A DNA stretch of 64,000 nt. Source: an uncultured virus (IMG/VR IMGVR_UViG_3300031759_000004) (Duplodnaviria > Heunggongvirae > Uroviricota > Caudoviricetes). Under the pieces are notes generated by a model that was not told the origin of the DNA, did no database searches, and saw only the letters and a list, made by a program, of their open reading frames with translations. The stretch covers positions 62,001 through 126,000 of the IMG/VR virus record IMGVR_UViG_3300031759_000004; one strand, 5' to 3'. This document shows, in pieces, positions 1 through 64,000 of this stretch; within the stretch, counting starts at the first letter, position 1, and each line of letters opens with the position of its first letter. The position numbers were made by a program, and so were the translations under genes.

Positions 1-202
1 CTGTGCGGCGCGCAGTTCAAGTTTCGCTCACAGTTGACCAAGCACGCGCGGGCCAAGCATCCGGACAACATGCACGAGGTGCTGGCGGCCTATCCGGAGG
101 ACCCGCAGGCGGTTTGATCTTGGTGACTTTGGGGTCCGGGAAAGTGCGGTCGTTATTCGCTGCGACCGCACTTTTGTTTTTTCAAATCGTAGTTAGGCCA
201 CT

Positions 203-964
203 ATGGCAACCAGCAACGCTAGCGAGCCGCGAGTGACAGCGGCTCAAAGCCCCGACACGCTGCCTCTGCGCGGCTACGCCGTGGAGCAGCTGGCCAACTA
301 CATCATGCGTCAGCTTGGCGCGCCGACCTGGAACGTCGAGCTGACCAACCAGCAAATTTACGACTGCATCCAGGACTCCTTGGGTTTGATTTCTCAGTGG
401 GTCCCTTTGACGAAAGTTGGCACCCTCCCGCTCGTACGGGGCCAATTCAAATATCTACAAGGAGTGGACGTCGGCCTTGGCGTAGCTCGTATCGACTTTG
501 TCGAACCCAACCCAGTCCCCACTGAGATTTTTTATGGCAACCTGATCAACCCCGCGCCGCTGTTTCGGACCGGGTTGGACGAGTACGACACCTTTCTGCG
601 CTGGCGCAAAACCTGGCAGCGGGTCACGTCCATCAGGCCCGACTGGTTTTACGACGAAGTCGAAGAGGCCCTGTACATCCACAATCCGATTGAGCGCTAT
701 CAGGCGGGCGTGATCTGCTACTTCCCGCAGACGGACACCACCAAGCTGAACCTGACGGCGGCAGACTGGGTCAAGCGCATGTCACTGGCCAAGTCCCGTT
801 TGCTGCTGGGCGAAGTGTGGATGAAATTTTCTGGCGCAATTCCGGGGCCGATGCAGAACATCCAGCTGGACCAGACGAAGCGGGAGAAGGCCCAGGAAGA
901 AGTGGACCGGCTGATGGAGCAGCTCAAAGGCATGCAGCTGTCTACACCAGCCATGATCGACTGA
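203..964 (+). CDS. gp13: Neck (head-tail connector) protein, T4 gp13-like
   Basis: N-terminal 'YIMRQLGAPTWNVELTNQQIYDCIQDSL' and C-terminal 'WVKR..LAKSRLLLGEVWMKFSG.IPG' match my recollection of T4 gp13; GTAGTTA motif at 189. Confidence 0.85.
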   Translation: MATSNASEPRVTAAQSPDTLPLRGYAVEQLANYIMRQLGAPTWNVELTNQQIYDCIQDSLGLISQWVPLTKVGTLPLVRGQFKYLQGVDVGLGVARIDFVEPNPVPTEIFYGNLINPAPLFRTGLDEYDTFLRWRKTWQRVTSIRPDWFYDEVEEALYIHNPIERYQAGVICYFPQTDTTKLNLTAADWVKRMSLAKSRLLLGEVWMKFSGAIPGPMQNIQLDQTKREKAQEEVDRLMEQLKGMQLSTPAMID

Positions 965-965
965 C

Positions 966-1808
966 GTGAACAAGTACAATCCAAAAGGTCTGCGCCGCGA
1001 CCACCGGGGCCGCCTCCTGGACAAATGGGGCCGCACAATGGAAGTGGACTGGGACGAATTCGAGAAGCGCCGCCGGACACCCGGCAAGCCGCTGAAATAC
1101 CCGCAGGTAGTCAACCCGCTGCATGCGGCGGCCAAGCTCAAGTCGACCGTTGAGGCCGTAAACTTTGACGATCCGGATCAGCTGCTGACGCGTTTTACCA
1201 ACTTTGTCGTTTTCACTGAAGTGCAGAAGCGCAACCACCGCTTCCAGTCGTACATGCTGAAGTATTACTACACCGACAGGGTGTGCTCGTACGGTGAAGG
1301 GCACGAGGGACACTGGACAATTCACGAGCCGTGGGCTAAGCGTTTTCTAACGGTTAAGGCAGCTGAAGCTGCCATAATGGAAATCATCAAAGGTCAGCGC
1401 TACATGGACATTTTCTTGGCCTGGGACGACCCGCGCGGCTATCAAATAGCCGAAGTTTCGCCGAACGGCACTGACATTGTGCGCCGCGTGCCTCACCAGC
1501 TTCGGCATCCGCAGGCGCGCACGGCGGAGTCCATTGTAGACGCTCTCCTGGAGAGCAACCTGGAGGACCGGCTGATGGCCGTGGCCCGGAAGATCAAGCA
1601 CTGCGGCGACTACGGCTGCCTGTTTTACCACCCGGGACTGAAGACGGTCCACTGGACTGCCGCCGACTCTGATGGTTCTCCGGACTTTACTGACTTGGAC
1701 GAGATTAAAAAGATGCTGAAGCTGCCGGGTGTGGAGGAGGTTGTGATCGGCGACGAGTGGTCGCCAGGCAAGGAAAAAGGCTACCAGCGCTTGCGCTATG
1801 AAAGCTGA
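966..1808 (+). CDS. Hypothetical protein with internal 'AESIVDALLES' motif (candidate head-internal protein)
   Basis: Starts 1 nt after gp13 stop, phage-like codon usage, overlaps next gene. Confidence 0.7.
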   Translation: MNKYNPKGLRRDHRGRLLDKWGRTMEVDWDEFEKRRRTPGKPLKYPQVVNPLHAAAKLKSTVEAVNFDDPDQLLTRFTNFVVFTEVQKRNHRFQSYMLKYYYTDRVCSYGEGHEGHWTIHEPWAKRFLTVKAAEAAIMEIIKGQRYMDIFLAWDDPRGYQIAEVSPNGTDIVRRVPHQLRHPQARTAESIVDALLESNLEDRLMAVARKIKHCGDYGCLFYHPGLKTVHWTAADSDGSPDFTDLDEIKKMLKLPGVEEVVIGDEWSPGKEKGYQRLRYES

Positions 1809-2484
1809 AGCCATAGTGGCCACCCTCCTGGAAGTGGCGGACCCGGACGACCTCGATCCGCTGGCGTACGCCGACGCCACCGTGAATCCGCAGCCCAACA
1901 CGGACACCGATCCGGAGCGGCTGACGCGGGCGCTCCGCGACGCCCTGGTGGAGCGCGGCTGGCGCAACATCCGCGTGTTTCCGCCCGAGGAAGAAGGTGT
2001 CTGGACGGTGACGGCGGGCTGGATCGACGAGCCGTGGCGCACGGAGTCGGAAGTGCAAGGCTACCGGGTCACCGGTCCGCCCCAGCAGCTGTGGAACCTG
2101 CCAGGTCGGCTGACGACTTCGTTCAAAGGCGGACTGACGCGGATCGGGGCCAACGTGATCTGGTTCCACCTGGACGAGGTCGTGCCAGCACATCAAGGCA
2201 TCGACCTGGACAATCCGCCGGATGATTTTGAGGATGACCAGGGCGACTGGTCAGTGACGCTTCAGTTCAAGATCACGCCCAAGCCCAAGTACTGGACGAC
2301 GCTGCATAAGGCCACGCCGACGGACCCGCCGCAGGTTAAGCCGCGCAAGCCGGTGCGGTCCCTGCTCACGCCGGAGCAGCAGGACCAGCGCGACGAGGAG
2401 CACCGGCAGTACATGCGCAAGCTCCAGGCGCGCGGCCAGGGTAGCTGGGAAGACATGCTGCAAATACTGAAAGGCACGCGCTGA
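1798..2484 (+). CDS. Hypothetical protein, N-terminal 'AEAIVATLLE' motif
   Basis: Coupled to upstream ORF; 228 aa with normal composition. Confidence 0.7.
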   Translation: MKAEAIVATLLEVADPDDLDPLAYADATVNPQPNTDTDPERLTRALRDALVERGWRNIRVFPPEEEGVWTVTAGWIDEPWRTESEVQGYRVTGPPQQLWNLPGRLTTSFKGGLTRIGANVIWFHLDEVVPAHQGIDLDNPPDDFEDDQGDWSVTLQFKITPKPKYWTTLHKATPTDPPQVKPRKPVRSLLTPEQQDQRDEEHRQYMRKLQARGQGSWEDMLQILKGTR

Positions 2485-2571
2485 ATCGTCACTTGCGCCC
2501 GGACCGGAAACGTGGGAGAGTAGCGGGCCACTCTCGCGGACTGATTCCGTTCTTAGTTGGCATTGAAATTT

Positions 2572-3000
2572 ATGAGCATGAAGACTACCGATCTGCTCTC
2601 TGAGCTTTTGCTCGTGGCCAAAGTGCTGCAAAAGCAACAGACTGAAATTTTGCTCGCCTTCCAGGCGCTGCAAAAACAAACCGTAACACCGAAACAAAGT
2701 AGAAAAGAGTACAACGAAATTATGAGCGCACTAGCTGACCTCTCCCAAGCGGTGACCGATCTCGGCACCGCCACCACGACCTTGACCTCCGCCGTCGATG
2801 CGGCGGTCACGGACATCACCGCCCTGTCTCCGACGGACGCCCAGCTGGCGGCCCTGTCGCAGTCCGTGGCGGCAGTCACGGCCACCCTGACGGCCCAAAC
2901 CGCACGCTTGAACGGCGCGGTGAATCCGCCCGCGCCTGCTGTGGCCCCGACGAATCCGGTAGCGGCGCAGCCCGTCAGTCCCGCCGCGTCTCCGACCTAA
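2572..3000 (+). CDS. Ala/Thr-rich helical small protein; probable second in-frame start at 2722
   Basis: ATG 2572 after GTTCT motif; A-rich leader before ATG 2722; similar to 29133..29486; followed by terminator. Confidence 0.65.
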   Translation: MSMKTTDLLSELLLVAKVLQKQQTEILLAFQALQKQTVTPKQSRKEYNEIMSALADLSQAVTDLGTATTTLTSAVDAAVTDITALSPTDAQLAALSQSVAAVTATLTAQTARLNGAVNPPAPAVAPTNPVAAQPVSPAASPT

Positions 3001-3020
3001 GTCGCTGTAGACGACATACT

Positions 3021-3052
3021 TGCGGCAGTCTAACGGCTGCCGCATATTTTTT
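3021..3052 (+). terminator. Rho-independent terminator
   Basis: TGCGGCAGTC-TAAC-GGCTGCCGCA hairpin followed by TATTTTTT. Confidence 0.8.
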
Positions 3053-3074
3053 GTATTTTAATTAAAGATTTTTG

Positions 3075-3103
3075 TTGACGGAGACCCTGGTTTCGTCTAC
3101 ATT
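3075..3103 (+). promoter_or_regulatory. Host sigma70-type early promoter
   Basis: TTGACG-17 nt-TACATT with AT-rich upstream tract, 6 nt before ATG 3110; near-identical layout at 36838..36866. Confidence 0.75.
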
Positions 3104-3109
3104 TGTCGT

Positions 3110-4582
3110 ATGAAATACATCGTATACGAAGCCAACCTCAAGACCCTGACGGAAAAGCTGACCCGCCTCAACGCCAAGCTGGCGCGCATCGGGGTGCCGG
3201 AAGTCAGCTGCAAAATCACCGGCCACACGGACGAGCCGCATCCGAGCATCGCCGGGGCCACGGCCCGCTACATCAGCCTCGAAGTCGAAGGCGTCACCCC
3301 GGAATTCAACGGCTGGACGTTCGTGGCCACCCTGGTGCATACCCAGGAGGGCAACATCATCCGCTCCGTCCCGGGCTTTGAGGTCGCGCCGGAATACCGC
3401 GACAAGGCCAACTGGTGCGACCACTGCCAGACCAACCGGGTCCGCCGCGACACCTACGTGGTCAAGCACACGGACGGGCGCGTCATGCAGGTCGGCTCTT
3501 CCTGCCTGGCCGAGTTCATCGGCTGCAACCCCAACGGCTTGACCAAGGGCGCGGAACTGGTGCTCCAGGCGTACGACGTTTGCGAGAGTGCGACCAGCCC
3601 GACCTGGCTTGGCGGCAGCAACGCCTTGAACACCTACCGGCTGGACCTGGACACCTACTTGCAGCACGTGGCGGCGGTGGTGCTGGCGCGCGGTGCCTAC
3701 GTCACCCGCAAGGTGGCCTCCGAGCGCGGTCAGCAGAGCACCAGCGACCTGGCCCTCCAGTCCATGCAGGGCGCGTTCAGCCAGCACAACGCCGCCGGTG
3801 AAGTTGTCTACACACCGTACCCGCTCACGGACGAGGCCAAGAAGCTGGCGGCCAGCTCCCGCTCCCTGGTCATGAGCCGTTTCAGCCCGCACGTGGTGGA
3901 CGCCGAGGGACTGTCGGACGACGCGCTGATGGCCAACATCCTGGGCACGCTCAAAGGGACTAACCGCGAGATTTCCGATTTCGAGCACAACCTGCTGGCC
4001 TGCGCCCGTTCCGAGAGCATCGAACCCCGCCTCTGCGGCATTGCGGCCTACATCGTTGAATACTATCGCCGGGAGTCCGACGCGGCCCGCGCCCGGATGG
4101 CCAACCCGGCCAAGCTTAACGGCCACGGCCTGTCCGTCATCTTCGCCATGATCGAAAAGGCGAAGCAGCACCTGACCAGCCCGGCGATCCGCCTGGCCAA
4201 CGAGCAGGGCGTGCGCCTGAACATCACCCTGGCCGGTGCGGCCAGCAAGAATGCGGGCTGCCTGTACATCAAGGGCGAGCGCGGCACGGACACGTACTAC
4301 GGCAAGGTGACGCCCGAAGGCAAGTTCTTCGCCGTGCGGACCTGCCCGCCGACCGTGGAAGCGCTGCTCCTGGCTTTTGCGGCCAACCCGGAAGAGCTGG
4401 CGACCAAGTACGGGCGGCTGACCGGCAAGTGCTCGTTCTGCGGGCGCAAGCTGACGGACGTGCGCTCGACAGCTGTCGGATTTGGTCCTACCTGTGCGGA
4501 GAATTTTGGGCTGGCAGCAGCTTGGCGTAACGGTCAAGTGCCTGCTGTAGCGAACAGCGGTGCCGCTTTGCAAACTGCCTGA
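3110..4582 (+). CDS. Early phage protein with two Zn-binding motifs; C-terminal DUF6011-like domain
   Basis: CDHC...QVGSSC in the N-half; 'CSFCGRKLTDVRSTAVGFGPTCA' at the C-terminus. Confidence 0.7.
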   Translation: MKYIVYEANLKTLTEKLTRLNAKLARIGVPEVSCKITGHTDEPHPSIAGATARYISLEVEGVTPEFNGWTFVATLVHTQEGNIIRSVPGFEVAPEYRDKANWCDHCQTNRVRRDTYVVKHTDGRVMQVGSSCLAEFIGCNPNGLTKGAELVLQAYDVCESATSPTWLGGSNALNTYRLDLDTYLQHVAAVVLARGAYVTRKVASERGQQSTSDLALQSMQGAFSQHNAAGEVVYTPYPLTDEAKKLAASSRSLVMSRFSPHVVDAEGLSDDALMANILGTLKGTNREISDFEHNLLACARSESIEPRLCGIAAYIVEYYRRESDAARARMANPAKLNGHGLSVIFAMIEKAKQHLTSPAIRLANEQGVRLNITLAGAASKNAGCLYIKGERGTDTYYGKVTPEGKFFAVRTCPPTVEALLLAFAANPEELATKYGRLTGKCSFCGRKLTDVRSTAVGFGPTCAENFGLAAAWRNGQVPAVANSGAALQTA

Positions 4583-5348
4583 TAGTTTTACGGTCTCTTT
4601 TGACGTAGTTGGCTGCGCCTAAAAAAGACGCAGGGACACCGTTGACAAAGATTCCGCTTTTGTCCGCGAAGGCACTTGAAATTGCGCGACTGTGGGCGCT
4701 GCTTATTACGCGTCCTTTCAGGGCTTTAGACAGCTTGGACCGAACATCTGCCCTGGCTAGCGTGCGCTGGTTGCGTTTAGTTACCATGGCCGTATACTCT
4801 GGACTTCCACGCTTTAACCTGATCGGTGGAACGTAGCCCCGAGCGCGACTACGTGCTCGAAGTGATGCTGCGCACTTGGCGGCAATAGCTTGATTTTTCA
4901 TGGGATTAACCGTTTTTCTTAGCGTAGACATCATTGCGCTTATTTTGGCAGTTTGTTCAGGGGTTCTGGTGGGCTGGAACCACGTGCCGTCACGTATACG
5001 TTTTTTCATGTTGTTTGACAGCTTCTGCCTGGTTTCAGCCGTAGGGCTGCCACCCTCGCCGCCGCTCGTACCGTTCGTTAGCTGGTGTCCAAGACGCTTT
5101 AAGCGTGCAATGTAGGCCCTCTCAGCTTCATCGGCGTGTTCTGCTTGTGTTGTCACGAGTACGAGCATTTGCGGCTGATAACCGGCGCTCTGCATGCTGC
5201 GTATCCAGTTTCCACGGTAGGTTGGCTGGTCGCGACCGGCGGCTTTTAAGTGTTTGCGCCACCTTTTACCTGGCTGACTGGTTTTACCGACGTAGCGCCA
5301 GTCGGAAGGGTACCGTGGATCAAAGAGGGCGTAAATGTAGATTTTCAC
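4488..5348 (-). CDS. Free-standing GIY-YIG homing endonuclease with NUMOD3-like repeats
   Basis: 'IYIYALFDPR...RYVGKT...RWRKH', 'AERAYIA..LTNGTSGGEG', 'AETRQKLS', 'RSKLSKALKGR'; lower GC than flanks. Confidence 0.85.
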   Translation of the reverse strand: MKIYIYALFDPRYPSDWRYVGKTSQPGKRWRKHLKAAGRDQPTYRGNWIRSMQSAGYQPQMLVLVTTQAEHADEAERAYIARLKRLGHQLTNGTSGGEGGSPTAETRQKLSNNMKKRIRDGTWFQPTRTPEQTAKISAMMSTLRKTVNPMKNQAIAAKCAASLRARSRARGYVPPIRLKRGSPEYTAMVTKRNQRTLARADVRSKLSKALKGRVISSAHSRAISSAFADKSGIFVNGVPASFLGAANYVKRDRKTIRQFAKRHRCSLQQALDRYAKLLPAQNSPHR

Positions 5349-5534
5349 TGGCTTAACTACTTACTTCAGCTTACAGTGGGGTCTTGGGGCGTGACGTGCG
5401 CGCGGCAAGCCGACCAAAAGGCCACTGGTAATCAATCCAGACGCAAACACCGTCGCGAACCGCCCGCGATGCCTACGGGCCACGGGCGGTACCGGCTGAC
5501 CACCGGCACGCTCCACCAATTTCGTAGTTAAAGT

Positions 5535-6011
5535 GTGACGCCGAACACCATGGTAAACTCTCTGCTTGAAACCGATCCGGACAACCCGGAGGCGGTCCTG
5601 CGCTCGATCAATCCATTCATGGAGATAAAGTGCGTAGTGTGCGCCCGCAATTCCAGCGGCAGTGCGGATTACCTGTTGCTGCGGCTTCAAATGACGGAGG
5701 ACAACTATAATCTCGGCGGCCATTACGGGATCGCCATGGAGGAGGCGGAAAGCCAGGGCTACGAAATGCCCTGCGTGGTGGCGGATGAAAACGAGCGTTT
5801 ATTCGAGCCTTTCAAGGGCATGGACTGGACGACGGCCAAGATTGTAGACGCTTACCGGGAAGATCAGGGAGGCAAGGCTAAAACCGCGCGTCAGGCGCAC
5901 ATGGACATGTTTCCGCGCGAGGACTGGGAATACGAGGTAGCCAACGGCGACACGCGGCTCGGGTACGACGAGTGGCTGGCCCACCGGGTTGAAGGCGAGC
6001 GCGGCATTTAA
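5535..6011 (+). CDS. Hypothetical protein, N-terminal 'MVNSLLET' motif
   Basis: GTAGTTA at 5524 directly before the GTG start. Confidence 0.7.
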   Translation: MTPNTMVNSLLETDPDNPEAVLRSINPFMEIKCVVCARNSSGSADYLLLRLQMTEDNYNLGGHYGIAMEEAESQGYEMPCVVADENERLFEPFKGMDWTTAKIVDAYREDQGGKAKTARQAHMDMFPREDWEYEVANGDTRLGYDEWLAHRVEGERGI

Positions 6012-6046
6012 GTTTAGCCACCGGATGCAATTCGGTTCTAGCGGGG

Positions 6047-6775
6047 ATGCCAATACTACAAGACTCCTATCTGGCGGCAATAGCCGCAACCACTGATCCG
6101 CAGCACAAAACAATCCTGCTTACTCTGTATACAGAGAGCCTGGTAGCTTCAGGTGCTCAGCCTCCGAAAGCTGAACCTCCGAAAGCTGAACCTCCGAAAG
6201 CTGAACCTCCGAAAGCTGAACCTCCGAAAGCTGAACCTCCGAAAGCTGAACCTCCGAAAGCTGAACCTCCGAAAGCTGAACCTCCGAAAGCTGGTTCAAG
6301 TTTACCGACTCGTACTTTTGTTAACCGGTTTAACTTGCCCATGCCGGAGTATGAAATGGAGCACTACTACAAAATTACTAAGCAGTACAGTAAATTTATG
6401 GTCGATAGGCAAATGACCAATTTCAACCTTATCGCTCCGGCCAAAGCGCACTATTACAGAGGAGTGTATACGGAGGCTAACGCGCTAGAAGATCATGAAA
6501 CCTGGTCTGAATTGACCATCCTCACCACAAGACTGGTTAACCGGCTTAAAGCTGAAATCAAATACAAGAAAGTAAGCTACACGGCAACATTGTACTTTGT
6601 ATACGTATTATGCAAGGCGCGCTATAGGGCTTTTTTGACTGAGGCTGACGCCGGTCTTATGGCGGCTGCCTATCATGAGCTTAGTCGCGAAAACAAAGAA
6701 AAAACGTGGAATTTTTGGATTACGTTCTGGAACAAAGCCTTCGCAGACTGGAATAACAGCAGGGTCGAGAACTAA
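6047..6775 (+). CDS. Hypothetical low-GC protein with (PPKAE)n linker
   Basis: GTTCT motif at 6035; open frame spans the tandem repeat. Confidence 0.65.
   Translation: MPILQDSYLAAIAATTDPQHKTILLTLYTESLVASGAQPPKAEPPKAEPPKAEPPKAEPPKAEPPKAEPPKAEPPKAEPPKAGSSLPTRTFVNRFNLPMPEYEMEHYYKITKQYSKFMVDRQMTNFNLIAPAKAHYYRGVYTEANALEDHETWSELTILTTRLVNRLKAEIKYKKVSYTATLYFVYVLCKARYRAFLTEADAGLMAAAYHELSRENKEKTWNFWITFWNKAFADWNNSRVEN
6161..6293 (+). repeat. Perfect 15-bp tandem repeat CCTCCGAAAGCTGAA (8 copies plus 13 nt)
   Basis: Read directly; encodes PPKAE x8 + PPKAG. Confidence 0.97.
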
Positions 6776-6802
6776 GCGTGTCGTGAATCAGTTCTACAAG
6801 GC

Positions 6803-6985
6803 ATGGACATCGAAGAACTGGCAGACAAGCTGTACACCGTCTACTGTGCCGCCGTTGGCGGCAAAGCTTTCAACGGCGACCCGCTTCCCGCCTGGAGCAC
6901 GTTCCGGGCCGATCCGACCAAGCGCAAGCAGAGCGACGCCTGGATGATTGTGGCCAAGACGGCGCTTGACGCGGTGGTCGGCTAG
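6803..6985 (+). CDS. Small hypothetical protein
   Basis: GTTCT motif at 6791, 60 aa, typical codon usage. Confidence 0.65.
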   Translation: MDIEELADKLYTVYCAAVGGKAFNGDPLPAWSTFRADPTKRKQSDAWMIVAKTALDAVVG

Positions 6986-7188
6986 GCGAAATTGACCAGG
7001 GACTGGTTCGGCCCTGTGATAGTGGTGTTGTTTTTCACCACTCCCTTGGCGTTGGGGCCTGGATTTTGATCAGGTGCGCCGACGACCTTGTCGTTGTCTT
7101 TGGCGTTGACCGTGTGATTGAGCCAGTCGGGAATGGCGTAGCGTGGAGCACCGGCGGCTCCCATGCCGCTTACAGAGTTGTTCGTCAT
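6982..7188 (-). CDS. Small Asn/Gly-rich hypothetical protein
   Basis: GTAATTA motif (7193..7199, minus) just upstream; composition like 35481..35705. Confidence 0.6.
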   Translation of the reverse strand: MTNNSVSGMGAAGAPRYAIPDWLNHTVNAKDNDKVVGAPDQNPGPNAKGVVKNNTTITGPNQSLVNFA

Positions 7189-7195
7189 GCCTTAA

Positions 7196-7561
7196 TTACG
7201 GCAGCGACTCGTCGACGTCGCGCGGGTCCAGCGCCAGGCGGCGCAATGGATTGGCCGGGCGGCCTGTGTTCGGAATCACTTCAACGGCCCTGTCATCCCA
7301 TAAATCTATCATGCGGTAATCCTTCTGGTTGGTGATCTCCAGCGCGGGCAGCCCGTTGTCGGTCAGCCACTGCCGGACGAAAGCCAGGTCCCCTGGATTG
7401 GCCGCCCTGGCGGTCATGATCTTCACTTCTTCGCCGTTGCGCAGCCACGCCTTGACCCGGGCCATCATCGCCGGTACCGGCGGCCCGATGTGCTCGGGGC
7501 CGTGGAAACCAGTGTCATGGGCCAGGGTGCCGTCCAAGTCTACTCCGTGCCAGCCAGCCAT
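7196..7561 (-). CDS. HAD-superfamily phosphatase (minimal, capless)
   Basis: Motif I 'VDLDGTLA', motif II 'IMTAR', 'NQKD', motif IV 'LWDDRA'. Confidence 0.8.
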   Translation of the reverse strand: MAGWHGVDLDGTLAHDTGFHGPEHIGPPVPAMMARVKAWLRNGEEVKIMTARAANPGDLAFVRQWLTDNGLPALEITNQKDYRMIDLWDDRAVEVIPNTGRPANPLRRLALDPRDVDESLP

Positions 7562-7564
7562 GGC

Positions 7565-8209
7565 TTAAATACAGTGAACGAGTTGCAACCGCTCCGGGTG
7601 AAAGAAAACCTCCACCAGCTTGAGCGTCCAAAAGCTGGGGAAGGGAAAGCTGAAGTCCGGCAGGCAGCCTTCCGACGTAAAGGTGATAGGTCGATAGTCG
7701 CCGGTCTTGATGTCTGCCGGGCAGCCCGGCCAGATGATCGGGTCGTCGTGGCAGAAGACCACCATTTTCGCCTTGCGGAGCACAGGCACAAGCTCGTTGA
7801 TGACTGCCCGGCTTAAATGGCAGATGACGTCTTTGACCAGGACCACCGCTTCGTCCACCGGCGGCGGAACGCCAGGCTCGCCTAGCTGAGGAAAAGTCTG
7901 GATGTAATGCCGTTGCAGGAGCGGCAGCAGGCGCGCTTTGGCCTTTTCCAGGGCTACCGGCGACACGTCGTAGGGCTGGTAGTAGCTGCGCGGCACGCCG
8001 CTGAGGATGGCCTCGGCCACGCGGCCATCGCCGCAGCCCCAGTCGATGACGCGAAAGTGCGGGTAGTTCTGGTTGGCGTGCAACAGCATCTGCACGAATT
8101 CAATGTACGGGCGGCAGTGCGCCGGGTCGGACCCGGGGCCGGAGCCGGAGGTGGAGTCCCAGGCTCGTTCCGTGTAGTGGACGTCGAAAATTTCGCTGAG
8201 GGGTTTCAT
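7565..8209 (-). CDS. Class I SAM-dependent methyltransferase
   Basis: True start ATG 8209 (ATGA overlap with upstream gene); 'GSGPGS', 'VIDWGCGDG', 'KDVICHL'. Confidence 0.8.
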   Translation of the reverse strand: MKPLSEIFDVHYTERAWDSTSGSGPGSDPAHCRPYIEFVQMLLHANQNYPHFRVIDWGCGDGRVAEAILSGVPRSYYQPYDVSPVALEKAKARLLPLLQRHYIQTFPQLGEPGVPPPVDEAVVLVKDVICHLSRAVINELVPVLRKAKMVVFCHDDPIIWPGCPADIKTGDYRPITFTSEGCLPDFSFPFPSFWTLKLVEVFFHPERLQLVHCI

Positions 8210-8823
8210 GGTCGGGCTGCCAGGGTGTTGCCGGTGGTTGTGCCGATGATGCGGGTGAAACCGAGCAGGCTGACGGCGTGGTGCATGCTGGCTTCGTAGG
8301 CGGGGTCGTAGGGGCCGTTGGGCCTGCCCATCTCGTAGCAAAGTAGACGCGTGTCCTTGAGCAGCTGGTGCGACGCCAGGATGATCTCCTGGTCCAGGCC
8401 CTCGCAGTCGATGCTGACGAAGTCGAAAGGCCGCTGGCCGGTCAGCTGCCACAGGGATGCGGGCGTGATCGACGCCAGGTAATGGCAGGAGAGACCGGGA
8501 GTCTCGGTCTTGCGCCGCTCGACCTGCCAGCAGGCCCCGGTGCTTAGGTGCCCGTCGGTGGTGAACTTCAAAATCCGGGCGTCGGAGCTGATGGCGCAGT
8601 TGAGCAGGTTTACGCTCGGCAGTTCCCGGTAGTTCTCCAGGAGTTCGCTGAACTGGCAGTGGAGCGGTTCCACCATCCAGCCGCTCCAGCCATTGAGCGC
8701 CAGGCGGCGCGTGTTGCTGCCGCTTATGCCATTGGCCGCGCCGAGGTCCAGAAAAGTTCCGACGTGGCTGCCAAAGAAGTCGGCGACAAGGCTGTCCTCG
8801 TTGTATTGGCTGAAGCTGGTCAC
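8206..8823 (-). CDS. FkbM-family methyltransferase
   Basis: 'FSQYNED', 'FLDLGAANGISGSNT', 'GWSGWMVEP', 'DFVSIDCEGLD'. Confidence 0.85.
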   Translation of the reverse strand: MTSFSQYNEDSLVADFFGSHVGTFLDLGAANGISGSNTRRLALNGWSGWMVEPLHCQFSELLENYRELPSVNLLNCAISSDARILKFTTDGHLSTGACWQVERRKTETPGLSCHYLASITPASLWQLTGQRPFDFVSIDCEGLDQEIILASHQLLKDTRLLCYEMGRPNGPYDPAYEASMHHAVSLLGFTRIIGTTTGNTLAARP

Positions 8824-9068
8824 AGGTCAAACCCAATCAGGGCGTTTTTGTATACAGTAACGCCCAGCGCGGTCGCCTGCCGGTGACCCAGCTCTACCGG
8901 CTTGACCTCTTCACACACCACGGGCAGCCCGTTCCAGACCGGCCCCAGGGACCGCCGGTGGGCCAGGATGACCGCTGCCGCCGGGTGGACGACTATCCGT
9001 TCCGGCGGGCGATTGTGTTTCTGCTGGTACTGGTCCACCAGCTGGCTGAGTATTTTTGGCGGTTTCAT
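8820..9068 (-). CDS. Small hypothetical protein
   Basis: Coupled by 4-nt overlap to the FkbM gene. Confidence 0.55.
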   Translation of the reverse strand: MKPPKILSQLVDQYQQKHNRPPERIVVHPAAAVILAHRRSLGPVWNGLPVVCEEVKPVELGHRQATALGVTVYKNALIGFDL

Positions 9069-9228
9069 CTTCGGTTAAAGCGCGCTGGACCAATTCCAGC
9101 AGGGCGCGGTTAAGCGCCAAAGTTTCGTTCAGCAAGCCCGCCGCCGCGATCAGCGGGTCCGCTTTGGCGGAAAGGGCCACGCAGCGCATTTTCAGGGCGG
9201 CGGCGTCGCGCAGCAGTACTTGATTCAT
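8911..9228 (-). CDS. Small hypothetical protein (3' part overlaps next gene)
   Basis: ATG at 9228 with minus-strand GTTCT at 9237..9241; helical N-half. Confidence 0.4.
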   Translation of the reverse strand: MNQVLLRDAAALKMRCVALSAKADPLIAAAGLLNETLALNRALLELVQRALTEDETAKNTQPAGGPVPAETQSPAGTDSRPPGGSGHPGPPAVPGAGLERAARGV

Positions 9229-9247
9229 GTTCTTTGAGAACAGAATT

Positions 9248-10774
9248 ATGACTGACACACCTGTATTTTCTCTCGCCTACACTAGCGTGCGCCCCGCCAC
9301 CATACCGGAAGTGGTTAAGCTGTGGAACGAACGCTCAGTCAGCAAGAACCACGAATGGGTCATTTCTGTGGATCAGGATGACGACGCTTCATTCAAGGCA
9401 GCCCTGGCCGCGCTGGAATCGCATGACCGCAGTCTGGTGGTCGTAAACACCGGCAGTCCCGACTGCAACGCGGGCTGGAATGTCGCCTGCGCCTCCACGA
9501 CCGGCAAAGTGATCATCTGCGTGGCCGACGATTTCGTGCCGCCCCGCAACTGGGACGAACTGCTGTTGAGCCTGGAGCCGAAAGGCTGGGAGGACGGCGA
9601 GTACGTGGTCAAGGTCGAGGACGGCTACGTGCATGACATCTTCGTATTGTCCATCCTGACGCGCAAGCGCTACGAGCGGTTCGGCTACGTGTTTTACCCA
9701 AAATACCGGTCCATGTTCAACGACACAGAATTTGGCGACGTCGCCCGGCGTGACGGTGTGGTTATTAACGCCGACCATTTGCTGTTTGAGCATTTACATC
9801 CGGATTGCGGCAAGCGCAACCGCGACGACCACGACCGGTTACACGCGTCCAAGGAGCGTTGGAACGCGTCCCAGATGCTCTACAATTTCCGGAAGGCGCG
9901 CAACTTTCCGCTGGACGACGGCCCCAAGGCGCAGCAGGCCGCGCCGGAGCCGGTGAACGCCAAGACCACGTATGTCGCCTACATGCAGGTGACCAAGGAC
10001 GATCTCTGCCTGCTGGACGTCTGCCGACGCCTGATGACCGAGGGCGTGCAAGACTTCTGCTTCTGCGAGCCGGACCGCTACTGGTCCGGCGAGGCGATTG
10101 AACCGGCAGACACCGAGGCGCTGGCCAAGGTCATCGAGACGGTGAAAGCCGACGGCGCGACGGTGCATCACCGCAAGTTCCATGTGGAACAGTTTCAGGT
10201 CGCCCTCGATACCCGCATCCAGGTGGAGACGCGCGTGCGCAACGAGAGCCTGCGCTGGATACGCAGCCTGGGCTACCAGCACATCCTGGTTGTAGACGGT
10301 GACGAGCTGTGGATTCCGGGCACGCTGGGCCTGATCCAGAAATACGTGGAGCAGGGGCACAAAGCCATTGCCTGTCAGATGATTCCGGTCATCGGCTTCC
10401 CCGGCTACCCGGTGGACTTCGCCACGGACCTGGCGGTTGTCTACATCGGAGAGACGGTCACCTTTTCGTCCTGCCGCAGCCCCTACATCCCGCTGAGCCG
10501 CATTCCCCGGTCGCTGATCTACCACTTCACCGGCACTCGCCGGACGATGGAGGAAACCATCGCCAAGCATCGCCGGGGCGGCCATTACGACGACCCGGAC
10601 TACGATTTCGAGGGTTGGATCAAGGACGTGCTGCCCAACATCGCCCCCGGGCTGAAAAACGCCCACATGTTCAAGCCCAAACAAATCTGGCCCACCGTGC
10701 GGGCCTGGAAAAAGCAGGAGCTGGAGCAGATGCCCGAAGCCGTCCGCGCTTTTCTCGGAACAATCGCCGTTTAA
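9248..10774 (+). CDS. Two-domain GT-A (GT2-like) glycosyltransferase
   Basis: 'ICVADDF' and 'ILVVDGDE' DxD-type motifs, 'FNDTEF', 'LFEHLHP'. Confidence 0.8.
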   Translation: MTDTPVFSLAYTSVRPATIPEVVKLWNERSVSKNHEWVISVDQDDDASFKAALAALESHDRSLVVVNTGSPDCNAGWNVACASTTGKVIICVADDFVPPRNWDELLLSLEPKGWEDGEYVVKVEDGYVHDIFVLSILTRKRYERFGYVFYPKYRSMFNDTEFGDVARRDGVVINADHLLFEHLHPDCGKRNRDDHDRLHASKERWNASQMLYNFRKARNFPLDDGPKAQQAAPEPVNAKTTYVAYMQVTKDDLCLLDVCRRLMTEGVQDFCFCEPDRYWSGEAIEPADTEALAKVIETVKADGATVHHRKFHVEQFQVALDTRIQVETRVRNESLRWIRSLGYQHILVVDGDELWIPGTLGLIQKYVEQGHKAIACQMIPVIGFPGYPVDFATDLAVVYIGETVTFSSCRSPYIPLSRIPRSLIYHFTGTRRTMEETIAKHRRGGHYDDPDYDFEGWIKDVLPNIAPGLKNAHMFKPKQIWPTVRAWKKQELEQMPEAVRAFLGTIAV

Positions 10775-10792
10775 CCCTGTTCTCTTTCTGGA

Positions 10793-12031
10793 ATGAAGCT
10801 ACCGATCAACACCCAGTGGGTCATCGCCACCGTCAAAGAACCGGTCATTTTCCAGCAAACGCTCGACGAAGCGTGGCTGCTGAATCCCAACCGGCGCTAC
10901 ATCCTGAACGCCAACCGGCTGGAAACCATCGAGCCGTTCCTGGACACCGTGTCTGAGTTTGAGTGTTCGTCCTTGTACCACCGGCTGCACGGCAAAGCCG
11001 ATCTCTGCGGCGGCAAGCTGCTGGTGGAGCGCTGCCGGGAGCGCGGCCTGGGCGACCTGCTCTTTCTGACCGGCGTCCTGGGCTACCTCCAGCACATCTC
11101 CAGCAACAACGTGCAGATTGACCTGATGGGCTTCGCCGACCGTGGCGTCGTGCTGACGCACAGCCCGCTGATCAGCAACGGCTGCGTCAAGTGCGGGCCG
11201 GTGGAGTACGACGCCCTGCGCCACTACAATTACCACTGGTTTGTCAATTCCGTGACCGAGCAGGACACGGAGCAGGATCAGCTGAATGTCTACGACGCCC
11301 TGTACCAGCAGCTGGGCTTCGACTACACCCAGATCGAGCCGCGCTGGAAGCGTCCCACCGCTGTGTTGAAACAAGAGGACTACCTGAGCCTGGACGCGTT
11401 TTTCCGCCGGGTGATGGACGGGGTGAAAGTGGACCTGCGCCACATCGGCTACATCGTGGTCGCGCCGTTTTCCAATTCCAATCTGCGCTGCTTGAGCTAC
11501 ACCCAGTGGCTGAACGTCATCAGCCTGCTGGCCACGCGCCGCCCGGTGGTGGTGGTCGGCACCGCCACCATGCGCCTGCCGGACACGGACATCAGCGCCG
11601 GGGAATTTATCCAGCGCCTGGGCCAGTTCGGCCAGGCCGTGGTCAACGCCGTGGACAGCACCAACACCCGCGCCCTGATGGCGCTGATTTCCCGGGCGTC
11701 CGCCGTGGTCTGCCTGGATTCCGCGCCGCTGTACATCGCCCAGGCGCTGAACACCCCGGCGGTCTCCCTGTGGGGCACCCACCATCCCGCAGCGCGGATC
11801 GGTTACGACCAGCGGTACATGGAGTGGGCCATCTGGCACGGCGACGCCTGCCGCTGCGCGCCCTGCTTCGCCTACAGCTATTTTCCGTACGACAAGTGCC
11901 CGAAAGGCCGTCAGCAGCAGGTGTGCGAAGTCATGCTGGACATCGACGCCCAGGAGGTTCTGAACAAAGTAGACGAAATCCTAGCCACGCCGACGAGCTT
12001 AACCAGCCTGACGGTGCCCCACCATGCCTAA
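10793..12031 (+). CDS. GT9 (ADP-heptose:LPS heptosyltransferase-like) glycosyltransferase
   Basis: 'GLGDLL', 'VVCLDSAPLYIAQALNTPAVSLWGT', 'CRCAPC...C...CEVMLDI'. Confidence 0.85.
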   Translation: MKLPINTQWVIATVKEPVIFQQTLDEAWLLNPNRRYILNANRLETIEPFLDTVSEFECSSLYHRLHGKADLCGGKLLVERCRERGLGDLLFLTGVLGYLQHISSNNVQIDLMGFADRGVVLTHSPLISNGCVKCGPVEYDALRHYNYHWFVNSVTEQDTEQDQLNVYDALYQQLGFDYTQIEPRWKRPTAVLKQEDYLSLDAFFRRVMDGVKVDLRHIGYIVVAPFSNSNLRCLSYTQWLNVISLLATRRPVVVVGTATMRLPDTDISAGEFIQRLGQFGQAVVNAVDSTNTRALMALISRASAVVCLDSAPLYIAQALNTPAVSLWGTHHPAARIGYDQRYMEWAIWHGDACRCAPCFAYSYFPYDKCPKGRQQQVCEVMLDIDAQEVLNKVDEILATPTSLTSLTVPHHA

Positions 12032-12476
12032 AGCCCCCGAGCCGCTCATTGACCACCTCCACCTGGCGGGACGGGTCATACCCATCACGGACCTGCTGAC
12101 CGCGCCCTACGAGGATGTCACCGAGGCCAGCCTGAAGCTGCCGGTGGTCCTGGCTTTTCTGGGCATTCAGCGGGCCTGGGCCGTGGAGCGCTGCTGGCGG
12201 GCCGAGCGTGACCTGGACCGGGCCAAGGCGCGCGCCTACTTCGATCTCAAGGGCGGCCAGTTTGTGGCCAAGGGCTACGGCGAAAAGTTCACCGAAGAGG
12301 CGATCAAGCGCGCGGTGGAGCTGGAGCCAGATGTAGACAAAGCCTTCGAGGTCTACGTCGACCGCAAGCGCCGCCTGGACTCGTTTACGGAAACCATCGC
12401 GGCCCTCAAACTCAAAATTGATTTAATCCGTTCTAGCGAAACAACACGACGCAAGGCCGCAGAAGAGGACCTCTGA
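12024..12476 (+). CDS. uvsY: Recombination mediator, UvsY-like
   Basis: 150-aa coiled coil with 'KFTEEAIKRAVELEPD'; position before SSB and RecA. Confidence 0.6.
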   Translation: MPKAPEPLIDHLHLAGRVIPITDLLTAPYEDVTEASLKLPVVLAFLGIQRAWAVERCWRAERDLDRAKARAYFDLKGGQFVAKGYGEKFTEEAIKRAVELEPDVDKAFEVYVDRKRRLDSFTETIAALKLKIDLIRSSETTRRKAAEEDL

Positions 12477-12513
12477 GGCCGTCGTACAACTGAAACATAC
12501 AGACACAAACACA

Positions 12514-13980
12514 ATGAGCAACAACCTAGACCCCAAAATCCTGGCCAAGCTGAACAAAGAATCAGCGTTCATCCAGAGCCAGCAGCGCGGTGCGCGCCAG
12601 ATCAAGATCGAGAAAGGCCAAACTATCGTGGTGCGCTTCCTGCCCGCCCGCATGGGACCCTCCGGCGTGTGGTACGCCCGCGTGGCCAATCACTGGCTGG
12701 ATCGCCGTCCCCTCACCTGCCCCCGCCTGACGGATGAAGACTGGGGCGGCAACCAGGACACCGAGTGTCCGATCTGCACCCTGGCGGACCAGCTTAACGA
12801 CGACCATGACGAAGTGGTCAGCAAGTGGGGCTGGAACCTCAAGGCCAATCCGCAGTACATGACCTATTGCGTGCTGCTGGAAAAGAACGGCAGGCAAATG
12901 AGCATGGACGAGATCATGATCCCGTACGTGTTCAACCTGAACAAGTCGGTGTTTGAGGAGCTGCACGCCTTTTACGTGGCCGGTGGCCGCAAGTCGAAGG
13001 ACAGTGTGCTTGACTACCACAAAGGCAATGACTTCAGCGTCATGCGCACGCAGACCCGCACCCGGCTGGACAAGCTGGACAGCCTGCCTATTTTTGACGA
13101 GGACGCCAGCTTCGACTCCCACATCAAAAAACTGGAAGCGTTGCTCAAGGAGCCGCGTATCAAGCTGCCCACGGACCAGGAGATGGAAGCGTTTCTGCTC
13201 AAGGCCGAAGCCGCCAGCCGCAAGATCGGCCAGGGCGACTCCGACGCGGTGCGTCCGCGCCGCCGGGCGGCTGATGAAGACGAAGCTCCCCGTGGCCGCC
13301 GGGCCGCTGATGACGATGACGATGCTCCCCGTGGCCGCCGGGCTGCTGATCCGGAAGAGGAAGCTCCCCGGGGTCGCCGCGCCCCCGACCCGGAAGGTGA
13401 TCCGGAAAGTGAGGCTCCTCGTCGTCGCCGGGATGACGATGACGATGCTCCCCGTGGCCGCCGGGCCGACGCCGAGGAGGAAGCCCCGCGCCGCCGTCGC
13501 GAGGACGATGACGAGGAAGCTCCTCGCCGCCGGTCAGCTGCCACAGAGACGTCCACGCGCAGCGCCAAGACCCGCCAGGATGACGATGACGATGACGGTG
13601 ATCTAGGCCCGCAGCGCAAGCCTAAGAATCCGCCGCCGGAAGCTGAAGACCCGGACCCGGAACCGGATGCTGGCCGGGACGCTGACCCGGAAGGGGCTGA
13701 CGAGGGCAAACCGGAAAAAGACCCAGAGGACGATCCGCGTCCCGCTGGGCGCAAATTGACGTCTCCAGCCAACCGGGCACGCGCCGAGGGCGGCAAATCC
13801 CAGTCAGTTGAGGATGAAGATGAAAACCTGCCCGAGGAGGAACGGGATTCAGCTCCGCCAGCCAAGGAGCCGGTCGGCGGCAAGAGCGAGGGCGGTGAAC
13901 CGCCGCCGCCGGTGAGCCGTACCGGTAAAAACGCTGAAGCGCTCCGCAGCCGCCTCACCAACCTGGGCAAAAATAAATGA
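12514..13980 (+). CDS. gp32: Single-stranded DNA-binding protein, T4 gp32-like, with very long charged C-tail
   Basis: 'IVVRFLPA', Zn ligands 'H..TCP...CPIC', 'DYHKGNDF'; between UvsY and UvsX. Confidence 0.8.
   Translation: MSNNLDPKILAKLNKESAFIQSQQRGARQIKIEKGQTIVVRFLPARMGPSGVWYARVANHWLDRRPLTCPRLTDEDWGGNQDTECPICTLADQLNDDHDEVVSKWGWNLKANPQYMTYCVLLEKNGRQMSMDEIMIPYVFNLNKSVFEELHAFYVAGGRKSKDSVLDYHKGNDFSVMRTQTRTRLDKLDSLPIFDEDASFDSHIKKLEALLKEPRIKLPTDQEMEAFLLKAEAASRKIGQGDSDAVRPRRRAADEDEAPRGRRAADDDDDAPRGRRAADPEEEAPRGRRAPDPEGDPESEAPRRRRDDDDDAPRGRRADAEEEAPRRRREDDDEEAPRRRSAATETSTRSAKTRQDDDDDDGDLGPQRKPKNPPPEAEDPDPEPDAGRDADPEGADEGKPEKDPEDDPRPAGRKLTSPANRARAEGGKSQSVEDEDENLPEEERDSAPPAKEPVGGKSEGGEPPPPVSRTGKNAEALRSRLTNLGKNK
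13255..13535 (+). repeat. Imperfect coding repeats, (D/E)n-APRGRRA units in the SSB tail
   Basis: GCTCCCCGTGGCCGCCGGGC recurs; about eight acidic/basic blocks. Confidence 0.85.
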
Positions 13981-15302
13981 GTAAGAAAGCACCCAGTCTT
14001 GATCCCCAGGACGAGCTGTTCAACTCGTTGTCCAGCACGAGCCACGGGGATCAAATGTGGGACGTGTGTTATACCGACGAGGAAACGCTGTCCCAGGTTG
14101 ATTACTCATTGTCCACCGGCATCGACGCGTTCGACGAAATTGTCGGCGGCATGCCGTTTGGCCGCATCGTGGAAATCTACGGCCTGGAAAGCTCCGGTAA
14201 GACAGCCATGTCGATCCGGTGCGCCGCCCGCGCCCGGCAGAAGCACATTCGCAGGCTGATCCGGGACGACGACAACAAGCTGGTTGGCTTCGAGGAGGTT
14301 GACCCGGCCACCGTGGATACGATGGTTTTCTACATCGACAATGAAGGTTCCCTGGACATGGACGGCAAGGTCACCTTTGAGGGTGAGGCCATCAAGTTCG
14401 TGAACTTTCGGTGCGACACCACGGAGAACATGTTCAAGTCCCTCGACAAGTGCCTGGACAGCGCCGAGAAGTGGAAAGCCAAATACCCCAAGCGCACCCT
14501 GTTCACGCTGATGATCGTGGATACGATTGCCAGCACGGTCACCAACAAGGAGCTGAACGCGGACTGGGACGCCCAGGACTTTCCGCGCGCCCCGCAGCAG
14601 ATCAGTCGCGGCCTGGCCAGGTTGGTCCGCCGGATCAACACGCTCAACGCATGCTTGATCTGCACCAACCAGGTGCGTTCCACGTTCAAGCAGGGTCCGT
14701 CCAAGCGCCCCACGTTCGCGATTGACCCCAAGGACTACAAATCGAGCGGCGGCTTCGCGCTGCGGTTCTACGCCAGCCACCGGGTGTTCTTCTGGGCCAT
14801 GGACGCCAAGTACAAGCTGCTGCCGACGGCCAAGTTCTCCGCCGGTTTTCAGCTGGGCTTCCACACGTCCAAAAACCGGATCAAGCCACCGCTGCGCGAG
14901 GGCCGCATGGTGCTGCTGACCGACCCCAAGCAGGGCGGCCTTAACGACGCCTGGAGTCGCCTGGAGACGATGCTGTTCCTGGGCTTCATCGAGTGCCGGG
15001 CCAAGGAAAAAGGCGTCGGCTTCGTGCTGAAATTCAACAAAAACGGCATCACGCCGACGACGTTCGGAGCGGCGGCCACAACCACCACCCTGGACGAAGA
15101 TGATGACCTGCCGACACCCCGCCGGGGCGGCAGCCGCAAGGACCCGGAATTCAAGTACCGGAGCGAGTGGCCGCAGTTCATGGCGGAGCACCAGGCTGAC
15201 GTAGACTTATTGTGGAAGGCAGCGATTGCCTTCTGCGACAACACGCCGGGCCTGGACGGCAGCATCTGTTTGGAAGAGGAAGAAGAGGAACTTAACACTT
15301 AA
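13977..15302 (+). CDS. uvsX: RecA/UvsX recombinase
   Basis: 'STGIDAFDEIVGGMPFGRIVEIYGLESSGKT', 'YIDNEGS', 'IVDTIAS', 'ICTNQVR', 'GGFALRFYAS'. Confidence 0.92.
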   Translation: MSKKAPSLDPQDELFNSLSSTSHGDQMWDVCYTDEETLSQVDYSLSTGIDAFDEIVGGMPFGRIVEIYGLESSGKTAMSIRCAARARQKHIRRLIRDDDNKLVGFEEVDPATVDTMVFYIDNEGSLDMDGKVTFEGEAIKFVNFRCDTTENMFKSLDKCLDSAEKWKAKYPKRTLFTLMIVDTIASTVTNKELNADWDAQDFPRAPQQISRGLARLVRRINTLNACLICTNQVRSTFKQGPSKRPTFAIDPKDYKSSGGFALRFYASHRVFFWAMDAKYKLLPTAKFSAGFQLGFHTSKNRIKPPLREGRMVLLTDPKQGGLNDAWSRLETMLFLGFIECRAKEKGVGFVLKFNKNGITPTTFGAAATTTTLDEDDDLPTPRRGGSRKDPEFKYRSEWPQFMAEHQADVDLLWKAAIAFCDNTPGLDGSICLEEEEEELNT

Positions 15303-15309
15303 AATTACT

Positions 15310-16014
15310 ATGGCAACAACTACTGAGTACTCAACGGAGAAGGAATTGACGGACCTTTTAGAGTCCGTTTTGGCAAAACAAGAGCTGCTACTGAGCAGCC
15401 TTACCAACGAGGAAGTGGAGATCAAGGCGGTCTTTTACATCAAGACCGACGAAGAGGGCGAGACCAAGCCCAGCGCGGGCGCGCCGGTCAAGCTGCGCAA
15501 AATCAGTCCCGAGTTCAAGCTGTTCATGAAGGACAAGCCGGACTTCATCCTGATTTTCGATTATCACGCCTGGAAGCACGTGTCGCCTGAAAAACGGGAA
15601 CCCATGATCCATGAAACGCTGCGGCGCATCAGCGTGGAGCGCAACCAGGCGGGCGCGCTCAAGCTGCGGACGCTGCCGCACGCCATTCAGACCGACATCG
15701 CCACGGCCCAATGTTATGGGGCCTGGAATCCAGCTCTAGTGCAGATGAAAGACGCGCTGCGGCAGCGCTTGATGCCCTACGGCACGAGCGAGAACGACGA
15801 CCCGGAGGCGTACAACCACCTGGCCGGTAAGGTCAAAAAGCCGACCGAAGAACCGGCGGCGGAGACAAGCGAAACGGCGGAAGCCGAAGTCGCGGCGGCG
15901 GAAGCGGGCGAAGCGGCGGAAGCCGCCGAGGAAGCCGCGCCGGAAAAAGAGACGCTGCCCACCCGCACCAACCGCCGTCGGCGGCCTGCCGTGGGGCAGG
16001 AAGAGGCGGATTGA
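15310..16014 (+). CDS. Putative phage metallopeptidase-like protein, HExxH degenerate (HETLR)
   Basis: 'DFILIFDYHAW....REPMIHETLRRI...LPHAI....YGAW' resembles the phage metallopeptidase pattern; acidic tail. Confidence 0.5.
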   Translation: MATTTEYSTEKELTDLLESVLAKQELLLSSLTNEEVEIKAVFYIKTDEEGETKPSAGAPVKLRKISPEFKLFMKDKPDFILIFDYHAWKHVSPEKREPMIHETLRRISVERNQAGALKLRTLPHAIQTDIATAQCYGAWNPALVQMKDALRQRLMPYGTSENDDPEAYNHLAGKVKKPTEEPAAETSETAEAEVAAAEAGEAAEAAEEAAPEKETLPTRTNRRRRPAVGQEEAD

Positions 16015-16054
16015 GGCTCGATAAAAATTTTTGAGTACTTTTGTACGATTTTTG

Positions 16055-16083
16055 TTGAAACCTCTGATCCTAAGCTGTATACC
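16055..16083 (+). promoter_or_regulatory. Probable sigma70-type promoter upstream of the sigma-factor operon
   Basis: TTGAAA-17 nt-TATACC with AT-rich upstream tract. Confidence 0.5.
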
Positions 16084-16168
16084 TAAGACCAGTTAATAAA
16101 CACTGTACCTGGAACGGCAACCTGTCATTTCTTTGCTACGTTGCCGTTCGCTTTTAAGCCTTAACATT

Positions 16169-16993
16169 ATGCCCACTGATCTGACTGCGGGATGGTACCG
16201 TCGGGTAAACGACGTACTACGGGAAGAACCCCAACTGAGCACAAGCTTGTGCAAAGAAACCGAAACCGTGCAAGACGGCAGCCCGAACGGCACCGACTAC
16301 TCCAAAACGGTTTGTGACCTCACCCGGGCGATCTATCGCTCCGGCAAAGACGTGCCCAAGCTGACCAAGCAGCAAATCATTGGCAGCGCCACCAGTGTGT
16401 TGATACTGGATACGCCGCTGCCGGTCGTCAGGGAACTGATGCAAAAGCCAGTTCCCGTGCGCAGCGCTGAACCCAAGAAAACAGCGCCCGCCAAACCCAA
16501 GCCGCCGGAAAAACCCGTCAGCCCTCGCCCAAAAGTAGAACCTTCTGAACCCAAGCCCGCCGCCAAAGTTGAACCCAAGCCGGTCGTCAAGGCGGAGGTC
16601 AAACCCGAACTCAAGCCGCTCAACCGCCCGGCGGAACCGGCTCCAGCCAAGCCCGCCCCGGCTAAACCGGTCCCGGCTAAGCCCGCACCGGCGGCAGCCG
16701 CCGTAGTCCGCGAAAGCGAGGACACGGACGTGGAGGCCAAACCTGCGCCCAAGACGGCGCTGTCCAAGCCCATCAAGTCAGGCACCAAGCCCAGCACTGA
16801 CGAAATCACCTACATCCGGGACAAGATACCTTACATTCCCGGGCTGACCATCATCAACAATCTGCACGCCATCATGCTCTTGATGGAACCGTACGTCCGG
16901 CGCGGGGACAAAGTGGCCGCCGATCTAAACGACGAATTTGCCACCTTGATCGACAAAGTTTACGTCCTCGTTACCCTACCTTCCGGTGGCTAA
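16169..16993 (+). CDS. Hypothetical protein with Pro/Lys/Ala-rich linker
   Basis: ATG 16169; PAKP repeats; overlaps next gene. Confidence 0.7.
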   Translation: MPTDLTAGWYRRVNDVLREEPQLSTSLCKETETVQDGSPNGTDYSKTVCDLTRAIYRSGKDVPKLTKQQIIGSATSVLILDTPLPVVRELMQKPVPVRSAEPKKTAPAKPKPPEKPVSPRPKVEPSEPKPAAKVEPKPVVKAEVKPELKPLNRPAEPAPAKPAPAKPVPAKPAPAAAAVVRESEDTDVEAKPAPKTALSKPIKSGTKPSTDEITYIRDKIPYIPGLTIINNLHAIMLLMEPYVRRGDKVAADLNDEFATLIDKVYVLVTLPSGG

Positions 16994-17990
16994 GAAAGCA
17001 TCCAATCCCGTCGACGGCGAGCACATCTTTCCGGCGAGCAAATTAACGCCTTTGGCGGTCCAGTGGAAGCAGTTGAATGCCACGGGCCGTCACAAAGAGG
17101 CCATGCTCGTCCTGGAAGAGATCGTCATCGGTTCCACGGCCATGTTTCAACGCCTGGCCCAATTTGAAGACTTCCACTACACGGTGGACCTCCCGATCCT
17201 GGTCAGCGCGGCCCAGGAGAAGGTGATCAAGTGGCTGGCCAAATGGCAGCCCAAGAAAGGCAAGCTTTTCTCCTGGTTCAGCAAGTGCGCCAAGAACGCG
17301 TTCAAATCCGAGCTGGTCAAGGTCAACCAGTACCGCAAGCGCTATCATGTCACCAGCGAGCACCTGGAGAAGTTTTACGGCGTCGAAGACCACGAAGTCA
17401 ACAAGCACGACCTGTCCCTGGAAGTGCGCAAGCGGATCACCGACATCATCTGTCGCTGGTCCGACCCGCAGATCATCGGCGCGCTGCGCTTCTCCCTGGA
17501 GTGCATCGTCGAGGACGAGCACGACCGCCAGGCGGTGGTGCGCTCGGCGGCTTACGCCTACTGTCTCAGCCTGGAATTCAGCAAGTACCTGTACGAGTGG
17601 TGTACGGTGGCCTTGCGCACGGCGTTTTACGACAAAGCCTATATTCCGTACACGGAGTACGAGCTGCTGATGGCGGCGGAGAGCTTCACCTTTCTTCCCG
17701 ACCTGTTCAACATCATCGGCATCGAAAAGGGCAAGGAAGTGCTGGCCATTTTTGGCGGCCACCGGATCAAATTTCCAACCTTGCAGGCCGTGGCCCTGCT
17801 GGTTGAGAAACAAAAAATAGCCCGCGACATCGAGCGCAGCGATCAGGACCCCGATGCCGTCGTGGAGGTGGCGCGCAAATATAAACGGACCCAGCGCGCC
17901 GCCGAACAGATATTCAACGAAATGTTAGAAATAAGAGACCCCCGACGTTATGGCGAATATGGCGTTTTCGACGAAGATTCCGGACAGTGA
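16986..17990 (+). CDS. Sigma-factor-like protein (gp55-like region 2) with C-terminal Mor-like HTH
   Basis: 'KWQPKKGKLFSWFSKCAKNAF' resembles sigma region 2.3-2.4; 'IFGGHRIKFPT' and 'EVARKYKRTQRAAEQI' resemble Mor-family activators. Confidence 0.65.
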   Translation: MAKKASNPVDGEHIFPASKLTPLAVQWKQLNATGRHKEAMLVLEEIVIGSTAMFQRLAQFEDFHYTVDLPILVSAAQEKVIKWLAKWQPKKGKLFSWFSKCAKNAFKSELVKVNQYRKRYHVTSEHLEKFYGVEDHEVNKHDLSLEVRKRITDIICRWSDPQIIGALRFSLECIVEDEHDRQAVVRSAAYAYCLSLEFSKYLYEWCTVALRTAFYDKAYIPYTEYELLMAAESFTFLPDLFNIIGIEKGKEVLAIFGGHRIKFPTLQAVALLVEKQKIARDIERSDQDPDAVVEVARKYKRTQRAAEQIFNEMLEIRDPRRYGEYGVFDEDSGQ

Positions 17991-19467
17991 TTGCTGGCAG
18001 GTAAAACTGACCCGGCACCACGTCTGTCGCGGCCCGCTCTGGGCCGACCCCAAGCTGCGACCACCCATCTTGGAAGAGATGATGGAAGACCTGGAGCGCG
18101 TGATCGCCTCCGTGGCCTGGCAGTACCGGGATGTGACCACCCCGTTCATGCACTACGACGAATTGATCGGCGAGGGCCGGTTGAAGCTCGCGGAGCTGAT
18201 CAGCAAGGGCGAGCTGGACCGCCAGGTCAGCCGCTACGACTTCTTCCGCTTCTTCACGGCCTGCGTGAGCAACATGGCCCGCAGCCGTCTACAGAAGTAC
18301 CGGTTCACGGAAAAGCGCACCGGCCAGAAGCCGCCGCCCCGGGACCAGCGTTTCGCCCCGGCACCAGGGGCTAAGCCCTTGAGTGTAGACGACGACAACG
18401 AGCATGAAGAGGAGGCCCCCGCTTACCACAAAAACGTCGAGCTGAGCCTGGACGATCCGGAGCTGAACGTCCAGGTGGCCAACGGCAGCGACCATGACCA
18501 GCAGGAAGCCCGCGAGGTCGAGGCGGAGTATGAGTCGCTGTTGACGGAGACGGAAATCCTGGTGTTCCGGCAGCTCCACCGGCCCAACGCCAAAGCCTGC
18601 TGCCTGGCCCAGCTGGACGCCTGGCGTAAACGGGAGGACCAGGGCTTCAACATCAAGCTCAAGAACGAGCATCTGGCCGAGGGGTTGGGCATGGATGTCA
18701 AGGACTTCGCCAAATACGTTCTAACAGTCAGGCAGAAAATCACCGCCTACCGCAACATGAGCAACGAACAACTAGATGAACAAAGCCGCCGGAACGTCCT
18801 GATCGCCACCTTGAGCCAGCTGTTTGGCATCCAGATTCCCGCCAATCTGCACGACGACATGGTGGTCCGGCGATTGTTTACGATGGCGGCGCGCAATCAA
18901 TTTGACGAGAAGGTCAAGGGCAAGCCCGAGGTGGAGGAGATGCTGATCGAGATCGGGGCCAAGCCGCCCCGGATGATCGGCAACATCATGTCCTGCTACG
19001 GCATCCTGTACTCCCGCAACTGCCGCAAATGCAACATGTGCGACATGCGGGACAGCTGCCGGATCGAAGCGGCCAACCTGGGCCTGACCACTATGGCCAT
19101 CAGCCCGCGCCTGCTGGGCCGCAACCAGGAGCGCATCCCGGCCTGCCTGCCGCACCCGGCGGACAAGGAGTTCCGGGTTTCCAGCAGCGACGAGCAGGAA
19201 ATCATCGCCTACCTGGATGACAGCTTTTCCCGCCGTGTGGAAGACGAAACCATTGTCTACTACGGCGAGGACTCGTCCAACAACCGGCACCGGGTCCTGT
19301 TCACGGTAGACAACACCAGCCCCATGCGCCTGCGGTTCAGCGCGCCCAGCGACAAGCTCAAGACCCGGCTGGTCAGCAAGCAGAAGGCGTGGCAGCCCCG
19401 GGATTGCGCCTCGCTCGCGGAAATCTTCGCCCTGATCGAACAACACGCCAAAGAGGCGCTCAGCTAA
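17950..19467 (+). CDS. Second sigma-factor-like protein with Cys4-5 cluster (start uncertain)
   Basis: 'DELIGEGRLKL...FFRFFTACVSNMARS', 'ELSLDD', 'LLTETEILVF...HLAEGLGM' (regions 2 and 4); 'SCYG...CRKCNMCDMRDSC'. Confidence 0.55.
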   Translation: MANMAFSTKIPDSDCWQVKLTRHHVCRGPLWADPKLRPPILEEMMEDLERVIASVAWQYRDVTTPFMHYDELIGEGRLKLAELISKGELDRQVSRYDFFRFFTACVSNMARSRLQKYRFTEKRTGQKPPPRDQRFAPAPGAKPLSVDDDNEHEEEAPAYHKNVELSLDDPELNVQVANGSDHDQQEAREVEAEYESLLTETEILVFRQLHRPNAKACCLAQLDAWRKREDQGFNIKLKNEHLAEGLGMDVKDFAKYVLTVRQKITAYRNMSNEQLDEQSRRNVLIATLSQLFGIQIPANLHDDMVVRRLFTMAARNQFDEKVKGKPEVEEMLIEIGAKPPRMIGNIMSCYGILYSRNCRKCNMCDMRDSCRIEAANLGLTTMAISPRLLGRNQERIPACLPHPADKEFRVSSSDEQEIIAYLDDSFSRRVEDETIVYYGEDSSNNRHRVLFTVDNTSPMRLRFSAPSDKLKTRLVSKQKAWQPRDCASLAEIFALIEQHAKEALS

Positions 19468-19468
19468 C

Positions 19469-19795
19469 ATGCCTGCCATTCCCGCTCCCGAAAAGCCGAT
19501 GTCGCGCTTCGAGGCCCAGCGCAAGCTGGGTCTGTTTGCGCCCTTGGACTTCACCATGGCCGCCCTCATTCTGTTCAGCTGGATGACGCTGGGCTTCTGG
19601 AAGCTGTTCGGCGCGCCGACGGCCAACGAGCTGATCGCCTTTGCCATCGTGAACGTGGTGGTGACCCAGCTGTGGATCGTGGTGCTGTGCTACCGGGTGC
19701 TCGTGTTCGTGCTGGACCTGGGCGCGGACGTCAATCTGATGCCAGAGTCCGCCGCGCGCATCGTGGTGGGCTACTGGGAGGGCCGGAACAAGTGA
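19469..19795 (+). CDS. Small membrane protein (2 predicted TM helices)
   Basis: Two long hydrophobic segments. Confidence 0.65.
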   Translation: MPAIPAPEKPMSRFEAQRKLGLFAPLDFTMAALILFSWMTLGFWKLFGAPTANELIAFAIVNVVVTQLWIVVLCYRVLVFVLDLGADVNLMPESAARIVVGYWEGRNK

Positions 19796-20079
19796 ATTAC
19801 AACCGCAACCAGCTGGCCGTAGACTTGAACAAGCGCCTGGACCTGCCGGTCTCCCGCGCCCTGGGAATTGTAGACACCATCCTGGACTGCGTCACCGAGG
19901 CGCTGGGCAAGGGCCGCCGGGTGGAGTTCCGCAACTTCGGCGTGCTGGAGGTGGTCACCCGCAAGCCCAAGGTGGGCCGCAACCCCAAGCGCCCACACGC
20001 CGCCCAATACCACATCCCGGCCCGCCAGGCGGTCCGCTTTCGCATGGGCAAGGTGCTGACCTCCCGGCTTAACAACTGA
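19792..20079 (+). CDS. HU/IHF-family DNA-binding protein
   Basis: GTG 19792; 'VEFRNFGVLEVVTRKPKVGRNP...IPARQAVRFRMGK'. Confidence 0.92.
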   Translation: MNYNRNQLAVDLNKRLDLPVSRALGIVDTILDCVTEALGKGRRVEFRNFGVLEVVTRKPKVGRNPKRPHAAQYHIPARQAVRFRMGKVLTSRLNN

Positions 20080-20084
20080 AGCGT

Positions 20085-20321
20085 ATGGAAACCAAAGTCA
20101 TGCCCCTGCCCCGGGTCAAAGCCACCGCCCGCATCCAGCTGACCGTGGAGATCAAAGCCACGTCGCCCTGGGGCCACGACTGCCTGATCGGCCAGCTGTA
20201 CGACCAGGCGGCCAAAGAGGCGGTGGAAACGCTGACGTGCCTGTTCCGGGCCAACGCTGCCGCCGCTAAAATCGTCGGCGAGCCAAAAGTCATCGGCGTG
20301 CTCACGGAATCTGAATCATGA
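20085..20321 (+). CDS. Small hypothetical protein
   Basis: Operon-like spacing, ATGA overlap with next gene. Confidence 0.6.
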   Translation: METKVMPLPRVKATARIQLTVEIKATSPWGHDCLIGQLYDQAAKEAVETLTCLFRANAAAAKIVGEPKVIGVLTESES

Positions 20322-21247
20322 AATCTTTCATCGGCATCCTCACCTTCCGGCGGCTGGCGGCGCTCCAGGCCATGATGGCCGGAATTGAAGAGCACTGCTC
20401 CCAGTACCAGTGCGCCATCGCTGAAGACTGCGGCCAGCGGGACAGCACGTCGAGCTTCCTGAAAGCGGGCCGCACGACAGAGTACGCCTACCGGCGCGAT
20501 CTCATGGCCACGGAATACGTAGACAGCGGCGACCCGGCGGCGGTCTATCCCAACGCCCGGGTGCTCCTGGGCGAACGCAACCTGGGGGTGGCAGGCAACA
20601 GCAACCGGCTGATCAAAATGTTCATGGACTCGGGCTGCGACCACCTGTGCCTGTGTAACGACGACCTGCTGGTCACCGGTGATTTCGTCCGCGCGTACGC
20701 CCAGGCGCACGATGACCTGGGCGTGGGCCTGTTCTGTTTCTGCGACTTCGACAAGGCCAGCCCGGCCATCTCCGGCAACCCGGAGAGCTACAAGTGGGTC
20801 ACGTACCCCTGGCGCGGGTACAAGGTCAAGATGCTGCCGCGCATGACCGGAATCATGATGTCCATGACCCGGGCGGTGATTGAAAAGATCGGTTACTTCG
20901 ACACTGAGTTTGGGAAATTCGGCGAGGAGCACTGCGACTTCAACATCCGGGCGCGCCTGGCTGGTTTCATCCAGATGGAAAAGCAGGACATGAACTGCCT
21001 GGACATCGAACATGGTCTGCTCCAGCACCAGGATGTCCCCACCAGCTTTGCCGGGGTTCCGCGCAAGCAGGCCGACCTGGTTGCCTCCCAGGCCATGAAC
21101 CGGGCCACGCGTGAGTATAGCTACCGTCACTACTACCGTCCGTTCAAGCTGATCTATCCCCCGTGGTCGGGCGGCTACATGAACGCAGGCAGCTCCACCC
21201 GTCAACTTGAGCAGGTCGGTTATCGGATTCTCACTGACCTGGTGTAG
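20318..21247 (+). CDS. GT2-family glycosyltransferase
   Basis: 'IGILTFRR', 'IAEDCG', 'NLGVAGNSN', 'LCNDD', 'KIGYFDTEFGKFGEEHCDF'. Confidence 0.85.
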   Translation: MKSFIGILTFRRLAALQAMMAGIEEHCSQYQCAIAEDCGQRDSTSSFLKAGRTTEYAYRRDLMATEYVDSGDPAAVYPNARVLLGERNLGVAGNSNRLIKMFMDSGCDHLCLCNDDLLVTGDFVRAYAQAHDDLGVGLFCFCDFDKASPAISGNPESYKWVTYPWRGYKVKMLPRMTGIMMSMTRAVIEKIGYFDTEFGKFGEEHCDFNIRARLAGFIQMEKQDMNCLDIEHGLLQHQDVPTSFAGVPRKQADLVASQAMNRATREYSYRHYYRPFKLIYPPWSGGYMNAGSSTRQLEQVGYRILTDLV

Positions 21248-21258
21248 TTAGCCCAGGT

Positions 21259-21696
21259 ATGAGCTACAACCCATTTTTGCGCCGCCTGCTGGGCGAGTCG
21301 GACGATGAAATCGCGCCGCCCGAGGTAGACGACGCGGCTCAGAGCCAGGCGCAAGCAGGTCCGGAGCCAGCCCAGATTGATCCGGAGCCAACCGAGATGG
21401 ATGCGCCGCCAGCTCAATCCAGCACCGTGCCGGTTCAGGAGCTGGCCCGCATGTGGCAATCCGGCCAGAAGATGGACGTGGCCACCCAGCTGATGTTTAC
21501 ACCCGCCAGCTACGTTGATTTTGTCAACCTGTGCTTTGTGATCGGCCAGGGCGCAGGGCGCGAGCTTGGCCAGCTGCTGGACGAGCTGGCGGATTCGGAG
21601 AACATTCCCGTGCCGGAGCCGTCGTCCGATTATTCCCAGATTTTGCAGCGGGTGGTCGCCAACCGTGACAAAGGCACAATGGAGCCGGTTTCGTGA
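21259..21696 (+). CDS. Acidic hypothetical protein, N-terminal 'FLRRLLGES' motif
   Basis: GTAGTTA at 21244. Confidence 0.7.
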   Translation: MSYNPFLRRLLGESDDEIAPPEVDDAAQSQAQAGPEPAQIDPEPTEMDAPPAQSSTVPVQELARMWQSGQKMDVATQLMFTPASYVDFVNLCFVIGQGAGRELGQLLDELADSENIPVPEPSSDYSQILQRVVANRDKGTMEPVS

Positions 21697-21908
21697 ATGC
21701 ACTGATTGCACAGGTACTGGGCGAAGACAGCGAAACCTCCGGCAGCCCGGAAGAGCGCCGGGAGGTGGAGCTGGCCAACGCCATTGTGGCCGCCGCCAAG
21801 CGCGGCGACCGCGACCAGATCATCGCCCTGGCCAGCGAACTGATCCGGATGCACGATCCGGCCACGGCGGCCTCCTACGACCGGGAAATGTCAAAATTAC
21901 GCGTATGA
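21693..21908 (+). CDS. Small hypothetical protein, 'LIAQVLGED' motif
   Basis: GTGA overlap on both sides. Confidence 0.65.
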   Translation: MNALIAQVLGEDSETSGSPEERREVELANAIVAAAKRGDRDQIIALASELIRMHDPATAASYDREMSKLRV

Positions 21909-22510
21909 ATCCAATGTTGAAACGTGTGCTTGGCGAAGAGCGCGGCACCAAAGGGGTAATTCCTGACGACGCCGAAGAGCACGACATGACCCAGGAAGTG
22001 GTAGGCAAACCGCTGGCTCCGCTGACCCGGGTGGTCCAGGAACCCAGCAAGCCGACCGGCGAAAAGGAGAAGTACCTGACGCCGTACTCGGCGCTGACCG
22101 CCCCGGACTGCACGCCCGACTCACAGCAGCCCATCGACCCCTCCAAAGTGCCAGGCAGCGGCAGCCCGCAGAAGTTTACCGTGGCTGACCTGGAGAACGC
22201 CCCGGAGCTGCCCCAGAACGGCATGGGCCAGAGCGATCCAGCCATGCGCGCCATGGATGTGCTTTTGGGCCACCGGCGCACTGGAGCGCCTGCGCGCAAC
22301 GGCCAGGAGATGGCCGCCGCCGGAGCCGTGTCCACCGAGGAGGCTGAGGCCATGGTGCAGAATATGACGGTCTTGACTGAAGACGCGCCCCAGGCGCAGG
22401 GCCACGCCGCCATGGCGTTGCTATCGGCCAAGGACGGCGGCACGATGCCGGAGCCGACCAGCAATTTTAATCCCACCAACGCCTACGAGGCCCTGCGGAG
22501 GTTCATGTGA
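21905..22510 (+). CDS. Hypothetical protein, 'MLKRVLGEE' motif
   Basis: True start ATG 21905 inside track ORF 21566..22510. Confidence 0.65.
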   Translation: MNPMLKRVLGEERGTKGVIPDDAEEHDMTQEVVGKPLAPLTRVVQEPSKPTGEKEKYLTPYSALTAPDCTPDSQQPIDPSKVPGSGSPQKFTVADLENAPELPQNGMGQSDPAMRAMDVLLGHRRTGAPARNGQEMAAAGAVSTEEAEAMVQNMTVLTEDAPQAQGHAAMALLSAKDGGTMPEPTSNFNPTNAYEALRRFM

Positions 22511-22989
22511 GCCAGGACGCCGACACGTTCTGGGGCCGGTGCTCGGTGATGACCGAAGCTGAGATCGCGGCCAGTCCTTTGGTTTACCACTCCCACAGCC
22601 AGCCGCACTGGCGTGACGACAACACCTGCTCCCACTGCGGCGGCATGAAGCCATCCATCGCCCTGGAGGCCATCAAAAACGGTGCGACGGTGGTGCCGAC
22701 CGACAAGAATTACAAAATCTACCTGGAGCCGGTGGCGGGCCAGCACCTGCCCAGCAGCCCGGCCAACAAGTGCTACCTGAACCATTTCAGCGAAGCCCAG
22801 GCCGTCGAATTCGTGCTCCTGAATGAGCAGGGCAAGATGAAGCTCGCGACGCCAGGCCGATTTTACAGCGGGCTGTGCTTCGGTATCTACAAAGACGCCA
22901 TAACCAAGGCACTGCATGAACACAACGCTACGAAGAGTCCTGGGGGAGAGCCAGCAAAGCCAGCCGACCCAGTCCCTGGAAGTAATTGA
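22507..22989 (+). CDS. Hypothetical protein with CSHCGG motif
   Basis: Coupled to upstream gene. Confidence 0.6.
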   Translation: MSQDADTFWGRCSVMTEAEIAASPLVYHSHSQPHWRDDNTCSHCGGMKPSIALEAIKNGATVVPTDKNYKIYLEPVAGQHLPSSPANKCYLNHFSEAQAVEFVLLNEQGKMKLATPGRFYSGLCFGIYKDAITKALHEHNATKSPGGEPAKPADPVPGSN

Positions 22990-23212
22990 GGCCACGCGCG
23001 CAGAGACGTATCACGTCTGTCCGCACTGCCAGCAGGAAATTCACGAGAAGCACGTCTTTTTCCAGGGCGAGAGCATGGATCAGGCGTACCATTCCGACTG
23101 CAAAGGCCCGATCATCTGGCCGCCCAAGACCATCCGGGCCGCGCACGAAAAGTTCCGGCAGGCGGCCCGGGACCCGAACCACCCCTGGCACGACATTTTC
23201 GGCAAAGGATGA
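22916..23212 (+). CDS. Small Zn-finger protein, 'TLRRVLGES' motif
   Basis: 'CPHC...H..C'; shares N-terminal motif with neighbours. Confidence 0.6.
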   Translation: MNTTLRRVLGESQQSQPTQSLEVIEATRAETYHVCPHCQQEIHEKHVFFQGESMDQAYHSDCKGPIIWPPKTIRAAHEKFRQAARDPNHPWHDIFGKG

Positions 23213-23949
23213 ACGCCGCCCAGTTAGCCTTCAGCCTGTTGGAAACCGACGGCGAGTGGACGCCCGAGGGCTACACCCTGGTGGCCGCCGCCGACGTCGG
23301 GGACTACAACATGAAGCTCTGGCAGGGCAAAAAGCACATCAAGGGCGAGGAGGTCAAGTTCAACGAAATTTCGCTCAACCGGCGCGGCCTGTCGTTCGAC
23401 CCGGACAGCCAGCAGAAGCGCCAGGTGGGCGGACATCACGCGTTGGGCCACCGGCACGAGTTTCTGGACCTGGTGCGCAGCTGGATTTCCAAGTACGGCA
23501 CTCTCCTGGTCGGCAGCTACAACCAGGACAAGCTGAGCTTTTATCACCGGCTGCTGCGGCGCTACCTGCCCCGCGTACACGTGAGCGATCCATTTCCGCC
23601 GTTCGACGAATCAGAGGGTGTGGCCGACTACTTCACCATCGGCGACGCCAGGAACATCCGGCCCATGGGCGAGTCCGCTGAAAACGTAGACCCGCAGCGG
23701 TACATTGACGAATTGCCGTCTACTTTGGACCGGATGAAAGAGGCGGCTCTGGAGCGCTACAAGGAGTGCCTGCCGGGCATAAATCGGGATAATTTTTGCG
23801 ACTGGGCGGATGAAATTGCGCTCGCTATTGTATACGAGTTCATGCAACCAGATCAGCTTGAGCTGGTTGACAGTCGTGAATCGTTCAACTTAGCCTTCCA
23901 AGACCTGTCCGCCTACCTGGTAAAATATGCAGATTCCACCCTCCCCTGA
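23209..23949 (+). CDS. Hypothetical protein, 'QLAFSLLET' motif
   Basis: ATGA overlap; 246 aa. Confidence 0.7.
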   Translation: MNAAQLAFSLLETDGEWTPEGYTLVAAADVGDYNMKLWQGKKHIKGEEVKFNEISLNRRGLSFDPDSQQKRQVGGHHALGHRHEFLDLVRSWISKYGTLLVGSYNQDKLSFYHRLLRRYLPRVHVSDPFPPFDESEGVADYFTIGDARNIRPMGESAENVDPQRYIDELPSTLDRMKEAALERYKECLPGINRDNFCDWADEIALAIVYEFMQPDQLELVDSRESFNLAFQDLSAYLVKYADSTLP

Positions 23950-24196
23950 ACCCCTGCACGTGATCATCACCCGGGAGATGTTCAGCACCTTTTGCACGCT
24001 GACCACTCCGGTGGACGGTTTCAGCGAAGAGCTTGAAATTGAGGAGGTTCGTGAGTGGTTCAAGCAGCGCGGCGCGAACATGGACGCCATCGAGGAAGCC
24101 TTGACCATGGCCTGGAATTTTCTGAAGGCAGAGGTGCTAATTGAGAGGCCGCGACTGCCCAAAGCGCCGGTGCTGCCTTATTCTCCCAACATTTGA
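23927..24196 (+). CDS. Small hypothetical protein
   Basis: 89 aa, normal codon usage. Confidence 0.6.
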   Translation: MQIPPSPEPLHVIITREMFSTFCTLTTPVDGFSEELEIEEVREWFKQRGANMDAIEEALTMAWNFLKAEVLIERPRLPKAPVLPYSPNI

Positions 24197-24300
24197 TGTA
24201 GTTTCAATCGTCTTAGCGGCGTTTTCGCGTTTCGTTTACTTTCGGCGGCGGTTCCTCGTGGTTATAGGCGGACCCTTTAATCAGCGCGTCCGCCGCATAC

Positions 24301-25977
24301 ATGAGACAATACTTAGCCGAAGGCATTGCCGGAGCCTATACGTTCATCGTAGACCGGTCCAAACCTCCCGTTATCGAGAGCCGTCCCAACGGCGGAAGTG
24401 TTGCTCGCATACCGGGTCGCTTCAGCGTCTGTGACTGCGTCAACGGCAACAACCGGCGCTACAGCAAGCGCGTCTGGGAAAAGAATCTCACGCCCGGATC
24501 GCCGCTCCAGGAAGCCATCAAGCGCAACGCCGCCTTCGGCCTGCTGGAACATCCCAAGGACGGCCTGGTGACGCTGCAATCCCCGATTTCCCACCAGGTG
24601 GTCAGCGCGCAGATGGTGGAGTCCAAGGACGCGGACGGGAAAGTCATTCACGAGGTCATGGGCGAGATTGCGCTGTATAATCCCACGCTCATACCTGAGT
24701 CCGGCAAGCTGATGGGATTGATTGAAGGCGGCTACAATCCACTGGTGTCCAGCCGAGGCTACGGCTCCCTGAAGCGCGGAGCGGACGGCGTGGACAACGT
24801 GGAGGAGGACTACGTGTGTGAAAGCTGGGACGTGGTCATCAAGCCGAGTTTTGAATCCGCCGAACTGACCCCGCAGCGCCCCGCCCTCAGCACCTCGACC
24901 CCGCAGTTCGCCGCCCCTGTTTCCCCCAACCCCACCGCAGAATCTCTCCAACCGGCCAAAACGGCCCCAGTCCTCGAAGCCGAGACTGCCAAAAATTTGA
25001 AGGAATCGTCGCCTTCATCTGGTTCAAGCAGTAGCCCTGCAACAGCCAGCAACAAACACACCACAAAAAATATGGAAATCAACGAAATCAAGACGCGGGT
25101 GACCGCGCTCCGAGGTTTGGAACCCACCAAGCTGAGCAGATTCGCCGAGTCCATGGGCCAAATCGAGGACTTGCACCAGCAGGTCTGCGAATGGGCTGCT
25201 GCCGATCCGAAACGCTCCTGGGAAGCCCAGAAGCTGCACAAGGAACTCGACAGTCTGTCCGAGACCTGGACCCAATCGGCCCGCCTTCCCATCAAGGAGG
25301 CCAAACGCCTGACCGAACAGAACGGCAAGCTGATGCGCGTCATCAACGCCACCGCTCAAACGGCGGTCACGTACAAGAAAAAGCTGGGCGAAGCCATCAA
25401 AGGCAAGCGCAGCGGCCAGAAGATGGTCGAAGAATTGACCCGGCGCGGTCAGGGCTGGCAACGCCTGGCGGAAAGCCGCAAGGCCAAGTTCCTGGCGCTG
25501 GAGCACGACTTCGACACCTCCTGCGAGGCCCTGGACCTGATGGCCCAGCGCTATCACGAAGACGTCACGGAACTCGGTCGCCGGGTGATCGTCCTGGAAT
25601 TCAAGGACAAGGCGCAGACGCCGGAAATCCAGAAGGCGCTCAAAGAGGCCACTCGTCTCCGTCACATCGCGGTCATCCGGGAAAAACTGGAAGGCCCCAA
25701 GAAAGATTCGGTCCAAGAAGCTGACGCGCTGAAACAGCCCAAAGAGGGCGAAGTGCCGTCCAAAGAAGGCATCAAGGACGAAAAGGTGAAGGGCGCTGGC
25801 AGCCCTGAATCCGGGAAAGTGGCCGCCGAACCGGGCAAGGTGAAAACCGAGTCCAACGACGCCAAGCCCGCTGCTCCGGCGATTACCGAAGCCCGTGTGC
25901 TTACCCAGAGTCGCGACATTCGCGACCTGAGCGAGTCCATCGGCCTGGTGCAACGCTTGAGCGGTTCAGTCAAGTAA
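24301..25977 (+). CDS. gp21: Prohead core protease (gp21-like) fused in frame to coiled-coil scaffold (gp22-like)
   Basis: 'NGNNRRYS', 'GLLEHP', 'ISH', 'VSSRGYGS', 'WDVVIKPSFESA'; C-half coiled coil; directly upstream of capsid gene. Confidence 0.88.
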   Translation: MRQYLAEGIAGAYTFIVDRSKPPVIESRPNGGSVARIPGRFSVCDCVNGNNRRYSKRVWEKNLTPGSPLQEAIKRNAAFGLLEHPKDGLVTLQSPISHQVVSAQMVESKDADGKVIHEVMGEIALYNPTLIPESGKLMGLIEGGYNPLVSSRGYGSLKRGADGVDNVEEDYVCESWDVVIKPSFESAELTPQRPALSTSTPQFAAPVSPNPTAESLQPAKTAPVLEAETAKNLKESSPSSGSSSSPATASNKHTTKNMEINEIKTRVTALRGLEPTKLSRFAESMGQIEDLHQQVCEWAAADPKRSWEAQKLHKELDSLSETWTQSARLPIKEAKRLTEQNGKLMRVINATAQTAVTYKKKLGEAIKGKRSGQKMVEELTRRGQGWQRLAESRKAKFLALEHDFDTSCEALDLMAQRYHEDVTELGRRVIVLEFKDKAQTPEIQKALKEATRLRHIAVIREKLEGPKKDSVQEADALKQPKEGEVPSKEGIKDEKVKGAGSPESGKVAAEPGKVKTESNDAKPAAPAITEARVLTQSRDIRDLSESIGLVQRLSGSVK

Positions 25978-26017
25978 ACGCCATCAACCAACACAACAAA
26001 CTAAGAAATAAATACTT

Positions 26018-27487
26018 ATGGTTATTCTAACTGAAAGTGGAAGACCGGTATTGGCATCTGATGGCGGGCACATTTCCCGCTTCATGGATGTCCTTGAGTG
26101 GGGCTACCGCCTGGCGGAAACGCCGGTCGGGGTCAGCCGCGACAAAAATCCCCGAGGTCTTTGGGAAGCCAAAGGCTGGAAGGAATTCGTCGACCACATG
26201 CCGGAGCACAAGAAACCGCTGGCGGCGATCATGCTCGAAAACTGCCGCAGCCGTTTTGGCCGTCTGGACGAAGTCACTCGTACGACCTCCCTCGGGACGT
26301 TCGACAAGTGGATTTTCCCCATCATCGCCAACATGTCGGAAAACGACGTGATTGATCAACTGGTGGCCCTCCAGCCCATGGCTGGCCCGGTCAGCCAGAT
26401 CGTGTACATGGACATCGTCACCGGTCGGCGCAAAGGCCGCACCCCGGCAGGCGCACCCGTCTGGCGCGCGCTGCAAGGCGCGGTGGACCGCGACGATGAC
26501 GCTGATGAAGTCGTCCAGGACGAAACCGGCACCACGAATGGTTCCGGCGTGTTCGTGCTGGAATGGACTCCGATCCGCACCGGGACGATTTCCGGTTCCT
26601 TCGGTGACGGCACCCAGTTCGCGGACGACGGCAACGGCCAGATCGTCAACGTGGCCACGGGCGCGTATATCGGCGTGGTGACCTATCAAGGTTCCGGCGC
26701 GGGTACGATCACCGTCAGCGCGGAAACGGCTGCCAGCTACACTGTGAGCTACGCGTTCAACTCGGAAGGCAACCTGGCGATCCAGGACTACGAGATGAAG
26801 CTCTCCAGCACCCCCGTCACCGCCAAGGTGATGAAGCTGAAGACGCTCTGGTCCGAGGAAGCCGACCAGAACCTCCAGGCCATGTACAACATCAAGGCGG
26901 AGAGCGTCCTGCTCAACGCGTTGACCAACGCCCTGCAATACCAGAAGCACCGCCAGGTCATCTTTGACTTGCGGGCCAAGGCGGATGCCGGGTTCGTGGT
27001 CTGGGACGCTATCGCTCCGGCGAACGTCAATTACCAGACGCACAAGTTCTCCATCATCGACGCGTTCGAGACTGCCTCGAACTTCATCTTCGGTTCCACG
27101 AACATGGTCGCCGGTAACTGGATGCTCTTGGGCCTCCAAGCCGCTACCGTGGTGGCCACGCTGCCGCAGTTCGTGCCGAAGAACAACCGGGTCCAGATGC
27201 AGGGCATCACGTACCTGGGCGACATCGGCAACAAGAAAGTGTTCGCCGATCCCCACTATCCGGTGAACGAGTTCCTGGTCGGCCACAAGGGCGATCAGTT
27301 CCTCACGACCGGCTACGTGTTGGCCGAGTACCAGAAGCTGTACACCACCCCTGACGTGGTGCTGCCTGACTTCATCCATCAACGGGGTTTTGCCACGAGC
27401 TTCGCGCGCAAAATGATCAACTCGAAGATGTTTGCACGCGGCCTCGTGCAGAATAGTCCAAGCGCTTTTGGCCAGACTATCGGTTAA
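26018..27487 (+). CDS. gp23: Major capsid protein, T4 gp23 family
   Basis: 'AIMLEN', 'VALQPMAGPVSQIVY', 'VTAKVMKLKTLWSEEADQNLQAMYNIKAES', 'VGHKG', 'GYVLAEY'. Confidence 0.93.
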   Translation: MVILTESGRPVLASDGGHISRFMDVLEWGYRLAETPVGVSRDKNPRGLWEAKGWKEFVDHMPEHKKPLAAIMLENCRSRFGRLDEVTRTTSLGTFDKWIFPIIANMSENDVIDQLVALQPMAGPVSQIVYMDIVTGRRKGRTPAGAPVWRALQGAVDRDDDADEVVQDETGTTNGSGVFVLEWTPIRTGTISGSFGDGTQFADDGNGQIVNVATGAYIGVVTYQGSGAGTITVSAETAASYTVSYAFNSEGNLAIQDYEMKLSSTPVTAKVMKLKTLWSEEADQNLQAMYNIKAESVLLNALTNALQYQKHRQVIFDLRAKADAGFVVWDAIAPANVNYQTHKFSIIDAFETASNFIFGSTNMVAGNWMLLGLQAATVVATLPQFVPKNNRVQMQGITYLGDIGNKKVFADPHYPVNEFLVGHKGDQFLTTGYVLAEYQKLYTTPDVVLPDFIHQRGFATSFARKMINSKMFARGLVQNSPSAFGQTIG

Positions 27488-27509
27488 GCCTAGCCGCTTA
27501 AGTCTTCAC

Positions 27510-27540
27510 AAACCCACGGGAAACCGTGGGTTTTTTATTT
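27510..27540 (+). terminator. Rho-independent terminator after capsid gene
   Basis: AAACCCACGG-GAAA-CCGTGGGTTT followed by T-run. Confidence 0.9.
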
Positions 27541-27570
27541 GTTGCGTTTGACTGCATGATACATTAGTGT

Positions 27571-28350
27571 ATGTACATGAGCTACACATCTAAGAATAAT
27601 CCAAAGCATGCGTACAAAGTACGTTGGAAGTACACAGACGAAGAGCTGATGGCATCTGCTGCGCAGTATCCGCATCGTTCGCACTGGAAGCGCTACGCCA
27701 ACAACCACTACCAGGCGGCTAGTTCAAGGGGCCTGCTTGACCGGTGTTGCGCCCACATGACGCCTATGGCCAGCCCGTTCGCGGCTGACTACGAAATCTA
27801 CGTGTACGAATTTGCCGACAAGCACGCGTACGTCGGGTTGACTTTCTTGCCACGAGCCAGGCAGTACGCGCACAAGGTCAGTGGCCCGGTAGCGGAGCAC
27901 GCTGATGTCTGTGGCACCTACACGCGCAAGGTTCTGGCCACGAGCTTGACCCGGGAGCAAGCTCCGGAGGCGGAGAAGCTGGCCATCGCGCAGTACAAGA
28001 ACGAAGGCTGGACCATGTTGAATCGGAATAGCGGAGGCTCTGTTGGCACTGTGCGTGGTCGCAAGTGGACCAAAGAGCTGATCGTGGCAGAAGCTCGGAA
28101 GTTCACTACCAGACAAGCCTGGATCGACGGCTCTCAGGGGTCTTACCGTGTTGCCAAGCGGGAGGGTTGGTTCGAGGAGGCCAGCGCCCACATGCCCAAG
28201 CGTGACGGCACTAGCCAGATCGGTCACAAGGTCTCAGCCGCCACACGGCGAAAGCAGTCAGCCGTAAAACTAGGCCGCCCGCAGACGCCCGAGCACCGCG
28301 CCGCCCGCAGCGCCGCCGTCAAGCTCTGGTGGGCTTCTCGGCGCGCGTAA
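27571..28350 (+). CDS. GIY-YIG-like homing endonuclease with NUMOD3-like tail
   Basis: 'IYVYEF...AYVGLT..R..H', 'EAEK..I..YK.EGW.MLN...GGSVG', repeated 'W...C.HM' units, 'SAATRRKQS'. Confidence 0.75.
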   Translation: MYMSYTSKNNPKHAYKVRWKYTDEELMASAAQYPHRSHWKRYANNHYQAASSRGLLDRCCAHMTPMASPFAADYEIYVYEFADKHAYVGLTFLPRARQYAHKVSGPVAEHADVCGTYTRKVLATSLTREQAPEAEKLAIAQYKNEGWTMLNRNSGGSVGTVRGRKWTKELIVAEARKFTTRQAWIDGSQGSYRVAKREGWFEEASAHMPKRDGTSQIGHKVSAATRRKQSAVKLGRPQTPEHRAARSAAVKLWWASRRA

Positions 28351-28366
28351 TTTGTTCTTCCAGGCT

Positions 28367-28981
28367 GTGAGCAATTTGCTGCCAGCCAAGATCGAACGGG
28401 TGTTCGCCGTCAGCCCGACCGGCGAAACCTCCGTCGTCAAGCCAGGGCCGCCCAAGAAGCTTTCCCTGGGCCAGCGGCACGCCGCCTGGCGCATCGGCCT
28501 GATGGCCGTGAACCAGTTCATGAAGGAGCAGGGCTTTGAGAGCGTCATCGGGGCCTCGACCACGCACTTCGGCTGGCTGAAGGGAGATTTCTCCGTCAAC
28601 GTCTCCCTGCGTCAGCCGTCAAACATCGCTTACGTCACCTCCTACGAAGGCTACGACCCGCACGCCAAGAAAAAGTCCCTGGGCAAGGACATCACCGGCC
28701 ACGAGATGTTTGGGGTCACGGCCCAGGTCACCACGCTCAAGGAGGCCCTGGGCGGCGGCAAGTACGTGCTGATGGTGGACGCGTCCACACTGAGCGGCAC
28801 GGCCAATCCTGTCTACATTCCGCTGGAAGCGGAAGACGACGGTGGCAAGCCCGCGCAGTACGTCTACAGGAACGTGTTGGGCGTCATCGCCATGATGGCC
28901 CAGGCGGACCAGGGGCTGAAGGACGCTTTCGCCGCCGACCAGGTCAGGCTGGCCCAGGAGCGCCAGGTCCAGCTTGACTGA
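28367..28981 (+). CDS. Hypothetical protein
   Basis: GTG 28367 after GTTCT at 28354. Confidence 0.65.
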   Translation: MSNLLPAKIERVFAVSPTGETSVVKPGPPKKLSLGQRHAAWRIGLMAVNQFMKEQGFESVIGASTTHFGWLKGDFSVNVSLRQPSNIAYVTSYEGYDPHAKKKSLGKDITGHEMFGVTAQVTTLKEALGGGKYVLMVDASTLSGTANPVYIPLEAEDDGGKPAQYVYRNVLGVIAMMAQADQGLKDAFAADQVRLAQERQVQLD

Positions 28982-29132
28982 GCACAAATCGGTCCACTTC
29001 TCAGTTTCTGCCGGTAGGTAAACACCTGATAGGCACTTAGCTAAAAACAGGCTAGGGTCAGGTTCGTGAATTCTGTCTTTTGTTTTCGACCTGGTGCGCA
29101 TTGTAGCGACACCGCCCAACTCCTTTTAATTT

Positions 29133-29486
29133 ATGAACGATCAACAATTTGACGTGCTGTCAAAGCAGATTTCCGATTTCCGCAAGTCCATCGGAACGCC
29201 TGCAACCGTACAGGACCTGCAAAGAACGAAAGAACTAATAATGAGTGCAATCACAGACTGGGCGGCCACCGAAGATGCCGACCTGACGGGAATTCAAACG
29301 GCGCTGGCTGCCGTGGTCACGGGCATTTCAGCCTTGGATGCTGAAATTACCGCCTTCAACAACTCACCCGGGACCCTGAGCGCCGCCGACCAGGCCGCGC
29401 TGACTACCCTGAAAGCGCACAGTGCGGCGCTGGTGACCCAGGCGCAAGCCATCTCGACGGTCGCGCCCGTGGCTCCTGCGTCCTAA
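29133..29486 (+). CDS. Ala/Thr-rich helical small protein; probable second in-frame start at 29241
   Basis: Similar architecture to 2572..3000. Confidence 0.7.
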   Translation: MNDQQFDVLSKQISDFRKSIGTPATVQDLQRTKELIMSAITDWAATEDADLTGIQTALAAVVTGISALDAEITAFNNSPGTLSAADQAALTTLKAHSAALVTQAQAISTVAPVAPAS

Positions 29487-29492
29487 GCAATC

Positions 29493-29550
29493 TGGCAGCG
29501 GGCTACTTGTAGGAGGAAGGGTAGCCCGCCGCCAGCCTTAAACTTTTCGT
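29493..29550 (+). terminator. Probable terminator hairpin
   Basis: TGGCAGCGGGCTAC...GTAGCCCGCCGCCA followed by T-rich tract. Confidence 0.5.
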
Positions 29551-29578
29551 TGTCAGAGGCTGGTGGTGTAACTATACC

Positions 29579-29800
29579 GTGGGACATAAACTCAATTTTC
29601 GAGACATCTGCTCAAAAGCTGCCGCCATCCGCTGCCGCCAGGGCGGCCAGTCGAACGCGCAGATCGCCAAGTCCGCCAAGGTGGCTCCCGGCACCGTGGG
29701 GAAGTGGGTCAACAAATCCGGGTTTAAGCTGCGGGGTGGCAAGCTGCGCCACCAGGCGGAGAGCGCCAGCGACATTGTAGACAAACTGTTAGACTACTAA
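29579..29800 (+). CDS. Small HTH protein with C-terminal 'AESASDIVDKLL' motif
   Basis: 'SNAQIAKSAKVAPGTVGKWV' is a helix-turn-helix pattern. Confidence 0.6.
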   Translation: MGHKLNFRDICSKAAAIRCRQGGQSNAQIAKSAKVAPGTVGKWVNKSGFKLRGGKLRHQAESASDIVDKLLDY

Positions 29801-29815
29801 GATAAACTTATTACG

Positions 29816-29831
29816 TGTTCCACGTGGAACA
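29816..29831. promoter_or_regulatory. parS: parS-type centromere palindrome TGTTCCACGTGGAACA
   Basis: Perfect 16-bp intergenic palindrome matching the bacterial chromosomal parS consensus TGTTNCACGTGNAACA. Confidence 0.8.
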
Positions 29832-29895
29832 ATGCTGACGTTTAGTCATTTTTCAGCTGGCCACGGCTCGTCTGTGTGTGTTCTATACTGGCGAC

Positions 29896-30759
29896 ATGAA
29901 ATGCCTATTACGGTACCCTGGCGGAAAAAGTCGAATGCTCGGCGATCTACAGCCGTACCTGGTCGGAATGCTTAAAAATGAAACTGAGTACGGCGAACCT
30001 TTCGTCGGTGGTGGTTCGGTGGCGTTGCACGTGGCGCGCCATTTTCCAAAAATCAAGTTAAGGCTGAACGACAAAGACCCGCTCATAGCCGGGTTATGGC
30101 GCGTAATCTGCGGACCCTCTGCCGGTGTCAATCAGCTAATTAAACTGATTGATGTGGTGCCAACATTAAGCCTGTGGCGGTCCACCCGCAGCAGTGAACC
30201 CAAAACAGACTTGAATCGGGCTTTTAAGGCGATATTCATGAACCGAACCTCGTGGAACGGCATCGTACACGACTCACGTCCGATAGGCGGCCTGGAGCAG
30301 AAAAGTAAGTGGCCAATCGGTTGTCGCTATAACGTAGGCGCTTTAAGCGCCCTTTTAGTAGCCTACCATGAACTTCTGTCCGGACGCACTGTTGTGACGG
30401 AACTGGACGCTGTTGAATTTGTACGTCGATTCAGTTGTCCCTGCTTTATTGATCCGCCGTACCTTATGGACGGCAAAAATAAACTTTACGGCGTTAGCAT
30501 GACTGAAAGCGAGCACAGGAATTTTGCAAAAGCCTTGCGCACGCTGAGAAAGTGGGTACTGACCTACGATAATAAAGATAGGGTTGCCTGCGACTTGTAC
30601 TGGCGCGTAGACAAAAAGCTCATAGATACGAGATACTCGATGGACACAGCCCATCGCGCCCACCGCGAAGTAGTGGGAGTGGCTGAGTGGAAAAAAGCGA
30701 GCGAAATTTGCGCACACAAAGGTTTTTCTCTTGTTCTTAACGGCAGCGCTGAACTATAG
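29896..30759 (+). CDS. dam: DNA adenine methyltransferase (Dam/D12 class)
   Basis: 'LRYPGGKS', 'EPFVGGGSV', 'LNDKD', 'NRTSWNG', catalytic 'FIDPPY', 'WVLTYD'; target site unknown. Confidence 0.9.
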   Translation: MKCLLRYPGGKSRMLGDLQPYLVGMLKNETEYGEPFVGGGSVALHVARHFPKIKLRLNDKDPLIAGLWRVICGPSAGVNQLIKLIDVVPTLSLWRSTRSSEPKTDLNRAFKAIFMNRTSWNGIVHDSRPIGGLEQKSKWPIGCRYNVGALSALLVAYHELLSGRTVVTELDAVEFVRRFSCPCFIDPPYLMDGKNKLYGVSMTESEHRNFAKALRTLRKWVLTYDNKDRVACDLYWRVDKKLIDTRYSMDTAHRAHREVVGVAEWKKASEICAHKGFSLVLNGSAEL

Positions 30760-30813
30760 TCGGCGTGTAACCGGACTTGCTGGAATTAACCGGTGGGACT
30801 GGGAAAGGAAAAC

Positions 30814-32847
30814 ATGAAATATATGCAAATGGTGGGCGTCTACGCTCACATTAACCGAGCCTACGAATCTTCAGAGGCTTATCAATGGTCAAGAGAAGCC
30901 GCCGTAAACGCCCTCCAAGCTGGTGCGACTGATGTGCGGTTCGACGTGGAGTGGCAAGCAGTACGCAGCCAACAAGTGTACCGACGGCTTGTGGCCGACA
31001 ACGGATCAGGCATGAGTGCGCAGCAAATGCCAGCTTTTTTGAATAAATTTGGCGGTTCAGGCCGCACTATCGGAGCCATTACAGGAAACTACGGTGTAGG
31101 CTTTAAGAGCAGCGTACTGCCGTGGAACGGTTACGGTGTTGTGGTCATTTCCGTGGTTACGCTGAACGGGCGGATAGAAACCAATATGATGTGGCTTCAG
31201 AGGGAAGAGAAAGACGACGGTACCTTGGACTACGGCGCGCGGGAGCTGTTGTCTGATTATTTCGATGGGCGAGAAACTCAAGAAAGCGACGATTTTATCG
31301 GCGACTGGGTCTCCGGTTTTGGAAGAAACGAGGATGCTACAACAGTGATGCCATTGACACTGTTAAACGATTGCGGATACGTGCCTGAATTAGACGGTAT
31401 TAACTGGCTTAAAGTAGTCCCTAAGTTTGTGAAAGAGGCTGGGCACGGCACGGTTATCGTGCTACTCGGGCAGCGTGGAAAAGAACACACCATACTTGGT
31501 GACTTTAAGAGGAACGAACACGACACCAAGTACGGTCTTTGCCGCTACCTGAACACCCGTTTTTATTCTATTCCCGACAACTTCAAAATTACGGTTGCTT
31601 CCGTGGGAACAGAAGAGGCAAGAAAAAACTGGAATCAACCGAGCAGCTGGCCAACGGCACCTGGCACTGGAGGCATAAGCAGCAGGACAGTCATCGGCAT
31701 GAAAAAGTGTCTGGAGTCTTACGTTGTCGCCGCTACTAAAGAGGGCAAGGAGGCTAAGCGCGGTCAGACGCTGCTTAAAGCTGGCGCAGAAGTTCCTGTT
31801 AGTGTAGACACCTTGCTGCTGCCTGAGCTGGAAAAAAGCAGCGGCACCGTTGGTGGTGACAATCACTATGCCGCCGGTAATTATCCTTCACTTCCGCTCA
31901 TCGCTAGCATCTGGAAATGCCATCCCGACTTAGACTTAGTCGAAACTTTTAACGTGCGCATGCTGTCAGAGGGAAAAACTGCGCTTTTTGACTGGATAAA
32001 CTTAATGGATGTACGGCGACGTTTGGCTTTAATCCTAGAGCCGAAGGACGACGGTGACATCTGTGTTTTTGCGGATCAGTCCAGGCGCACTCTACTATAC
32101 CAAAGTAAGACTAAAGGTGGCGCGCCGCTGCCGGAGCTTGAGTGGGCGGCAGCCTACAGGGTAAACCGGCCTGACTTCATATCAAAAGCGGTGGACGCCT
32201 ACTTTGAAGGTTTAAGCGTAGATCGACCTGAAACGGATGCGAGCATCGTGGAGCACCTTAAGCAGTATTTTCCGTTCATGGCGCATACTGTCGTAGAAAC
32301 TCGACGCGCGGAAAAGAAACAGCCTGCTTACGAAAGATCGGATGAATCGGACGGCGACACCGACAGTGGTAATCGCGGCGGTTACCGCTTGCCGGGACAT
32401 TTGGGCGGTCGCGGCAGGGATTTTCAAAATAGTCGAGGCTTGATAACCGTTAATAAGGGTACAGTAGAAGGAGGATTTCCGGTAGAATGGAATACAGATC
32501 AAAAAGAGCCTAGAGGCATTGTAGACATGACACATCCTCTAGTCAAAGATGCGTGGGACATGTGCGAACTCAAGCTAAGAGCCGACGGTGTGGATGACGG
32601 CGCTGAAATGACTAGCTACCGACGAGCTTTTGAGAGCCAGGTAATCGGGCACGTGAGCTTGGCTATGACGCACATTTACGCCTACCTTAAGGCCAACAAA
32701 ATGAAAAACTCGGATGAATTGACAAAGCCCAGCGCGCTACTGTCTATCGTAGCTGGCATAAGGCATTTGCACCAAGCCTCGCAAGGGCCGTTCGGCACGA
32801 TTAAAGGTGGAAGAGCGAAAGTCAAAACCGCTTGCCCGGTCAACTAG
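30814..32847 (+). CDS. GHKL (Hsp90/MORC-like) ATPase
   Basis: Bergerat motifs 'REAAVNALQA', 'VADNGSGMS', 'GNYGVGFK', 'GHGTVIVL'; lower GC. Confidence 0.8.
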   Translation: MKYMQMVGVYAHINRAYESSEAYQWSREAAVNALQAGATDVRFDVEWQAVRSQQVYRRLVADNGSGMSAQQMPAFLNKFGGSGRTIGAITGNYGVGFKSSVLPWNGYGVVVISVVTLNGRIETNMMWLQREEKDDGTLDYGARELLSDYFDGRETQESDDFIGDWVSGFGRNEDATTVMPLTLLNDCGYVPELDGINWLKVVPKFVKEAGHGTVIVLLGQRGKEHTILGDFKRNEHDTKYGLCRYLNTRFYSIPDNFKITVASVGTEEARKNWNQPSSWPTAPGTGGISSRTVIGMKKCLESYVVAATKEGKEAKRGQTLLKAGAEVPVSVDTLLLPELEKSSGTVGGDNHYAAGNYPSLPLIASIWKCHPDLDLVETFNVRMLSEGKTALFDWINLMDVRRRLALILEPKDDGDICVFADQSRRTLLYQSKTKGGAPLPELEWAAAYRVNRPDFISKAVDAYFEGLSVDRPETDASIVEHLKQYFPFMAHTVVETRRAEKKQPAYERSDESDGDTDSGNRGGYRLPGHLGGRGRDFQNSRGLITVNKGTVEGGFPVEWNTDQKEPRGIVDMTHPLVKDAWDMCELKLRADGVDDGAEMTSYRRAFESQVIGHVSLAMTHIYAYLKANKMKNSDELTKPSALLSIVAGIRHLHQASQGPFGTIKGGRAKVKTACPVN

Positions 32848-32854
32848 CAGAGCT

Positions 32855-33784
32855 ATGAAGCTATTGATTTGCGGCGGTCTCTACGGCTCCGAGGGCAAGG
32901 GCTGCGTGGCCGATTACTTCGCCCGGCAGACCCAAGCCCTGGTCGCCTTCGCCGAGTCCGGCCCCAACTCCGGCCACACCAACTCAGCCTGGTGTACCCA
33001 CTGCCTGCCCTCCTGCGCCATGCGGGCCAACGCCACGCTGATCGGGCCGGACGCGGTGATCGACCTGGACCAGCTGGCCCGCGAGCTGGCGCAGCTGCCA
33101 AAGAATGCTCGCGTCTACGTCCACGAGAACGCGGCCATCACCCTGCCTGACGACCGCGTCGCGGAGCAAGAGCTGGGCTTGGGGCGGAGCATCTCCAGCA
33201 CCTGTACCGGCAGCGGGTACGCCCGGTACAAAAAGTATACGCTAAGGCAGCCCAATGCCGTGGCGGGCTACTACCCAATCCCAGGCGTAACCGTCGTGAA
33301 GTCGGCGGAGTGGCTGGACCTGGTGGAGGAGCTGTCCAGTTTCGACTGGATCGTCGAGGGCAGCCAGGGAGCGCTGCTGGACACCAACTTTGGCGTGTAC
33401 CCGTACGTGACCAGCCGGTCAACGCTGCCGCTGTCCATTATCGGGCGCAACGGCTTGTCCTGCTTCAACTGGACCATCTGCTCGGTGTACCGGACGCTGC
33501 CAATCCGCACGGGCGGCCCCAGCGGCCCCTGTGGCGGCAAGGAGCTGACCTGGGTTGAGCTGAAGCTGGAGCCGGAGATCGCCTCCACGACCAAGCGCGT
33601 GCGCCGGGTATTTGAGTGGTCGGAGAGCGACTTCAAGCTCAGCCTGCGGCTGACGCGTCCGGATGTCGTGGCCATCACGCACCTGGACTACGCGACTGAC
33701 GCGTTCGTGGCCGACAACATCAGGTCCCATTTCCACGGCACCGTGATCGGCAGCCGCCAGCCTGCAAAGTTCACGTACCTTTGA
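32855..33784 (+). CDS. purZ: Adenylosuccinate-synthetase homolog, PurZ/PurZ0-like
   Basis: 'GGLYGSEGKG' (Ser replaces PurA catalytic Asp), 'GPNSGHT', 'VEGSQG..LD...G.YPYVTSR', 'RTLPIRTGGPSGP', 'STTKRVRRV', 'ITHLDY'. Confidence 0.75.
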   Translation: MKLLICGGLYGSEGKGCVADYFARQTQALVAFAESGPNSGHTNSAWCTHCLPSCAMRANATLIGPDAVIDLDQLARELAQLPKNARVYVHENAAITLPDDRVAEQELGLGRSISSTCTGSGYARYKKYTLRQPNAVAGYYPIPGVTVVKSAEWLDLVEELSSFDWIVEGSQGALLDTNFGVYPYVTSRSTLPLSIIGRNGLSCFNWTICSVYRTLPIRTGGPSGPCGGKELTWVELKLEPEIASTTKRVRRVFEWSESDFKLSLRLTRPDVVAITHLDYATDAFVADNIRSHFHGTVIGSRQPAKFTYL

Positions 33785-34013
33785 CCGGCTGCTTGGCCAG
33801 GAATTCCTTCGCCGATTCGGTAAACGATTTGCCGCACCAGGGGCAGTAGTGCATCGGCCACATGGTGATGTGCGTGCCGTTGGCGGCGGCCAGTTCGCAC
33901 GCCAGGTTGAGGGTGTGGACGCCCTCCACCATTTTGTCGCAGCACTCCGCGTCTTTGGTCGTGACGTCGGGCGCGCCCGGGATGTCAATGGAAACGAGTC
34001 GATTCGTGATCAT
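33771..34013 (-). CDS. Small Zn-finger protein
   Basis: 'CC...YCPWCGK'; GTTCT at 34021..34025 (minus). Confidence 0.6.
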   Translation of the reverse strand: MITNRLVSIDIPGAPDVTTKDAECCDKMVEGVHTLNLACELAAANGTHITMWPMHYCPWCGKSFTESAKEFLAKQPVKGT

Positions 34014-34048
34014 GCCCGCTAGAACTGAATTTGTCCGTAGTTAGGGGC

Positions 34049-34555
34049 GTGAGACAGAGACGACTTGCCGTGGTTAAAGCGCGTATCGCGCAGTTGGACG
34101 CTGAGTATGACCGCCTGGACGGCCTGGCGCAGCCCACTGCGCACGTATCCGCCGAGCTGAAGGCGCTCAACAACGAGCTGGACCTCCTGCTGCACCGGCC
34201 ATTTACGAACGCCAAGCTGGAAGAAGCGCTCAAACGCGGCAAGCCGGTGGCCCTGGTTGATGCGCTCCTGGAGGCCGGGCCGTTGCGCACGCTCCGCGAT
34301 CTGCAAGCCATGCCCGACGACCAGCTCTACCGCTGCCACGATGCCAGCGTGGCGGAACGGCACAAGATTCAGGTGCCGTTCCAGTGCGGCTGCCGCCAGT
34401 GGATGGGAGCAGGGGTCGTGCGCGTTGAGTTTTACTCCAACCGGGAAAATGTGTTCGGCAGCCAAAGGTACCAGGACAGCGACCACGCCAGCATCAGGAC
34501 CCTGGAGCCGGTGCCGGGCGAGACGTGGCAGTTCGACATCCTGCCCAGTTTTTGA
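34049..34555 (+). CDS. Hypothetical protein with internal 'LVDALLEA' motif
   Basis: GTG 34049 after GTAGTTA at 34037. Confidence 0.65.
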   Translation: MRQRRLAVVKARIAQLDAEYDRLDGLAQPTAHVSAELKALNNELDLLLHRPFTNAKLEEALKRGKPVALVDALLEAGPLRTLRDLQAMPDDQLYRCHDASVAERHKIQVPFQCGCRQWMGAGVVRVEFYSNRENVFGSQRYQDSDHASIRTLEPVPGETWQFDILPSF

Positions 34556-34571
34556 CGGGTTAAAGCTTAAA

Positions 34572-34600
34572 TTGACATCGACCTGTCGATTGTATACATT
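34572..34600 (+). promoter_or_regulatory. Host sigma70-type promoter
   Basis: TTGACA-17 nt-TACATT, 6 nt before ATG 34607. Confidence 0.75.
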
Positions 34601-34606
34601 TTTAGT

Positions 34607-35206
34607 ATGCGTGCCGATCAGCTAGTGACGAAGCTCCTGGACCTGCCCACCCTGGGCCAGCTCCGGGAGTCGCCCCAGTATTACCCAGGTCCCTTCGCCT
34701 ACCAGCGAGATTCCGGCTTCCGGCCCCTGTCGATGGACAACTACTGGGCCTGCCAGCTGATGACCCAGGATGCCGACTACGCCTACGCCCTTTCCCCGGC
34801 GGGCAACTTCGGCTACGTGTTTTCCGTGCCTGACACCGAGAACCCGCCAAGGACCGGCATCGTTCCGGTCATGACGGTTCAGCTGCGCCCGTCCAACATC
34901 AAGGGCTACATGCAGGCGCACCGGCTGAGCATCCGGGAGAGCTTCGCCCGGGGCGGCGTGGCGACGCGCTGGTATTTCAGCTACGTCCAGTATGCGGGCG
35001 GGGTGGTCTCCGATTTTGAGCACCTGGAAGGCGGCAAGCGCCTCTGGAAGTCGTTCGTGCGCACGGCGACGGATCACGGGCTGAAGATTTCCCTGGTGGA
35101 CAGCCGCACCGGCGAATGGCTTCCGGTAAGCCCGCAGTCGCCGGACGAGGCCATCTGGTCCCTGGACAAGACACTGTACCCGGTCGTGCTGGTGCTGGAG
35201 CGCTAG
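34607..35206 (+). CDS. GNAT-like (acetyltransferase-fold) protein
   Basis: 'LSIRESFARGGVATRWY...VVSD..HLEGGKRLW' resembles GNAT motifs A/B. Confidence 0.55.
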   Translation: MRADQLVTKLLDLPTLGQLRESPQYYPGPFAYQRDSGFRPLSMDNYWACQLMTQDADYAYALSPAGNFGYVFSVPDTENPPRTGIVPVMTVQLRPSNIKGYMQAHRLSIRESFARGGVATRWYFSYVQYAGGVVSDFEHLEGGKRLWKSFVRTATDHGLKISLVDSRTGEWLPVSPQSPDEAIWSLDKTLYPVVLVLER

Positions 35207-35212
35207 TTAGGC

Positions 35213-35470
35213 ATGGCCGAATTCACACCCTGGGCGCTGGCGCAGCCGCGAAACCCGCCGCCCATCAGCAAGGTCACGGTATACGCCCGCGACCCTTACA
35301 ACTTCAGCTGGCGCACGCCGGACGGCACCATCATTCCCGCCGTAGGGCCAAACGCTGCCGGGGCGACGAATCCCACGTCGGTGCCGACGATTCAGTCGGT
35401 GGAGATCATTCCGGCCCCTGGGGTGCCTGACTACGGGGTCAACGGGCCAGGCCAGGAGCAGGCGATGTAG
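35213..35470 (+). CDS. Small Pro-rich hypothetical protein
   Basis: CTAGTTA motif at 35203. Confidence 0.6.
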   Translation: MAEFTPWALAQPRNPPPISKVTVYARDPYNFSWRTPDGTIIPAVGPNAAGATNPTSVPTIQSVEIIPAPGVPDYGVNGPGQEQAM

Positions 35471-35480
35471 TTAATACGCT

Positions 35481-35705
35481 ATGGCCAATAAAAATTTTGA
35501 TCCAAACGCTCGCTACGACAACGGACCCAGCGCCGCTGGCTCGGGCCGCATCTCGACTCCCGCGCCCACGACCAACAGCGGTCTGGCCACGGACAACACC
35601 GTGACCAACTCGAACATCGAGTGCGGTTTCAACTGCGCGGGCAACCAGAAAAAGAACAACGGCCCCAATGTGGCCGGTAATCCGCGCAGCTACAACAACA
35701 CCTAG
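35481..35705 (+). CDS. Small Asn-rich hypothetical protein
   Basis: GTAGTTA at 35467. Confidence 0.6.
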   Translation: MANKNFDPNARYDNGPSAAGSGRISTPAPTTNSGLATDNTVTNSNIECGFNCAGNQKKNNGPNVAGNPRSYNNT

Positions 35706-35930
35706 TCAGCTGTTGGTGATGCCGTGCTCGGCCTGGATGTGTTCCTTCAGGCGGGCCGACTTGCGTTGGAGCGAGTCTAGGACATCGCGCCAGTCTTCGT
35801 CCGGCGTCACCTGGGCCGTCAGGTCGAACTTGACGGATTCGTAGTTGCCGATGTTCACGGACATGCCGTAGCTGACCTGGATGATCTTGGTCGGCTTGCG
35901 GGGCGGTTCGGGTGCTTTAGCTTCAGCCAT
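35706..35930 (-). CDS. Small conserved-type phage protein ('SVNIGNYES')
   Basis: 'VSYGMSVNIGNYESVKFD' is a recurrent phage motif. Confidence 0.65.
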   Translation of the reverse strand: MAEAKAPEPPRKPTKIIQVSYGMSVNIGNYESVKFDLTAQVTPDEDWRDVLDSLQRKSARLKEHIQAEHGITNS

Positions 35931-35943
35931 ATAAGTGTAGACG

Positions 35944-35972
35944 AAAAAGGGCTGGCCTCGCAGGCCAGCCCT
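35944..35972 (-). terminator. Rho-independent terminator after DUF932 gene
   Basis: AGGGCTGGCCT-GCG-AGGCCAGCCCT then T-run on the minus strand. Confidence 0.8.
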
Positions 35973-35979
35973 GTTTGTT

Positions 35980-36783
35980 TTAGTTCGTGGCCACGACCGC
36001 TGCGTCGACTTCCACCGTGCCCGCCGTAACCTTCTCCGCTGCGGTCGTGGTGGCGAAGCCCACCTGGGCGTCCATTAAACCGCTTAGACGGATGGACCGT
36101 TGCGGCAGAAGGGTCAGGCTGGTCTCTTTGTAAACTTCCGTGAACGCGTTGTGCAGACGCCAGGCGGACTTGTCCTTGGCAAATTCCGGGTGCCGGGGCG
36201 TGCGCCATTCCTTGAGGATGGACGGAATCTGCTGGAGCGTGCAGGCGTTAATGTCCGTGGCGCGGATGATGAAGTCGTGGGCGGTGGAGTCGGTCAGCAT
36301 CGTCTGCTTGTACTGGGCGATGCGGTCGTTCATGACGGACCACTTCTGGGCGAGCAGCCCGACGGCGTTGCCGGTGAGCTTCGGGAGGTCCTGCTCGATG
36401 AACCGGGTGTGCTTGCGGGCGATGGTAATCTCGCCGCTGAAGCTGAGGTTGTCGCACACGAACACGCTGGCCCCGACGGCGAGGGAGGCGGTGAAGGCTT
36501 TGTCGTGGGCGTTGCGCAGGCCCAGGACGTAGGCGTAGTCGTCCGCCGTCTTCTGGCAGTTGGCCACGCGCAGGAGGCCGAAGTAGCGGTCGCCGTTCTT
36601 GGTGAGCGCGTGCGCCTGCTCCATGACGCGCATGTTCAGGCTGCCCAGCGCCTGCTCGACCCGGGAGATCAGGGTCTCGTGGGCGATGGGATACCAGGTA
36701 TCGGTGGGCGAGGGGGTTTTGACTTCCATGACCTGTTCGCGCGTCACGTTGTGGGCACCGCAATGTAGCATCAGACCGTTCAT
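35980..36783 (-). CDS. DUF932-family protein
   Basis: 'TWYPIAH', 'LGLRNAHD', 'VFVCDNL.F', 'RKHT', 'SAWRLHNAFTE'. Confidence 0.8.
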   Translation of the reverse strand: MNGLMLHCGAHNVTREQVMEVKTPSPTDTWYPIAHETLISRVEQALGSLNMRVMEQAHALTKNGDRYFGLLRVANCQKTADDYAYVLGLRNAHDKAFTASLAVGASVFVCDNLSFSGEITIARKHTRFIEQDLPKLTGNAVGLLAQKWSVMNDRIAQYKQTMLTDSTAHDFIIRATDINACTLQQIPSILKEWRTPRHPEFAKDKSAWRLHNAFTEVYKETSLTLLPQRSIRLSGLMDAQVGFATTTAAEKVTAGTVEVDAAVVATN

Positions 36784-36837
36784 ATTTTTCCTGTGTTTGA
36801 TTGTTTAAGTTTAGACGTTGTTGACTGTCACGTGTCC

Positions 36838-36866
36838 AATGTAGACGAAAAATCCAAACTCGTCAA
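36838..36866 (-). promoter_or_regulatory. Host sigma70-type early promoter
   Basis: TTGACG-17 nt-TACATT; shares TTTCGTCTACATT with 3075..3103. Confidence 0.75.
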
Positions 36867-36939
36867 CATAAAATTTTAACAAAGTTTTACCAGGGCCAAA
36901 AGCGGCCTGTTTGCGCCGGTAGTTAGGGCAACGAAATAT

Positions 36940-37422
36940 ATGCCAGCAAAAAGTAGCGCACAGTGGCGGGCCATGCAGGCCGCCAAGCACAGTCCGGCCA
37001 GCAAGCTCTACGGAGCGGCCAAGGACATCAAACGGTCCATGAAGCCGGGCGACTTGGAGGATTTCACGCACCGGAAGCCCAAGGGTCTGCCAGACCATGT
37101 CCAGCACGAGGCCCTGCCGCTGACCGCCCGGGAGCTGTTCCAGCGCCAGTGGGCGCTGGAGGGCCGCGACGATCTGGCGGACCACAGCAAGGTCAACGTG
37201 GAGCCGGAGACGCGCAGCTACGCCCGGATGACGTCCAAGGACGTGATGGACCAGCCCGGTGGAACGGCGAGGAAGTGGACCAAATCCCTGAACCTGCGCA
37301 AGGCGATCACCAACCAGCGCGGCTTGAAGGGTTTCACGAACCAGGACAAGGGCCAGACCACAAGCGGCGGTAAGCTGAAGGAAAGCACGCCGGAGTCGGT
37401 GGTTAACCGGTTGTTGGCTTAG
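36940..37422 (+). CDS. Basic hypothetical protein (DUF3008-like N-terminus), C-terminal 'ESVVNRLL' motif
   Basis: 'MPAKSSAQWRAM...KGLPDHV'; GTAGTTA at 36919. Confidence 0.65.
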   Translation: MPAKSSAQWRAMQAAKHSPASKLYGAAKDIKRSMKPGDLEDFTHRKPKGLPDHVQHEALPLTARELFQRQWALEGRDDLADHSKVNVEPETRSYARMTSKDVMDQPGGTARKWTKSLNLRKAITNQRGLKGFTNQDKGQTTSGGKLKESTPESVVNRLLA

Positions 37423-37679
37423 CCTCCGTTTACGACGATGCTGCCGATGACTAATCCGACGACAATGAGGACCACCAAGAGCGCGAAGGCCCTGTCCTCC
37501 GCGTCTAGTTGCGCGGAACGCACACGGCGGGCAGCTTCCAGTTTTGTTAATCGCCGCCGGTCGGCGCGCGTGAGCGGAGTGTATACCTGGATTGGTGGAG
37601 GTGGTTGTGGCTTTTCCAGCCTACGCGAGCTAAGCGCATGACCGATCACAAAGCCAGCGGTGAATGGATTAACGATCAT
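37419..37679 (-). CDS. Small membrane protein
   Basis: C-terminal TM helix; TTGACA-16-TACATT promoter at 37686..37713 (minus). Confidence 0.6.
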   Translation of the reverse strand: MIVNPFTAGFVIGHALSSRRLEKPQPPPPIQVYTPLTRADRRRLTKLEAARRVRSAQLDAEDRAFALLVVLIVVGLVIGSIVVNGG

Positions 37680-37725
37680 AGCGTAAATGTATACGTTTAA
37701 TTGAATCTGTCAACATTAAATAACC

Positions 37726-39966
37726 ATGCCCGGTGAATTTTCAGAGCTAACAGAGCACGCCCACAAACTGGCGGAGCATCTGGAGCGCGGTCAAAAGGCG
37801 GCGCACGGCATCTCCTTTTCCGTTACCCAGCTCGCGGCTTTGACGGTTGGAATGGATGCCCTCAAGCACGCCGTTACTCACGTCGTGCAAGAGACACGGA
37901 TGTACCAAGCACTCTCTAAAGTTCTTACGTCTGAAGCTTCTCAACTGACTGAACTGAAAAAGTCCGAAGCTGTTTTTGACGGTTTAGTCCATACGGCTCA
38001 AATCGGCTACAACCGAGCACGGAAGGCCAGTCGGAAAGAGGAACAGGCTCAGATACTGGAAACGTACAAGGCAGGCCGTGAACACGTACGCGCTCAAATA
38101 CAGGCGGCGGAAATTTGGCAGAAATACGACAAGCTTAAACTGTTGGCGCTGGCGGCCCTCACAGGTATGGCGGCTGACCTTGTGCTCAAGGAAAGCCAGT
38201 TAAACCAGAATCTTATCGAGGCTAATGCCAGCTGGGAGACCCGGGGCGGTCTGATGCGGCGGACTTTGGCTACGCAGACGGAGCTGGGCACGAGTTTTGA
38301 ATTGGCGACCAGCGCCGCACGGGCGCTGGTTCACTACAGCATGGATACGGAGCGCACTTTCGCCGATAACCTGCGCATCGTCAATCAAATGGAGCAGGGC
38401 CTGGGCGTGGAAGTGGACACGGCGGCCCGCCTGGCTTCCATCGTGGAGCGGCAGCTTAAGGGTTCGTTCAGCGGCGTGGCCGACGTGGTGGCTCAGCTGG
38501 TGGACGACACGGCACTGGCGGGCAATGAGGCGGCCAAACTGGCCGAGTCGCTGGCCAATGTCATGGGTCGTCTACGGCCTGGCCTTGGTGCCGCCGGGTT
38601 GCCGGAAGTGCTCAAGCTGGTCGGGCGCTACGAGGGCGCGTTGAAAGAAGTCGGCGGTGTTCCCGGCACCGTGGAGGAGCTGGTCAGCAAGCTGACCACG
38701 CCGGAAGGTTTGACGGGCGCGGGCATCCTGGGCGTTCAGCCGGAGTTTGTGGCCACGTCACAGGGCGTCCAGACGGTCATGGATCGTTTTGCCGCGTACG
38801 GCAAAAGCCTGGTCGGACAGTCGCAGGGTTGGGATCGGCAGTTCCGGCTCAACATCCTGGGTGAGATGTTCAACATGTCGGCTCAGCAGGCGAACCAGCT
38901 GATCATGGCGATTGACCGGGCCAACAAGCAGCAGGTCGGCACCATCTCGCTTCAGGATCGCTGGCGGGAGCAGATGCACGCCACCAACGCCGGGATTACG
39001 CGCATCGTCGAGTCGCTAAAGGGCTTGTTCCAGCAGGCACTGTACTACGTGACGCCTGGGATCAGCTACGTCGTAAACAAGTTGGCGGATTTAACGGGCT
39101 GGCTGGCTAAAAGCAAAGTCGCAGTGGCTGTTGCTGGGGCCGCGTTGGCGGTTGGCGTTGGATGGGCTGTGATCGGCTTGGGATCGTTGGTCAAGAGCCT
39201 GTACGCAGTCGCGGTTTCAGCGGGCATAGCCGCCCGAAGCGCGGCTGCCCTGGCCGTGGCCCAGGCGGCGGGCAACACCGGAAGTGTCGGCGGCATTCTA
39301 GGAAAAATTCCCGGGTACACCGCAGCCGCGCCGACTTTTAGCGGCATGCTGGGGTCGTTGCGGCTGATCTGGGCGATGCTCCGTTTTACCGCCCTGGGTC
39401 CGCTGGCTGTCATCGCCGCAGGCGTTGCCATAATTAGCGGCATGGTGTACCACATCTACCAGATCAACAAGGCGACCGCTGAGGCGCAGGCCAATTCCCG
39501 CAAGGTGGAGTTCGACAAGGCGACGCTGCTGGCCGACCGCACCAAATCCAATCTGTATCGGGAGGCCCGCTTCGGCACCGCCAGCGGGGTGGAGTACCAG
39601 CTGAACAAACTGTACAGCCAGGCCATCCCGATGTTTCAAAGCATCGAAGACCCGCGCGAGCGCAGCGCCAAAATGAAGCAGTGGATGGACGAGCAGCAGG
39701 TGGTGGCGGCGGAAGCGATTGCGCGCGGCGTCTACACCCGTGGCATGTTTCAGACGGTGCAACAGCGTGGCCTGCCGCAAGTGCTCAAGGACAAAGAGCT
39801 GCTTGATGTCACTAAAAAGCAGGGACTCATTGCGGAGAAGCACCTGACCTGGGCGGAGAAGCGCTTCAAACAGGCGGAGGACAGCAGCCGCGATGTCGAA
39901 GTCGAGCGGGCCAAGCAGAATTCAACCTGGCGACAATGGCAAAAATCCGGAGAACTGTCAGACTAG
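37726..39966 (+). CDS. Probable tail tape measure protein
   Basis: 746 aa, helical, Ala/Gly-rich hydrophobic segments; followed by baseplate-type gene. Confidence 0.65.
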   Translation: MPGEFSELTEHAHKLAEHLERGQKAAHGISFSVTQLAALTVGMDALKHAVTHVVQETRMYQALSKVLTSEASQLTELKKSEAVFDGLVHTAQIGYNRARKASRKEEQAQILETYKAGREHVRAQIQAAEIWQKYDKLKLLALAALTGMAADLVLKESQLNQNLIEANASWETRGGLMRRTLATQTELGTSFELATSAARALVHYSMDTERTFADNLRIVNQMEQGLGVEVDTAARLASIVERQLKGSFSGVADVVAQLVDDTALAGNEAAKLAESLANVMGRLRPGLGAAGLPEVLKLVGRYEGALKEVGGVPGTVEELVSKLTTPEGLTGAGILGVQPEFVATSQGVQTVMDRFAAYGKSLVGQSQGWDRQFRLNILGEMFNMSAQQANQLIMAIDRANKQQVGTISLQDRWREQMHATNAGITRIVESLKGLFQQALYYVTPGISYVVNKLADLTGWLAKSKVAVAVAGAALAVGVGWAVIGLGSLVKSLYAVAVSAGIAARSAAALAVAQAAGNTGSVGGILGKIPGYTAAAPTFSGMLGSLRLIWAMLRFTALGPLAVIAAGVAIISGMVYHIYQINKATAEAQANSRKVEFDKATLLADRTKSNLYREARFGTASGVEYQLNKLYSQAIPMFQSIEDPRERSAKMKQWMDEQQVVAAEAIARGVYTRGMFQTVQQRGLPQVLKDKELLDVTKKQGLIAEKHLTWAEKRFKQAEDSSRDVEVERAKQNSTWRQWQKSGELSD

Positions 39967-39969
39967 CCT

Positions 39970-40836
39970 ATGGACATTAACATTCGACGCGACGACCAGC
40001 TGCTGTTTGGCAGGCTGGTGGCCATGCCCAGCACCAACTCGCTGTACGCGCTCAAAAACGCGCAGGGTGGTCAGGGGTACGCCAACACGATCTCCGTAGA
40101 CTTTCCCGCCATGCCGGATGTGCTGGAGCTGGCCCGGTCGGCGGATTACGTGGTCAACTACGCGCCCAACATGCCCGACGGCATCCACCAGTACAAGGGC
40201 ACCAAGCCCATGGAGCTGCCGCTGAGCTTTAAGCTCCACTTCATGGACAGCCAGTACTGCAAGGAGGGCGGACTGACACTGCTTAAGTTGGCGGCCAGGC
40301 TGCATTCGTTCATTCTGCCTGTCAGCACTTTCAATCGGGGTGTTACAGTTGCCCCGGTCGCCGGGACGAGCAGTGACCTGACCGGCAAGGCCACCGATCC
40401 TTCTAGTCAGTCAGCGGCCTCCCAGGAGCAGGTGTACAGCGTCCAGCGCACCAGCAGCGACACCAACGGCATGATCACCAGCCCGGTGACCTGCTGGTTG
40501 AACCTGATCTGGATCGCCCAGGGCAGTGTCGGCATTTCCTGCATCGGCTACGTCAAGGATGTGAAGGTGGTTTTTGGCGGACCCTGGAACCGGGGTCCCA
40601 GCAGCAGCTTCAACGTGCCGACCTCGGCGGAATACAGCTTTACCTTTGTCCACAACCCGGGCTACGGCAACTCGCAGAACATCAGCACGTCGAACTTTCC
40701 GACGACGGTGTCGGAAACGCCTCAGACGTACGCTGACGACGTCAAGGGCCTGCTGTACAACACACGCAGCCTGGTGTACGCGGCCAACTATCAAGGCTTT
40801 GGCCAGGGCAACGACACCCAGTCCCCGTACGAGTGA
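39970..40836 (+). CDS. Probable baseplate/tail-tube initiator protein
   Basis: 'HQYKGT..MELPLSFKL', 'CIGYVKDVKVVFGGPW...PTSAEYSFTF' tube-like beta fold; follows tape measure. Confidence 0.5.
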   Translation: MDINIRRDDQLLFGRLVAMPSTNSLYALKNAQGGQGYANTISVDFPAMPDVLELARSADYVVNYAPNMPDGIHQYKGTKPMELPLSFKLHFMDSQYCKEGGLTLLKLAARLHSFILPVSTFNRGVTVAPVAGTSSDLTGKATDPSSQSAASQEQVYSVQRTSSDTNGMITSPVTCWLNLIWIAQGSVGISCIGYVKDVKVVFGGPWNRGPSSSFNVPTSAEYSFTFVHNPGYGNSQNISTSNFPTTVSETPQTYADDVKGLLYNTRSLVYAANYQGFGQGNDTQSPYE

Positions 40837-42783
40837 TCAGCGCCAGCGGATGGTGCTGGCCACCTGGTCGCGCTTGTGCTTCTCCACGATCAGCACGTGG
40901 TCGGCGTAGTTGGCGGCCACCGGGTTGTGGTCCACCAGGAACACCAGGATGCCCAGGCGCTGGGCCACGTCTTTCATGTAGCTGTAGATGCTCTGGCATA
41001 CCTTCGGGTCCTGATGGGGCAGGATTTCGTCATACCACCGGAATCCCAGCCGCCGCGAAACCTGGCCGACTTCGGACAGCGTTTCGGCGATGATGAAGTT
41101 GGTCAGGCCGCCCTCGCCTTTGGAACTGCCTGCCAGTTCCTTGTCGCCCAGTTTGTTGTCTACTTCCACGTGGAGCTGCGCCTTCTCCTGGCCGCTGGCC
41201 AGCTCCCGGACCGTGCTGAAGCGGATGTCGATGGTGCCGCCGGTCATGGCCGCTGACACGCGCCGGGCCTCGTGGTTGAGCGGTCCGATGGCTTCCCGCA
41301 GCACCAGGTTGGGAATGCCGTAGGAGGAGAAAGCGGTGTACCAGTATTTGATCACCTTCGCGGTGAAGTCATTCTGGGTCACGCTCACCGCCGCCGCGTC
41401 CAGCTTGTCCTGGCACTTTTGCAGGTACGCCTTGGAGGCTTTCAAGGTGGTGGCCGCTCTGACCACGTTGCTGTCCGAGGGCGGCGCTTTCAAGCCCGCC
41501 AGTTCCACGTCCAGGTCTTGGACGCGGTCTTCGTTGGCGTTTTGCTTTTCGACGAGGTCCTCGTAGTCGTCCGACAGCTGCTTGACCTCGTCGCTGGCCG
41601 ACGCTTCGCTGAACTCCTTGCGCAGGTCGCGCAGCGACTGCTGCTTGGCCTTGATCTTCTCGTTAAGCTGGCTGAGCTGTTCGTTGATCTCGTTGAAGGC
41701 GTTACAACCCTTCTGGTAGGCAGCTTCCAGCTCCTGCTGGCGCTCCGGGTCCAGTTTTCCACGGGGCCGGTTGCAGGTCGGACAGTTGGCCGCCGAGGAC
41801 AGGTAATTCTGCCTGGCGGTGCGCGTGGTGGACATGGTCTCCTGGCGCGTGTCACGTGTTTTAAGGAGTTTTTCCTTTTCGTCGTCCAGGGCGGTCAGGA
41901 CGTCTTCTACCTTGTGGATGTTGATTTCAATGTCGTGGGACTTTTTGGCGCGCTCGTCCTCCATGAGTTTCAGCTGGGTCTTGATCTCCTGCATTTTGGC
42001 GCTGATCTCCTTCAGGCGATTCTCCAGATTGACTTTGCGCTGGCGTACTTCGTTGATTTTGGCCTCGTGGTTGTCCAGGTTGCGCTGGTGCTCTTCTTTG
42101 GCGGCCAGATACGCGTCCTTGGCCGCGTCCAGGTCGCGCTGGGCGTCGGTTAGGTTTTCGATGGCGGTGGCGTGGGCCTGGCTGTCCTTGGCGGCGGTAA
42201 CCTGGAACTCGCCCGACTTTTTCTTCAGGATTTCAAAGTAGCTGGACCATTCTGGCTGGCGGAGCGCCGCCATGACGAGGCTGACGCTGTCCGCCTGGGA
42301 CAGCCGATTGAACTTGAGCCGCTCGCCGTCGATGAAGGCCGTCCAGTCCGCCAGCTGCGGAGACACGCCCAACAGCTTGGCCAGCTGGGCGCGTGTCTCC
42401 TGCATGCGCCCGCGCTCGACCCGGGTGCCGCCGTGGGTGTAGCTCAGGGCCTCGCCGGAGCTTTGAAATTCGTCGCAGGCGTACCCGGCTTCCACCAGCA
42501 GCGGCTTGCCCAGCAGTTCGGCCTCCAGACGGACGTACAGGTCGCCCTGCTTGTCCAGGCTATACTGCTTGGCGCTGGTGAACCGGCCTGTGATGCCCAG
42601 CAGGGTGCGGCACAAAGCTTCGCCCACGGCGGTCTTACCCGATCCCACCGAGGCCAGGGCACCGCCGGAGGCGGTGTTGAGGCCCTGGACCAGGATCAGG
42701 CCCTGGTCGGGGAACTCCAAATCCACATCACGGAACTTCATCCAGTTGCGCATTTTCAGGCGCTTGAGTTTTAAGTCAGCCAT
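40837..42783 (-). CDS. gp46: Recombination endonuclease ATPase subunit (gp46/SbcC/Rad50)
   Basis: Walker A 'GSGKT', coiled coil with 'CPTC' zinc hook, signature 'SSKGE', Walker B 'WYDE', 'LVDH'. Confidence 0.9.
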   Translation of the reverse strand: MADLKLKRLKMRNWMKFRDVDLEFPDQGLILVQGLNTASGGALASVGSGKTAVGEALCRTLLGITGRFTSAKQYSLDKQGDLYVRLEAELLGKPLLVEAGYACDEFQSSGEALSYTHGGTRVERGRMQETRAQLAKLLGVSPQLADWTAFIDGERLKFNRLSQADSVSLVMAALRQPEWSSYFEILKKKSGEFQVTAAKDSQAHATAIENLTDAQRDLDAAKDAYLAAKEEHQRNLDNHEAKINEVRQRKVNLENRLKEISAKMQEIKTQLKLMEDERAKKSHDIEINIHKVEDVLTALDDEKEKLLKTRDTRQETMSTTRTARQNYLSSAANCPTCNRPRGKLDPERQQELEAAYQKGCNAFNEINEQLSQLNEKIKAKQQSLRDLRKEFSEASASDEVKQLSDDYEDLVEKQNANEDRVQDLDVELAGLKAPPSDSNVVRAATTLKASKAYLQKCQDKLDAAAVSVTQNDFTAKVIKYWYTAFSSYGIPNLVLREAIGPLNHEARRVSAAMTGGTIDIRFSTVRELASGQEKAQLHVEVDNKLGDKELAGSSKGEGGLTNFIIAETLSEVGQVSRRLGFRWYDEILPHQDPKVCQSIYSYMKDVAQRLGILVFLVDHNPVAANYADHVLIVEKHKRDQVASTIRWR

Positions 42784-42815
42784 GCCTGCTTAGAACGGGT
42801 TCTCGTACTTAGGTC

Positions 42816-43610
42816 GTGGTAACCGCCGCACAAATTGTGGAACTGTTTCTGGAGGCCGAAGGGCCGGGTCCCGCCGTATACATGTACGGCCCGCACCTGC
42901 CTGAGCGCGGCAGTACGTTCGACAGCCTCATGCTGGCCGCTTCCTGGCTGCAAGGCCGCTACCCCAAGCCGGTGAGCCGGGAGGAGGTACAGCAGGCGCT
43001 GGACGAGATCGGCCTGCCGCACGGCTATACCCTGGTCCACGTGAAAGCGCCCAACGACATAATTGTATACGCCAGTAAGCTGCCCGCCCGGCTGCCCGCC
43101 GAGGCGGCCCAGGAGCTGGAGCAGCGCCTGAACCTGCCGCCGGACGCCCGGCTGATCTGGCGCTCCAACAGCCGCGACAATCGCGGCCAGCTCGTGAGCA
43201 TGGGTTCCGCCTTCGTCGGAGTCGAACCGGAGGAGAAGCAACCGGCGGCCCCGGCGCAAACGCCCAACCCGGCTCCGCAGGCGCAGGCGGTCGAAGCGCC
43301 GCCCGCCGAGCCGGACAACCGCCCCAAGGCGTCCCTGGGCCTGGCGTACGACCGGCGTTTCCGAGACGGCGTCTATGTGCTTTCGCCCACGGACAACGGG
43401 CCGGTGGCCTTGTCCGGCATCCAGGCCGGAGACATGATCGTGGCCATCCAGTACGACACGGCTTCCGGCCAGCGCAACGACCGGGTGACCACGCCCGAGG
43501 AGCTGGCCGACGCGCTGGCCCTGGTCCAGCCGGACACCCGGGTGGTGCTGACCGTGCGCCGAGGGCCGGACTACTTGAATTTCCCGGTAAAGCCCGTGTG
43601 GCCTGAATGA
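42816..43610 (+). CDS. Protein with C-terminal PDZ-like domain, N-terminal 'AQIVELFLEA' motif
   Basis: 'SLGL...GVYV....GPVALSGIQAGDMIVAI...VVLTVRRG'. Confidence 0.7.
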   Translation: MVTAAQIVELFLEAEGPGPAVYMYGPHLPERGSTFDSLMLAASWLQGRYPKPVSREEVQQALDEIGLPHGYTLVHVKAPNDIIVYASKLPARLPAEAAQELEQRLNLPPDARLIWRSNSRDNRGQLVSMGSAFVGVEPEEKQPAAPAQTPNPAPQAQAVEAPPAEPDNRPKASLGLAYDRRFRDGVYVLSPTDNGPVALSGIQAGDMIVAIQYDTASGQRNDRVTTPEELADALALVQPDTRVVLTVRRGPDYLNFPVKPVWPE

Positions 43611-45208
43611 CCATGCCCAGCGTGACCATCAGCCTGCCGCTCAGCCTGTGCGAGCGCCTGTCCTTCGACAAGCTCTTCCGGATTTCCGATCCGAAGCGGG
43701 TGTACCGCAGCTTCACCGTGCGCGGGCCGCCGCTGGAGATCGACAGCTACCAGGACACGGTTTACTACAGCTTCAATTTCAAGTCCAACCCCAGCACCAC
43801 GGGTCTGCGGCATCGCGGCTACATCAAGTTTTTCAAGCCGACGCGCAAGAACCCCAAGGACGTGCCCTTGCAGCACCTGGAGTGCGTGGTGGACTGCATG
43901 TGCCCGGACTTCCGCTACCGGTGGGCCTGGGCCAACAAGCAGCGCGGGTCCAGCGTGGTGGGTCCCAATTCGCTCAACCAGGCGTGGAACAAAGCACCCC
44001 GGATCACCAACCCTTCCGGTCGCCCGGGCCTGTGCAAGCACCTGCTGGCCGCCCGCCAGTACATCTACGGCCTGTTGTCGTCTTTTCCCGGGGATGAACC
44101 GGATACGGCGGAAAAGCTGAACCGCTTGACCAAGATCGCCACCAAGCGCTGGACCGATTTTGAGGGGGCCATGGCGGCGGCGCGCGAACGGGAGAAAGTC
44201 TACAAGGACCGCAAGCAGGCGCGCAACCTGGGCCTGATCCTGCCGCAGCCCGTCACCCCGGTGCGCCCGCCGGAGCCAACGTCTACAAAGGCCCCGCCCA
44301 AGCCCGGAGCGCCCAAGCCCGGCGAACCCAAGCCCAAGCCAGGCGCACCCCAACCGGCCAAGCCCGGGGCCGCCCAGCCGCCCACGGCTCCGCCGCCGGG
44401 AGCGCCGAAGAAACCGGCGCAGGGCGCGCGTCAAATGATCCAGCCCGAGCCGTTGCCGAAGCCGCTTCCAGCCAAGCCCGCTGTGAAAAAGCCCGCAACG
44501 GCTGCGCCGAAAACGTCTACAAACAAGGCCAAGCCGCGCCGGGTGCTGGGCAACCGGATCGTCAAGGGTATGATTCCCTCGCAGCAGTTTCCAGGCACCT
44601 GGGAGTCTGACGGGAGTAGCGTAGTTAGAGCAACAGGTCAACATGACAATATGAGCGCACTGAACGAAGCAAAATCACTGGTACAGGAATTGTACGATGA
44701 AGAATTGGCGGCCACCCAAGGTGCGCCATCAGGCGATGAATTTTCCCAACCCGACGGCGGGATGGACGAACTCGGCGCGCCGGATGAACCCATGGAACCG
44801 GCAGTAAGCGACGCCGCCGTGGGTGCGGACACCGAGGGCGAAACCGCCCTGGGCCTGTTGCGCCAGATGCGCGACTTGCTCGCCGACCTCACCGCCAACG
44901 TCACGGGCCAGGAGATTCCTGGTGCCGAGGGCGGCATGGACGGCATGGACGGCGGCATGGGCGCTGAAGGCGGCATGGGCGCTGAAGGTGAGTTGGGGGC
45001 TGAAGGTGAGCTGGGCGCTGAAGGCGGGATGGAAATGCCCGGCGAGCCGCCCGGTGATCTGCCGCCCGAGGGCGAGGCCGGAGGCGAAGGTGAAGCCAAC
45101 GAATTTGAACCGGAAGAGGAAGCGCCCGAGGAACCCAAAGGCGAGGAAGAGCCTGGTGAAAGCCGTCCGGAACCCAAGAAAAAGAAGGACAAGAAGGAAG
45201 AGGAGTAA
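43607..45208 (+). CDS. SWIM Zn-finger protein continuing in frame into an acidic protein (internal start 44651)
   Basis: 'VDCMCPDF...LCKHL'; Pro/Lys linker; Glu/Gly-rich C-part. Confidence 0.7.
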   Translation: MTMPSVTISLPLSLCERLSFDKLFRISDPKRVYRSFTVRGPPLEIDSYQDTVYYSFNFKSNPSTTGLRHRGYIKFFKPTRKNPKDVPLQHLECVVDCMCPDFRYRWAWANKQRGSSVVGPNSLNQAWNKAPRITNPSGRPGLCKHLLAARQYIYGLLSSFPGDEPDTAEKLNRLTKIATKRWTDFEGAMAAAREREKVYKDRKQARNLGLILPQPVTPVRPPEPTSTKAPPKPGAPKPGEPKPKPGAPQPAKPGAAQPPTAPPPGAPKKPAQGARQMIQPEPLPKPLPAKPAVKKPATAAPKTSTNKAKPRRVLGNRIVKGMIPSQQFPGTWESDGSSVVRATGQHDNMSALNEAKSLVQELYDEELAATQGAPSGDEFSQPDGGMDELGAPDEPMEPAVSDAAVGADTEGETALGLLRQMRDLLADLTANVTGQEIPGAEGGMDGMDGGMGAEGGMGAEGELGAEGELGAEGGMEMPGEPPGDLPPEGEAGGEGEANEFEPEEEAPEEPKGEEEPGESRPEPKKKKDKKEEE

Positions 45209-45250
45209 GCTCCTGGTCCGCTCTGTTCACCCTTTTTGCAGTTTTAATCT

Positions 45251-45724
45251 ATGAATCCAGGCGAATACTTAGCCCCAATGCCGCGTAAGACACTGGTGCA
45301 GTGTCCGGTTGTTTCAGGTTACGTCGCCGCCCGGTTGCAGGACCGGGACTGGTTCCCGGCTGCGACCTCCGGCATGCCGACCAGCATGCTGGTCACCTTC
45401 GAGAACGTGGGTAATACCAACTTCTCGGTCGTGCTCAACGAAGCGTCGGACCGGAGCACCGCAGGCACGCGGTACCCCCTGTACGGTTTTAGCGGCACGG
45501 CGGCTTACCTGGTTGCAGGCGGCCAGCAGACCTTGCTGTTGAACGGCCACCTGCCTTATCTTGAAGTGTACTGCACAGGCACAACCACCGGCCAGCTGCG
45601 CATGCAGATCGAGTCGCAGCGCCAGTGGAATCAACTGGGCTTTGACCGGCTGGATAACAGCAGCCTCACCGGCCAGTCGCCGACGCTGTGGGAAGCGGCA
45701 GAAATCCCCGGCCCGCTCACTTAA
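45251..45724 (+). CDS. Hypothetical beta-rich (virion?) protein
   Basis: 157 aa; composition similar to 54023..54376. Confidence 0.65.
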   Translation: MNPGEYLAPMPRKTLVQCPVVSGYVAARLQDRDWFPAATSGMPTSMLVTFENVGNTNFSVVLNEASDRSTAGTRYPLYGFSGTAAYLVAGGQQTLLLNGHLPYLEVYCTGTTTGQLRMQIESQRQWNQLGFDRLDNSSLTGQSPTLWEAAEIPGPLT

Positions 45725-47040
45725 TCTGTTGCCCCTGTTTGTGCGTCCGCCACGGCGAGCAGCGTTGTGGCGGACGTTGTGTTTCCAGACCCCTTGGTCA
45801 AGGCCGAGCTTTGCAGCGAGATGATGTTGGGCGTCACGCCCGGGGCGTTGTTTTGCGACACCAGCTGGTCCTGGCTGTTCTGCGTGGCCAGCCCGGTTTG
45901 CTTCAATTCCGTCTCACCCCGGTTCAGCGTATACACGGAAGTCACCAGCGACTTTTTAACCGTGTGGGCGGCGCTGGTCACGTAATAGTAGCCGGAATAC
46001 TCGCTGGTGCGGTTGCCCTCCTGGGTCACCGCCAGGCCCAGCAGGTCGCCGTGCCGGATGTTGATCGTCTTTTGCAGGACCATCACGGAACGGAAAGTTT
46101 GCAGCCGGGCGTGCTGGTACCGGAACTGGGCCAGGGCGTTCAGCTCCGACACCGGGTTCTGCCCCAGATGGTACGCCTGGTTGCGCTGGCCGTTGTCTAC
46201 ATTGTCGAACTGGTAAATGCTGTGGGCCAGCTTGACGGCCTTGGCCGGGTCGGACAGGAACTCCTTGGAGTCGCCGGTGTAGGGGTCGGCGGCCACCACC
46301 CGCGCCCCGGCGATGCCCGCGTCCCAGAGGGCGCTGTCCTCGCTGTAATCGTTAGCTTCCAGGCTGGAGCCGTAGGAGCCGTAAAAATCCATCTTCTTCA
46401 CGGACGCCTGGTAGTCCGGCGTGTGGAAATGGAGGACGTTGTCCAGGATGAAGCAGAAGTAGCCGCCACGTCCCTGCTGGTTGATCGCTCGGGGCAGCAG
46501 CCGCTTCAGCAGGAAGGTGGTGTCGTCGGTGAAAGCCTGCATCAGCAAGTATTTTCCGTCGGTCGGTTCCACCACGGCTTTCAGGCCGTTGGCCTGGGCG
46601 ATGGCGCTGACCATGTCGCTGATCAGGCCCTTGCGCGACAGCACGCGCTGGGTCCGGCGGATGCGCACCAGGCTGTTGCTGCTGTGGACCACCAGGAGGT
46701 GGCCTGCGGTGTCGCCAATGCCCTGAAACTTGGCATAGTGGCGGGTGACGATGTGCTGCTGCCAGGGCAGCCAGTACATGCCGGTGGCCGGGCCGAAGCC
46801 GAGGCGGAACATGAGCAGCGGGTTGCCGTTGCTCATGGCGTTCTGGAGCATGGTCAGGTAGGCGACGTTGTTGCTCTGAAACACGTGGATGCAGCTGCCG
46901 TCGCCGAAGACGTCATCGCGCAGGTTGGCTTCGACCAGGGACACCTGCTCCGGGTCAAAGGTCTGGAACTGTTGCTGGGGCAGCGCCATCTGGTACTGGA
47001 CCTGGGCGAAGCCTTCACCGGGTTGGAGGGGCGCGGCCAT
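45721..47040 (-). CDS. Baseplate hub protein (gp27/P2 gpD-like)
   Basis: 'ISDMVSAIA', 'QAFTDDTTFLLKRL', 'LHFH', 'YSGYYYVTSAAHTV....TSVYTLNR'. Confidence 0.65.
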   Translation of the reverse strand: MAAPLQPGEGFAQVQYQMALPQQQFQTFDPEQVSLVEANLRDDVFGDGSCIHVFQSNNVAYLTMLQNAMSNGNPLLMFRLGFGPATGMYWLPWQQHIVTRHYAKFQGIGDTAGHLLVVHSSNSLVRIRRTQRVLSRKGLISDMVSAIAQANGLKAVVEPTDGKYLLMQAFTDDTTFLLKRLLPRAINQQGRGGYFCFILDNVLHFHTPDYQASVKKMDFYGSYGSSLEANDYSEDSALWDAGIAGARVVAADPYTGDSKEFLSDPAKAVKLAHSIYQFDNVDNGQRNQAYHLGQNPVSELNALAQFRYQHARLQTFRSVMVLQKTINIRHGDLLGLAVTQEGNRTSEYSGYYYVTSAAHTVKKSLVTSVYTLNRGETELKQTGLATQNSQDQLVSQNNAPGVTPNIISLQSSALTKGSGNTTSATTLLAVADAQTGATD

Positions 47041-47046
47041 ACGGGT

Positions 47047-47364
47047 TTAGATTTCGTCTACAGTGAATTGGTTGGCTTCCAGGTATCCGATCAGGCGCGG
47101 GCTGAGGACCAGGTCCAGCACGTGGATACTGGCGTTCTTCGGGTGGTTCAAGGCTTCGGCCAGCCGCTCGACGGTGTCCTCGTTGGCCAGGATCAGGGCG
47201 CACTCCTCGGAGTTAAGCTGAATCGCCTCGGTTTCATCAGACTCCTCGATGCCGTCCAGGTAGATGTTGGCCATCGTCACCGGGCTGACGTGCGGGTTGC
47301 GCCGGATCGTGCCGTCGTCGCGGAGTTCTTGGAGCAGATCGTCCAGTGCCGTTGGTTTCTTCAT
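47047..47364 (-). CDS. Hypothetical protein
   Basis: 105 aa, GTACCTA variant motif upstream. Confidence 0.6.
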   Translation of the reverse strand: MKKPTALDDLLQELRDDGTIRRNPHVSPVTMANIYLDGIEESDETEAIQLNSEECALILANEDTVERLAEALNHPKNASIHVLDLVLSPRLIGYLEANQFTVDEI

Positions 47365-47419
47365 GTTCTAGTGATAGGTACGTCGCAAGAACGGAAAACC
47401 CGGGCGTATTTAGCTCATA

Positions 47420-47974
47420 ATGAAATACACGGAGCGAAAAGAGTGGCTCTACGATGGCGAGATTTTCAGGCTCAGGCCGGACGTCACCACGGCGCTGAAA
47501 ATCCACGCGGAGTACATCGCCAAGCACGCGCCCATCCCCGGGCCGCTGTTCCTGGAAGTGGATCGCCGGTCGACCAAGTATGACGACCTGTGGCACATGC
47601 CGCTGGACGAGCGCACCGTGTTCTCCCGGGAGCTGAAGGTGCCTGCGCTGGTGACCAAGGAGCGCCCCGACTGGCGGCTCACCAAGGTGGGCCTGACGCC
47701 CATGCAGAAGCACAAAATCTGGCTGGCCAATCTGCACCTACAGGAGTTTGACTGGTTTCCGGCCCAGGGCGACATGATGTTTTTCGACGGCTACCGGCAC
47801 ATGATCCAGAAGGTGGTACTGGAGCCGCAGGCATTCTGGCAGCAGACCAACGTCTGGCTGGGCCTGATCTGCGAAACGGTCATCCCGGCGGAAGGCGATG
47901 CCAAGCCGCTGCTCGATCCCTCGGTGCCCGTGCCACAGGAACGTATACAAACGAGGCCGCTGCCGGAACTATGA
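47420..47974 (+). CDS. gp14: Neck/head-closure protein, gp14-like
   Basis: 'YDDLW', 'FPAQGDMMFF..YRHMIQKV'; GTATTTA at 47406. Confidence 0.5.
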   Translation: MKYTERKEWLYDGEIFRLRPDVTTALKIHAEYIAKHAPIPGPLFLEVDRRSTKYDDLWHMPLDERTVFSRELKVPALVTKERPDWRLTKVGLTPMQKHKIWLANLHLQEFDWFPAQGDMMFFDGYRHMIQKVVLEPQAFWQQTNVWLGLICETVIPAEGDAKPLLDPSVPVPQERIQTRPLPEL

Positions 47975-48324
47975 GCATCGGCAGCCTCATGGAACAGGCG
48001 CTCCAGCAGCACATGGCCGAGCGCACGCGGGACCCGGAAATCCGGCAGCGCATCGTGCTGGCCGTGATGACCGCGTTTGCCGGACTGCGCAAAAAGCCGG
48101 TGCCTGACCTGGCGCTGCGCGTCCAGAAGATGCAGGAACAGGTGCAACGCCTGGCGGAGGAGGTATCCGTCGAGTTTCAGCACGGGAACCTCGTAGTTAA
48201 GCCAGCAGGTTCCGCTGAGTCGCTGATCCGCCAGTTTCGACTTGGGTCGGACTGGTTTGACCCGGAGCCTGACATTGACCATATAATCGTGGCCGCCGCG
48301 CTGGCAGGCCCAAAGCGTAGTTAA
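47971..48324 (+). CDS. Hypothetical protein
   Basis: ATGA overlap. Confidence 0.6.
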   Translation: MSIGSLMEQALQQHMAERTRDPEIRQRIVLAVMTAFAGLRKKPVPDLALRVQKMQEQVQRLAEEVSVEFQHGNLVVKPAGSAESLIRQFRLGSDWFDPEPDIDHIIVAAALAGPKRS

Positions 48325-48327
48325 AGT

Positions 48328-48585
48328 ATGAACATCAAAAACGTAATCACCGAGGCTGTGAGTAGCGGCAGCCGGAACTATGTCCAGGAAGCCGTAAACC
48401 AACTCCTGGGCGAGGACGTGAAGTCTGGCCAGACCGTCGCGGTCGTGGACGATCCGATCTCAGGCATGACCGGCCTGAAGGGCAAGGTCCGCAAGATTTC
48501 TGACTCGAACCCGGGCTTTGCCGAGATTGAGTCGGAGAACGGGACGATCTACAACATGCAGACGTCCCTGTTGGTCCCCATCTGA
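48328..48585 (+). CDS. Small SH3/KOW-like protein with 'VITEA' and 'AVNQLLGED' motifs
   Basis: GTAGTTA at 48317. Confidence 0.65.
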   Translation: MNIKNVITEAVSSGSRNYVQEAVNQLLGEDVKSGQTVAVVDDPISGMTGLKGKVRKISDSNPGFAEIESENGTIYNMQTSLLVPI

Positions 48586-48632
48586 TCTAGTTCTAGTGAA
48601 CTCTGCCGCGCTGTTCGCGGCAGTGCCCCTGG

Positions 48633-48670
48633 CGGGGGTCGCTGTTGCATTGTGCAGCGACCCCCGTTTT
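48633..48670 (+). terminator. Rho-independent terminator
   Basis: CGGGGGTCGCTG...CAGCGACCCCCG followed by TTTT; second hairpin at 48603..48623. Confidence 0.75.
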
Positions 48671-48681
48671 GTATTTAGGGC

Positions 48682-49695
48682 GTGAGCAATGTGCTAGATT
48701 TTGATTCCGGCGCGCTGGCCAGCACCGGCATGCGCTACCACGAGCTGGCGCTGCAAGCGTGGCTCAACCGGATTTTGACGCTGCGCTGGGGTGTGCCCAT
48801 GCCGGTGGTCATGTCCAGCCCCATGGACGCCTTCTCGGAGTTCACCCGGTTGTGGGCCATGGACAAGAATCCGTACAAGTACCTGCTGGATGCCAAGGAC
48901 GAAAACGGCAATCCCCTGTACCAGCCGTATCCCGCGCCCATCCGATACCCGGTGATCTCGGTCTTCCGCAAAAATTACAAGCTGCGCCAGAGCCACAATT
49001 TTTCCATCCACAACATGCGGCACATCGCCTGGCCGACCGTCTCGGATGACACGGTTCCGGTGCCGGGCAAGCCGCAGCAGGGCACCGGCCTGACCCGGGG
49101 CGATCTGGGCAATGTCATTGTGGCCCGGTACCCCATGGCCCTGGACTACCGGTTCCAGATTGACTTTTTCTGCAACCGGCCCGACACCCAGTCGTTTTTC
49201 CTGAACCAGCTGTTTCGGGAATTCTGGCGGACCGGCGGCACGCAGTTGCAGACCTGGACAATGGTCGCCTACCCGCTCATCGGCCCCAAGCTGGTGCGCG
49301 TCTACATTGACGGGGACGTGGAGAACATGACGCCCGAGACGCCCGAGGAGGGAAAAAACGTGGAGTTCCGCGTCAGCTTGACGGTGGTCATGGAGGGCTA
49401 CGAAGTGGACCTGCGCTACAAGGTGCATCCCACGCTCTGGAGCCTGGTCTTCAACAGCGGGGCCGCCGTGCCCGCGACCGTGGTCCAGGCGTTCACGCTC
49501 ACGTCCGACATGGATTTCGTTACGCCCGTGGATTTGCGCGGCGACTGCGACACCAACCCGACCGTGGCTTACCGGGCGGCCACCTCGGACATGCCGCCCT
49601 GCGGAACGTACCAGCCGGACACGAACAACACGCTGCCGACGGCCAGCCCGGCCCCGGCGATCATACCTGGTGAAAGCCAGGAGGTGTTTGATTAA
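48682..49695 (+). CDS. gp15: Tail terminator/completion protein, gp15-like
   Basis: 'YPVISV', 'PMALDYRFQIDF', 'FRVSLTVVMEGY'; directly upstream of sheath. Confidence 0.55.
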   Translation: MSNVLDFDSGALASTGMRYHELALQAWLNRILTLRWGVPMPVVMSSPMDAFSEFTRLWAMDKNPYKYLLDAKDENGNPLYQPYPAPIRYPVISVFRKNYKLRQSHNFSIHNMRHIAWPTVSDDTVPVPGKPQQGTGLTRGDLGNVIVARYPMALDYRFQIDFFCNRPDTQSFFLNQLFREFWRTGGTQLQTWTMVAYPLIGPKLVRVYIDGDVENMTPETPEEGKNVEFRVSLTVVMEGYEVDLRYKVHPTLWSLVFNSGAAVPATVVQAFTLTSDMDFVTPVDLRGDCDTNPTVAYRAATSDMPPCGTYQPDTNNTLPTASPAPAIIPGESQEVFD

Positions 49696-49827
49696 ACTAG
49701 GCGTCTACAGCTGACGGACAACGGCAGACGGGCGGCAATCGGTAGTTAAGGCAATGAACAACGGAACAGCCAAAGAAACCCAGGGAGGTGCCCAGAGGCA
49801 CCCCCGTAGTTAAGACAGCGAAAGCTT

Positions 49828-52122
49828 ATGACGACACCGTCTTTTACACCAAAAACCTTTCCCGGGGTTTACACGCAGATTGTTGACAAGTCCTTTTTTA
49901 CGCCGACGAGCAGCCGGTTCAAACCGGGGTTCATCGGAGTGGCCACCAAGGGACCGTTCAACACGCCCGTTCAGATTCAGTCGCTGAATGACTTCGTGGC
50001 AAATTTCGGCAACCCGATTCCGACCGTTGAAACGCCGGACCCGGACACGGGCCTAATCGGGCCGTCCGACGGGACGGGCTATTTCATGGCCGATGCCGTG
50101 GACGCGTGTTCGGACTACACCAACCAGATGACGGTGATCCGCATCGGCAAGACCTTCACCGAACTGCCCGCCGCCGACGGCGTGGGCACGGTCAACAACC
50201 TGGTGCTCAACTGCCCGGACAGCTACGCGGCGGTGAACGACATTCTTAACGCTTCAACCACATCCGCCCTGTACATCAGCGTCACGGAACCTGGAAAGAA
50301 GTCCACGGTCAACGCCGTGGTGACCAGCGCCTCCAACGGCACCCTTTCCATCCTATCGGGCCTGCCGTTGCAGGACAGTTATGATGCGGGTCAGATTTCC
50401 TACAGCGTGAACAACCCCGCCGCGTTCACGGCGGAAAGCGTCGTGTCCTGCTACACCTACGGCAGCGGAACCAACACGGCGGATCACGCGCTTTCGCTGG
50501 GCACCATTTCCAACGCGGTCAAGAACACGTTTCAGTTCACGGTTTCCTCAAACATCACCAGCGTCACGCCGGGCATGGTCCTCAAAATCCAGCAGAGCAG
50601 CCCGCAACGCGTTCCCACCCTGGAAGTGCGTGTGGCCAGCCGCCTGGTCAATCCGGATGGCAGCGGCACGGTCTTCCTGGAAACAGCCAGCATTCAGCAG
50701 ATCGGTTACCAGGCGCTGCCTTTGCAGGACAACTATTCGGCAGGCGCGCAGGTGTTTGCCGCCACCGGGTCCCAGCCGTTCATGTGGCTGTCCGCTGCCA
50801 GTCCCGGCAGCTGGGCCAACGGCACCAATTCGGCGACCGGCCTGTACGTCAAAGTCCGGCCCGGGTCCGGCCCGGGCACCAAGAAGCTGGAAGTTTACTG
50901 GAACTCGGCCCTGGAAGAGACGCACGACAACATCACCAACATTCCGGGCGACGCCAATTACTGGGATGTTCGGCTGGCACAAGGCATCAGCAAATACGTC
51001 TACGTCAGCAACATCATCGGCAGCAACAATTACGGCTGGACGCCCGCCAACACGGTGGCTCCGTGGGATGCTCGTTTTTACACCAGCACGCCCACGGTCG
51101 GCTTGCCGGTTCCGATGCCCGCCGGTGCCATTAACGCAGGCACCCTGGTCATCAACGGTGTCGTCACCGCCAAGGGCGGTCAGTTTGTCAACGGAGCCGA
51201 CGGCGAAACTTTGGACCCGGTGGCAGACTCTGCGGTCTGGACCGGCACCCTGGACCCGGTGACGGACAAATACTCCGGCATCCGGGCTTTCGAGAACAAG
51301 CGCAAGGTGGACGTCAACGTCATCATCCTGCCGATGGACAATGTCTCGCTGGCGATCTTGAGCCAGCTGGCCAGCACGTGCTTTGCGATCAACGCCATCG
51401 CCGTCACGGACGTGCCCTCCCGGCTTAACGCCCGGCAGGCCATCGACTGGCACAACGGCCAGGGCCAGAACAACCAAACGGGCAAGCTGGACAGCCACAA
51501 CGTGGCCGTGTTCTGGAACTGGGGTCAGCGCACCAACAGCTTTGGCGTCACCCAGCTCGTGCCGCCGTCGGTGTTCTGGGCGCGCGCCGCTGGTTTCACC
51601 TTCAACAGCTTTGCACCCTGGTACGCCATCGCGGGCGAGACCCGGGGCTACCTGCCGGACTGTGAAGCTGTGCAGTTCGACGACGTGTCGGAGGACACGC
51701 TTCAGGCCATGTACGGCAACGGCAACAGCGTCAATCCGATCCTCAACATGCAGGGGAACTTTTTCCTGTACGGCGAGCGCACGATGCAGCGGCTGGAAAG
51801 CAAGCTGACGGCCATCCACTCGGTCATCTGTGTGAACTGGACCGTCAACGGCCTGGCGCAGGTGTTCCGCCGGTTTGTCTTCGATCCGAACGACGCCGAG
51901 CTGCTCACCAACATGGACCTGGCGGGTAACGAGTTCCTGGCGCGGATCAAGAACGACCGGGGCCTGGAAGATTACAACCTGTCCATCACGGCGTCCGCCG
52001 ACGACCGGAACAACCGGCAGGTGATCTGCAACCTGGCGCTCATTCCCGCCGACGTGGCGGAGAAAATCTACATCAACGCCACGGTCTACGAGAGCGGGGC
52101 GGTGATCAACAGCATTTCTTAA
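49828..52122 (+). CDS. gp18: Contractile tail sheath protein
   Basis: 'FPGVYTQIVD', 'GVATKGPFNTP', 'FGNP', 'VPPS', 'PWYAIAG.TRG', 'VNPI', 'YGERT', 'FVFDPND'. Confidence 0.95.
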   Translation: MTTPSFTPKTFPGVYTQIVDKSFFTPTSSRFKPGFIGVATKGPFNTPVQIQSLNDFVANFGNPIPTVETPDPDTGLIGPSDGTGYFMADAVDACSDYTNQMTVIRIGKTFTELPAADGVGTVNNLVLNCPDSYAAVNDILNASTTSALYISVTEPGKKSTVNAVVTSASNGTLSILSGLPLQDSYDAGQISYSVNNPAAFTAESVVSCYTYGSGTNTADHALSLGTISNAVKNTFQFTVSSNITSVTPGMVLKIQQSSPQRVPTLEVRVASRLVNPDGSGTVFLETASIQQIGYQALPLQDNYSAGAQVFAATGSQPFMWLSAASPGSWANGTNSATGLYVKVRPGSGPGTKKLEVYWNSALEETHDNITNIPGDANYWDVRLAQGISKYVYVSNIIGSNNYGWTPANTVAPWDARFYTSTPTVGLPVPMPAGAINAGTLVINGVVTAKGGQFVNGADGETLDPVADSAVWTGTLDPVTDKYSGIRAFENKRKVDVNVIILPMDNVSLAILSQLASTCFAINAIAVTDVPSRLNARQAIDWHNGQGQNNQTGKLDSHNVAVFWNWGQRTNSFGVTQLVPPSVFWARAAGFTFNSFAPWYAIAGETRGYLPDCEAVQFDDVSEDTLQAMYGNGNSVNPILNMQGNFFLYGERTMQRLESKLTAIHSVICVNWTVNGLAQVFRRFVFDPNDAELLTNMDLAGNEFLARIKNDRGLEDYNLSITASADDRNNRQVICNLALIPADVAEKIYINATVYESGAVINSIS

Positions 52123-52128
52123 TCGACT

Positions 52129-52749
52129 ATGAAAATTGGATTCAACAACACCTTTGGCGCGCAGACCAGCGCGACCAGCTTGGACTTGCAGCGCTCCGAT
52201 CTGTGGAAGGTAAACATCAGCCTTCCCCAGGTGCTGGGTTACCAGTGGGTGGATGACGTTCAATTCCTGCTGGAGAAGTTTCCGTTCCCGAACCGGGAGC
52301 GTGAGATGATCGAAGTGAAATACATGCAGCAGACCAACCTGCTGATCGGCAAGGACACGCCGACGCCTGCCATCGAAATTCCGGTGCGCTACGCCTTCTC
52401 CACCCGGGCGGCGGAAGCCCTGGAAAAGTGGTTCTGGCTGAGTTCCAATCCGCGCACCGGCGGGGTCGGCCTGACCTCCCAGGTGAAGGCCATGGGTCGC
52501 ATGACTTGGTACACGCCCAACATGCAGAACATGGTCAACGACATCAACAACCAGGCCCAGCCGGGGGCGTCCACCATGGACCCGGGCTTGACCTACGTTC
52601 TGGAAGGCTGCCAGCCCAAGGGCCTGAAGTTCAGCGACGGCGACATGACCGCCAGCGGCTTCGTGAACATGATGTTTTCCCTCCAGATTGACCGGTACTA
52701 TCCGGTGGACGTCAACAGCATGGTGACGACGCCGGTGCTCGCCACGTAA
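52129..52749 (+). CDS. gp19: Tail tube protein
   Basis: Follows sheath; 'QRSDLW', 'EVKYM', 'LEKW', 'YVLEGCQP', 'LQIDR'. Confidence 0.8.
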   Translation: MKIGFNNTFGAQTSATSLDLQRSDLWKVNISLPQVLGYQWVDDVQFLLEKFPFPNREREMIEVKYMQQTNLLIGKDTPTPAIEIPVRYAFSTRAAEALEKWFWLSSNPRTGGVGLTSQVKAMGRMTWYTPNMQNMVNDINNQAQPGASTMDPGLTYVLEGCQPKGLKFSDGDMTASGFVNMMFSLQIDRYYPVDVNSMVTTPVLAT

Positions 52750-53144
52750 TGTACGACCGCTACAAAGAAGCCATCTTGCGGGTCTGTACTCCGGTTGAGC
52801 GTCCACTGCTCGAAGTGGCCCCTCTGCCGGAGTTTGACTTGGGGACCGCCCACGTCTGCCCGAGCTGTGGCCAGCTGAACGCCTTGGTGTCCGAGTCCGA
52901 GGCGGGTGAGCAAGCGTCGTGTCCGGACTGCCAGGCGATCTTTACGCCCAAGCTGGAGTCCCTGGCCCGTCAGGTGATCCGCAAGCTGTCCGAGCGCCGG
53001 GCCAGCCGCCTGCGTGAGATTAAACGGTACGAGGCCCTGTCCCCGACGCCGCCCAAAGGGGTGGACCCGGACGATTACGCCGCTTTCCGGCTGGCTGTGG
53101 ATACCGCAGGCGTGGCTGAGCCGGAAGAGGATTTGCCGCTATGA
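52749..53144 (+). CDS. Zn-ribbon protein
   Basis: 'CPSC...CPDC'. Confidence 0.65.
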   Translation: MYDRYKEAILRVCTPVERPLLEVAPLPEFDLGTAHVCPSCGQLNALVSESEAGEQASCPDCQAIFTPKLESLARQVIRKLSERRASRLREIKRYEALSPTPPKGVDPDDYAAFRLAVDTAGVAEPEEDLPL

Positions 53145-53686
53145 TGTTACCGCGTCCAGTTGGGTTTGTGTCCATCTCCAAGATAACCTTGGCGGACGGC
53201 CAGGAGCTGTCCACGCAGCAGGCCGTCGACTACGGCTGGATCAAGGCACCCGCCGGGCGGCAGCCCGCTGGCTGGGGCCTGGAGCGCCACGAGGTGCCTG
53301 TGGGCAAGAATCTATTCCTCGACCAAGGCCGCCAGGCCATGGCTTTTGCTTTCGGGGGCCGCAGCCCGACGGTCAACTACGCCATCAGTTTGTTTGCCAT
53401 CGGCACCGGCACGACGGCGGCCCAGGTGACGGACGTGGCGCTGGCCGCGCCCATCCTGTTCCCCAGCTCGCTGTACCACAAGGCCGTGGACTCGATTGAC
53501 TACATGTCGCCTTTCGTGGTGCGCGTAGCTTTCACCATCGGCACCACCGAGGCCAACGGCACGCTGATTAGCGAGATGGGCTTGCTGACGGGCGGCCAGG
53601 CGCTGGTGACCCGCAAGGTCCGCGCCACCAGCATCAACAAGACTTCAGATTACGCGCCCACGCTGACCTGGAGAATTCGATTTTAG
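53141..53686 (+). CDS. Baseplate/tail-fibre attachment-like protein
   Basis: 'FAIGTG', 'EANGTLISEMGL', 'INKT...LTWRIRF'. Confidence 0.6.
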   Translation: MMLPRPVGFVSISKITLADGQELSTQQAVDYGWIKAPAGRQPAGWGLERHEVPVGKNLFLDQGRQAMAFAFGGRSPTVNYAISLFAIGTGTTAAQVTDVALAAPILFPSSLYHKAVDSIDYMSPFVVRVAFTIGTTEANGTLISEMGLLTGGQALVTRKVRATSINKTSDYAPTLTWRIRF

Positions 53687-53688
53687 CT

Positions 53689-54015
53689 ATGAACAAACTT
53701 ATCCAGAAAATTATCGGCGAGGCCGACATCGAGGCCACCACGCAACACAGCGCAGTACCCGGAGAACTGGATGGCGCTATGACCCAAATTCGTGAGCGCT
53801 TTGTTGAGGAACGAGTTCATGGCTTCAAGGACCCGACAACAGGCCAAGCTGTTGGTCCCGTGAGCCGTGAACAGGCGGAAGCGGCCTGGCAACGCATTGA
53901 GCCTCAGCTCAGGCGGTTATTTAGGCAGGCGGAACCCGGCAGTGAAACGAGCCGGATGTTGGGCTTGCACCAGAGCCGGGACGTGTACAACTACCGGAAT
54001 CCCAACGCACAGTAG
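53689..54015 (+). CDS. Hypothetical protein, 'LIQKIIGEA' motif
   Basis: 2-nt gap from upstream gene. Confidence 0.65.
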   Translation: MNKLIQKIIGEADIEATTQHSAVPGELDGAMTQIRERFVEERVHGFKDPTTGQAVGPVSREQAEAAWQRIEPQLRRLFRQAEPGSETSRMLGLHQSRDVYNYRNPNAQ

Positions 54016-54022
54016 TTAGCGT

Positions 54023-54376
54023 ATGATTGCAACCGTCACAGACAGCCAATTCGTCGGCGAGACTTTGTCTACGCTGTTCAGCGTCATCCAGCAGGGTCCG
54101 GCCAGCTTGATGGTGACGATGAAGAATAGCGGCGTCAACACGCTGAATTATGATTTTCAGGAATTCAACGGCACCTCCTGGGCGGACCTGGGCGCGCCGG
54201 GCAGCCTGCTCAACAACACGCTGATGGCCAACCAGGTGATCCAGCTGATCGTGACCTCCACGTATCCGCAGGTTCAGCTGGTAGGCAACGCCTCCGGCGG
54301 CGCGCTGTTGGAGTTCACGGTGGTCCGGTACTACAACCGGGCCAGCGGCGGAGCGCTGCCGCTCATCGCCGTCTAG
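54023..54376 (+). CDS. Hypothetical beta-rich (virion?) protein
   Basis: GTAGTTA at 54012. Confidence 0.65.
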   Translation: MIATVTDSQFVGETLSTLFSVIQQGPASLMVTMKNSGVNTLNYDFQEFNGTSWADLGAPGSLLNNTLMANQVIQLIVTSTYPQVQLVGNASGGALLEFTVVRYYNRASGGALPLIAV

Positions 54377-55196
54377 TCTGGTACTCCTCGTAGACGCGGC
54401 TGTACAACAGGCCGATGTTGGGGATACCGAGCGATTTGGCTTCCGCCACGGAAGCCAGCTGCAAACGTCCCGGATCAGGTACGTCCGGGACGTTGGTTTT
54501 TAAGCGGGTCAGCTCCAGGCACGCCAGGAACTGCTCCTGGCACTCCGGCGGCATTTGGCTCAGCAGCGCCGCCTTGGCCTCCTCGAACGTCATGTCTGGA
54601 TTTACCTTACGGAACAGCTCGCGGCACTTTTTAGGACCCCAGCCATGAACGCCCTTGATGTTGTCCACCGGGTCGCCGGTGATGGCCTGAACCAGCGCCA
54701 CCTGGCTGGCCCGGGGCACGCCCCATTTTCGCCGGATGTAGTCGGGCGAGAGGATGGTCTTGGTGTTCAGGCAATAGTAATGGATGTTCCCTCGCTGAAG
54801 CTGTTGCAGGTCCTTGTCACCCGAGACCACGTAAACTTCGTCCGTTTTGGCGGCGCGTACTGCGGCGGTTGCCACGACACTGTCTGCCTCGTACTGGTCG
54901 TGTTCAAAGTTGACAGTGCCAAAGAGGAACGCCAGAACATCTTTAACGGCTTCCTTGGTGTCATGATATACCTTTGGTTTGGTTTCTCGGCCCTTGTTGC
55001 TGGAAATGTTTTTGGGGTCCCAGCCGAACAGGGTCCGGTCTACGTACACCCCAAGTTTGTCGATGTCGGGATTCAGCAGGATCAGCAGTGAGCGCACCAT
55101 CAGACTGACCGCGTCCAGCGGTTCCCCGCCGCTGCGCTCGGCGGCGTACCAGGACCGGGCAAAAATACTATTTGCGTCAAAGCAGGCTGTTATCAT
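54363..55196 (-). CDS. rnh: 5'-3' exonuclease / T4 RNase H-like flap nuclease
   Basis: 'FDANS', 'YEADS', 'VSGDKDLQQL', 'ITGDPVDNIKGVHGWGPK'. Confidence 0.9.
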   Translation of the reverse strand: MITACFDANSIFARSWYAAERSGGEPLDAVSLMVRSLLILLNPDIDKLGVYVDRTLFGWDPKNISSNKGRETKPKVYHDTKEAVKDVLAFLFGTVNFEHDQYEADSVVATAAVRAAKTDEVYVVSGDKDLQQLQRGNIHYYCLNTKTILSPDYIRRKWGVPRASQVALVQAITGDPVDNIKGVHGWGPKKCRELFRKVNPDMTFEEAKAALLSQMPPECQEQFLACLELTRLKTNVPDVPDPGRLQLASVAEAKSLGIPNIGLLYSRVYEEYQTRRR

Positions 55197-55210
55197 GTGT
55201 AGGTACTGGT

Positions 55211-56014
55211 ATGAAAAAGCTAACGGTGCTTAAAAATAAATTTCCACCAGGCACTAGAACAGGAAAGCTAGTCGTCAAAGGCTACGAAAAATACGGCAAA
55301 CCTCCGTATTTTTGGATGCTCGTTTGTCGCTGTGACTGCGGCAATATAATTAGGGAAAGGCCGCACAGACTCATGGCTCGAACAGTTAAAAGCTGCGGCT
55401 GTAGTTTTGCTGGGTGCGCAACTGACAGGTTCAAGTCTACGTATCCAACAGGCTTAAAGTTCGGACAGCTTACGGTGATTGGCTATGATATTAAACCTTT
55501 TGAAACTGCGCAGCGCAATGGAAGTACAGTTGAACGACGCGTCATCTGTGTCTGCGCGTGCGGCAAGAAAAAGTCAATAGCGGTAAAATCGTTAAAATGC
55601 GGAGGAACCATCAGCTGCGGCTGTGTGGGGATCAAGAACAGGGTAGCGGCGGCAAAACGAGCATGGTCGTTACCTCCTGGTACCGCCTCGTTTAACGCAG
55701 TCTACGGTCAAGTCAAAAGACAGGCGGTGAACCGGGGTATAGCGTGGGTTTTGACCCCGGATGAATTTAAGCGCGTCGTAGCTGAAAAATGTTTTTACTG
55801 CGGAGCGCCGCCGTCAAAGTCGTACCGTACTCGTACATCAATCGTAGATTTTGTATACAACGGTATTGATCGTCTGGATTCTGGCTCTGGCTACACTGTC
55901 AGCAACTGCGTGCCCGCGTGCAAAGTGTGCAATTATGCCAAAAACACAATGAGTGTAGACGAATTCAAAACATGGATTCGCAACATATCAGCTCATTTTC
56001 TCGGGCTGCGCTGA
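55211..56014 (+). CDS. Free-standing HNH homing endonuclease
   Basis: Two 'G.L.V...C.C.CG...SCGC' units; 'CFYCG...GIDRLDS..GY...NCVPACKVCNYAK'; lower GC. Confidence 0.85.
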   Translation: MKKLTVLKNKFPPGTRTGKLVVKGYEKYGKPPYFWMLVCRCDCGNIIRERPHRLMARTVKSCGCSFAGCATDRFKSTYPTGLKFGQLTVIGYDIKPFETAQRNGSTVERRVICVCACGKKKSIAVKSLKCGGTISCGCVGIKNRVAAAKRAWSLPPGTASFNAVYGQVKRQAVNRGIAWVLTPDEFKRVVAEKCFYCGAPPSKSYRTRTSIVDFVYNGIDRLDSGSGYTVSNCVPACKVCNYAKNTMSVDEFKTWIRNISAHFLGLR

Positions 56015-56200
56015 TCATCGCAATTTCGAGTTTCTCTCGTTTTCCTGCTCTACTTTTTCGTTGCGCCAGTGGACCATCTGGCGCAGGATGTCGTCGGGCA
56101 CGCGGCTTAGCTCCAGCGTCAGGCCCTTGCCATCCCAGGCCAGTTCAAACAGGGTTCTCCAGCGGTCTTGGCGGCTAATATAAGCCGCCTCAACGAAAAA
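56015..56200 (-). CDS. Start-less gp51-like frame, probably reached by ribosomal frameshift from gp26-like gene
   Basis: Frame FFVEAAYISRQDRWRTLFELAWDGKGLTLELSRVPDDILRQMVHWRNEKVEQENERNSKLR*; not in ORF track. Confidence 0.6.
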   Translation of the reverse strand, partial: FFVEAAYISRQDRWRTLFELAWDGKGLTLELSRVPDDILRQMVHWRNEKVEQENERNSKLR

Positions 56201-56954
56201 ACTCCTGACCCAGGTCCAGCACGTGGTCGAAGGTCTTCAGGCACTCGTCGCACTTGTGTGGCACGGCGGTGTTCAGATGCGGCGTGATGCGGCGGCCCTC
56301 CTTTTCGAGAAATTTGGAATCCGCTGGCGACAGCGCCCGAAACCATTGGATCAGCTCTTCCAGCGCGTCGGGTCGGGTGTCGTTGATGGTGACGACCCGC
56401 ATCAGGGTGCGCAGCAGTGTGTCAGGCACCCGGGCGCGCTCCACGGTGGGTCGGCCCACGATGGCGCGCTCGTCCTTGACCAACAGCGGGCGCACCTTGA
56501 CGACGTCCTGGACGTCCGGCAGGGTGATGACATCGAAACCGGGATAATCCGGCTCCTTGACCCCCACCGGCTCCAGCTCGTCAGGAATGGCGATGGTTTC
56601 GTCCTTCTTGGCCCCGCAGTGCGGACACACGGAGGTGTAGCGAATATGGTCGTTGGCCAGGCGCGCCCGGGACACCAGCAGGATCAGGTTGATCTCGTCG
56701 GCGACAAAATCGTCCAGCCTGCCGCCGTTGAGGTTGCAGCAGCGCTCGAACAGGCTAAAGATCAGCTCCTCCTTGGTCAGCTTGCGGGCGTTCTCCACGA
56801 ACCAGTCGTCAACTTCATTGTCCCAGGGGTAGACGGTCAATTTGCCGCCGGGCCAGGCCGTGGGGCTGGTGTAGCCGCGCGAGAGCAGGGTGATTTCCCG
56901 CTTGTACGCGTCTCGGCGCGGGACCAGTGATTTCAGGTTGGTGCGAATAGCCAT
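56190..56954 (-). CDS. gp26: Baseplate hub assembly protein, gp26-like
   Basis: 'LLVSR', 'CPHCG', 'VKVRPLLVKDE', 'CDEC', terminal 'FFR'. Confidence 0.75.
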   Translation of the reverse strand: MAIRTNLKSLVPRRDAYKREITLLSRGYTSPTAWPGGKLTVYPWDNEVDDWFVENARKLTKEELIFSLFERCCNLNGGRLDDFVADEINLILLVSRARLANDHIRYTSVCPHCGAKKDETIAIPDELEPVGVKEPDYPGFDVITLPDVQDVVKVRPLLVKDERAIVGRPTVERARVPDTLLRTLMRVVTINDTRPDALEELIQWFRALSPADSKFLEKEGRRITPHLNTAVPHKCDECLKTFDHVLDLGQEFFR

Positions 56955-56975
56955 AGGCCACTAAGAACGCAAAAC

Positions 56976-57953
56976 TCAGTCTGCCACGGTGACGGTCTGC
57001 GAAAGCAGCTGCGTGGCCTCCGGGGTGATCGAGGACGTGGGCTGCGTGGGCGGCGACGTCGGGTTCCCTGGATTGCTGCTGGTGTGCGTGTGAACGGCCA
57101 GCCAGACGAACAGGGAATTGATCCATTCCACCAGGTAATTGCCCAAAACGGCCTGCTGGGTAGCCCCAATGCCCAGCGTCAGGTTGGTGAAGCCCAGCAC
57201 CATTTCCCCGACGGTGGTCAGGTTCAGGTCGCTCAGGCTGTCGATGGTGATGTCGCCGACGGTGGAAATGTCAATGTTGTCGAAAGCGGTCAGGGCGATG
57301 CCGCCGCCGCTGTCTACACTGAAGTCATCGGCCAGGGTCTGCCAGGAAAAGCTGTTGGAGATGCCGGTCACGCCTTCGTAGACATTGAAGTACAGGTCCT
57401 GGAGCACGTTGAACTTGACCGTGTCGTCCAGATCGTCGAACTGGCAGTAGTTGCCGTTGGGCGTCGTGACCATGATGTTGCCGTCCGAAGAGCCGACCTC
57501 GGTGTCGTCGGTCAGAACAATGCGGTACCCGGCGCTGGTGGTGGCGATCAGCGAACCCTCGTTCATCTCGATGGCGTGGCTGTAGCGGGTCCAGACGGTG
57601 CGGTTGGGCTTGCCCACGGGCGTGCCGATGTCATAGGTGTGCAGCTTCAGTTTCTGCGCCCCGTTCATGGTTTGCATGCCCCACTCCCAGATGGGCTTTT
57701 CCGGCTCCCCATCCAGGAAGCGAACCCAGACGGGATCGCCCGGCTCCGGTATCTGGGAGAAGCCCCCGCTCAGGGCACTGCCACCGGCAGGCATGCCTGC
57801 TGGCATGGCCCATGGCAGGTCGCCGGTGCCGATGTAGCCCGAGCCGGTGGCGCTGGTGCCATAGACGTGCGGGACGCGAACCTTCAACCGGCCAAGTTTC
57901 AGCGGGTCCTGGTTTAGCTCCACCGTTCCGGCATACGTAAAGTTAAGGTTCAT
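56976..57953 (-). CDS. gp5: Baseplate central spike (gp5/GpV/VgrG-like OB-fold plus beta-helix)
   Basis: 'DPLKLGRLKVRVP', 'LPWAMP', 'PEPGDPVWVRFLDG....PIW', tip 'HTH'; no lysozyme domain. Confidence 0.85.
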   Translation of the reverse strand: MNLNFTYAGTVELNQDPLKLGRLKVRVPHVYGTSATGSGYIGTGDLPWAMPAGMPAGGSALSGGFSQIPEPGDPVWVRFLDGEPEKPIWEWGMQTMNGAQKLKLHTYDIGTPVGKPNRTVWTRYSHAIEMNEGSLIATTSAGYRIVLTDDTEVGSSDGNIMVTTPNGNYCQFDDLDDTVKFNVLQDLYFNVYEGVTGISNSFSWQTLADDFSVDSGGGIALTAFDNIDISTVGDITIDSLSDLNLTTVGEMVLGFTNLTLGIGATQQAVLGNYLVEWINSLFVWLAVHTHTSSNPGNPTSPPTQPTSSITPEATQLLSQTVTVAD

Positions 57954-57972
57954 GCTCAAGGTAGTTACTCAA

Positions 57973-58842
57973 ATGTCGCGTGACGCTGATAATAAGAACC
58001 TGGTTAACCTTTGGGGACGGCAGACGGACGCCAACACGTCCAGCGTGCTGGAACCGCAGCGCTCGGACTTGTTCCTGGTGGACCTGACCCTGGCGGCGGG
58101 CGGCATCCAGAGCGCCGCCAACGTCAAGCTCAACGCGCAGCTGCGCCAGTTTGTGCGCAGCGTCAGCCTGCCTGAAGTCAGGCTCAAGGCGGAAGTGTTC
58201 CGCCGGGACTCGGTGCCGTACAACATGCCCAACTGGGACGACCCGGTGGAAGCCGCTAAAATCACCTTTGTGGTGGACACCTGGGAGGGCACCGACCGCA
58301 GTGACACGGCGGACCTGCTGGACGCCTGGGTGGCGCTGACGCGGGCGGGGCGCGGGGCACGCTACGGCGGGTTTGCGGGCCTCAGTCCCCAGGGATATTT
58401 CACCCTGGACAGCAATTTTAGCACGACTTGCCGGTTCGACATCAACGTCAGCTTGCTGCGCGGCAACATGCAGAATATCGTCCAGGGGCTGAGCGGCACG
58501 ACGACCACCGGCCAGGTAAACGGTGCCCAGCTCGCTGCGGTGGCCAAGTACAACAGCCTGCTGAAGCAGCAGGCGGCCAGGCAGTCGAACCAGGGCGCGG
58601 CCACCAGCACGCCCGCTGGTCCGCAGGGCGCACCGTCCGCCACGGCGGCAGCCACCCTGCCTCAGATGGAGGAACACACCAAGTGGGTGCTGCGGCAGTG
58701 CTGGTGCGCCGGGTACAAGCTGTCGGACCTGAATTACACCGAATCCCAGCTGCTGACCCTGGAAGCCACGTTTTACCCGGAAGCGGTGGAACGGTACACG
58801 TCCACCCTCAACTTTAACGGCGCACCGACGATACCCTCATGA
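57973..58842 (+). CDS. Second tail-tube-like protein (gp48/gp54-like)
   Basis: 'LEPQRSDLF' parallels 'LDLQRSDLW' of 52129; 'VRSVSLPE', 'KWVLRQCW'. Confidence 0.65.
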   Translation: MSRDADNKNLVNLWGRQTDANTSSVLEPQRSDLFLVDLTLAAGGIQSAANVKLNAQLRQFVRSVSLPEVRLKAEVFRRDSVPYNMPNWDDPVEAAKITFVVDTWEGTDRSDTADLLDAWVALTRAGRGARYGGFAGLSPQGYFTLDSNFSTTCRFDINVSLLRGNMQNIVQGLSGTTTTGQVNGAQLAAVAKYNSLLKQQAARQSNQGAATSTPAGPQGAPSATAAATLPQMEEHTKWVLRQCWCAGYKLSDLNYTESQLLTLEATFYPEAVERYTSTLNFNGAPTIPS

Positions 58843-59978
58843 GCAACCTTTCGCAGTCGGTCATCAACCTGGTCACCCAGTTTCGACCGCCGTTTTCCCG
58901 GTCAGCCACCCTGCTGTACGCGTACACCGCCGAGGGCAGCGTCAACCTGGGCATCACCGTGCAGCTGGCGGCGGGAGAGAGCGCCATCGCTCCGGCCACG
59001 GGGACGGTCAGCCGGATATGGACGTCGCTCCCGGAGTTTTACACGGAAGACCCGGTGCTGCTGGCCACGTACGCCACCAACGTCACCATTGACTGCGGCC
59101 TGGGCGTGCTGGTGACGCTTAGTGGCCTGGCTTCCACCGGGCTGGTCACGGGGCAGCCCGTTACGCGCGGGGCGCTGGTTGGACCGCCGAAAACCAGCCA
59201 AATCTGGATGGGAGTGCTCGTCGGCACCGTCCCGTTGGACCCTCTGCGGCTAAATCCAACCTTTTTGGTGCAAGATGGGGCCGAGGTCCTGGGCCAGTAC
59301 GACATGATCCGGTTCGCTCCTGACGTCCTGCCGCGCGATCTGAGTGGTGGCACGGCAGCCACCCTGGTCGGCGGGAAGCGCTATTTTACGCCGGACGCGA
59401 CGCAGCTGCTGGTCAATGTCGATTTTAACGGCACGGGTCTCAAGCAGGGTCCGGCTCAGGTCGGCAAAACCGCCAGCGACTACTGGAATGTCTACACTCC
59501 CGCCAGTTATACGGCAACGGTGGACCATACCTGCGGCTACGGATACGGGTATGGTTGGGTGTTTTCCAGTGCTCCGCTGATTCCGCTGCTGAATTACGAC
59601 CGCAGCCTGAGCGTCGTTTATTTGGAACGGGTTGCGCCGCTGACATCGGCGGCAGGCACCCAGAGCACTTTTGATCCCATGTTGAACACGTACGCAGGCG
59701 GTCCGTCCGTGCCCAACACGTTCAACCTGCGCAACATCCCGCCCGGCAGCTACACCCTGTACGTCTATTCGGCAGCCGCCTCGGGCACCAGCAGCGTCTA
59801 CATTGGAGTTAATGGCGGTGCTCCTGTCTTGCACACGGTCAACAACACGGCAGCTACGTCTTTTGTAGCCGGTCAGAACTACGTGGCCGTTTCGGCGGCG
59901 GTCAACAGCACGGGAAAAATGAGCTTTGCGGTCTATGGGTACCTGTCGGGACTGCAACTACTCCGAACCGGCAGCTGA
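58839..59978 (+). CDS. Virion-associated protein: degenerate M23-like N-domain plus beta-sandwich C-domain
   Basis: 'APATGTVSRI...VTID.G...GQPVTRG.LVG...DPL' without Zn ligands; C-part 'VNVDFNG...DYWNVY...GSYTLYVY'. Confidence 0.55.
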   Translation: MSNLSQSVINLVTQFRPPFSRSATLLYAYTAEGSVNLGITVQLAAGESAIAPATGTVSRIWTSLPEFYTEDPVLLATYATNVTIDCGLGVLVTLSGLASTGLVTGQPVTRGALVGPPKTSQIWMGVLVGTVPLDPLRLNPTFLVQDGAEVLGQYDMIRFAPDVLPRDLSGGTAATLVGGKRYFTPDATQLLVNVDFNGTGLKQGPAQVGKTASDYWNVYTPASYTATVDHTCGYGYGYGWVFSSAPLIPLLNYDRSLSVVYLERVAPLTSAAGTQSTFDPMLNTYAGGPSVPNTFNLRNIPPGSYTLYVYSAAASGTSSVYIGVNGGAPVLHTVNNTAATSFVAGQNYVAVSAAVNSTGKMSFAVYGYLSGLQLLRTGS

Positions 59979-59995
59979 TTCAGTTCTAAAGCTGC

Positions 59996-62101
59996 ATGGC
60001 ATGGCCTGAACATCGTTTTGTCTCGGCGGTAATGGTGGTGCGCCCCTGTGATTTACGGGACGCGGCGCTAAACTCGATTTACTGCTTTATTCGCCAGACC
60101 TGGCCGGTAAAAGAGTTGATCGTGGTTAACAGCACCGGTGTCGCCCTGGCTCCGCCGAACGCCGATATTCAGGAAGTGGTCGGTCTCCCTCTGCCCTACG
60201 GCGAATTGCGCAACCAGGCGCTGGCGCTGGCCACTGGCGAGTGGATTTTTAACTGGCTGCCGGACGCCTGGTATGCGCCTGAATACCTCGACACCCTGCT
60301 GGGCAAAGCCAACGGCGCAAACGTGCTGCTGTATGGCCAGGACCGGCGCTTCTGCGGCTACGCCAAGGCAGCTCTGGGCAAGATTCGTTATGACGACCAC
60401 GGCTACGAGCACCTGTTTCTGGGTCAGTTGGGAACCCCGGTAGCGGTGCATTCCGACCGCGTCCTGGCCCACCACGTTAAGTCGGAGACCAAGGTCCGAG
60501 ACGCGGAAGCGCCCAAGCTGACGGTCGCGTCGCCCAAGCCGGACGGCTCAGTAATCGTAAATTTGGGGCGCATCGGTGACATCATTAACGTGCTGCCGGT
60601 TTGCCGGGCGCTCTTTCTGCGCAGCGGCATCGCGCCCAAAATGATGGTCTGCCCGGAGTTTGCCGCCATACTGGAACGGGTAAGCTACGTGGAGCCAGTG
60701 TTGTTTCAAGGCAGCCTTCACGACGCCGAATCGGCGGTAAAGGAAGTCGAGGGCACCGGGCTTAAGGCGACCAACTGCATGTTTTTTGGAACGTCTAAAA
60801 ATCGCAAGACCGGCGCTAACTTTCTGAAAGCCCAGTGGGAGAAGCTTGGCTACCTGGAGCAGTGGGGCAAGCTGCCGCTGGTGTTTGACCGTCGAAACGC
60901 GACCGCCGAGACGGCGGTGTTCGACCGGTTCAACCCCGACTCGCCGTACGTGGTCACCTGCTTAAAAAGCCATTCCTCGCCGCCGACCGATGCTGAGGCT
61001 GCCTGGGTGCAAAAGTTGCTGGCCGAACTCTGCCGGGAATGGGGCTGGTCGGTTGTAGACATTTCTGAGGTACGGTTGGACAACTTTGCGGATTTTCTGC
61101 TGCTGCTGGAAAATGCGAAACTGCTAGTCTGTGCCGACACGGCCATTTTGCACCTGAACCGGGCGACCAACACGCCGTCCATACACTTCGGAAGGCCCAA
61201 GTGGGAATGCTCGGGCCGGGTGGAGAACGTGGTCTTTCATTGTCCCTGGATCGAGCTTACGCTGTGGGAGAATAGCATCCGCGAAGCCTTCCTTTCCGTG
61301 GCCCGGCCCGATCTGCCCTCCGTTCCGCTCCTGATCCACGGTAAACCGCGCCTGGTCAGTATCTGCTATCTGCCGCCGCCGGAAGTCGGGCACAATGACG
61401 TGTTTTTCCGCAATTTAAGCGCCAATCCCCCGACGTTCCCGGTGCATTACGTCAGCGAGACCCCGGATTATCAGCCGCAGCACCTGCTGGCCGAGCCGAT
61501 CAGGTGCGGAGCCAACACCCACGTTACCGGCATTGGTATTTTCAACGAGGTGATCAAAGTGGCGGAACAGTTGGACGCCGAGTTTTTCATGCCCATTGAA
61601 CCCGACTGCCGGGTCAAAGGCGGGGCCTGGGACGAGCGCCTGCTGCGCGAGGCGCTGGCCCACAACCCGGACTTTTTGCTGGCAGGCACCCCGGTGCCCT
61701 TTCACACTCAATTTGCCGGTCCCGGGGTGCGCACGATATGCCGCTTGATTGTGCGCGAGTATAACCGGGTGACCGGTGCCCACATTTACTCCCTGCGCGA
61801 CGAGTGGCTGCCGCGCGAGCAGTGGACGCTGTTTCCCAACGGATGCTTCGCCATTTACCGGACCAAGGAAGTGGTTGCCGCCTGGAAAAGCGGAATCTAC
61901 ACCGACAAGCCCTGGGACATGCGCGTCGGCCTGGAGCTGGCGCGGACCTACGGCCTGGAGTACCTGGAGCGCTTCTCGCCCGTCACCCAGGCGCTGTCCT
62001 TTAACGGCGAGTGCTTTATCCAGCGCGACTACCAAAAGCGAAGGCTCGTAGCCGGAGCGGTCGCCGGAATACACAACATTAAAGACACATGGACACCCTA
62101 A
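59996..62101 (+). CDS. Multidomain glycosyltransferase (GT2-like + GT9-like + GT-A-like)
   Basis: 'FIRQTWP...GELRNQAL..ATGEW'; 'GRIGDIINVLP...LVCADTAILHL'; 'IEPDC...PWD'. Confidence 0.75.
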   Translation: MAWPEHRFVSAVMVVRPCDLRDAALNSIYCFIRQTWPVKELIVVNSTGVALAPPNADIQEVVGLPLPYGELRNQALALATGEWIFNWLPDAWYAPEYLDTLLGKANGANVLLYGQDRRFCGYAKAALGKIRYDDHGYEHLFLGQLGTPVAVHSDRVLAHHVKSETKVRDAEAPKLTVASPKPDGSVIVNLGRIGDIINVLPVCRALFLRSGIAPKMMVCPEFAAILERVSYVEPVLFQGSLHDAESAVKEVEGTGLKATNCMFFGTSKNRKTGANFLKAQWEKLGYLEQWGKLPLVFDRRNATAETAVFDRFNPDSPYVVTCLKSHSSPPTDAEAAWVQKLLAELCREWGWSVVDISEVRLDNFADFLLLLENAKLLVCADTAILHLNRATNTPSIHFGRPKWECSGRVENVVFHCPWIELTLWENSIREAFLSVARPDLPSVPLLIHGKPRLVSICYLPPPEVGHNDVFFRNLSANPPTFPVHYVSETPDYQPQHLLAEPIRCGANTHVTGIGIFNEVIKVAEQLDAEFFMPIEPDCRVKGGAWDERLLREALAHNPDFLLAGTPVPFHTQFAGPGVRTICRLIVREYNRVTGAHIYSLRDEWLPREQWTLFPNGCFAIYRTKEVVAAWKSGIYTDKPWDMRVGLELARTYGLEYLERFSPVTQALSFNGECFIQRDYQKRRLVAGAVAGIHNIKDTWTP

Positions 62102-62874
62102 ACGAAGAAGCCCTGCGGGTCAGAGTGAACAAGGTTAAGTGGTACCACACCATGGAAGTGCCGGGCACCAGCATCGTCACCCACGGCCACAGTCTCGGAC
62201 TGGAGAAATCCTGGAACTGGATCAAGGAGCAGCTGAACGATTTGCACGCGCGCAAGCTGCTTAAAGGTCCGGCCCTCGACATAGGCTGTCGCGACGGCAT
62301 GTTCAGTTTTTGGCTGGAGGACAACGGCATCGAGCCAGTCACCGGCATTGATAACAACATCAGCGAAGGCATTGGCCTGATGCGCGAACTACGCGGGTCC
62401 AAGCTGACGATCCGGGAAAAGTCCGTGTATAGCTTGGATCGGGACAACCAGTTCCGCACCGTGCTGTTCATGGGCGTCCTGTACCACCTGCGGTATCCAA
62501 TCAATGGCATATCTGCCGTCGTGGGCGCGACCCAGACCGGCGGCATCATTGTCGTGGAATCTGGATTCTACGGGCCAAATGACGAGCCGCTGATCCACTG
62601 CCCGGTCACGACGTCGCCGTGGGACGCGACCAGTTGCACTTTCTTTAATCTGAGGGGGCTGGACGAAACTTTCGCGTCCTTTGGCTGTAAACGGGTTGGT
62701 GAAGCTGTTTTCATGGACCACGGCAAGGATGACCATACCCTGCGCGGCATGGCGGTCTACACCAAGTGCCGGGAGATGCGCTTTGATTACTGGGAAGGCA
62801 TTCACCGCGACTACACCAACCTGGACGAAAGCGCCAGCAGCCGACTTATTCGGTCGGAAGTTGCCGAGCTATGA
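62089..62874 (+). CDS. Class I SAM methyltransferase (CmoB/DUF1698-like)
   Basis: 'WYHT', 'ALDIGCRDGMFSF', 'VLFMGVLYHLRYP'. Confidence 0.8.
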   Translation: MDTLNEEALRVRVNKVKWYHTMEVPGTSIVTHGHSLGLEKSWNWIKEQLNDLHARKLLKGPALDIGCRDGMFSFWLEDNGIEPVTGIDNNISEGIGLMRELRGSKLTIREKSVYSLDRDNQFRTVLFMGVLYHLRYPINGISAVVGATQTGGIIVVESGFYGPNDEPLIHCPVTTSPWDATSCTFFNLRGLDETFASFGCKRVGEAVFMDHGKDDHTLRGMAVYTKCREMRFDYWEGIHRDYTNLDESASSRLIRSEVAEL

Positions 62875-63500
62875 ACGTGAAGCTGCTTACGCTATACGAC
62901 GCGGGCTACGCTCAGGTGGGCGATCAGTGTGCCAAGTCGCTGCGGACGCACGCGGCGGCCATGGGTGTTGGCTTGGACGTATACACGGAGTTATTGGACC
63001 CAGGGGTGCATCCGTCCTGGAACAAAATAGCCGCCCTCCAAACGACGCTGTCGGATTTACAGGATGGGGACTGGGCGGTGTGGATTGACGCCGACTGCCT
63101 GCTGCTTCGTCCGTTTGCGCTGGTGGACGACTTGGGCGACAAACTTCAGTTTGACCTGCTGGGAGCCTCCGACTGGAACGGCCTGTGCGCCTGCGTGCTG
63201 GCGGTTAAGAAGTGTGCCTGGACCGACTGGTTTTTACCTACGCTTAGCCGGTGCGGAGACGTCAAGGACGACGACCGCTACGGGGCGGCTTTAGGGCCTA
63301 AGTGGGAGCAGAACACCATTAAGGGGCTGCTCAACGAGTTTCCTGCGGTGGCCCGCCGGATTTCCTTTTTGGACTCGAACTGGATAGCAGACATGCCGTG
63401 GTACGATCCAGAGCGGCTAAAGCCGCTGCACCACTTCGGAGCCTTAACCCAGAATCAGCGTTTAAGCATGATGCGAGAATACCCTTATGGCGTGGCCTGA
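62871..63500 (+). CDS. GT34 (galactosyl/mannosyl transferase-like) glycosyltransferase
   Basis: 'PSWNKI', 'WAVWIDADC', 'DWNGL', 'WEQ', 'HHFG'. Confidence 0.8.
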   Translation: MNVKLLTLYDAGYAQVGDQCAKSLRTHAAAMGVGLDVYTELLDPGVHPSWNKIAALQTTLSDLQDGDWAVWIDADCLLLRPFALVDDLGDKLQFDLLGASDWNGLCACVLAVKKCAWTDWFLPTLSRCGDVKDDDRYGAALGPKWEQNTIKGLLNEFPAVARRISFLDSNWIADMPWYDPERLKPLHHFGALTQNQRLSMMREYPYGVA

Positions 63501-64000
63501 ACAACCCTCGGTAAACGGACTCATGGTCATCGGACCGGATGACCTGAAGGAAAACGCAATGAACGCGGCCTTCTGCTTTATCCGGCAAACCTGGCCGCTC
63601 AAAAGCTTGATCGTCATCAACGGCAGCGGACGCGCCATAAGCCTGCCGCCGGAGGTAAAGGTGGTGGAGTCCGGCGGCAGCATCCAGGAGCTTAAGAACG
63701 CCGCCCTGGAGCTGGCCCAGGCCGAGTGGTGCTTCCCCTGGCTGCCAAACTACTGGTACGACCCCGACTACATCGACTTTCACATGCGGGCAGTCACCAA
63801 CAGTCTCCACCTGGTCAGCAGCGCTTCCGGCGTCGAGCAGCCGGACGACAATGCCGCCTGCTTCGCCTTTTTCCGCTCTGCGCTGGGTCTGATCCGCTAC
63901 AACGCTGAGGGAAATGAGCGTACCTTCGCGGAACAGTTTGTGCCTTCGATTACGCTGATTCAGACGAAGCGTTTAAGCTACCGGATAGGACTTATTACTC
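63487..64000 (+). CDS. GT2-like protein, paralog of the 59996 N-domain (runs off window)
   Basis: MAWPEQPSVNGLMV...FCFIRQTWPLKSLIVINGSG...ELKNAALELAQAEWCFPWLP; no stop before 64000, so absent from ORF track. Confidence 0.75.
   Translation, partial: MAWPEQPSVNGLMVIGPDDLKENAMNAAFCFIRQTWPLKSLIVINGSGRAISLPPEVKVVESGGSIQELKNAALELAQAEWCFPWLPNYWYDPDYIDFHMRAVTNSLHLVSSASGVEQPDDNAACFAFFRSALGLIRYNAEGNERTFAEQFVPSITLIQTKRLSYRIGLIT

Follow-up and report, generated by a model that had tools for sequence, protein, structure and literature searches.

The window analysed here, a 64,000-nucleotide stretch of DNA from an uncultured virus, carries at 32855–33784 on the plus strand a purZ-like gene (309 codons and a stop), a member of the adenylosuccinate-synthetase superfamily that falls into a clade we designate J. 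It lies in a variable stretch between the gene for a gp23-type major capsid protein (26018–27487, plus strand) and an SbcC-like gene (40837–42783). Upstream of it and co-directional, a gene for a D12/Dam-like N6-adenine DNA methyltransferase (29878–30759, plus strand; Pfam PF02086, PHROG 56, PADLOC PD-Lambda-5_B at 153.6 bits) opens an island of low GC content, visible as a dip in the GC profile. This is followed by an ORF for a 684-residue protein with an N-terminal GHKL/HATPase_c_3 domain (30793–32847, plus strand), for which no PADLOC or PHROG match was found and whose stop codon lies 7 nt ahead of the purZ-like ATG. Three plus-strand ORFs downstream (34031–35470), encoding 174, 199 and 85 residues, were assigned no function in profile searches, and none of them resembles a nucleotide hydrolase. 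Among the neighbouring ORFs as a whole, Pfam, PHROG, PADLOC and two Atlas look-ups revealed no nucleotide-pool enzyme. The 199-residue product has a GNAT-like fold, which we record only as a lead.

The purZ-like ORF is uninterrupted and its translation from the window gives 309 residues before the stop codon. A longer, GTG-started frame opens at 32807; the homologues instead start at the MK..(C/V)..GG of the ATG. The protein matches Pfam PF00709 with an E value of 5.4e-26 (91.7 bits; cut-off 27) and PHROG 1211 with an E value of 1.5e-44. The best of six NCBIfam models is that of PurZ (NF038379), at 154.6 bits and below its cut-off of 300, followed by archaeal-type PurA (NF003295; 110.8 bits against a cut-off of 368), and the PurA model TIGR00184 does not reach its cut-off either (80.1 bits; 395.55). 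The AlphaFold2 model has a mean pLDDT of 92.6. Its top matches among solved structures are the PurZ enzymes of phages phiVC8 (DgsS; 6FM1, also 6FKO and 6TNH) and S-2L (7ODX), with a TM score of 0.87, and further matches are PurZ0 (7VF6, TM 0.85) and Pyrococcus horikoshii PurA (5K7X, also 2D7U; TM 0.84). The adenylosuccinate-synthetase fold and short length of about 310 residues given in the preliminary description are thus borne out.

The motifs of the protein, YGSEGKG, PIRTGGPSGP, I274-THLDY-279 and R213-TLPIRTGGPSGP-225, form a set that is far beyond chance. In the P-loop, Y10-G-S12-E-G-K-G16 (32882–32902, plus strand), Ser12 occupies the column of PurA Asp13 and of phiVC8 PurZ Ser14, as had been read earlier from the GSEGKG motif. 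The P-loop Lys, His41, Gln224 and the Arg cluster are kept, as is every catalytic or ligand column that was checked. Third-position GC content (GC3) is 0.86, in line with that of the genome, and the ribosome-binding site is weak. Judged from its sequence, the product is intact and probably an active ligase of a third lineage on the PurZ branch.

This placement comes from two trees that include PurA, PurZ and PurZ0, both rooted on E. coli PurA alone, without bona fide archaeal PurA, the second being computed with a quick setting. In both, the query belongs to clade J (SH-aLRT 100; stem of 1.02 and 1.63 changes per site), which groups as the sister of ATP-type PurZ; support there is moderate (SH-aLRT 91–92), so that the position beside PurZ is not firm. 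PurZ0 forms a clade of its own, apart from the query, with support of 99 in both trees. By these trees the protein lies outside both published branches, PurZ and PurZ0, in a third, long-stemmed clade, and the suggestion that it fits the GTP-using PurZ0 clade is not upheld.

Of the labelled clades, that of the phiVC8 and S-2L enzymes is closest to clade J in both trees, although their identity to the query is just 30–33%. They share with it the short-form fold, the Ser at the Asp13 column, an aromatic residue two positions earlier and the catalytic set of His, Gln and Arg. They differ in the nucleotide motif, which in the query is T275-H-L-D278 (33677–33688, plus strand), a guanine-type (N/T)KxD motif, as opposed to N-F-x-(N/Q) in ATP-type PurZ; the T-x-x-D reading proposed earlier is upheld. 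We aligned the pocket columns of 24 clade-J, 24 PurZ, 5 PurZ0, 10 Patescibacteria (CPR) and 4 D-type sequences. The column of PurA D333 holds Asp in all 24 clade-J rows, compared with Asn in 17, Asp in 5 and Gln in 2 of the PurZ rows, and that of PurA S414 holds Ser in all 24 clade-J rows (Ser300 in the query). The adenine-type pocket (F295, N297 and Y298 in phiVC8; N305, F306 and Q308 in S-2L) is lacking in the query, and clade J retains a GTP-type pocket. With PurZ0, which reportedly uses GTP, a property said to have been described by Tong and co-workers in 2023, the query has in common Ser13 and the retained Asp at the guanine-specificity column. It differs from PurZ0 in its clade and its P-loop (GSEGKG, as against GSEAKG), and is only about 30% identical to it. 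The P. horikoshii and E. coli PurA enzymes resemble the query in their fold, in an Asp333/Ser414-type GTP pocket and in the Arg303 column, and differ in having Asp13; the query also scores far under the curated PurA cut-offs.

The source phage is a jumbo myophage of roughly 230 kb whose capsid is of the gp23 type and whose DNA polymerase belongs to family A. The preliminary description had called it T4-like. This holds for the virion, for which a Gp23 capsid protein (PF07068), a gp21-type prohead protease, a gp20/T4-type portal, a sheath and a baseplate were found. It does not hold for replication, as the only polymerase found is a 1150-residue PolA and there is no T4-type family-B replicase, nor is there close cultured T4 kin: the listed matches to the capsid protein are less than 30% identical to it, and megablast of 9.7 kb around the purZ-like gene against cultured phages gave no match. 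A scan of viral contigs with the query protein for close relatives returned only two further contigs, both of the same phage. The gene is also kept in two diverged related jumbo phages, G001 and G002, in positions that are not syntenic; an AU test of its vertical inheritance in the three phages was borderline (delta lnL 93.6, p 0.056). The relatives are 96% (G001) and 100% (G002) complete and the source phage (G000) 57%. An additional 12,963 bp of the source phage were included, and about 37% of its estimated genome is unseen.

Known Z-genome systems combine PurZ or PurZ0 with helpers that clear the nucleotide pool, and the records of such phages listed here are 83 kb or smaller; phiVC8 and S-2L are podo- or siphophages of roughly 40 kb, unlike the jumbo myophage. 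Six-frame profile searches of the three jumbo genomes found no HD, MazG, YfbR-like, DatZ, MazZ, dUTPase, NDT, DUF550 or DUF4406 match; own profiles were used for DatZ and MazZ, and both recovered their positive controls in Acinetobacter phage 53; the Dut search likewise picked up its controls in Wayne and Archimedes, the NDT control was weak (Archimedes, 4.1e-4), and the searches for DUF550 (phiVC8 and Wayne unmatched) and DUF4406 had no positive control. These negatives take in PF00692, PF05014 and PF14359, which served as the test for DutZ/DmtZ. None of 48 proteins from the modules of small clade-J phages had a relevant tblastn match in the three genomes, and the extra 12,963 bp contain no helper gene. 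The locus differs from the phiVC8 and S-2L systems, with no DatZ or MazZ neighbours, DpoZ or PrimPol, and from PurZ0 phages, with no Dut or NDT genes in the family. The phage PolA scores 55 bits to Wayne DpoZ and 38 bits to phiVC8 DpoZ, compared with about 215 bits to SPO1-like PolA, and by these scores is not DpoZ-like. In addition, D12 adenine methyltransferases are present in the source phage and in G002, which hints that adenine is present. Since the source phage and two near-complete relatives carry no known helper gene, adenine replacement is likely to be partial at most. The earlier report that DatZ, MazZ and DpoZ are missing, and its caution that full Z substitution was not established, agree with these results.

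A different setting of the clade was found in small phages, represented by eight clade-J loci on metagenome contigs of about 8–29 kb. In seven of the eight, the first or second gene after the clade-J gene belongs to the dUTPase family; protein-primed PolB is present in all eight and DUF4406 in six. The Dut-like profile of this module aligned to the Dut part of the Wayne NDT-Dut protein with an hhalign probability of 98.3%. PurZ0 phages have a DutZ/DmtZ helper set (PMC12884076). The Dut-family and NDT-like (DUF4406) genes of the small-phage loci recall this set, and by analogy the module supports Z-type chemistry for clade J.

Our best guess, to which we give a probability of about 0.4, is that the gene encodes a GTP-driven dGMP–aspartate ligase that would bring about partial replacement of A by Z. 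The enzyme would phosphorylate O6 of dGMP with GTP and add aspartate, giving N6-succino-2-amino-dAMP, which host PurB and kinases could convert into dZTP. An ordinary family-A polymerase would then take dZTP beside dATP, because the phage family has neither a dATP- or dGTP-clearing enzyme nor a DpoZ-type polymerase, and virion DNA would contain 2-aminoadenine in part, not completely. PMC8342488 describes lower but real incorporation of Z in E. coli carrying incomplete Z clusters, and a Klenow enzyme that makes no distinction between A and Z. Ser at the Asp13 column in 119 of the 120 clade-J members seen, the GTP-type pocket, the position in the trees, the small-phage module and the retention of the gene in three related jumbo phages also count in favour of this reading.

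Two pocket features count against the dGMP-ligase reading. In P216-I-R-T219-G220 (33500–33514, plus strand) a Thr takes the place of PurA Val273 and S-2L PurZ Val241 (V236/V241 in the phiVC8/S-2L pair), next to C2'. This column is Thr in 22 of 24 clade-J rows and Val in every PurZ (24), CPR (10) and D-type (4) row; PurZ0 has Val in three and Ile in two. The second feature is part of the aspartate-loop tip and arginine cluster A243-S-T-T-K-R248-V-R-R251 (33581–33607, plus strand), where Arg248 corresponds to PurA Arg303, as the preliminary description had suspected. Arg is found here in 24/24 clade-J and 12/24 PurZ rows, and PurA Arg303 touches the ribose 2'-OH (PMC8342488). At the loop tip itself, Ala243 replaces T262 of phiVC8 (T-T-V-T in PurZ), a residue whose role there is described in bioRxiv 10.1101/2025.10.22.683976; Ala is found in 17 of 24 clade-J rows and Thr in all 24 PurZ rows. 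At these two positions, T262 to Ala and V273 to Thr, the query is unlike all PurZ, PurZ0 and CPR rows. The lack of helpers, the D12 methyltransferases, the query's deviations at 7 of 66 highly conserved clade-J columns, and a Leu at position 13 in the G001 copy also speak against the dGMP-ligase reading.

Its main rival, which we consider unlikely, casts the protein as an auxiliary PurA. Such a short-form adenylosuccinate synthetase would act on IMP, Asp and GTP, boost the supply of adenine nucleotides during infection and tolerate Ser13. This receives support from the Patescibacteria, in which a GSEGKG enzyme is the only PF00709 homologue in all seven genomes searched. At the four loci with annotated flanks the neighbours are housekeeping genes of the Mur, Fts and Ruv kind, and in one genome the contig also carries a PurB-like gene. 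These enzymes look like the ordinary PurA of these bacteria and presumably do housekeeping work, so Ser13 is not proof of dGMP use, and the swap described earlier as the hallmark of PurZ is not a sufficient one. They share with the query the GSEGKG P-loop, the short form and an Asp at the guanine column, although they are 30–34% identical to it, form a separate clade (99), are chromosomal and keep the Thr (T262) and Val (V273) that are changed in clade J. The PurA-like GTP pocket and Arg303 column, the absence of Z helper genes and the presence of adenine methyltransferases also favour an auxiliary PurA. On the other side, PMC12884076 gives 99% conservation of the Asp13 column across the PurA group, the top profile and top structures are those of PurZ, the clade relatives lie in Dut and DUF4406 modules typical of Z-type systems, and the PurA role of the CPR enzymes is likewise putative. 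For annotators, neither the Asp13-to-Ser swap alone nor the PHROG label '2-aminooxy adenylosuccinate synthetase' identifies PurZ.

The clade-specific pocket, with its Thr, its Ala and its invariant Arg at the column contacting the 2'-OH, would also suit another 6-oxopurine substrate, either ribo-GMP, whose product 2-amino-AMP could be reduced through the class II RNR of the phage, or dIMP or XMP, and a non-classical purine modification. The very long stem of the clade is consistent with this, as are the abundant DNA-modification genes of the phage family (TS-like genes, a carbamoyltransferase and amidoligases in G002) and a class II RNR about 6 kb from the purZ-like gene in G002. However, Thr and Val are isosteric, half of the PurZ rows have the same Arg, and the company of Dut and DUF4406 genes in the small phages speaks for the handling of deoxynucleotide pools; we regard this alternative as improbable.

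Slightly more doubtful still is the view that the source phage carries the gene as a passenger, which would be decaying or drifting in function and contribute little if any catalysis. The G001 copy has Leu in place of Ser13. The query is the shortest member (309 residues, compared with 311–386 in the others) and its 7 deviations exceed those of each of 117 other members. Its non-syntenic position in a variable region beside a recently acquired low-GC island and its weak ribosome-binding site fit a passenger as well. Against this, the frame is open, the catalytic columns are kept, GC3 is like that of the genome, the model is confidently folded and the gene is maintained in three diverged genomes. 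A full Z genome, with adenine excluded by unfamiliar helper families or by genes in the unseen third or so of a phage with many ORFs of no known family, is the least credible reading, as no known helper family occurs in the near-complete relatives, the polymerase is only remotely similar to DpoZ and D12 methyltransferases occur in G000 and G002.

Extending the dGMP-ligase reading, gp23-capsid jumbo phages of this kind may use a stand-alone, GTP-dependent enzyme of the third lineage to place 2-aminoadenine or a related 2-amino purine in their DNA without dATP clearing or a Z-selective polymerase, perhaps accompanied by pyrimidine hypermodification, in graded, mixed A/Z DNA; the lineage would also mark unrecognised small, protein-primed PolB phages with PurZ, Dut and DUF4406. 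We advance this broader picture only tentatively and hold it to be rather unlikely. The third lineage occurs in two settings, small PolB phages with a helper-like module and jumbo myophages with no helper. If clade J is active on dGMP, Z would be usable as a partial modification, and searches for Z-DNA would extend to a wider range of phages.

The purZ-like ORF occupies window positions 32855-33784 (+) as an open frame of 309 codons, its homologues start at a position matching the ATG at 32855, and its GC3 (0.86) is usual for the genome. The 309-aa product matches Pfam Adenylsucc_synt (E 5.4e-26) and PHROG 1211 (E 1.5e-44). Its best NCBIfam model is PurZ, with a score of 154.6 bits that is far short of the curated cut-off of 300, followed by archaeal-type PurA (110.8 bits). 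The best solved relatives by sequence are phiVC8 PurZ and S-2L PurZ (86 bits), with P. horikoshii PurA (55.7 bits) and PurZ0 (54.9 bits) lower. An AlphaFold2 model based on 42 clade sequences (mean pLDDT 92.6) superposes best on 6FM1 and 7ODX (TM 0.87), then on 7VF6 (0.85) and 5K7X (0.84). Since the ORF, profiles, fold and all motifs of the preliminary description agree, the observation of a PurZ/PurZ0-like protein is confirmed: this is a genuine gene with an intact frame, and it represents a previously undescribed variant inside the PurZ branch.

Cultured phages provided 199 matches to this protein, with 24.9-33.0% identity among the 100 matches listed, and metagenomic proteins were much closer (39-51% for the 119 best of 695 matches). 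Of 1.84 billion representatives searched, about 20 scored at least 166 bits and the next at most 138 bits. In a 113-row tree the query lies inside a 24-row clade (SH-aLRT 100, stem 1.02 changes per site), designated clade J and seen in 120 members overall, which is apart from both the PurZ clade (phiVC8, S-2L, Acinetobacter phage 53, Burkholderia Bm1) and PurZ0 (Wayne, Archimedes). Membership of the PurZ0 clade, as first suggested, is thus not upheld by a phylogeny with PurA, PurZ and PurZ0. A 52-row tree again recovered clade J (100, stem 1.63), joined it to PurZ (92) and placed PurZ0 elsewhere (99). The evidence that clade J may be sister to PurZ is moderate and not firm, because both trees were quick, with SH-aLRT support alone and a single E. 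coli PurA as root, archaeal PurA not being among the rows. Nested among the groups with Ser at the Asp13 column of E. coli PurA is also a small short-form clade with GDEGKG (Asp13; P0195, P0203, P0250 and P0252), in which the aspartate-loop and arginine motifs are replaced by Q-T-D-S and E-R-x-F-E-W.

Clade J retains the P-loop Lys, His41, Gln224, the phosphate-binding Ser-Thr pair and the Arg cluster (literature numbering equals the E. coli numbering of the alignment minus one). The Asp13 column is Ser in 119 of 120 members, the sole exception being the copy of the related jumbo-phage contig G001, with Leu (GLEGKG; L016:9986-11014). At the D333 column all 24 clade-J rows have Asp (PurZ rows: Asn 17, Asp 5, Gln 2), and the S414 column is Ser in 24/24 clade-J rows and Gly in 21/24 PurZ rows. 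Judged from these residues, the NTP pocket of clade J is guanine-type, in line with the GTP use proposed from the T-x-x-D motif. PurZ0 itself reportedly uses GTP (an observation ascribed to Tong et al. in 2023), and the Asp pattern of the alignment is consistent with this. Section 24 of PMC12884076 gives the preferred nucleotides of PurZ0 and PurZ as 'ATP and GTP, respectively'; the wording is probably a slip, since it contradicts both that paper's introduction, where PurZ uses ATP, and our Asp/Asn pattern.

Two further columns distinguish clade J from the other Ser13 groups in the alignment. The phiVC8 Thr262 column is Ala in 17/24 clade-J rows, the query included, and Thr in PurZ (24/24), PurZ0 (5/5) and the Patescibacteria Ser13 group (10/10); the PurA Val273 column is Thr in 22/24 clade-J rows, and elsewhere Val in PurZ (24/24) and Patescibacteria (10/10), with Val 3 and Ile 2 in PurZ0. 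Arg303, rightly described as retained in the query, is invariant across clade J, and PMC8342488 implicates Val241, together with the residue equivalent to Arg303, in discriminating against the 2'-OH. Given clade-specific changes amid a conserved set, the pocket is PurZ-like and not identical, and substrate identity is not readable from sequence. We consider a dGMP-aspartate ligase that would make some dZTP, for partial replacement of adenine, the most likely reading (probability about 0.42).

The Asp13-to-Ser swap had been taken as the hallmark of PurZ, a view that the Patescibacteria call into question. A genome scan gave 12 loci, 10 of them from Patescibacteria MAGs, all GSEGKG; the MAG contigs with Ser13 short-form PurA homologues are L032, L034-L037 and L039-L043. 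Flanks were annotated for L032, L035, L040 and L041, and include MurB, Mur ligases and RuvA at one locus, FtsZ, FtsA and YbeY at a second, and LexA and WhiB at a third. The Ser13 gene is the sole PF00709 homologue in 7/7 Patescibacteria genomes searched; these genomes are incomplete, and a PurB-like gene was found in two of the seven, once on the same contig. With housekeeping flanks and no second homologue, the Patescibacteria enzyme is probably an ordinary cellular one, and Ser13 alone is thus no proof of dGMP use. An IMP-using auxiliary PurA ranks next after the dGMP-aspartate ligase, as a distinctly less likely reading, and an enzyme for some other purine substrate, ranked third, appears improbable.

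The source contig is a linear IMG/VR sequence of 129,045 bp (CheckV completeness estimate 57%), of which the window covers positions 62001-126000; it was annotated with 153 ORFs and 7 extra frames; another contig supplies 12,963 bp more of the same phage, with portal, gp25, Cpn10, metallophosphoesterase and glycosyltransferase genes. The source contig encodes a gp23-type capsid, S77 prohead protease, sheath and baseplate proteins, RecA/UvsX-like protein, DnaB-like helicase, NAD ligase, SbcC-like protein and a 1150-aa family-A polymerase (source contig 32996-36448, outside the window; L003:12996-16448), with a Pfam match only at residues 764-1096 and none over its long N-terminal part. Megablast found no cultured close relative, and the capsid matches listed are below 30% identity. 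Only the morphogenetic module thus justifies the name "T4-like myophage". The phage family includes two further IMG/VR contigs: G001 (238,436 bp, 96% complete) and G002 (230,253 bp, direct terminal repeats, 100% complete), matched in tblastn by 69/153 and 48/153 source-contig proteins. Identities to G001 and G002 are 80% and 66% for the capsid, 48% and 44% for the polymerase, which both conserve, and 45% each for the purZ-like protein. Glycosyl- and methyltransferases are numerous, and GT2, GT9, GT34-like and FkbM/class I methyltransferase genes are unusually many among the structural genes (window 9227-12031, 59996-63500; L006:88-2814). The phage also encodes a Ro60/TROVE protein with a vWA domain (source contig 53541-55238, outside the window; L004:15141-16838), 55% identical to a G001 protein.

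Directly upstream of the purZ-like gene, on the same strand, lies a low-GC two-gene island (window 29878-32847; GC 0.507 for 30001-32000). It encodes a D12/Dam-like methyltransferase (PADLOC PD-Lambda-5_B, 153.6 bits) and a 684-aa GHKL-type ATPase (HATPase_c_3), which had no defence-library match and whose stop codon precedes the purZ-like ATG by 7 nt. Neither G001 nor G002 has an equivalent of the island, and the capsid-to-SbcC interval is ~13 kb here versus 0.8 kb in G002. Both relatives carry their purZ-like gene elsewhere in the genome, among unrelated neighbours, and grouping the three copies into one clade gave a borderline AU test (delta lnL 93.6, p 0.056). Among 66 columns conserved at 95% or more in 117 other members, the query departs at seven, the most of any member; its frame is intact, and a drifting passenger gene, ranked fourth, is unlikely. 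Downstream, a 199-aa ORF (window 34607-35206) has GNAT-like acetyltransferases as its nearest Atlas clusters and models (TM 0.61-0.68), a lead only.

Helper genes were sought in six frames of all three jumbo-phage contigs with a cut-off of E 0.1. HD (PF01966), MazG (PF03819), YfbR-like (PF12917), DatZ and MazZ profiles gave nothing in this search; Acinetobacter phage 53, left out of profile building, gave positive controls of 1.4e-20 (DatZ) and 2.8e-21 (MazZ). Neither dUTPase (PF00692; control recovered in Wayne and Archimedes), NDT (PF05014; control weak) nor DUF4406 (PF14359; without positive control) was found in the three contigs at this cut-off, and DUF550 (PF04447; without positive control) gave only a 12-bit stop-interrupted fragment in G001. 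The polymerase scores 38 bits against phiVC8 DpoZ, the Z-selective PolA, 55 bits against Wayne DpoZ and ~215 bits against SPO1-like polymerases. The search for HD dATPase and MazG-like genes thus extends the lack of DatZ and MazZ noted in the window to all three contigs, and the polymerase, of family A, is far from DpoZ. Pfam annotation of complete G002 (245 ORFs) revealed neither PurB nor a nucleotide-pool hydrolase; it includes ThyA, two divergent TS-like genes, a carbamoyltransferase, four amidoligase_2 and two GATase genes (L047:5851-8510; L054:7967-10784; L046:6189-7217, 16372-17550), a set that looks like a pyrimidine hypermodification pathway, as well as class II RNR, dTMP kinase and D12 methyltransferase. 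A full Z genome with helpers of unknown families ranks last and is very unlikely. The jumbo-phage family would thus appear to carry a GTP-type purZ-like gene, sister to PurZ, without helpers.

A literature search, with most subscription journals and supplementary files outside its scope, found no published account of PurZ in jumbo phages or protein-primed PolB phages. A metagenome scan gave 79 loci, and eight clade-J loci were annotated, on contigs of ~8-29 kb, six of them 20-29 kb (modules L070:2956-11079, L075:589-7193, L093:1263-7454, L081:727-6812, L072:1643-6942, L084:6640-13240, L073:2482-8840 and L078:1706-6260). The purZ-like gene lies within 0.6-3 kb of a contig end in seven of the eight, followed in conserved order by a small ORF, a dUTPase-family gene (7/8), a 175-200-aa ORF, often a GT2 gene, a protein-primed family-B polymerase (8/8), a ~150-aa ORF and DUF4406 (6/8). 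Solved dUTPases match the Dut-like profile at ~1e-15, and hhalign pairs this profile with the Dut portion of the Wayne NDT-Dut protein at a probability of 98.3%. DUF4406, which we take to be kin of NDT, has a single match in the PDB, a nucleoside 2-deoxyribosyltransferase (E 0.16). The set is reminiscent of DutZ and DmtZ, which PMC12884076 describes as helpers in PurZ0 phages. These module proteins had no relevant match in the jumbo genomes. The Dut and DUF4406 module is the best indirect argument that clade J may perform Z-type chemistry, and the small clade-J contigs may represent a group of small Z-type phages that has so far gone unrecognised.
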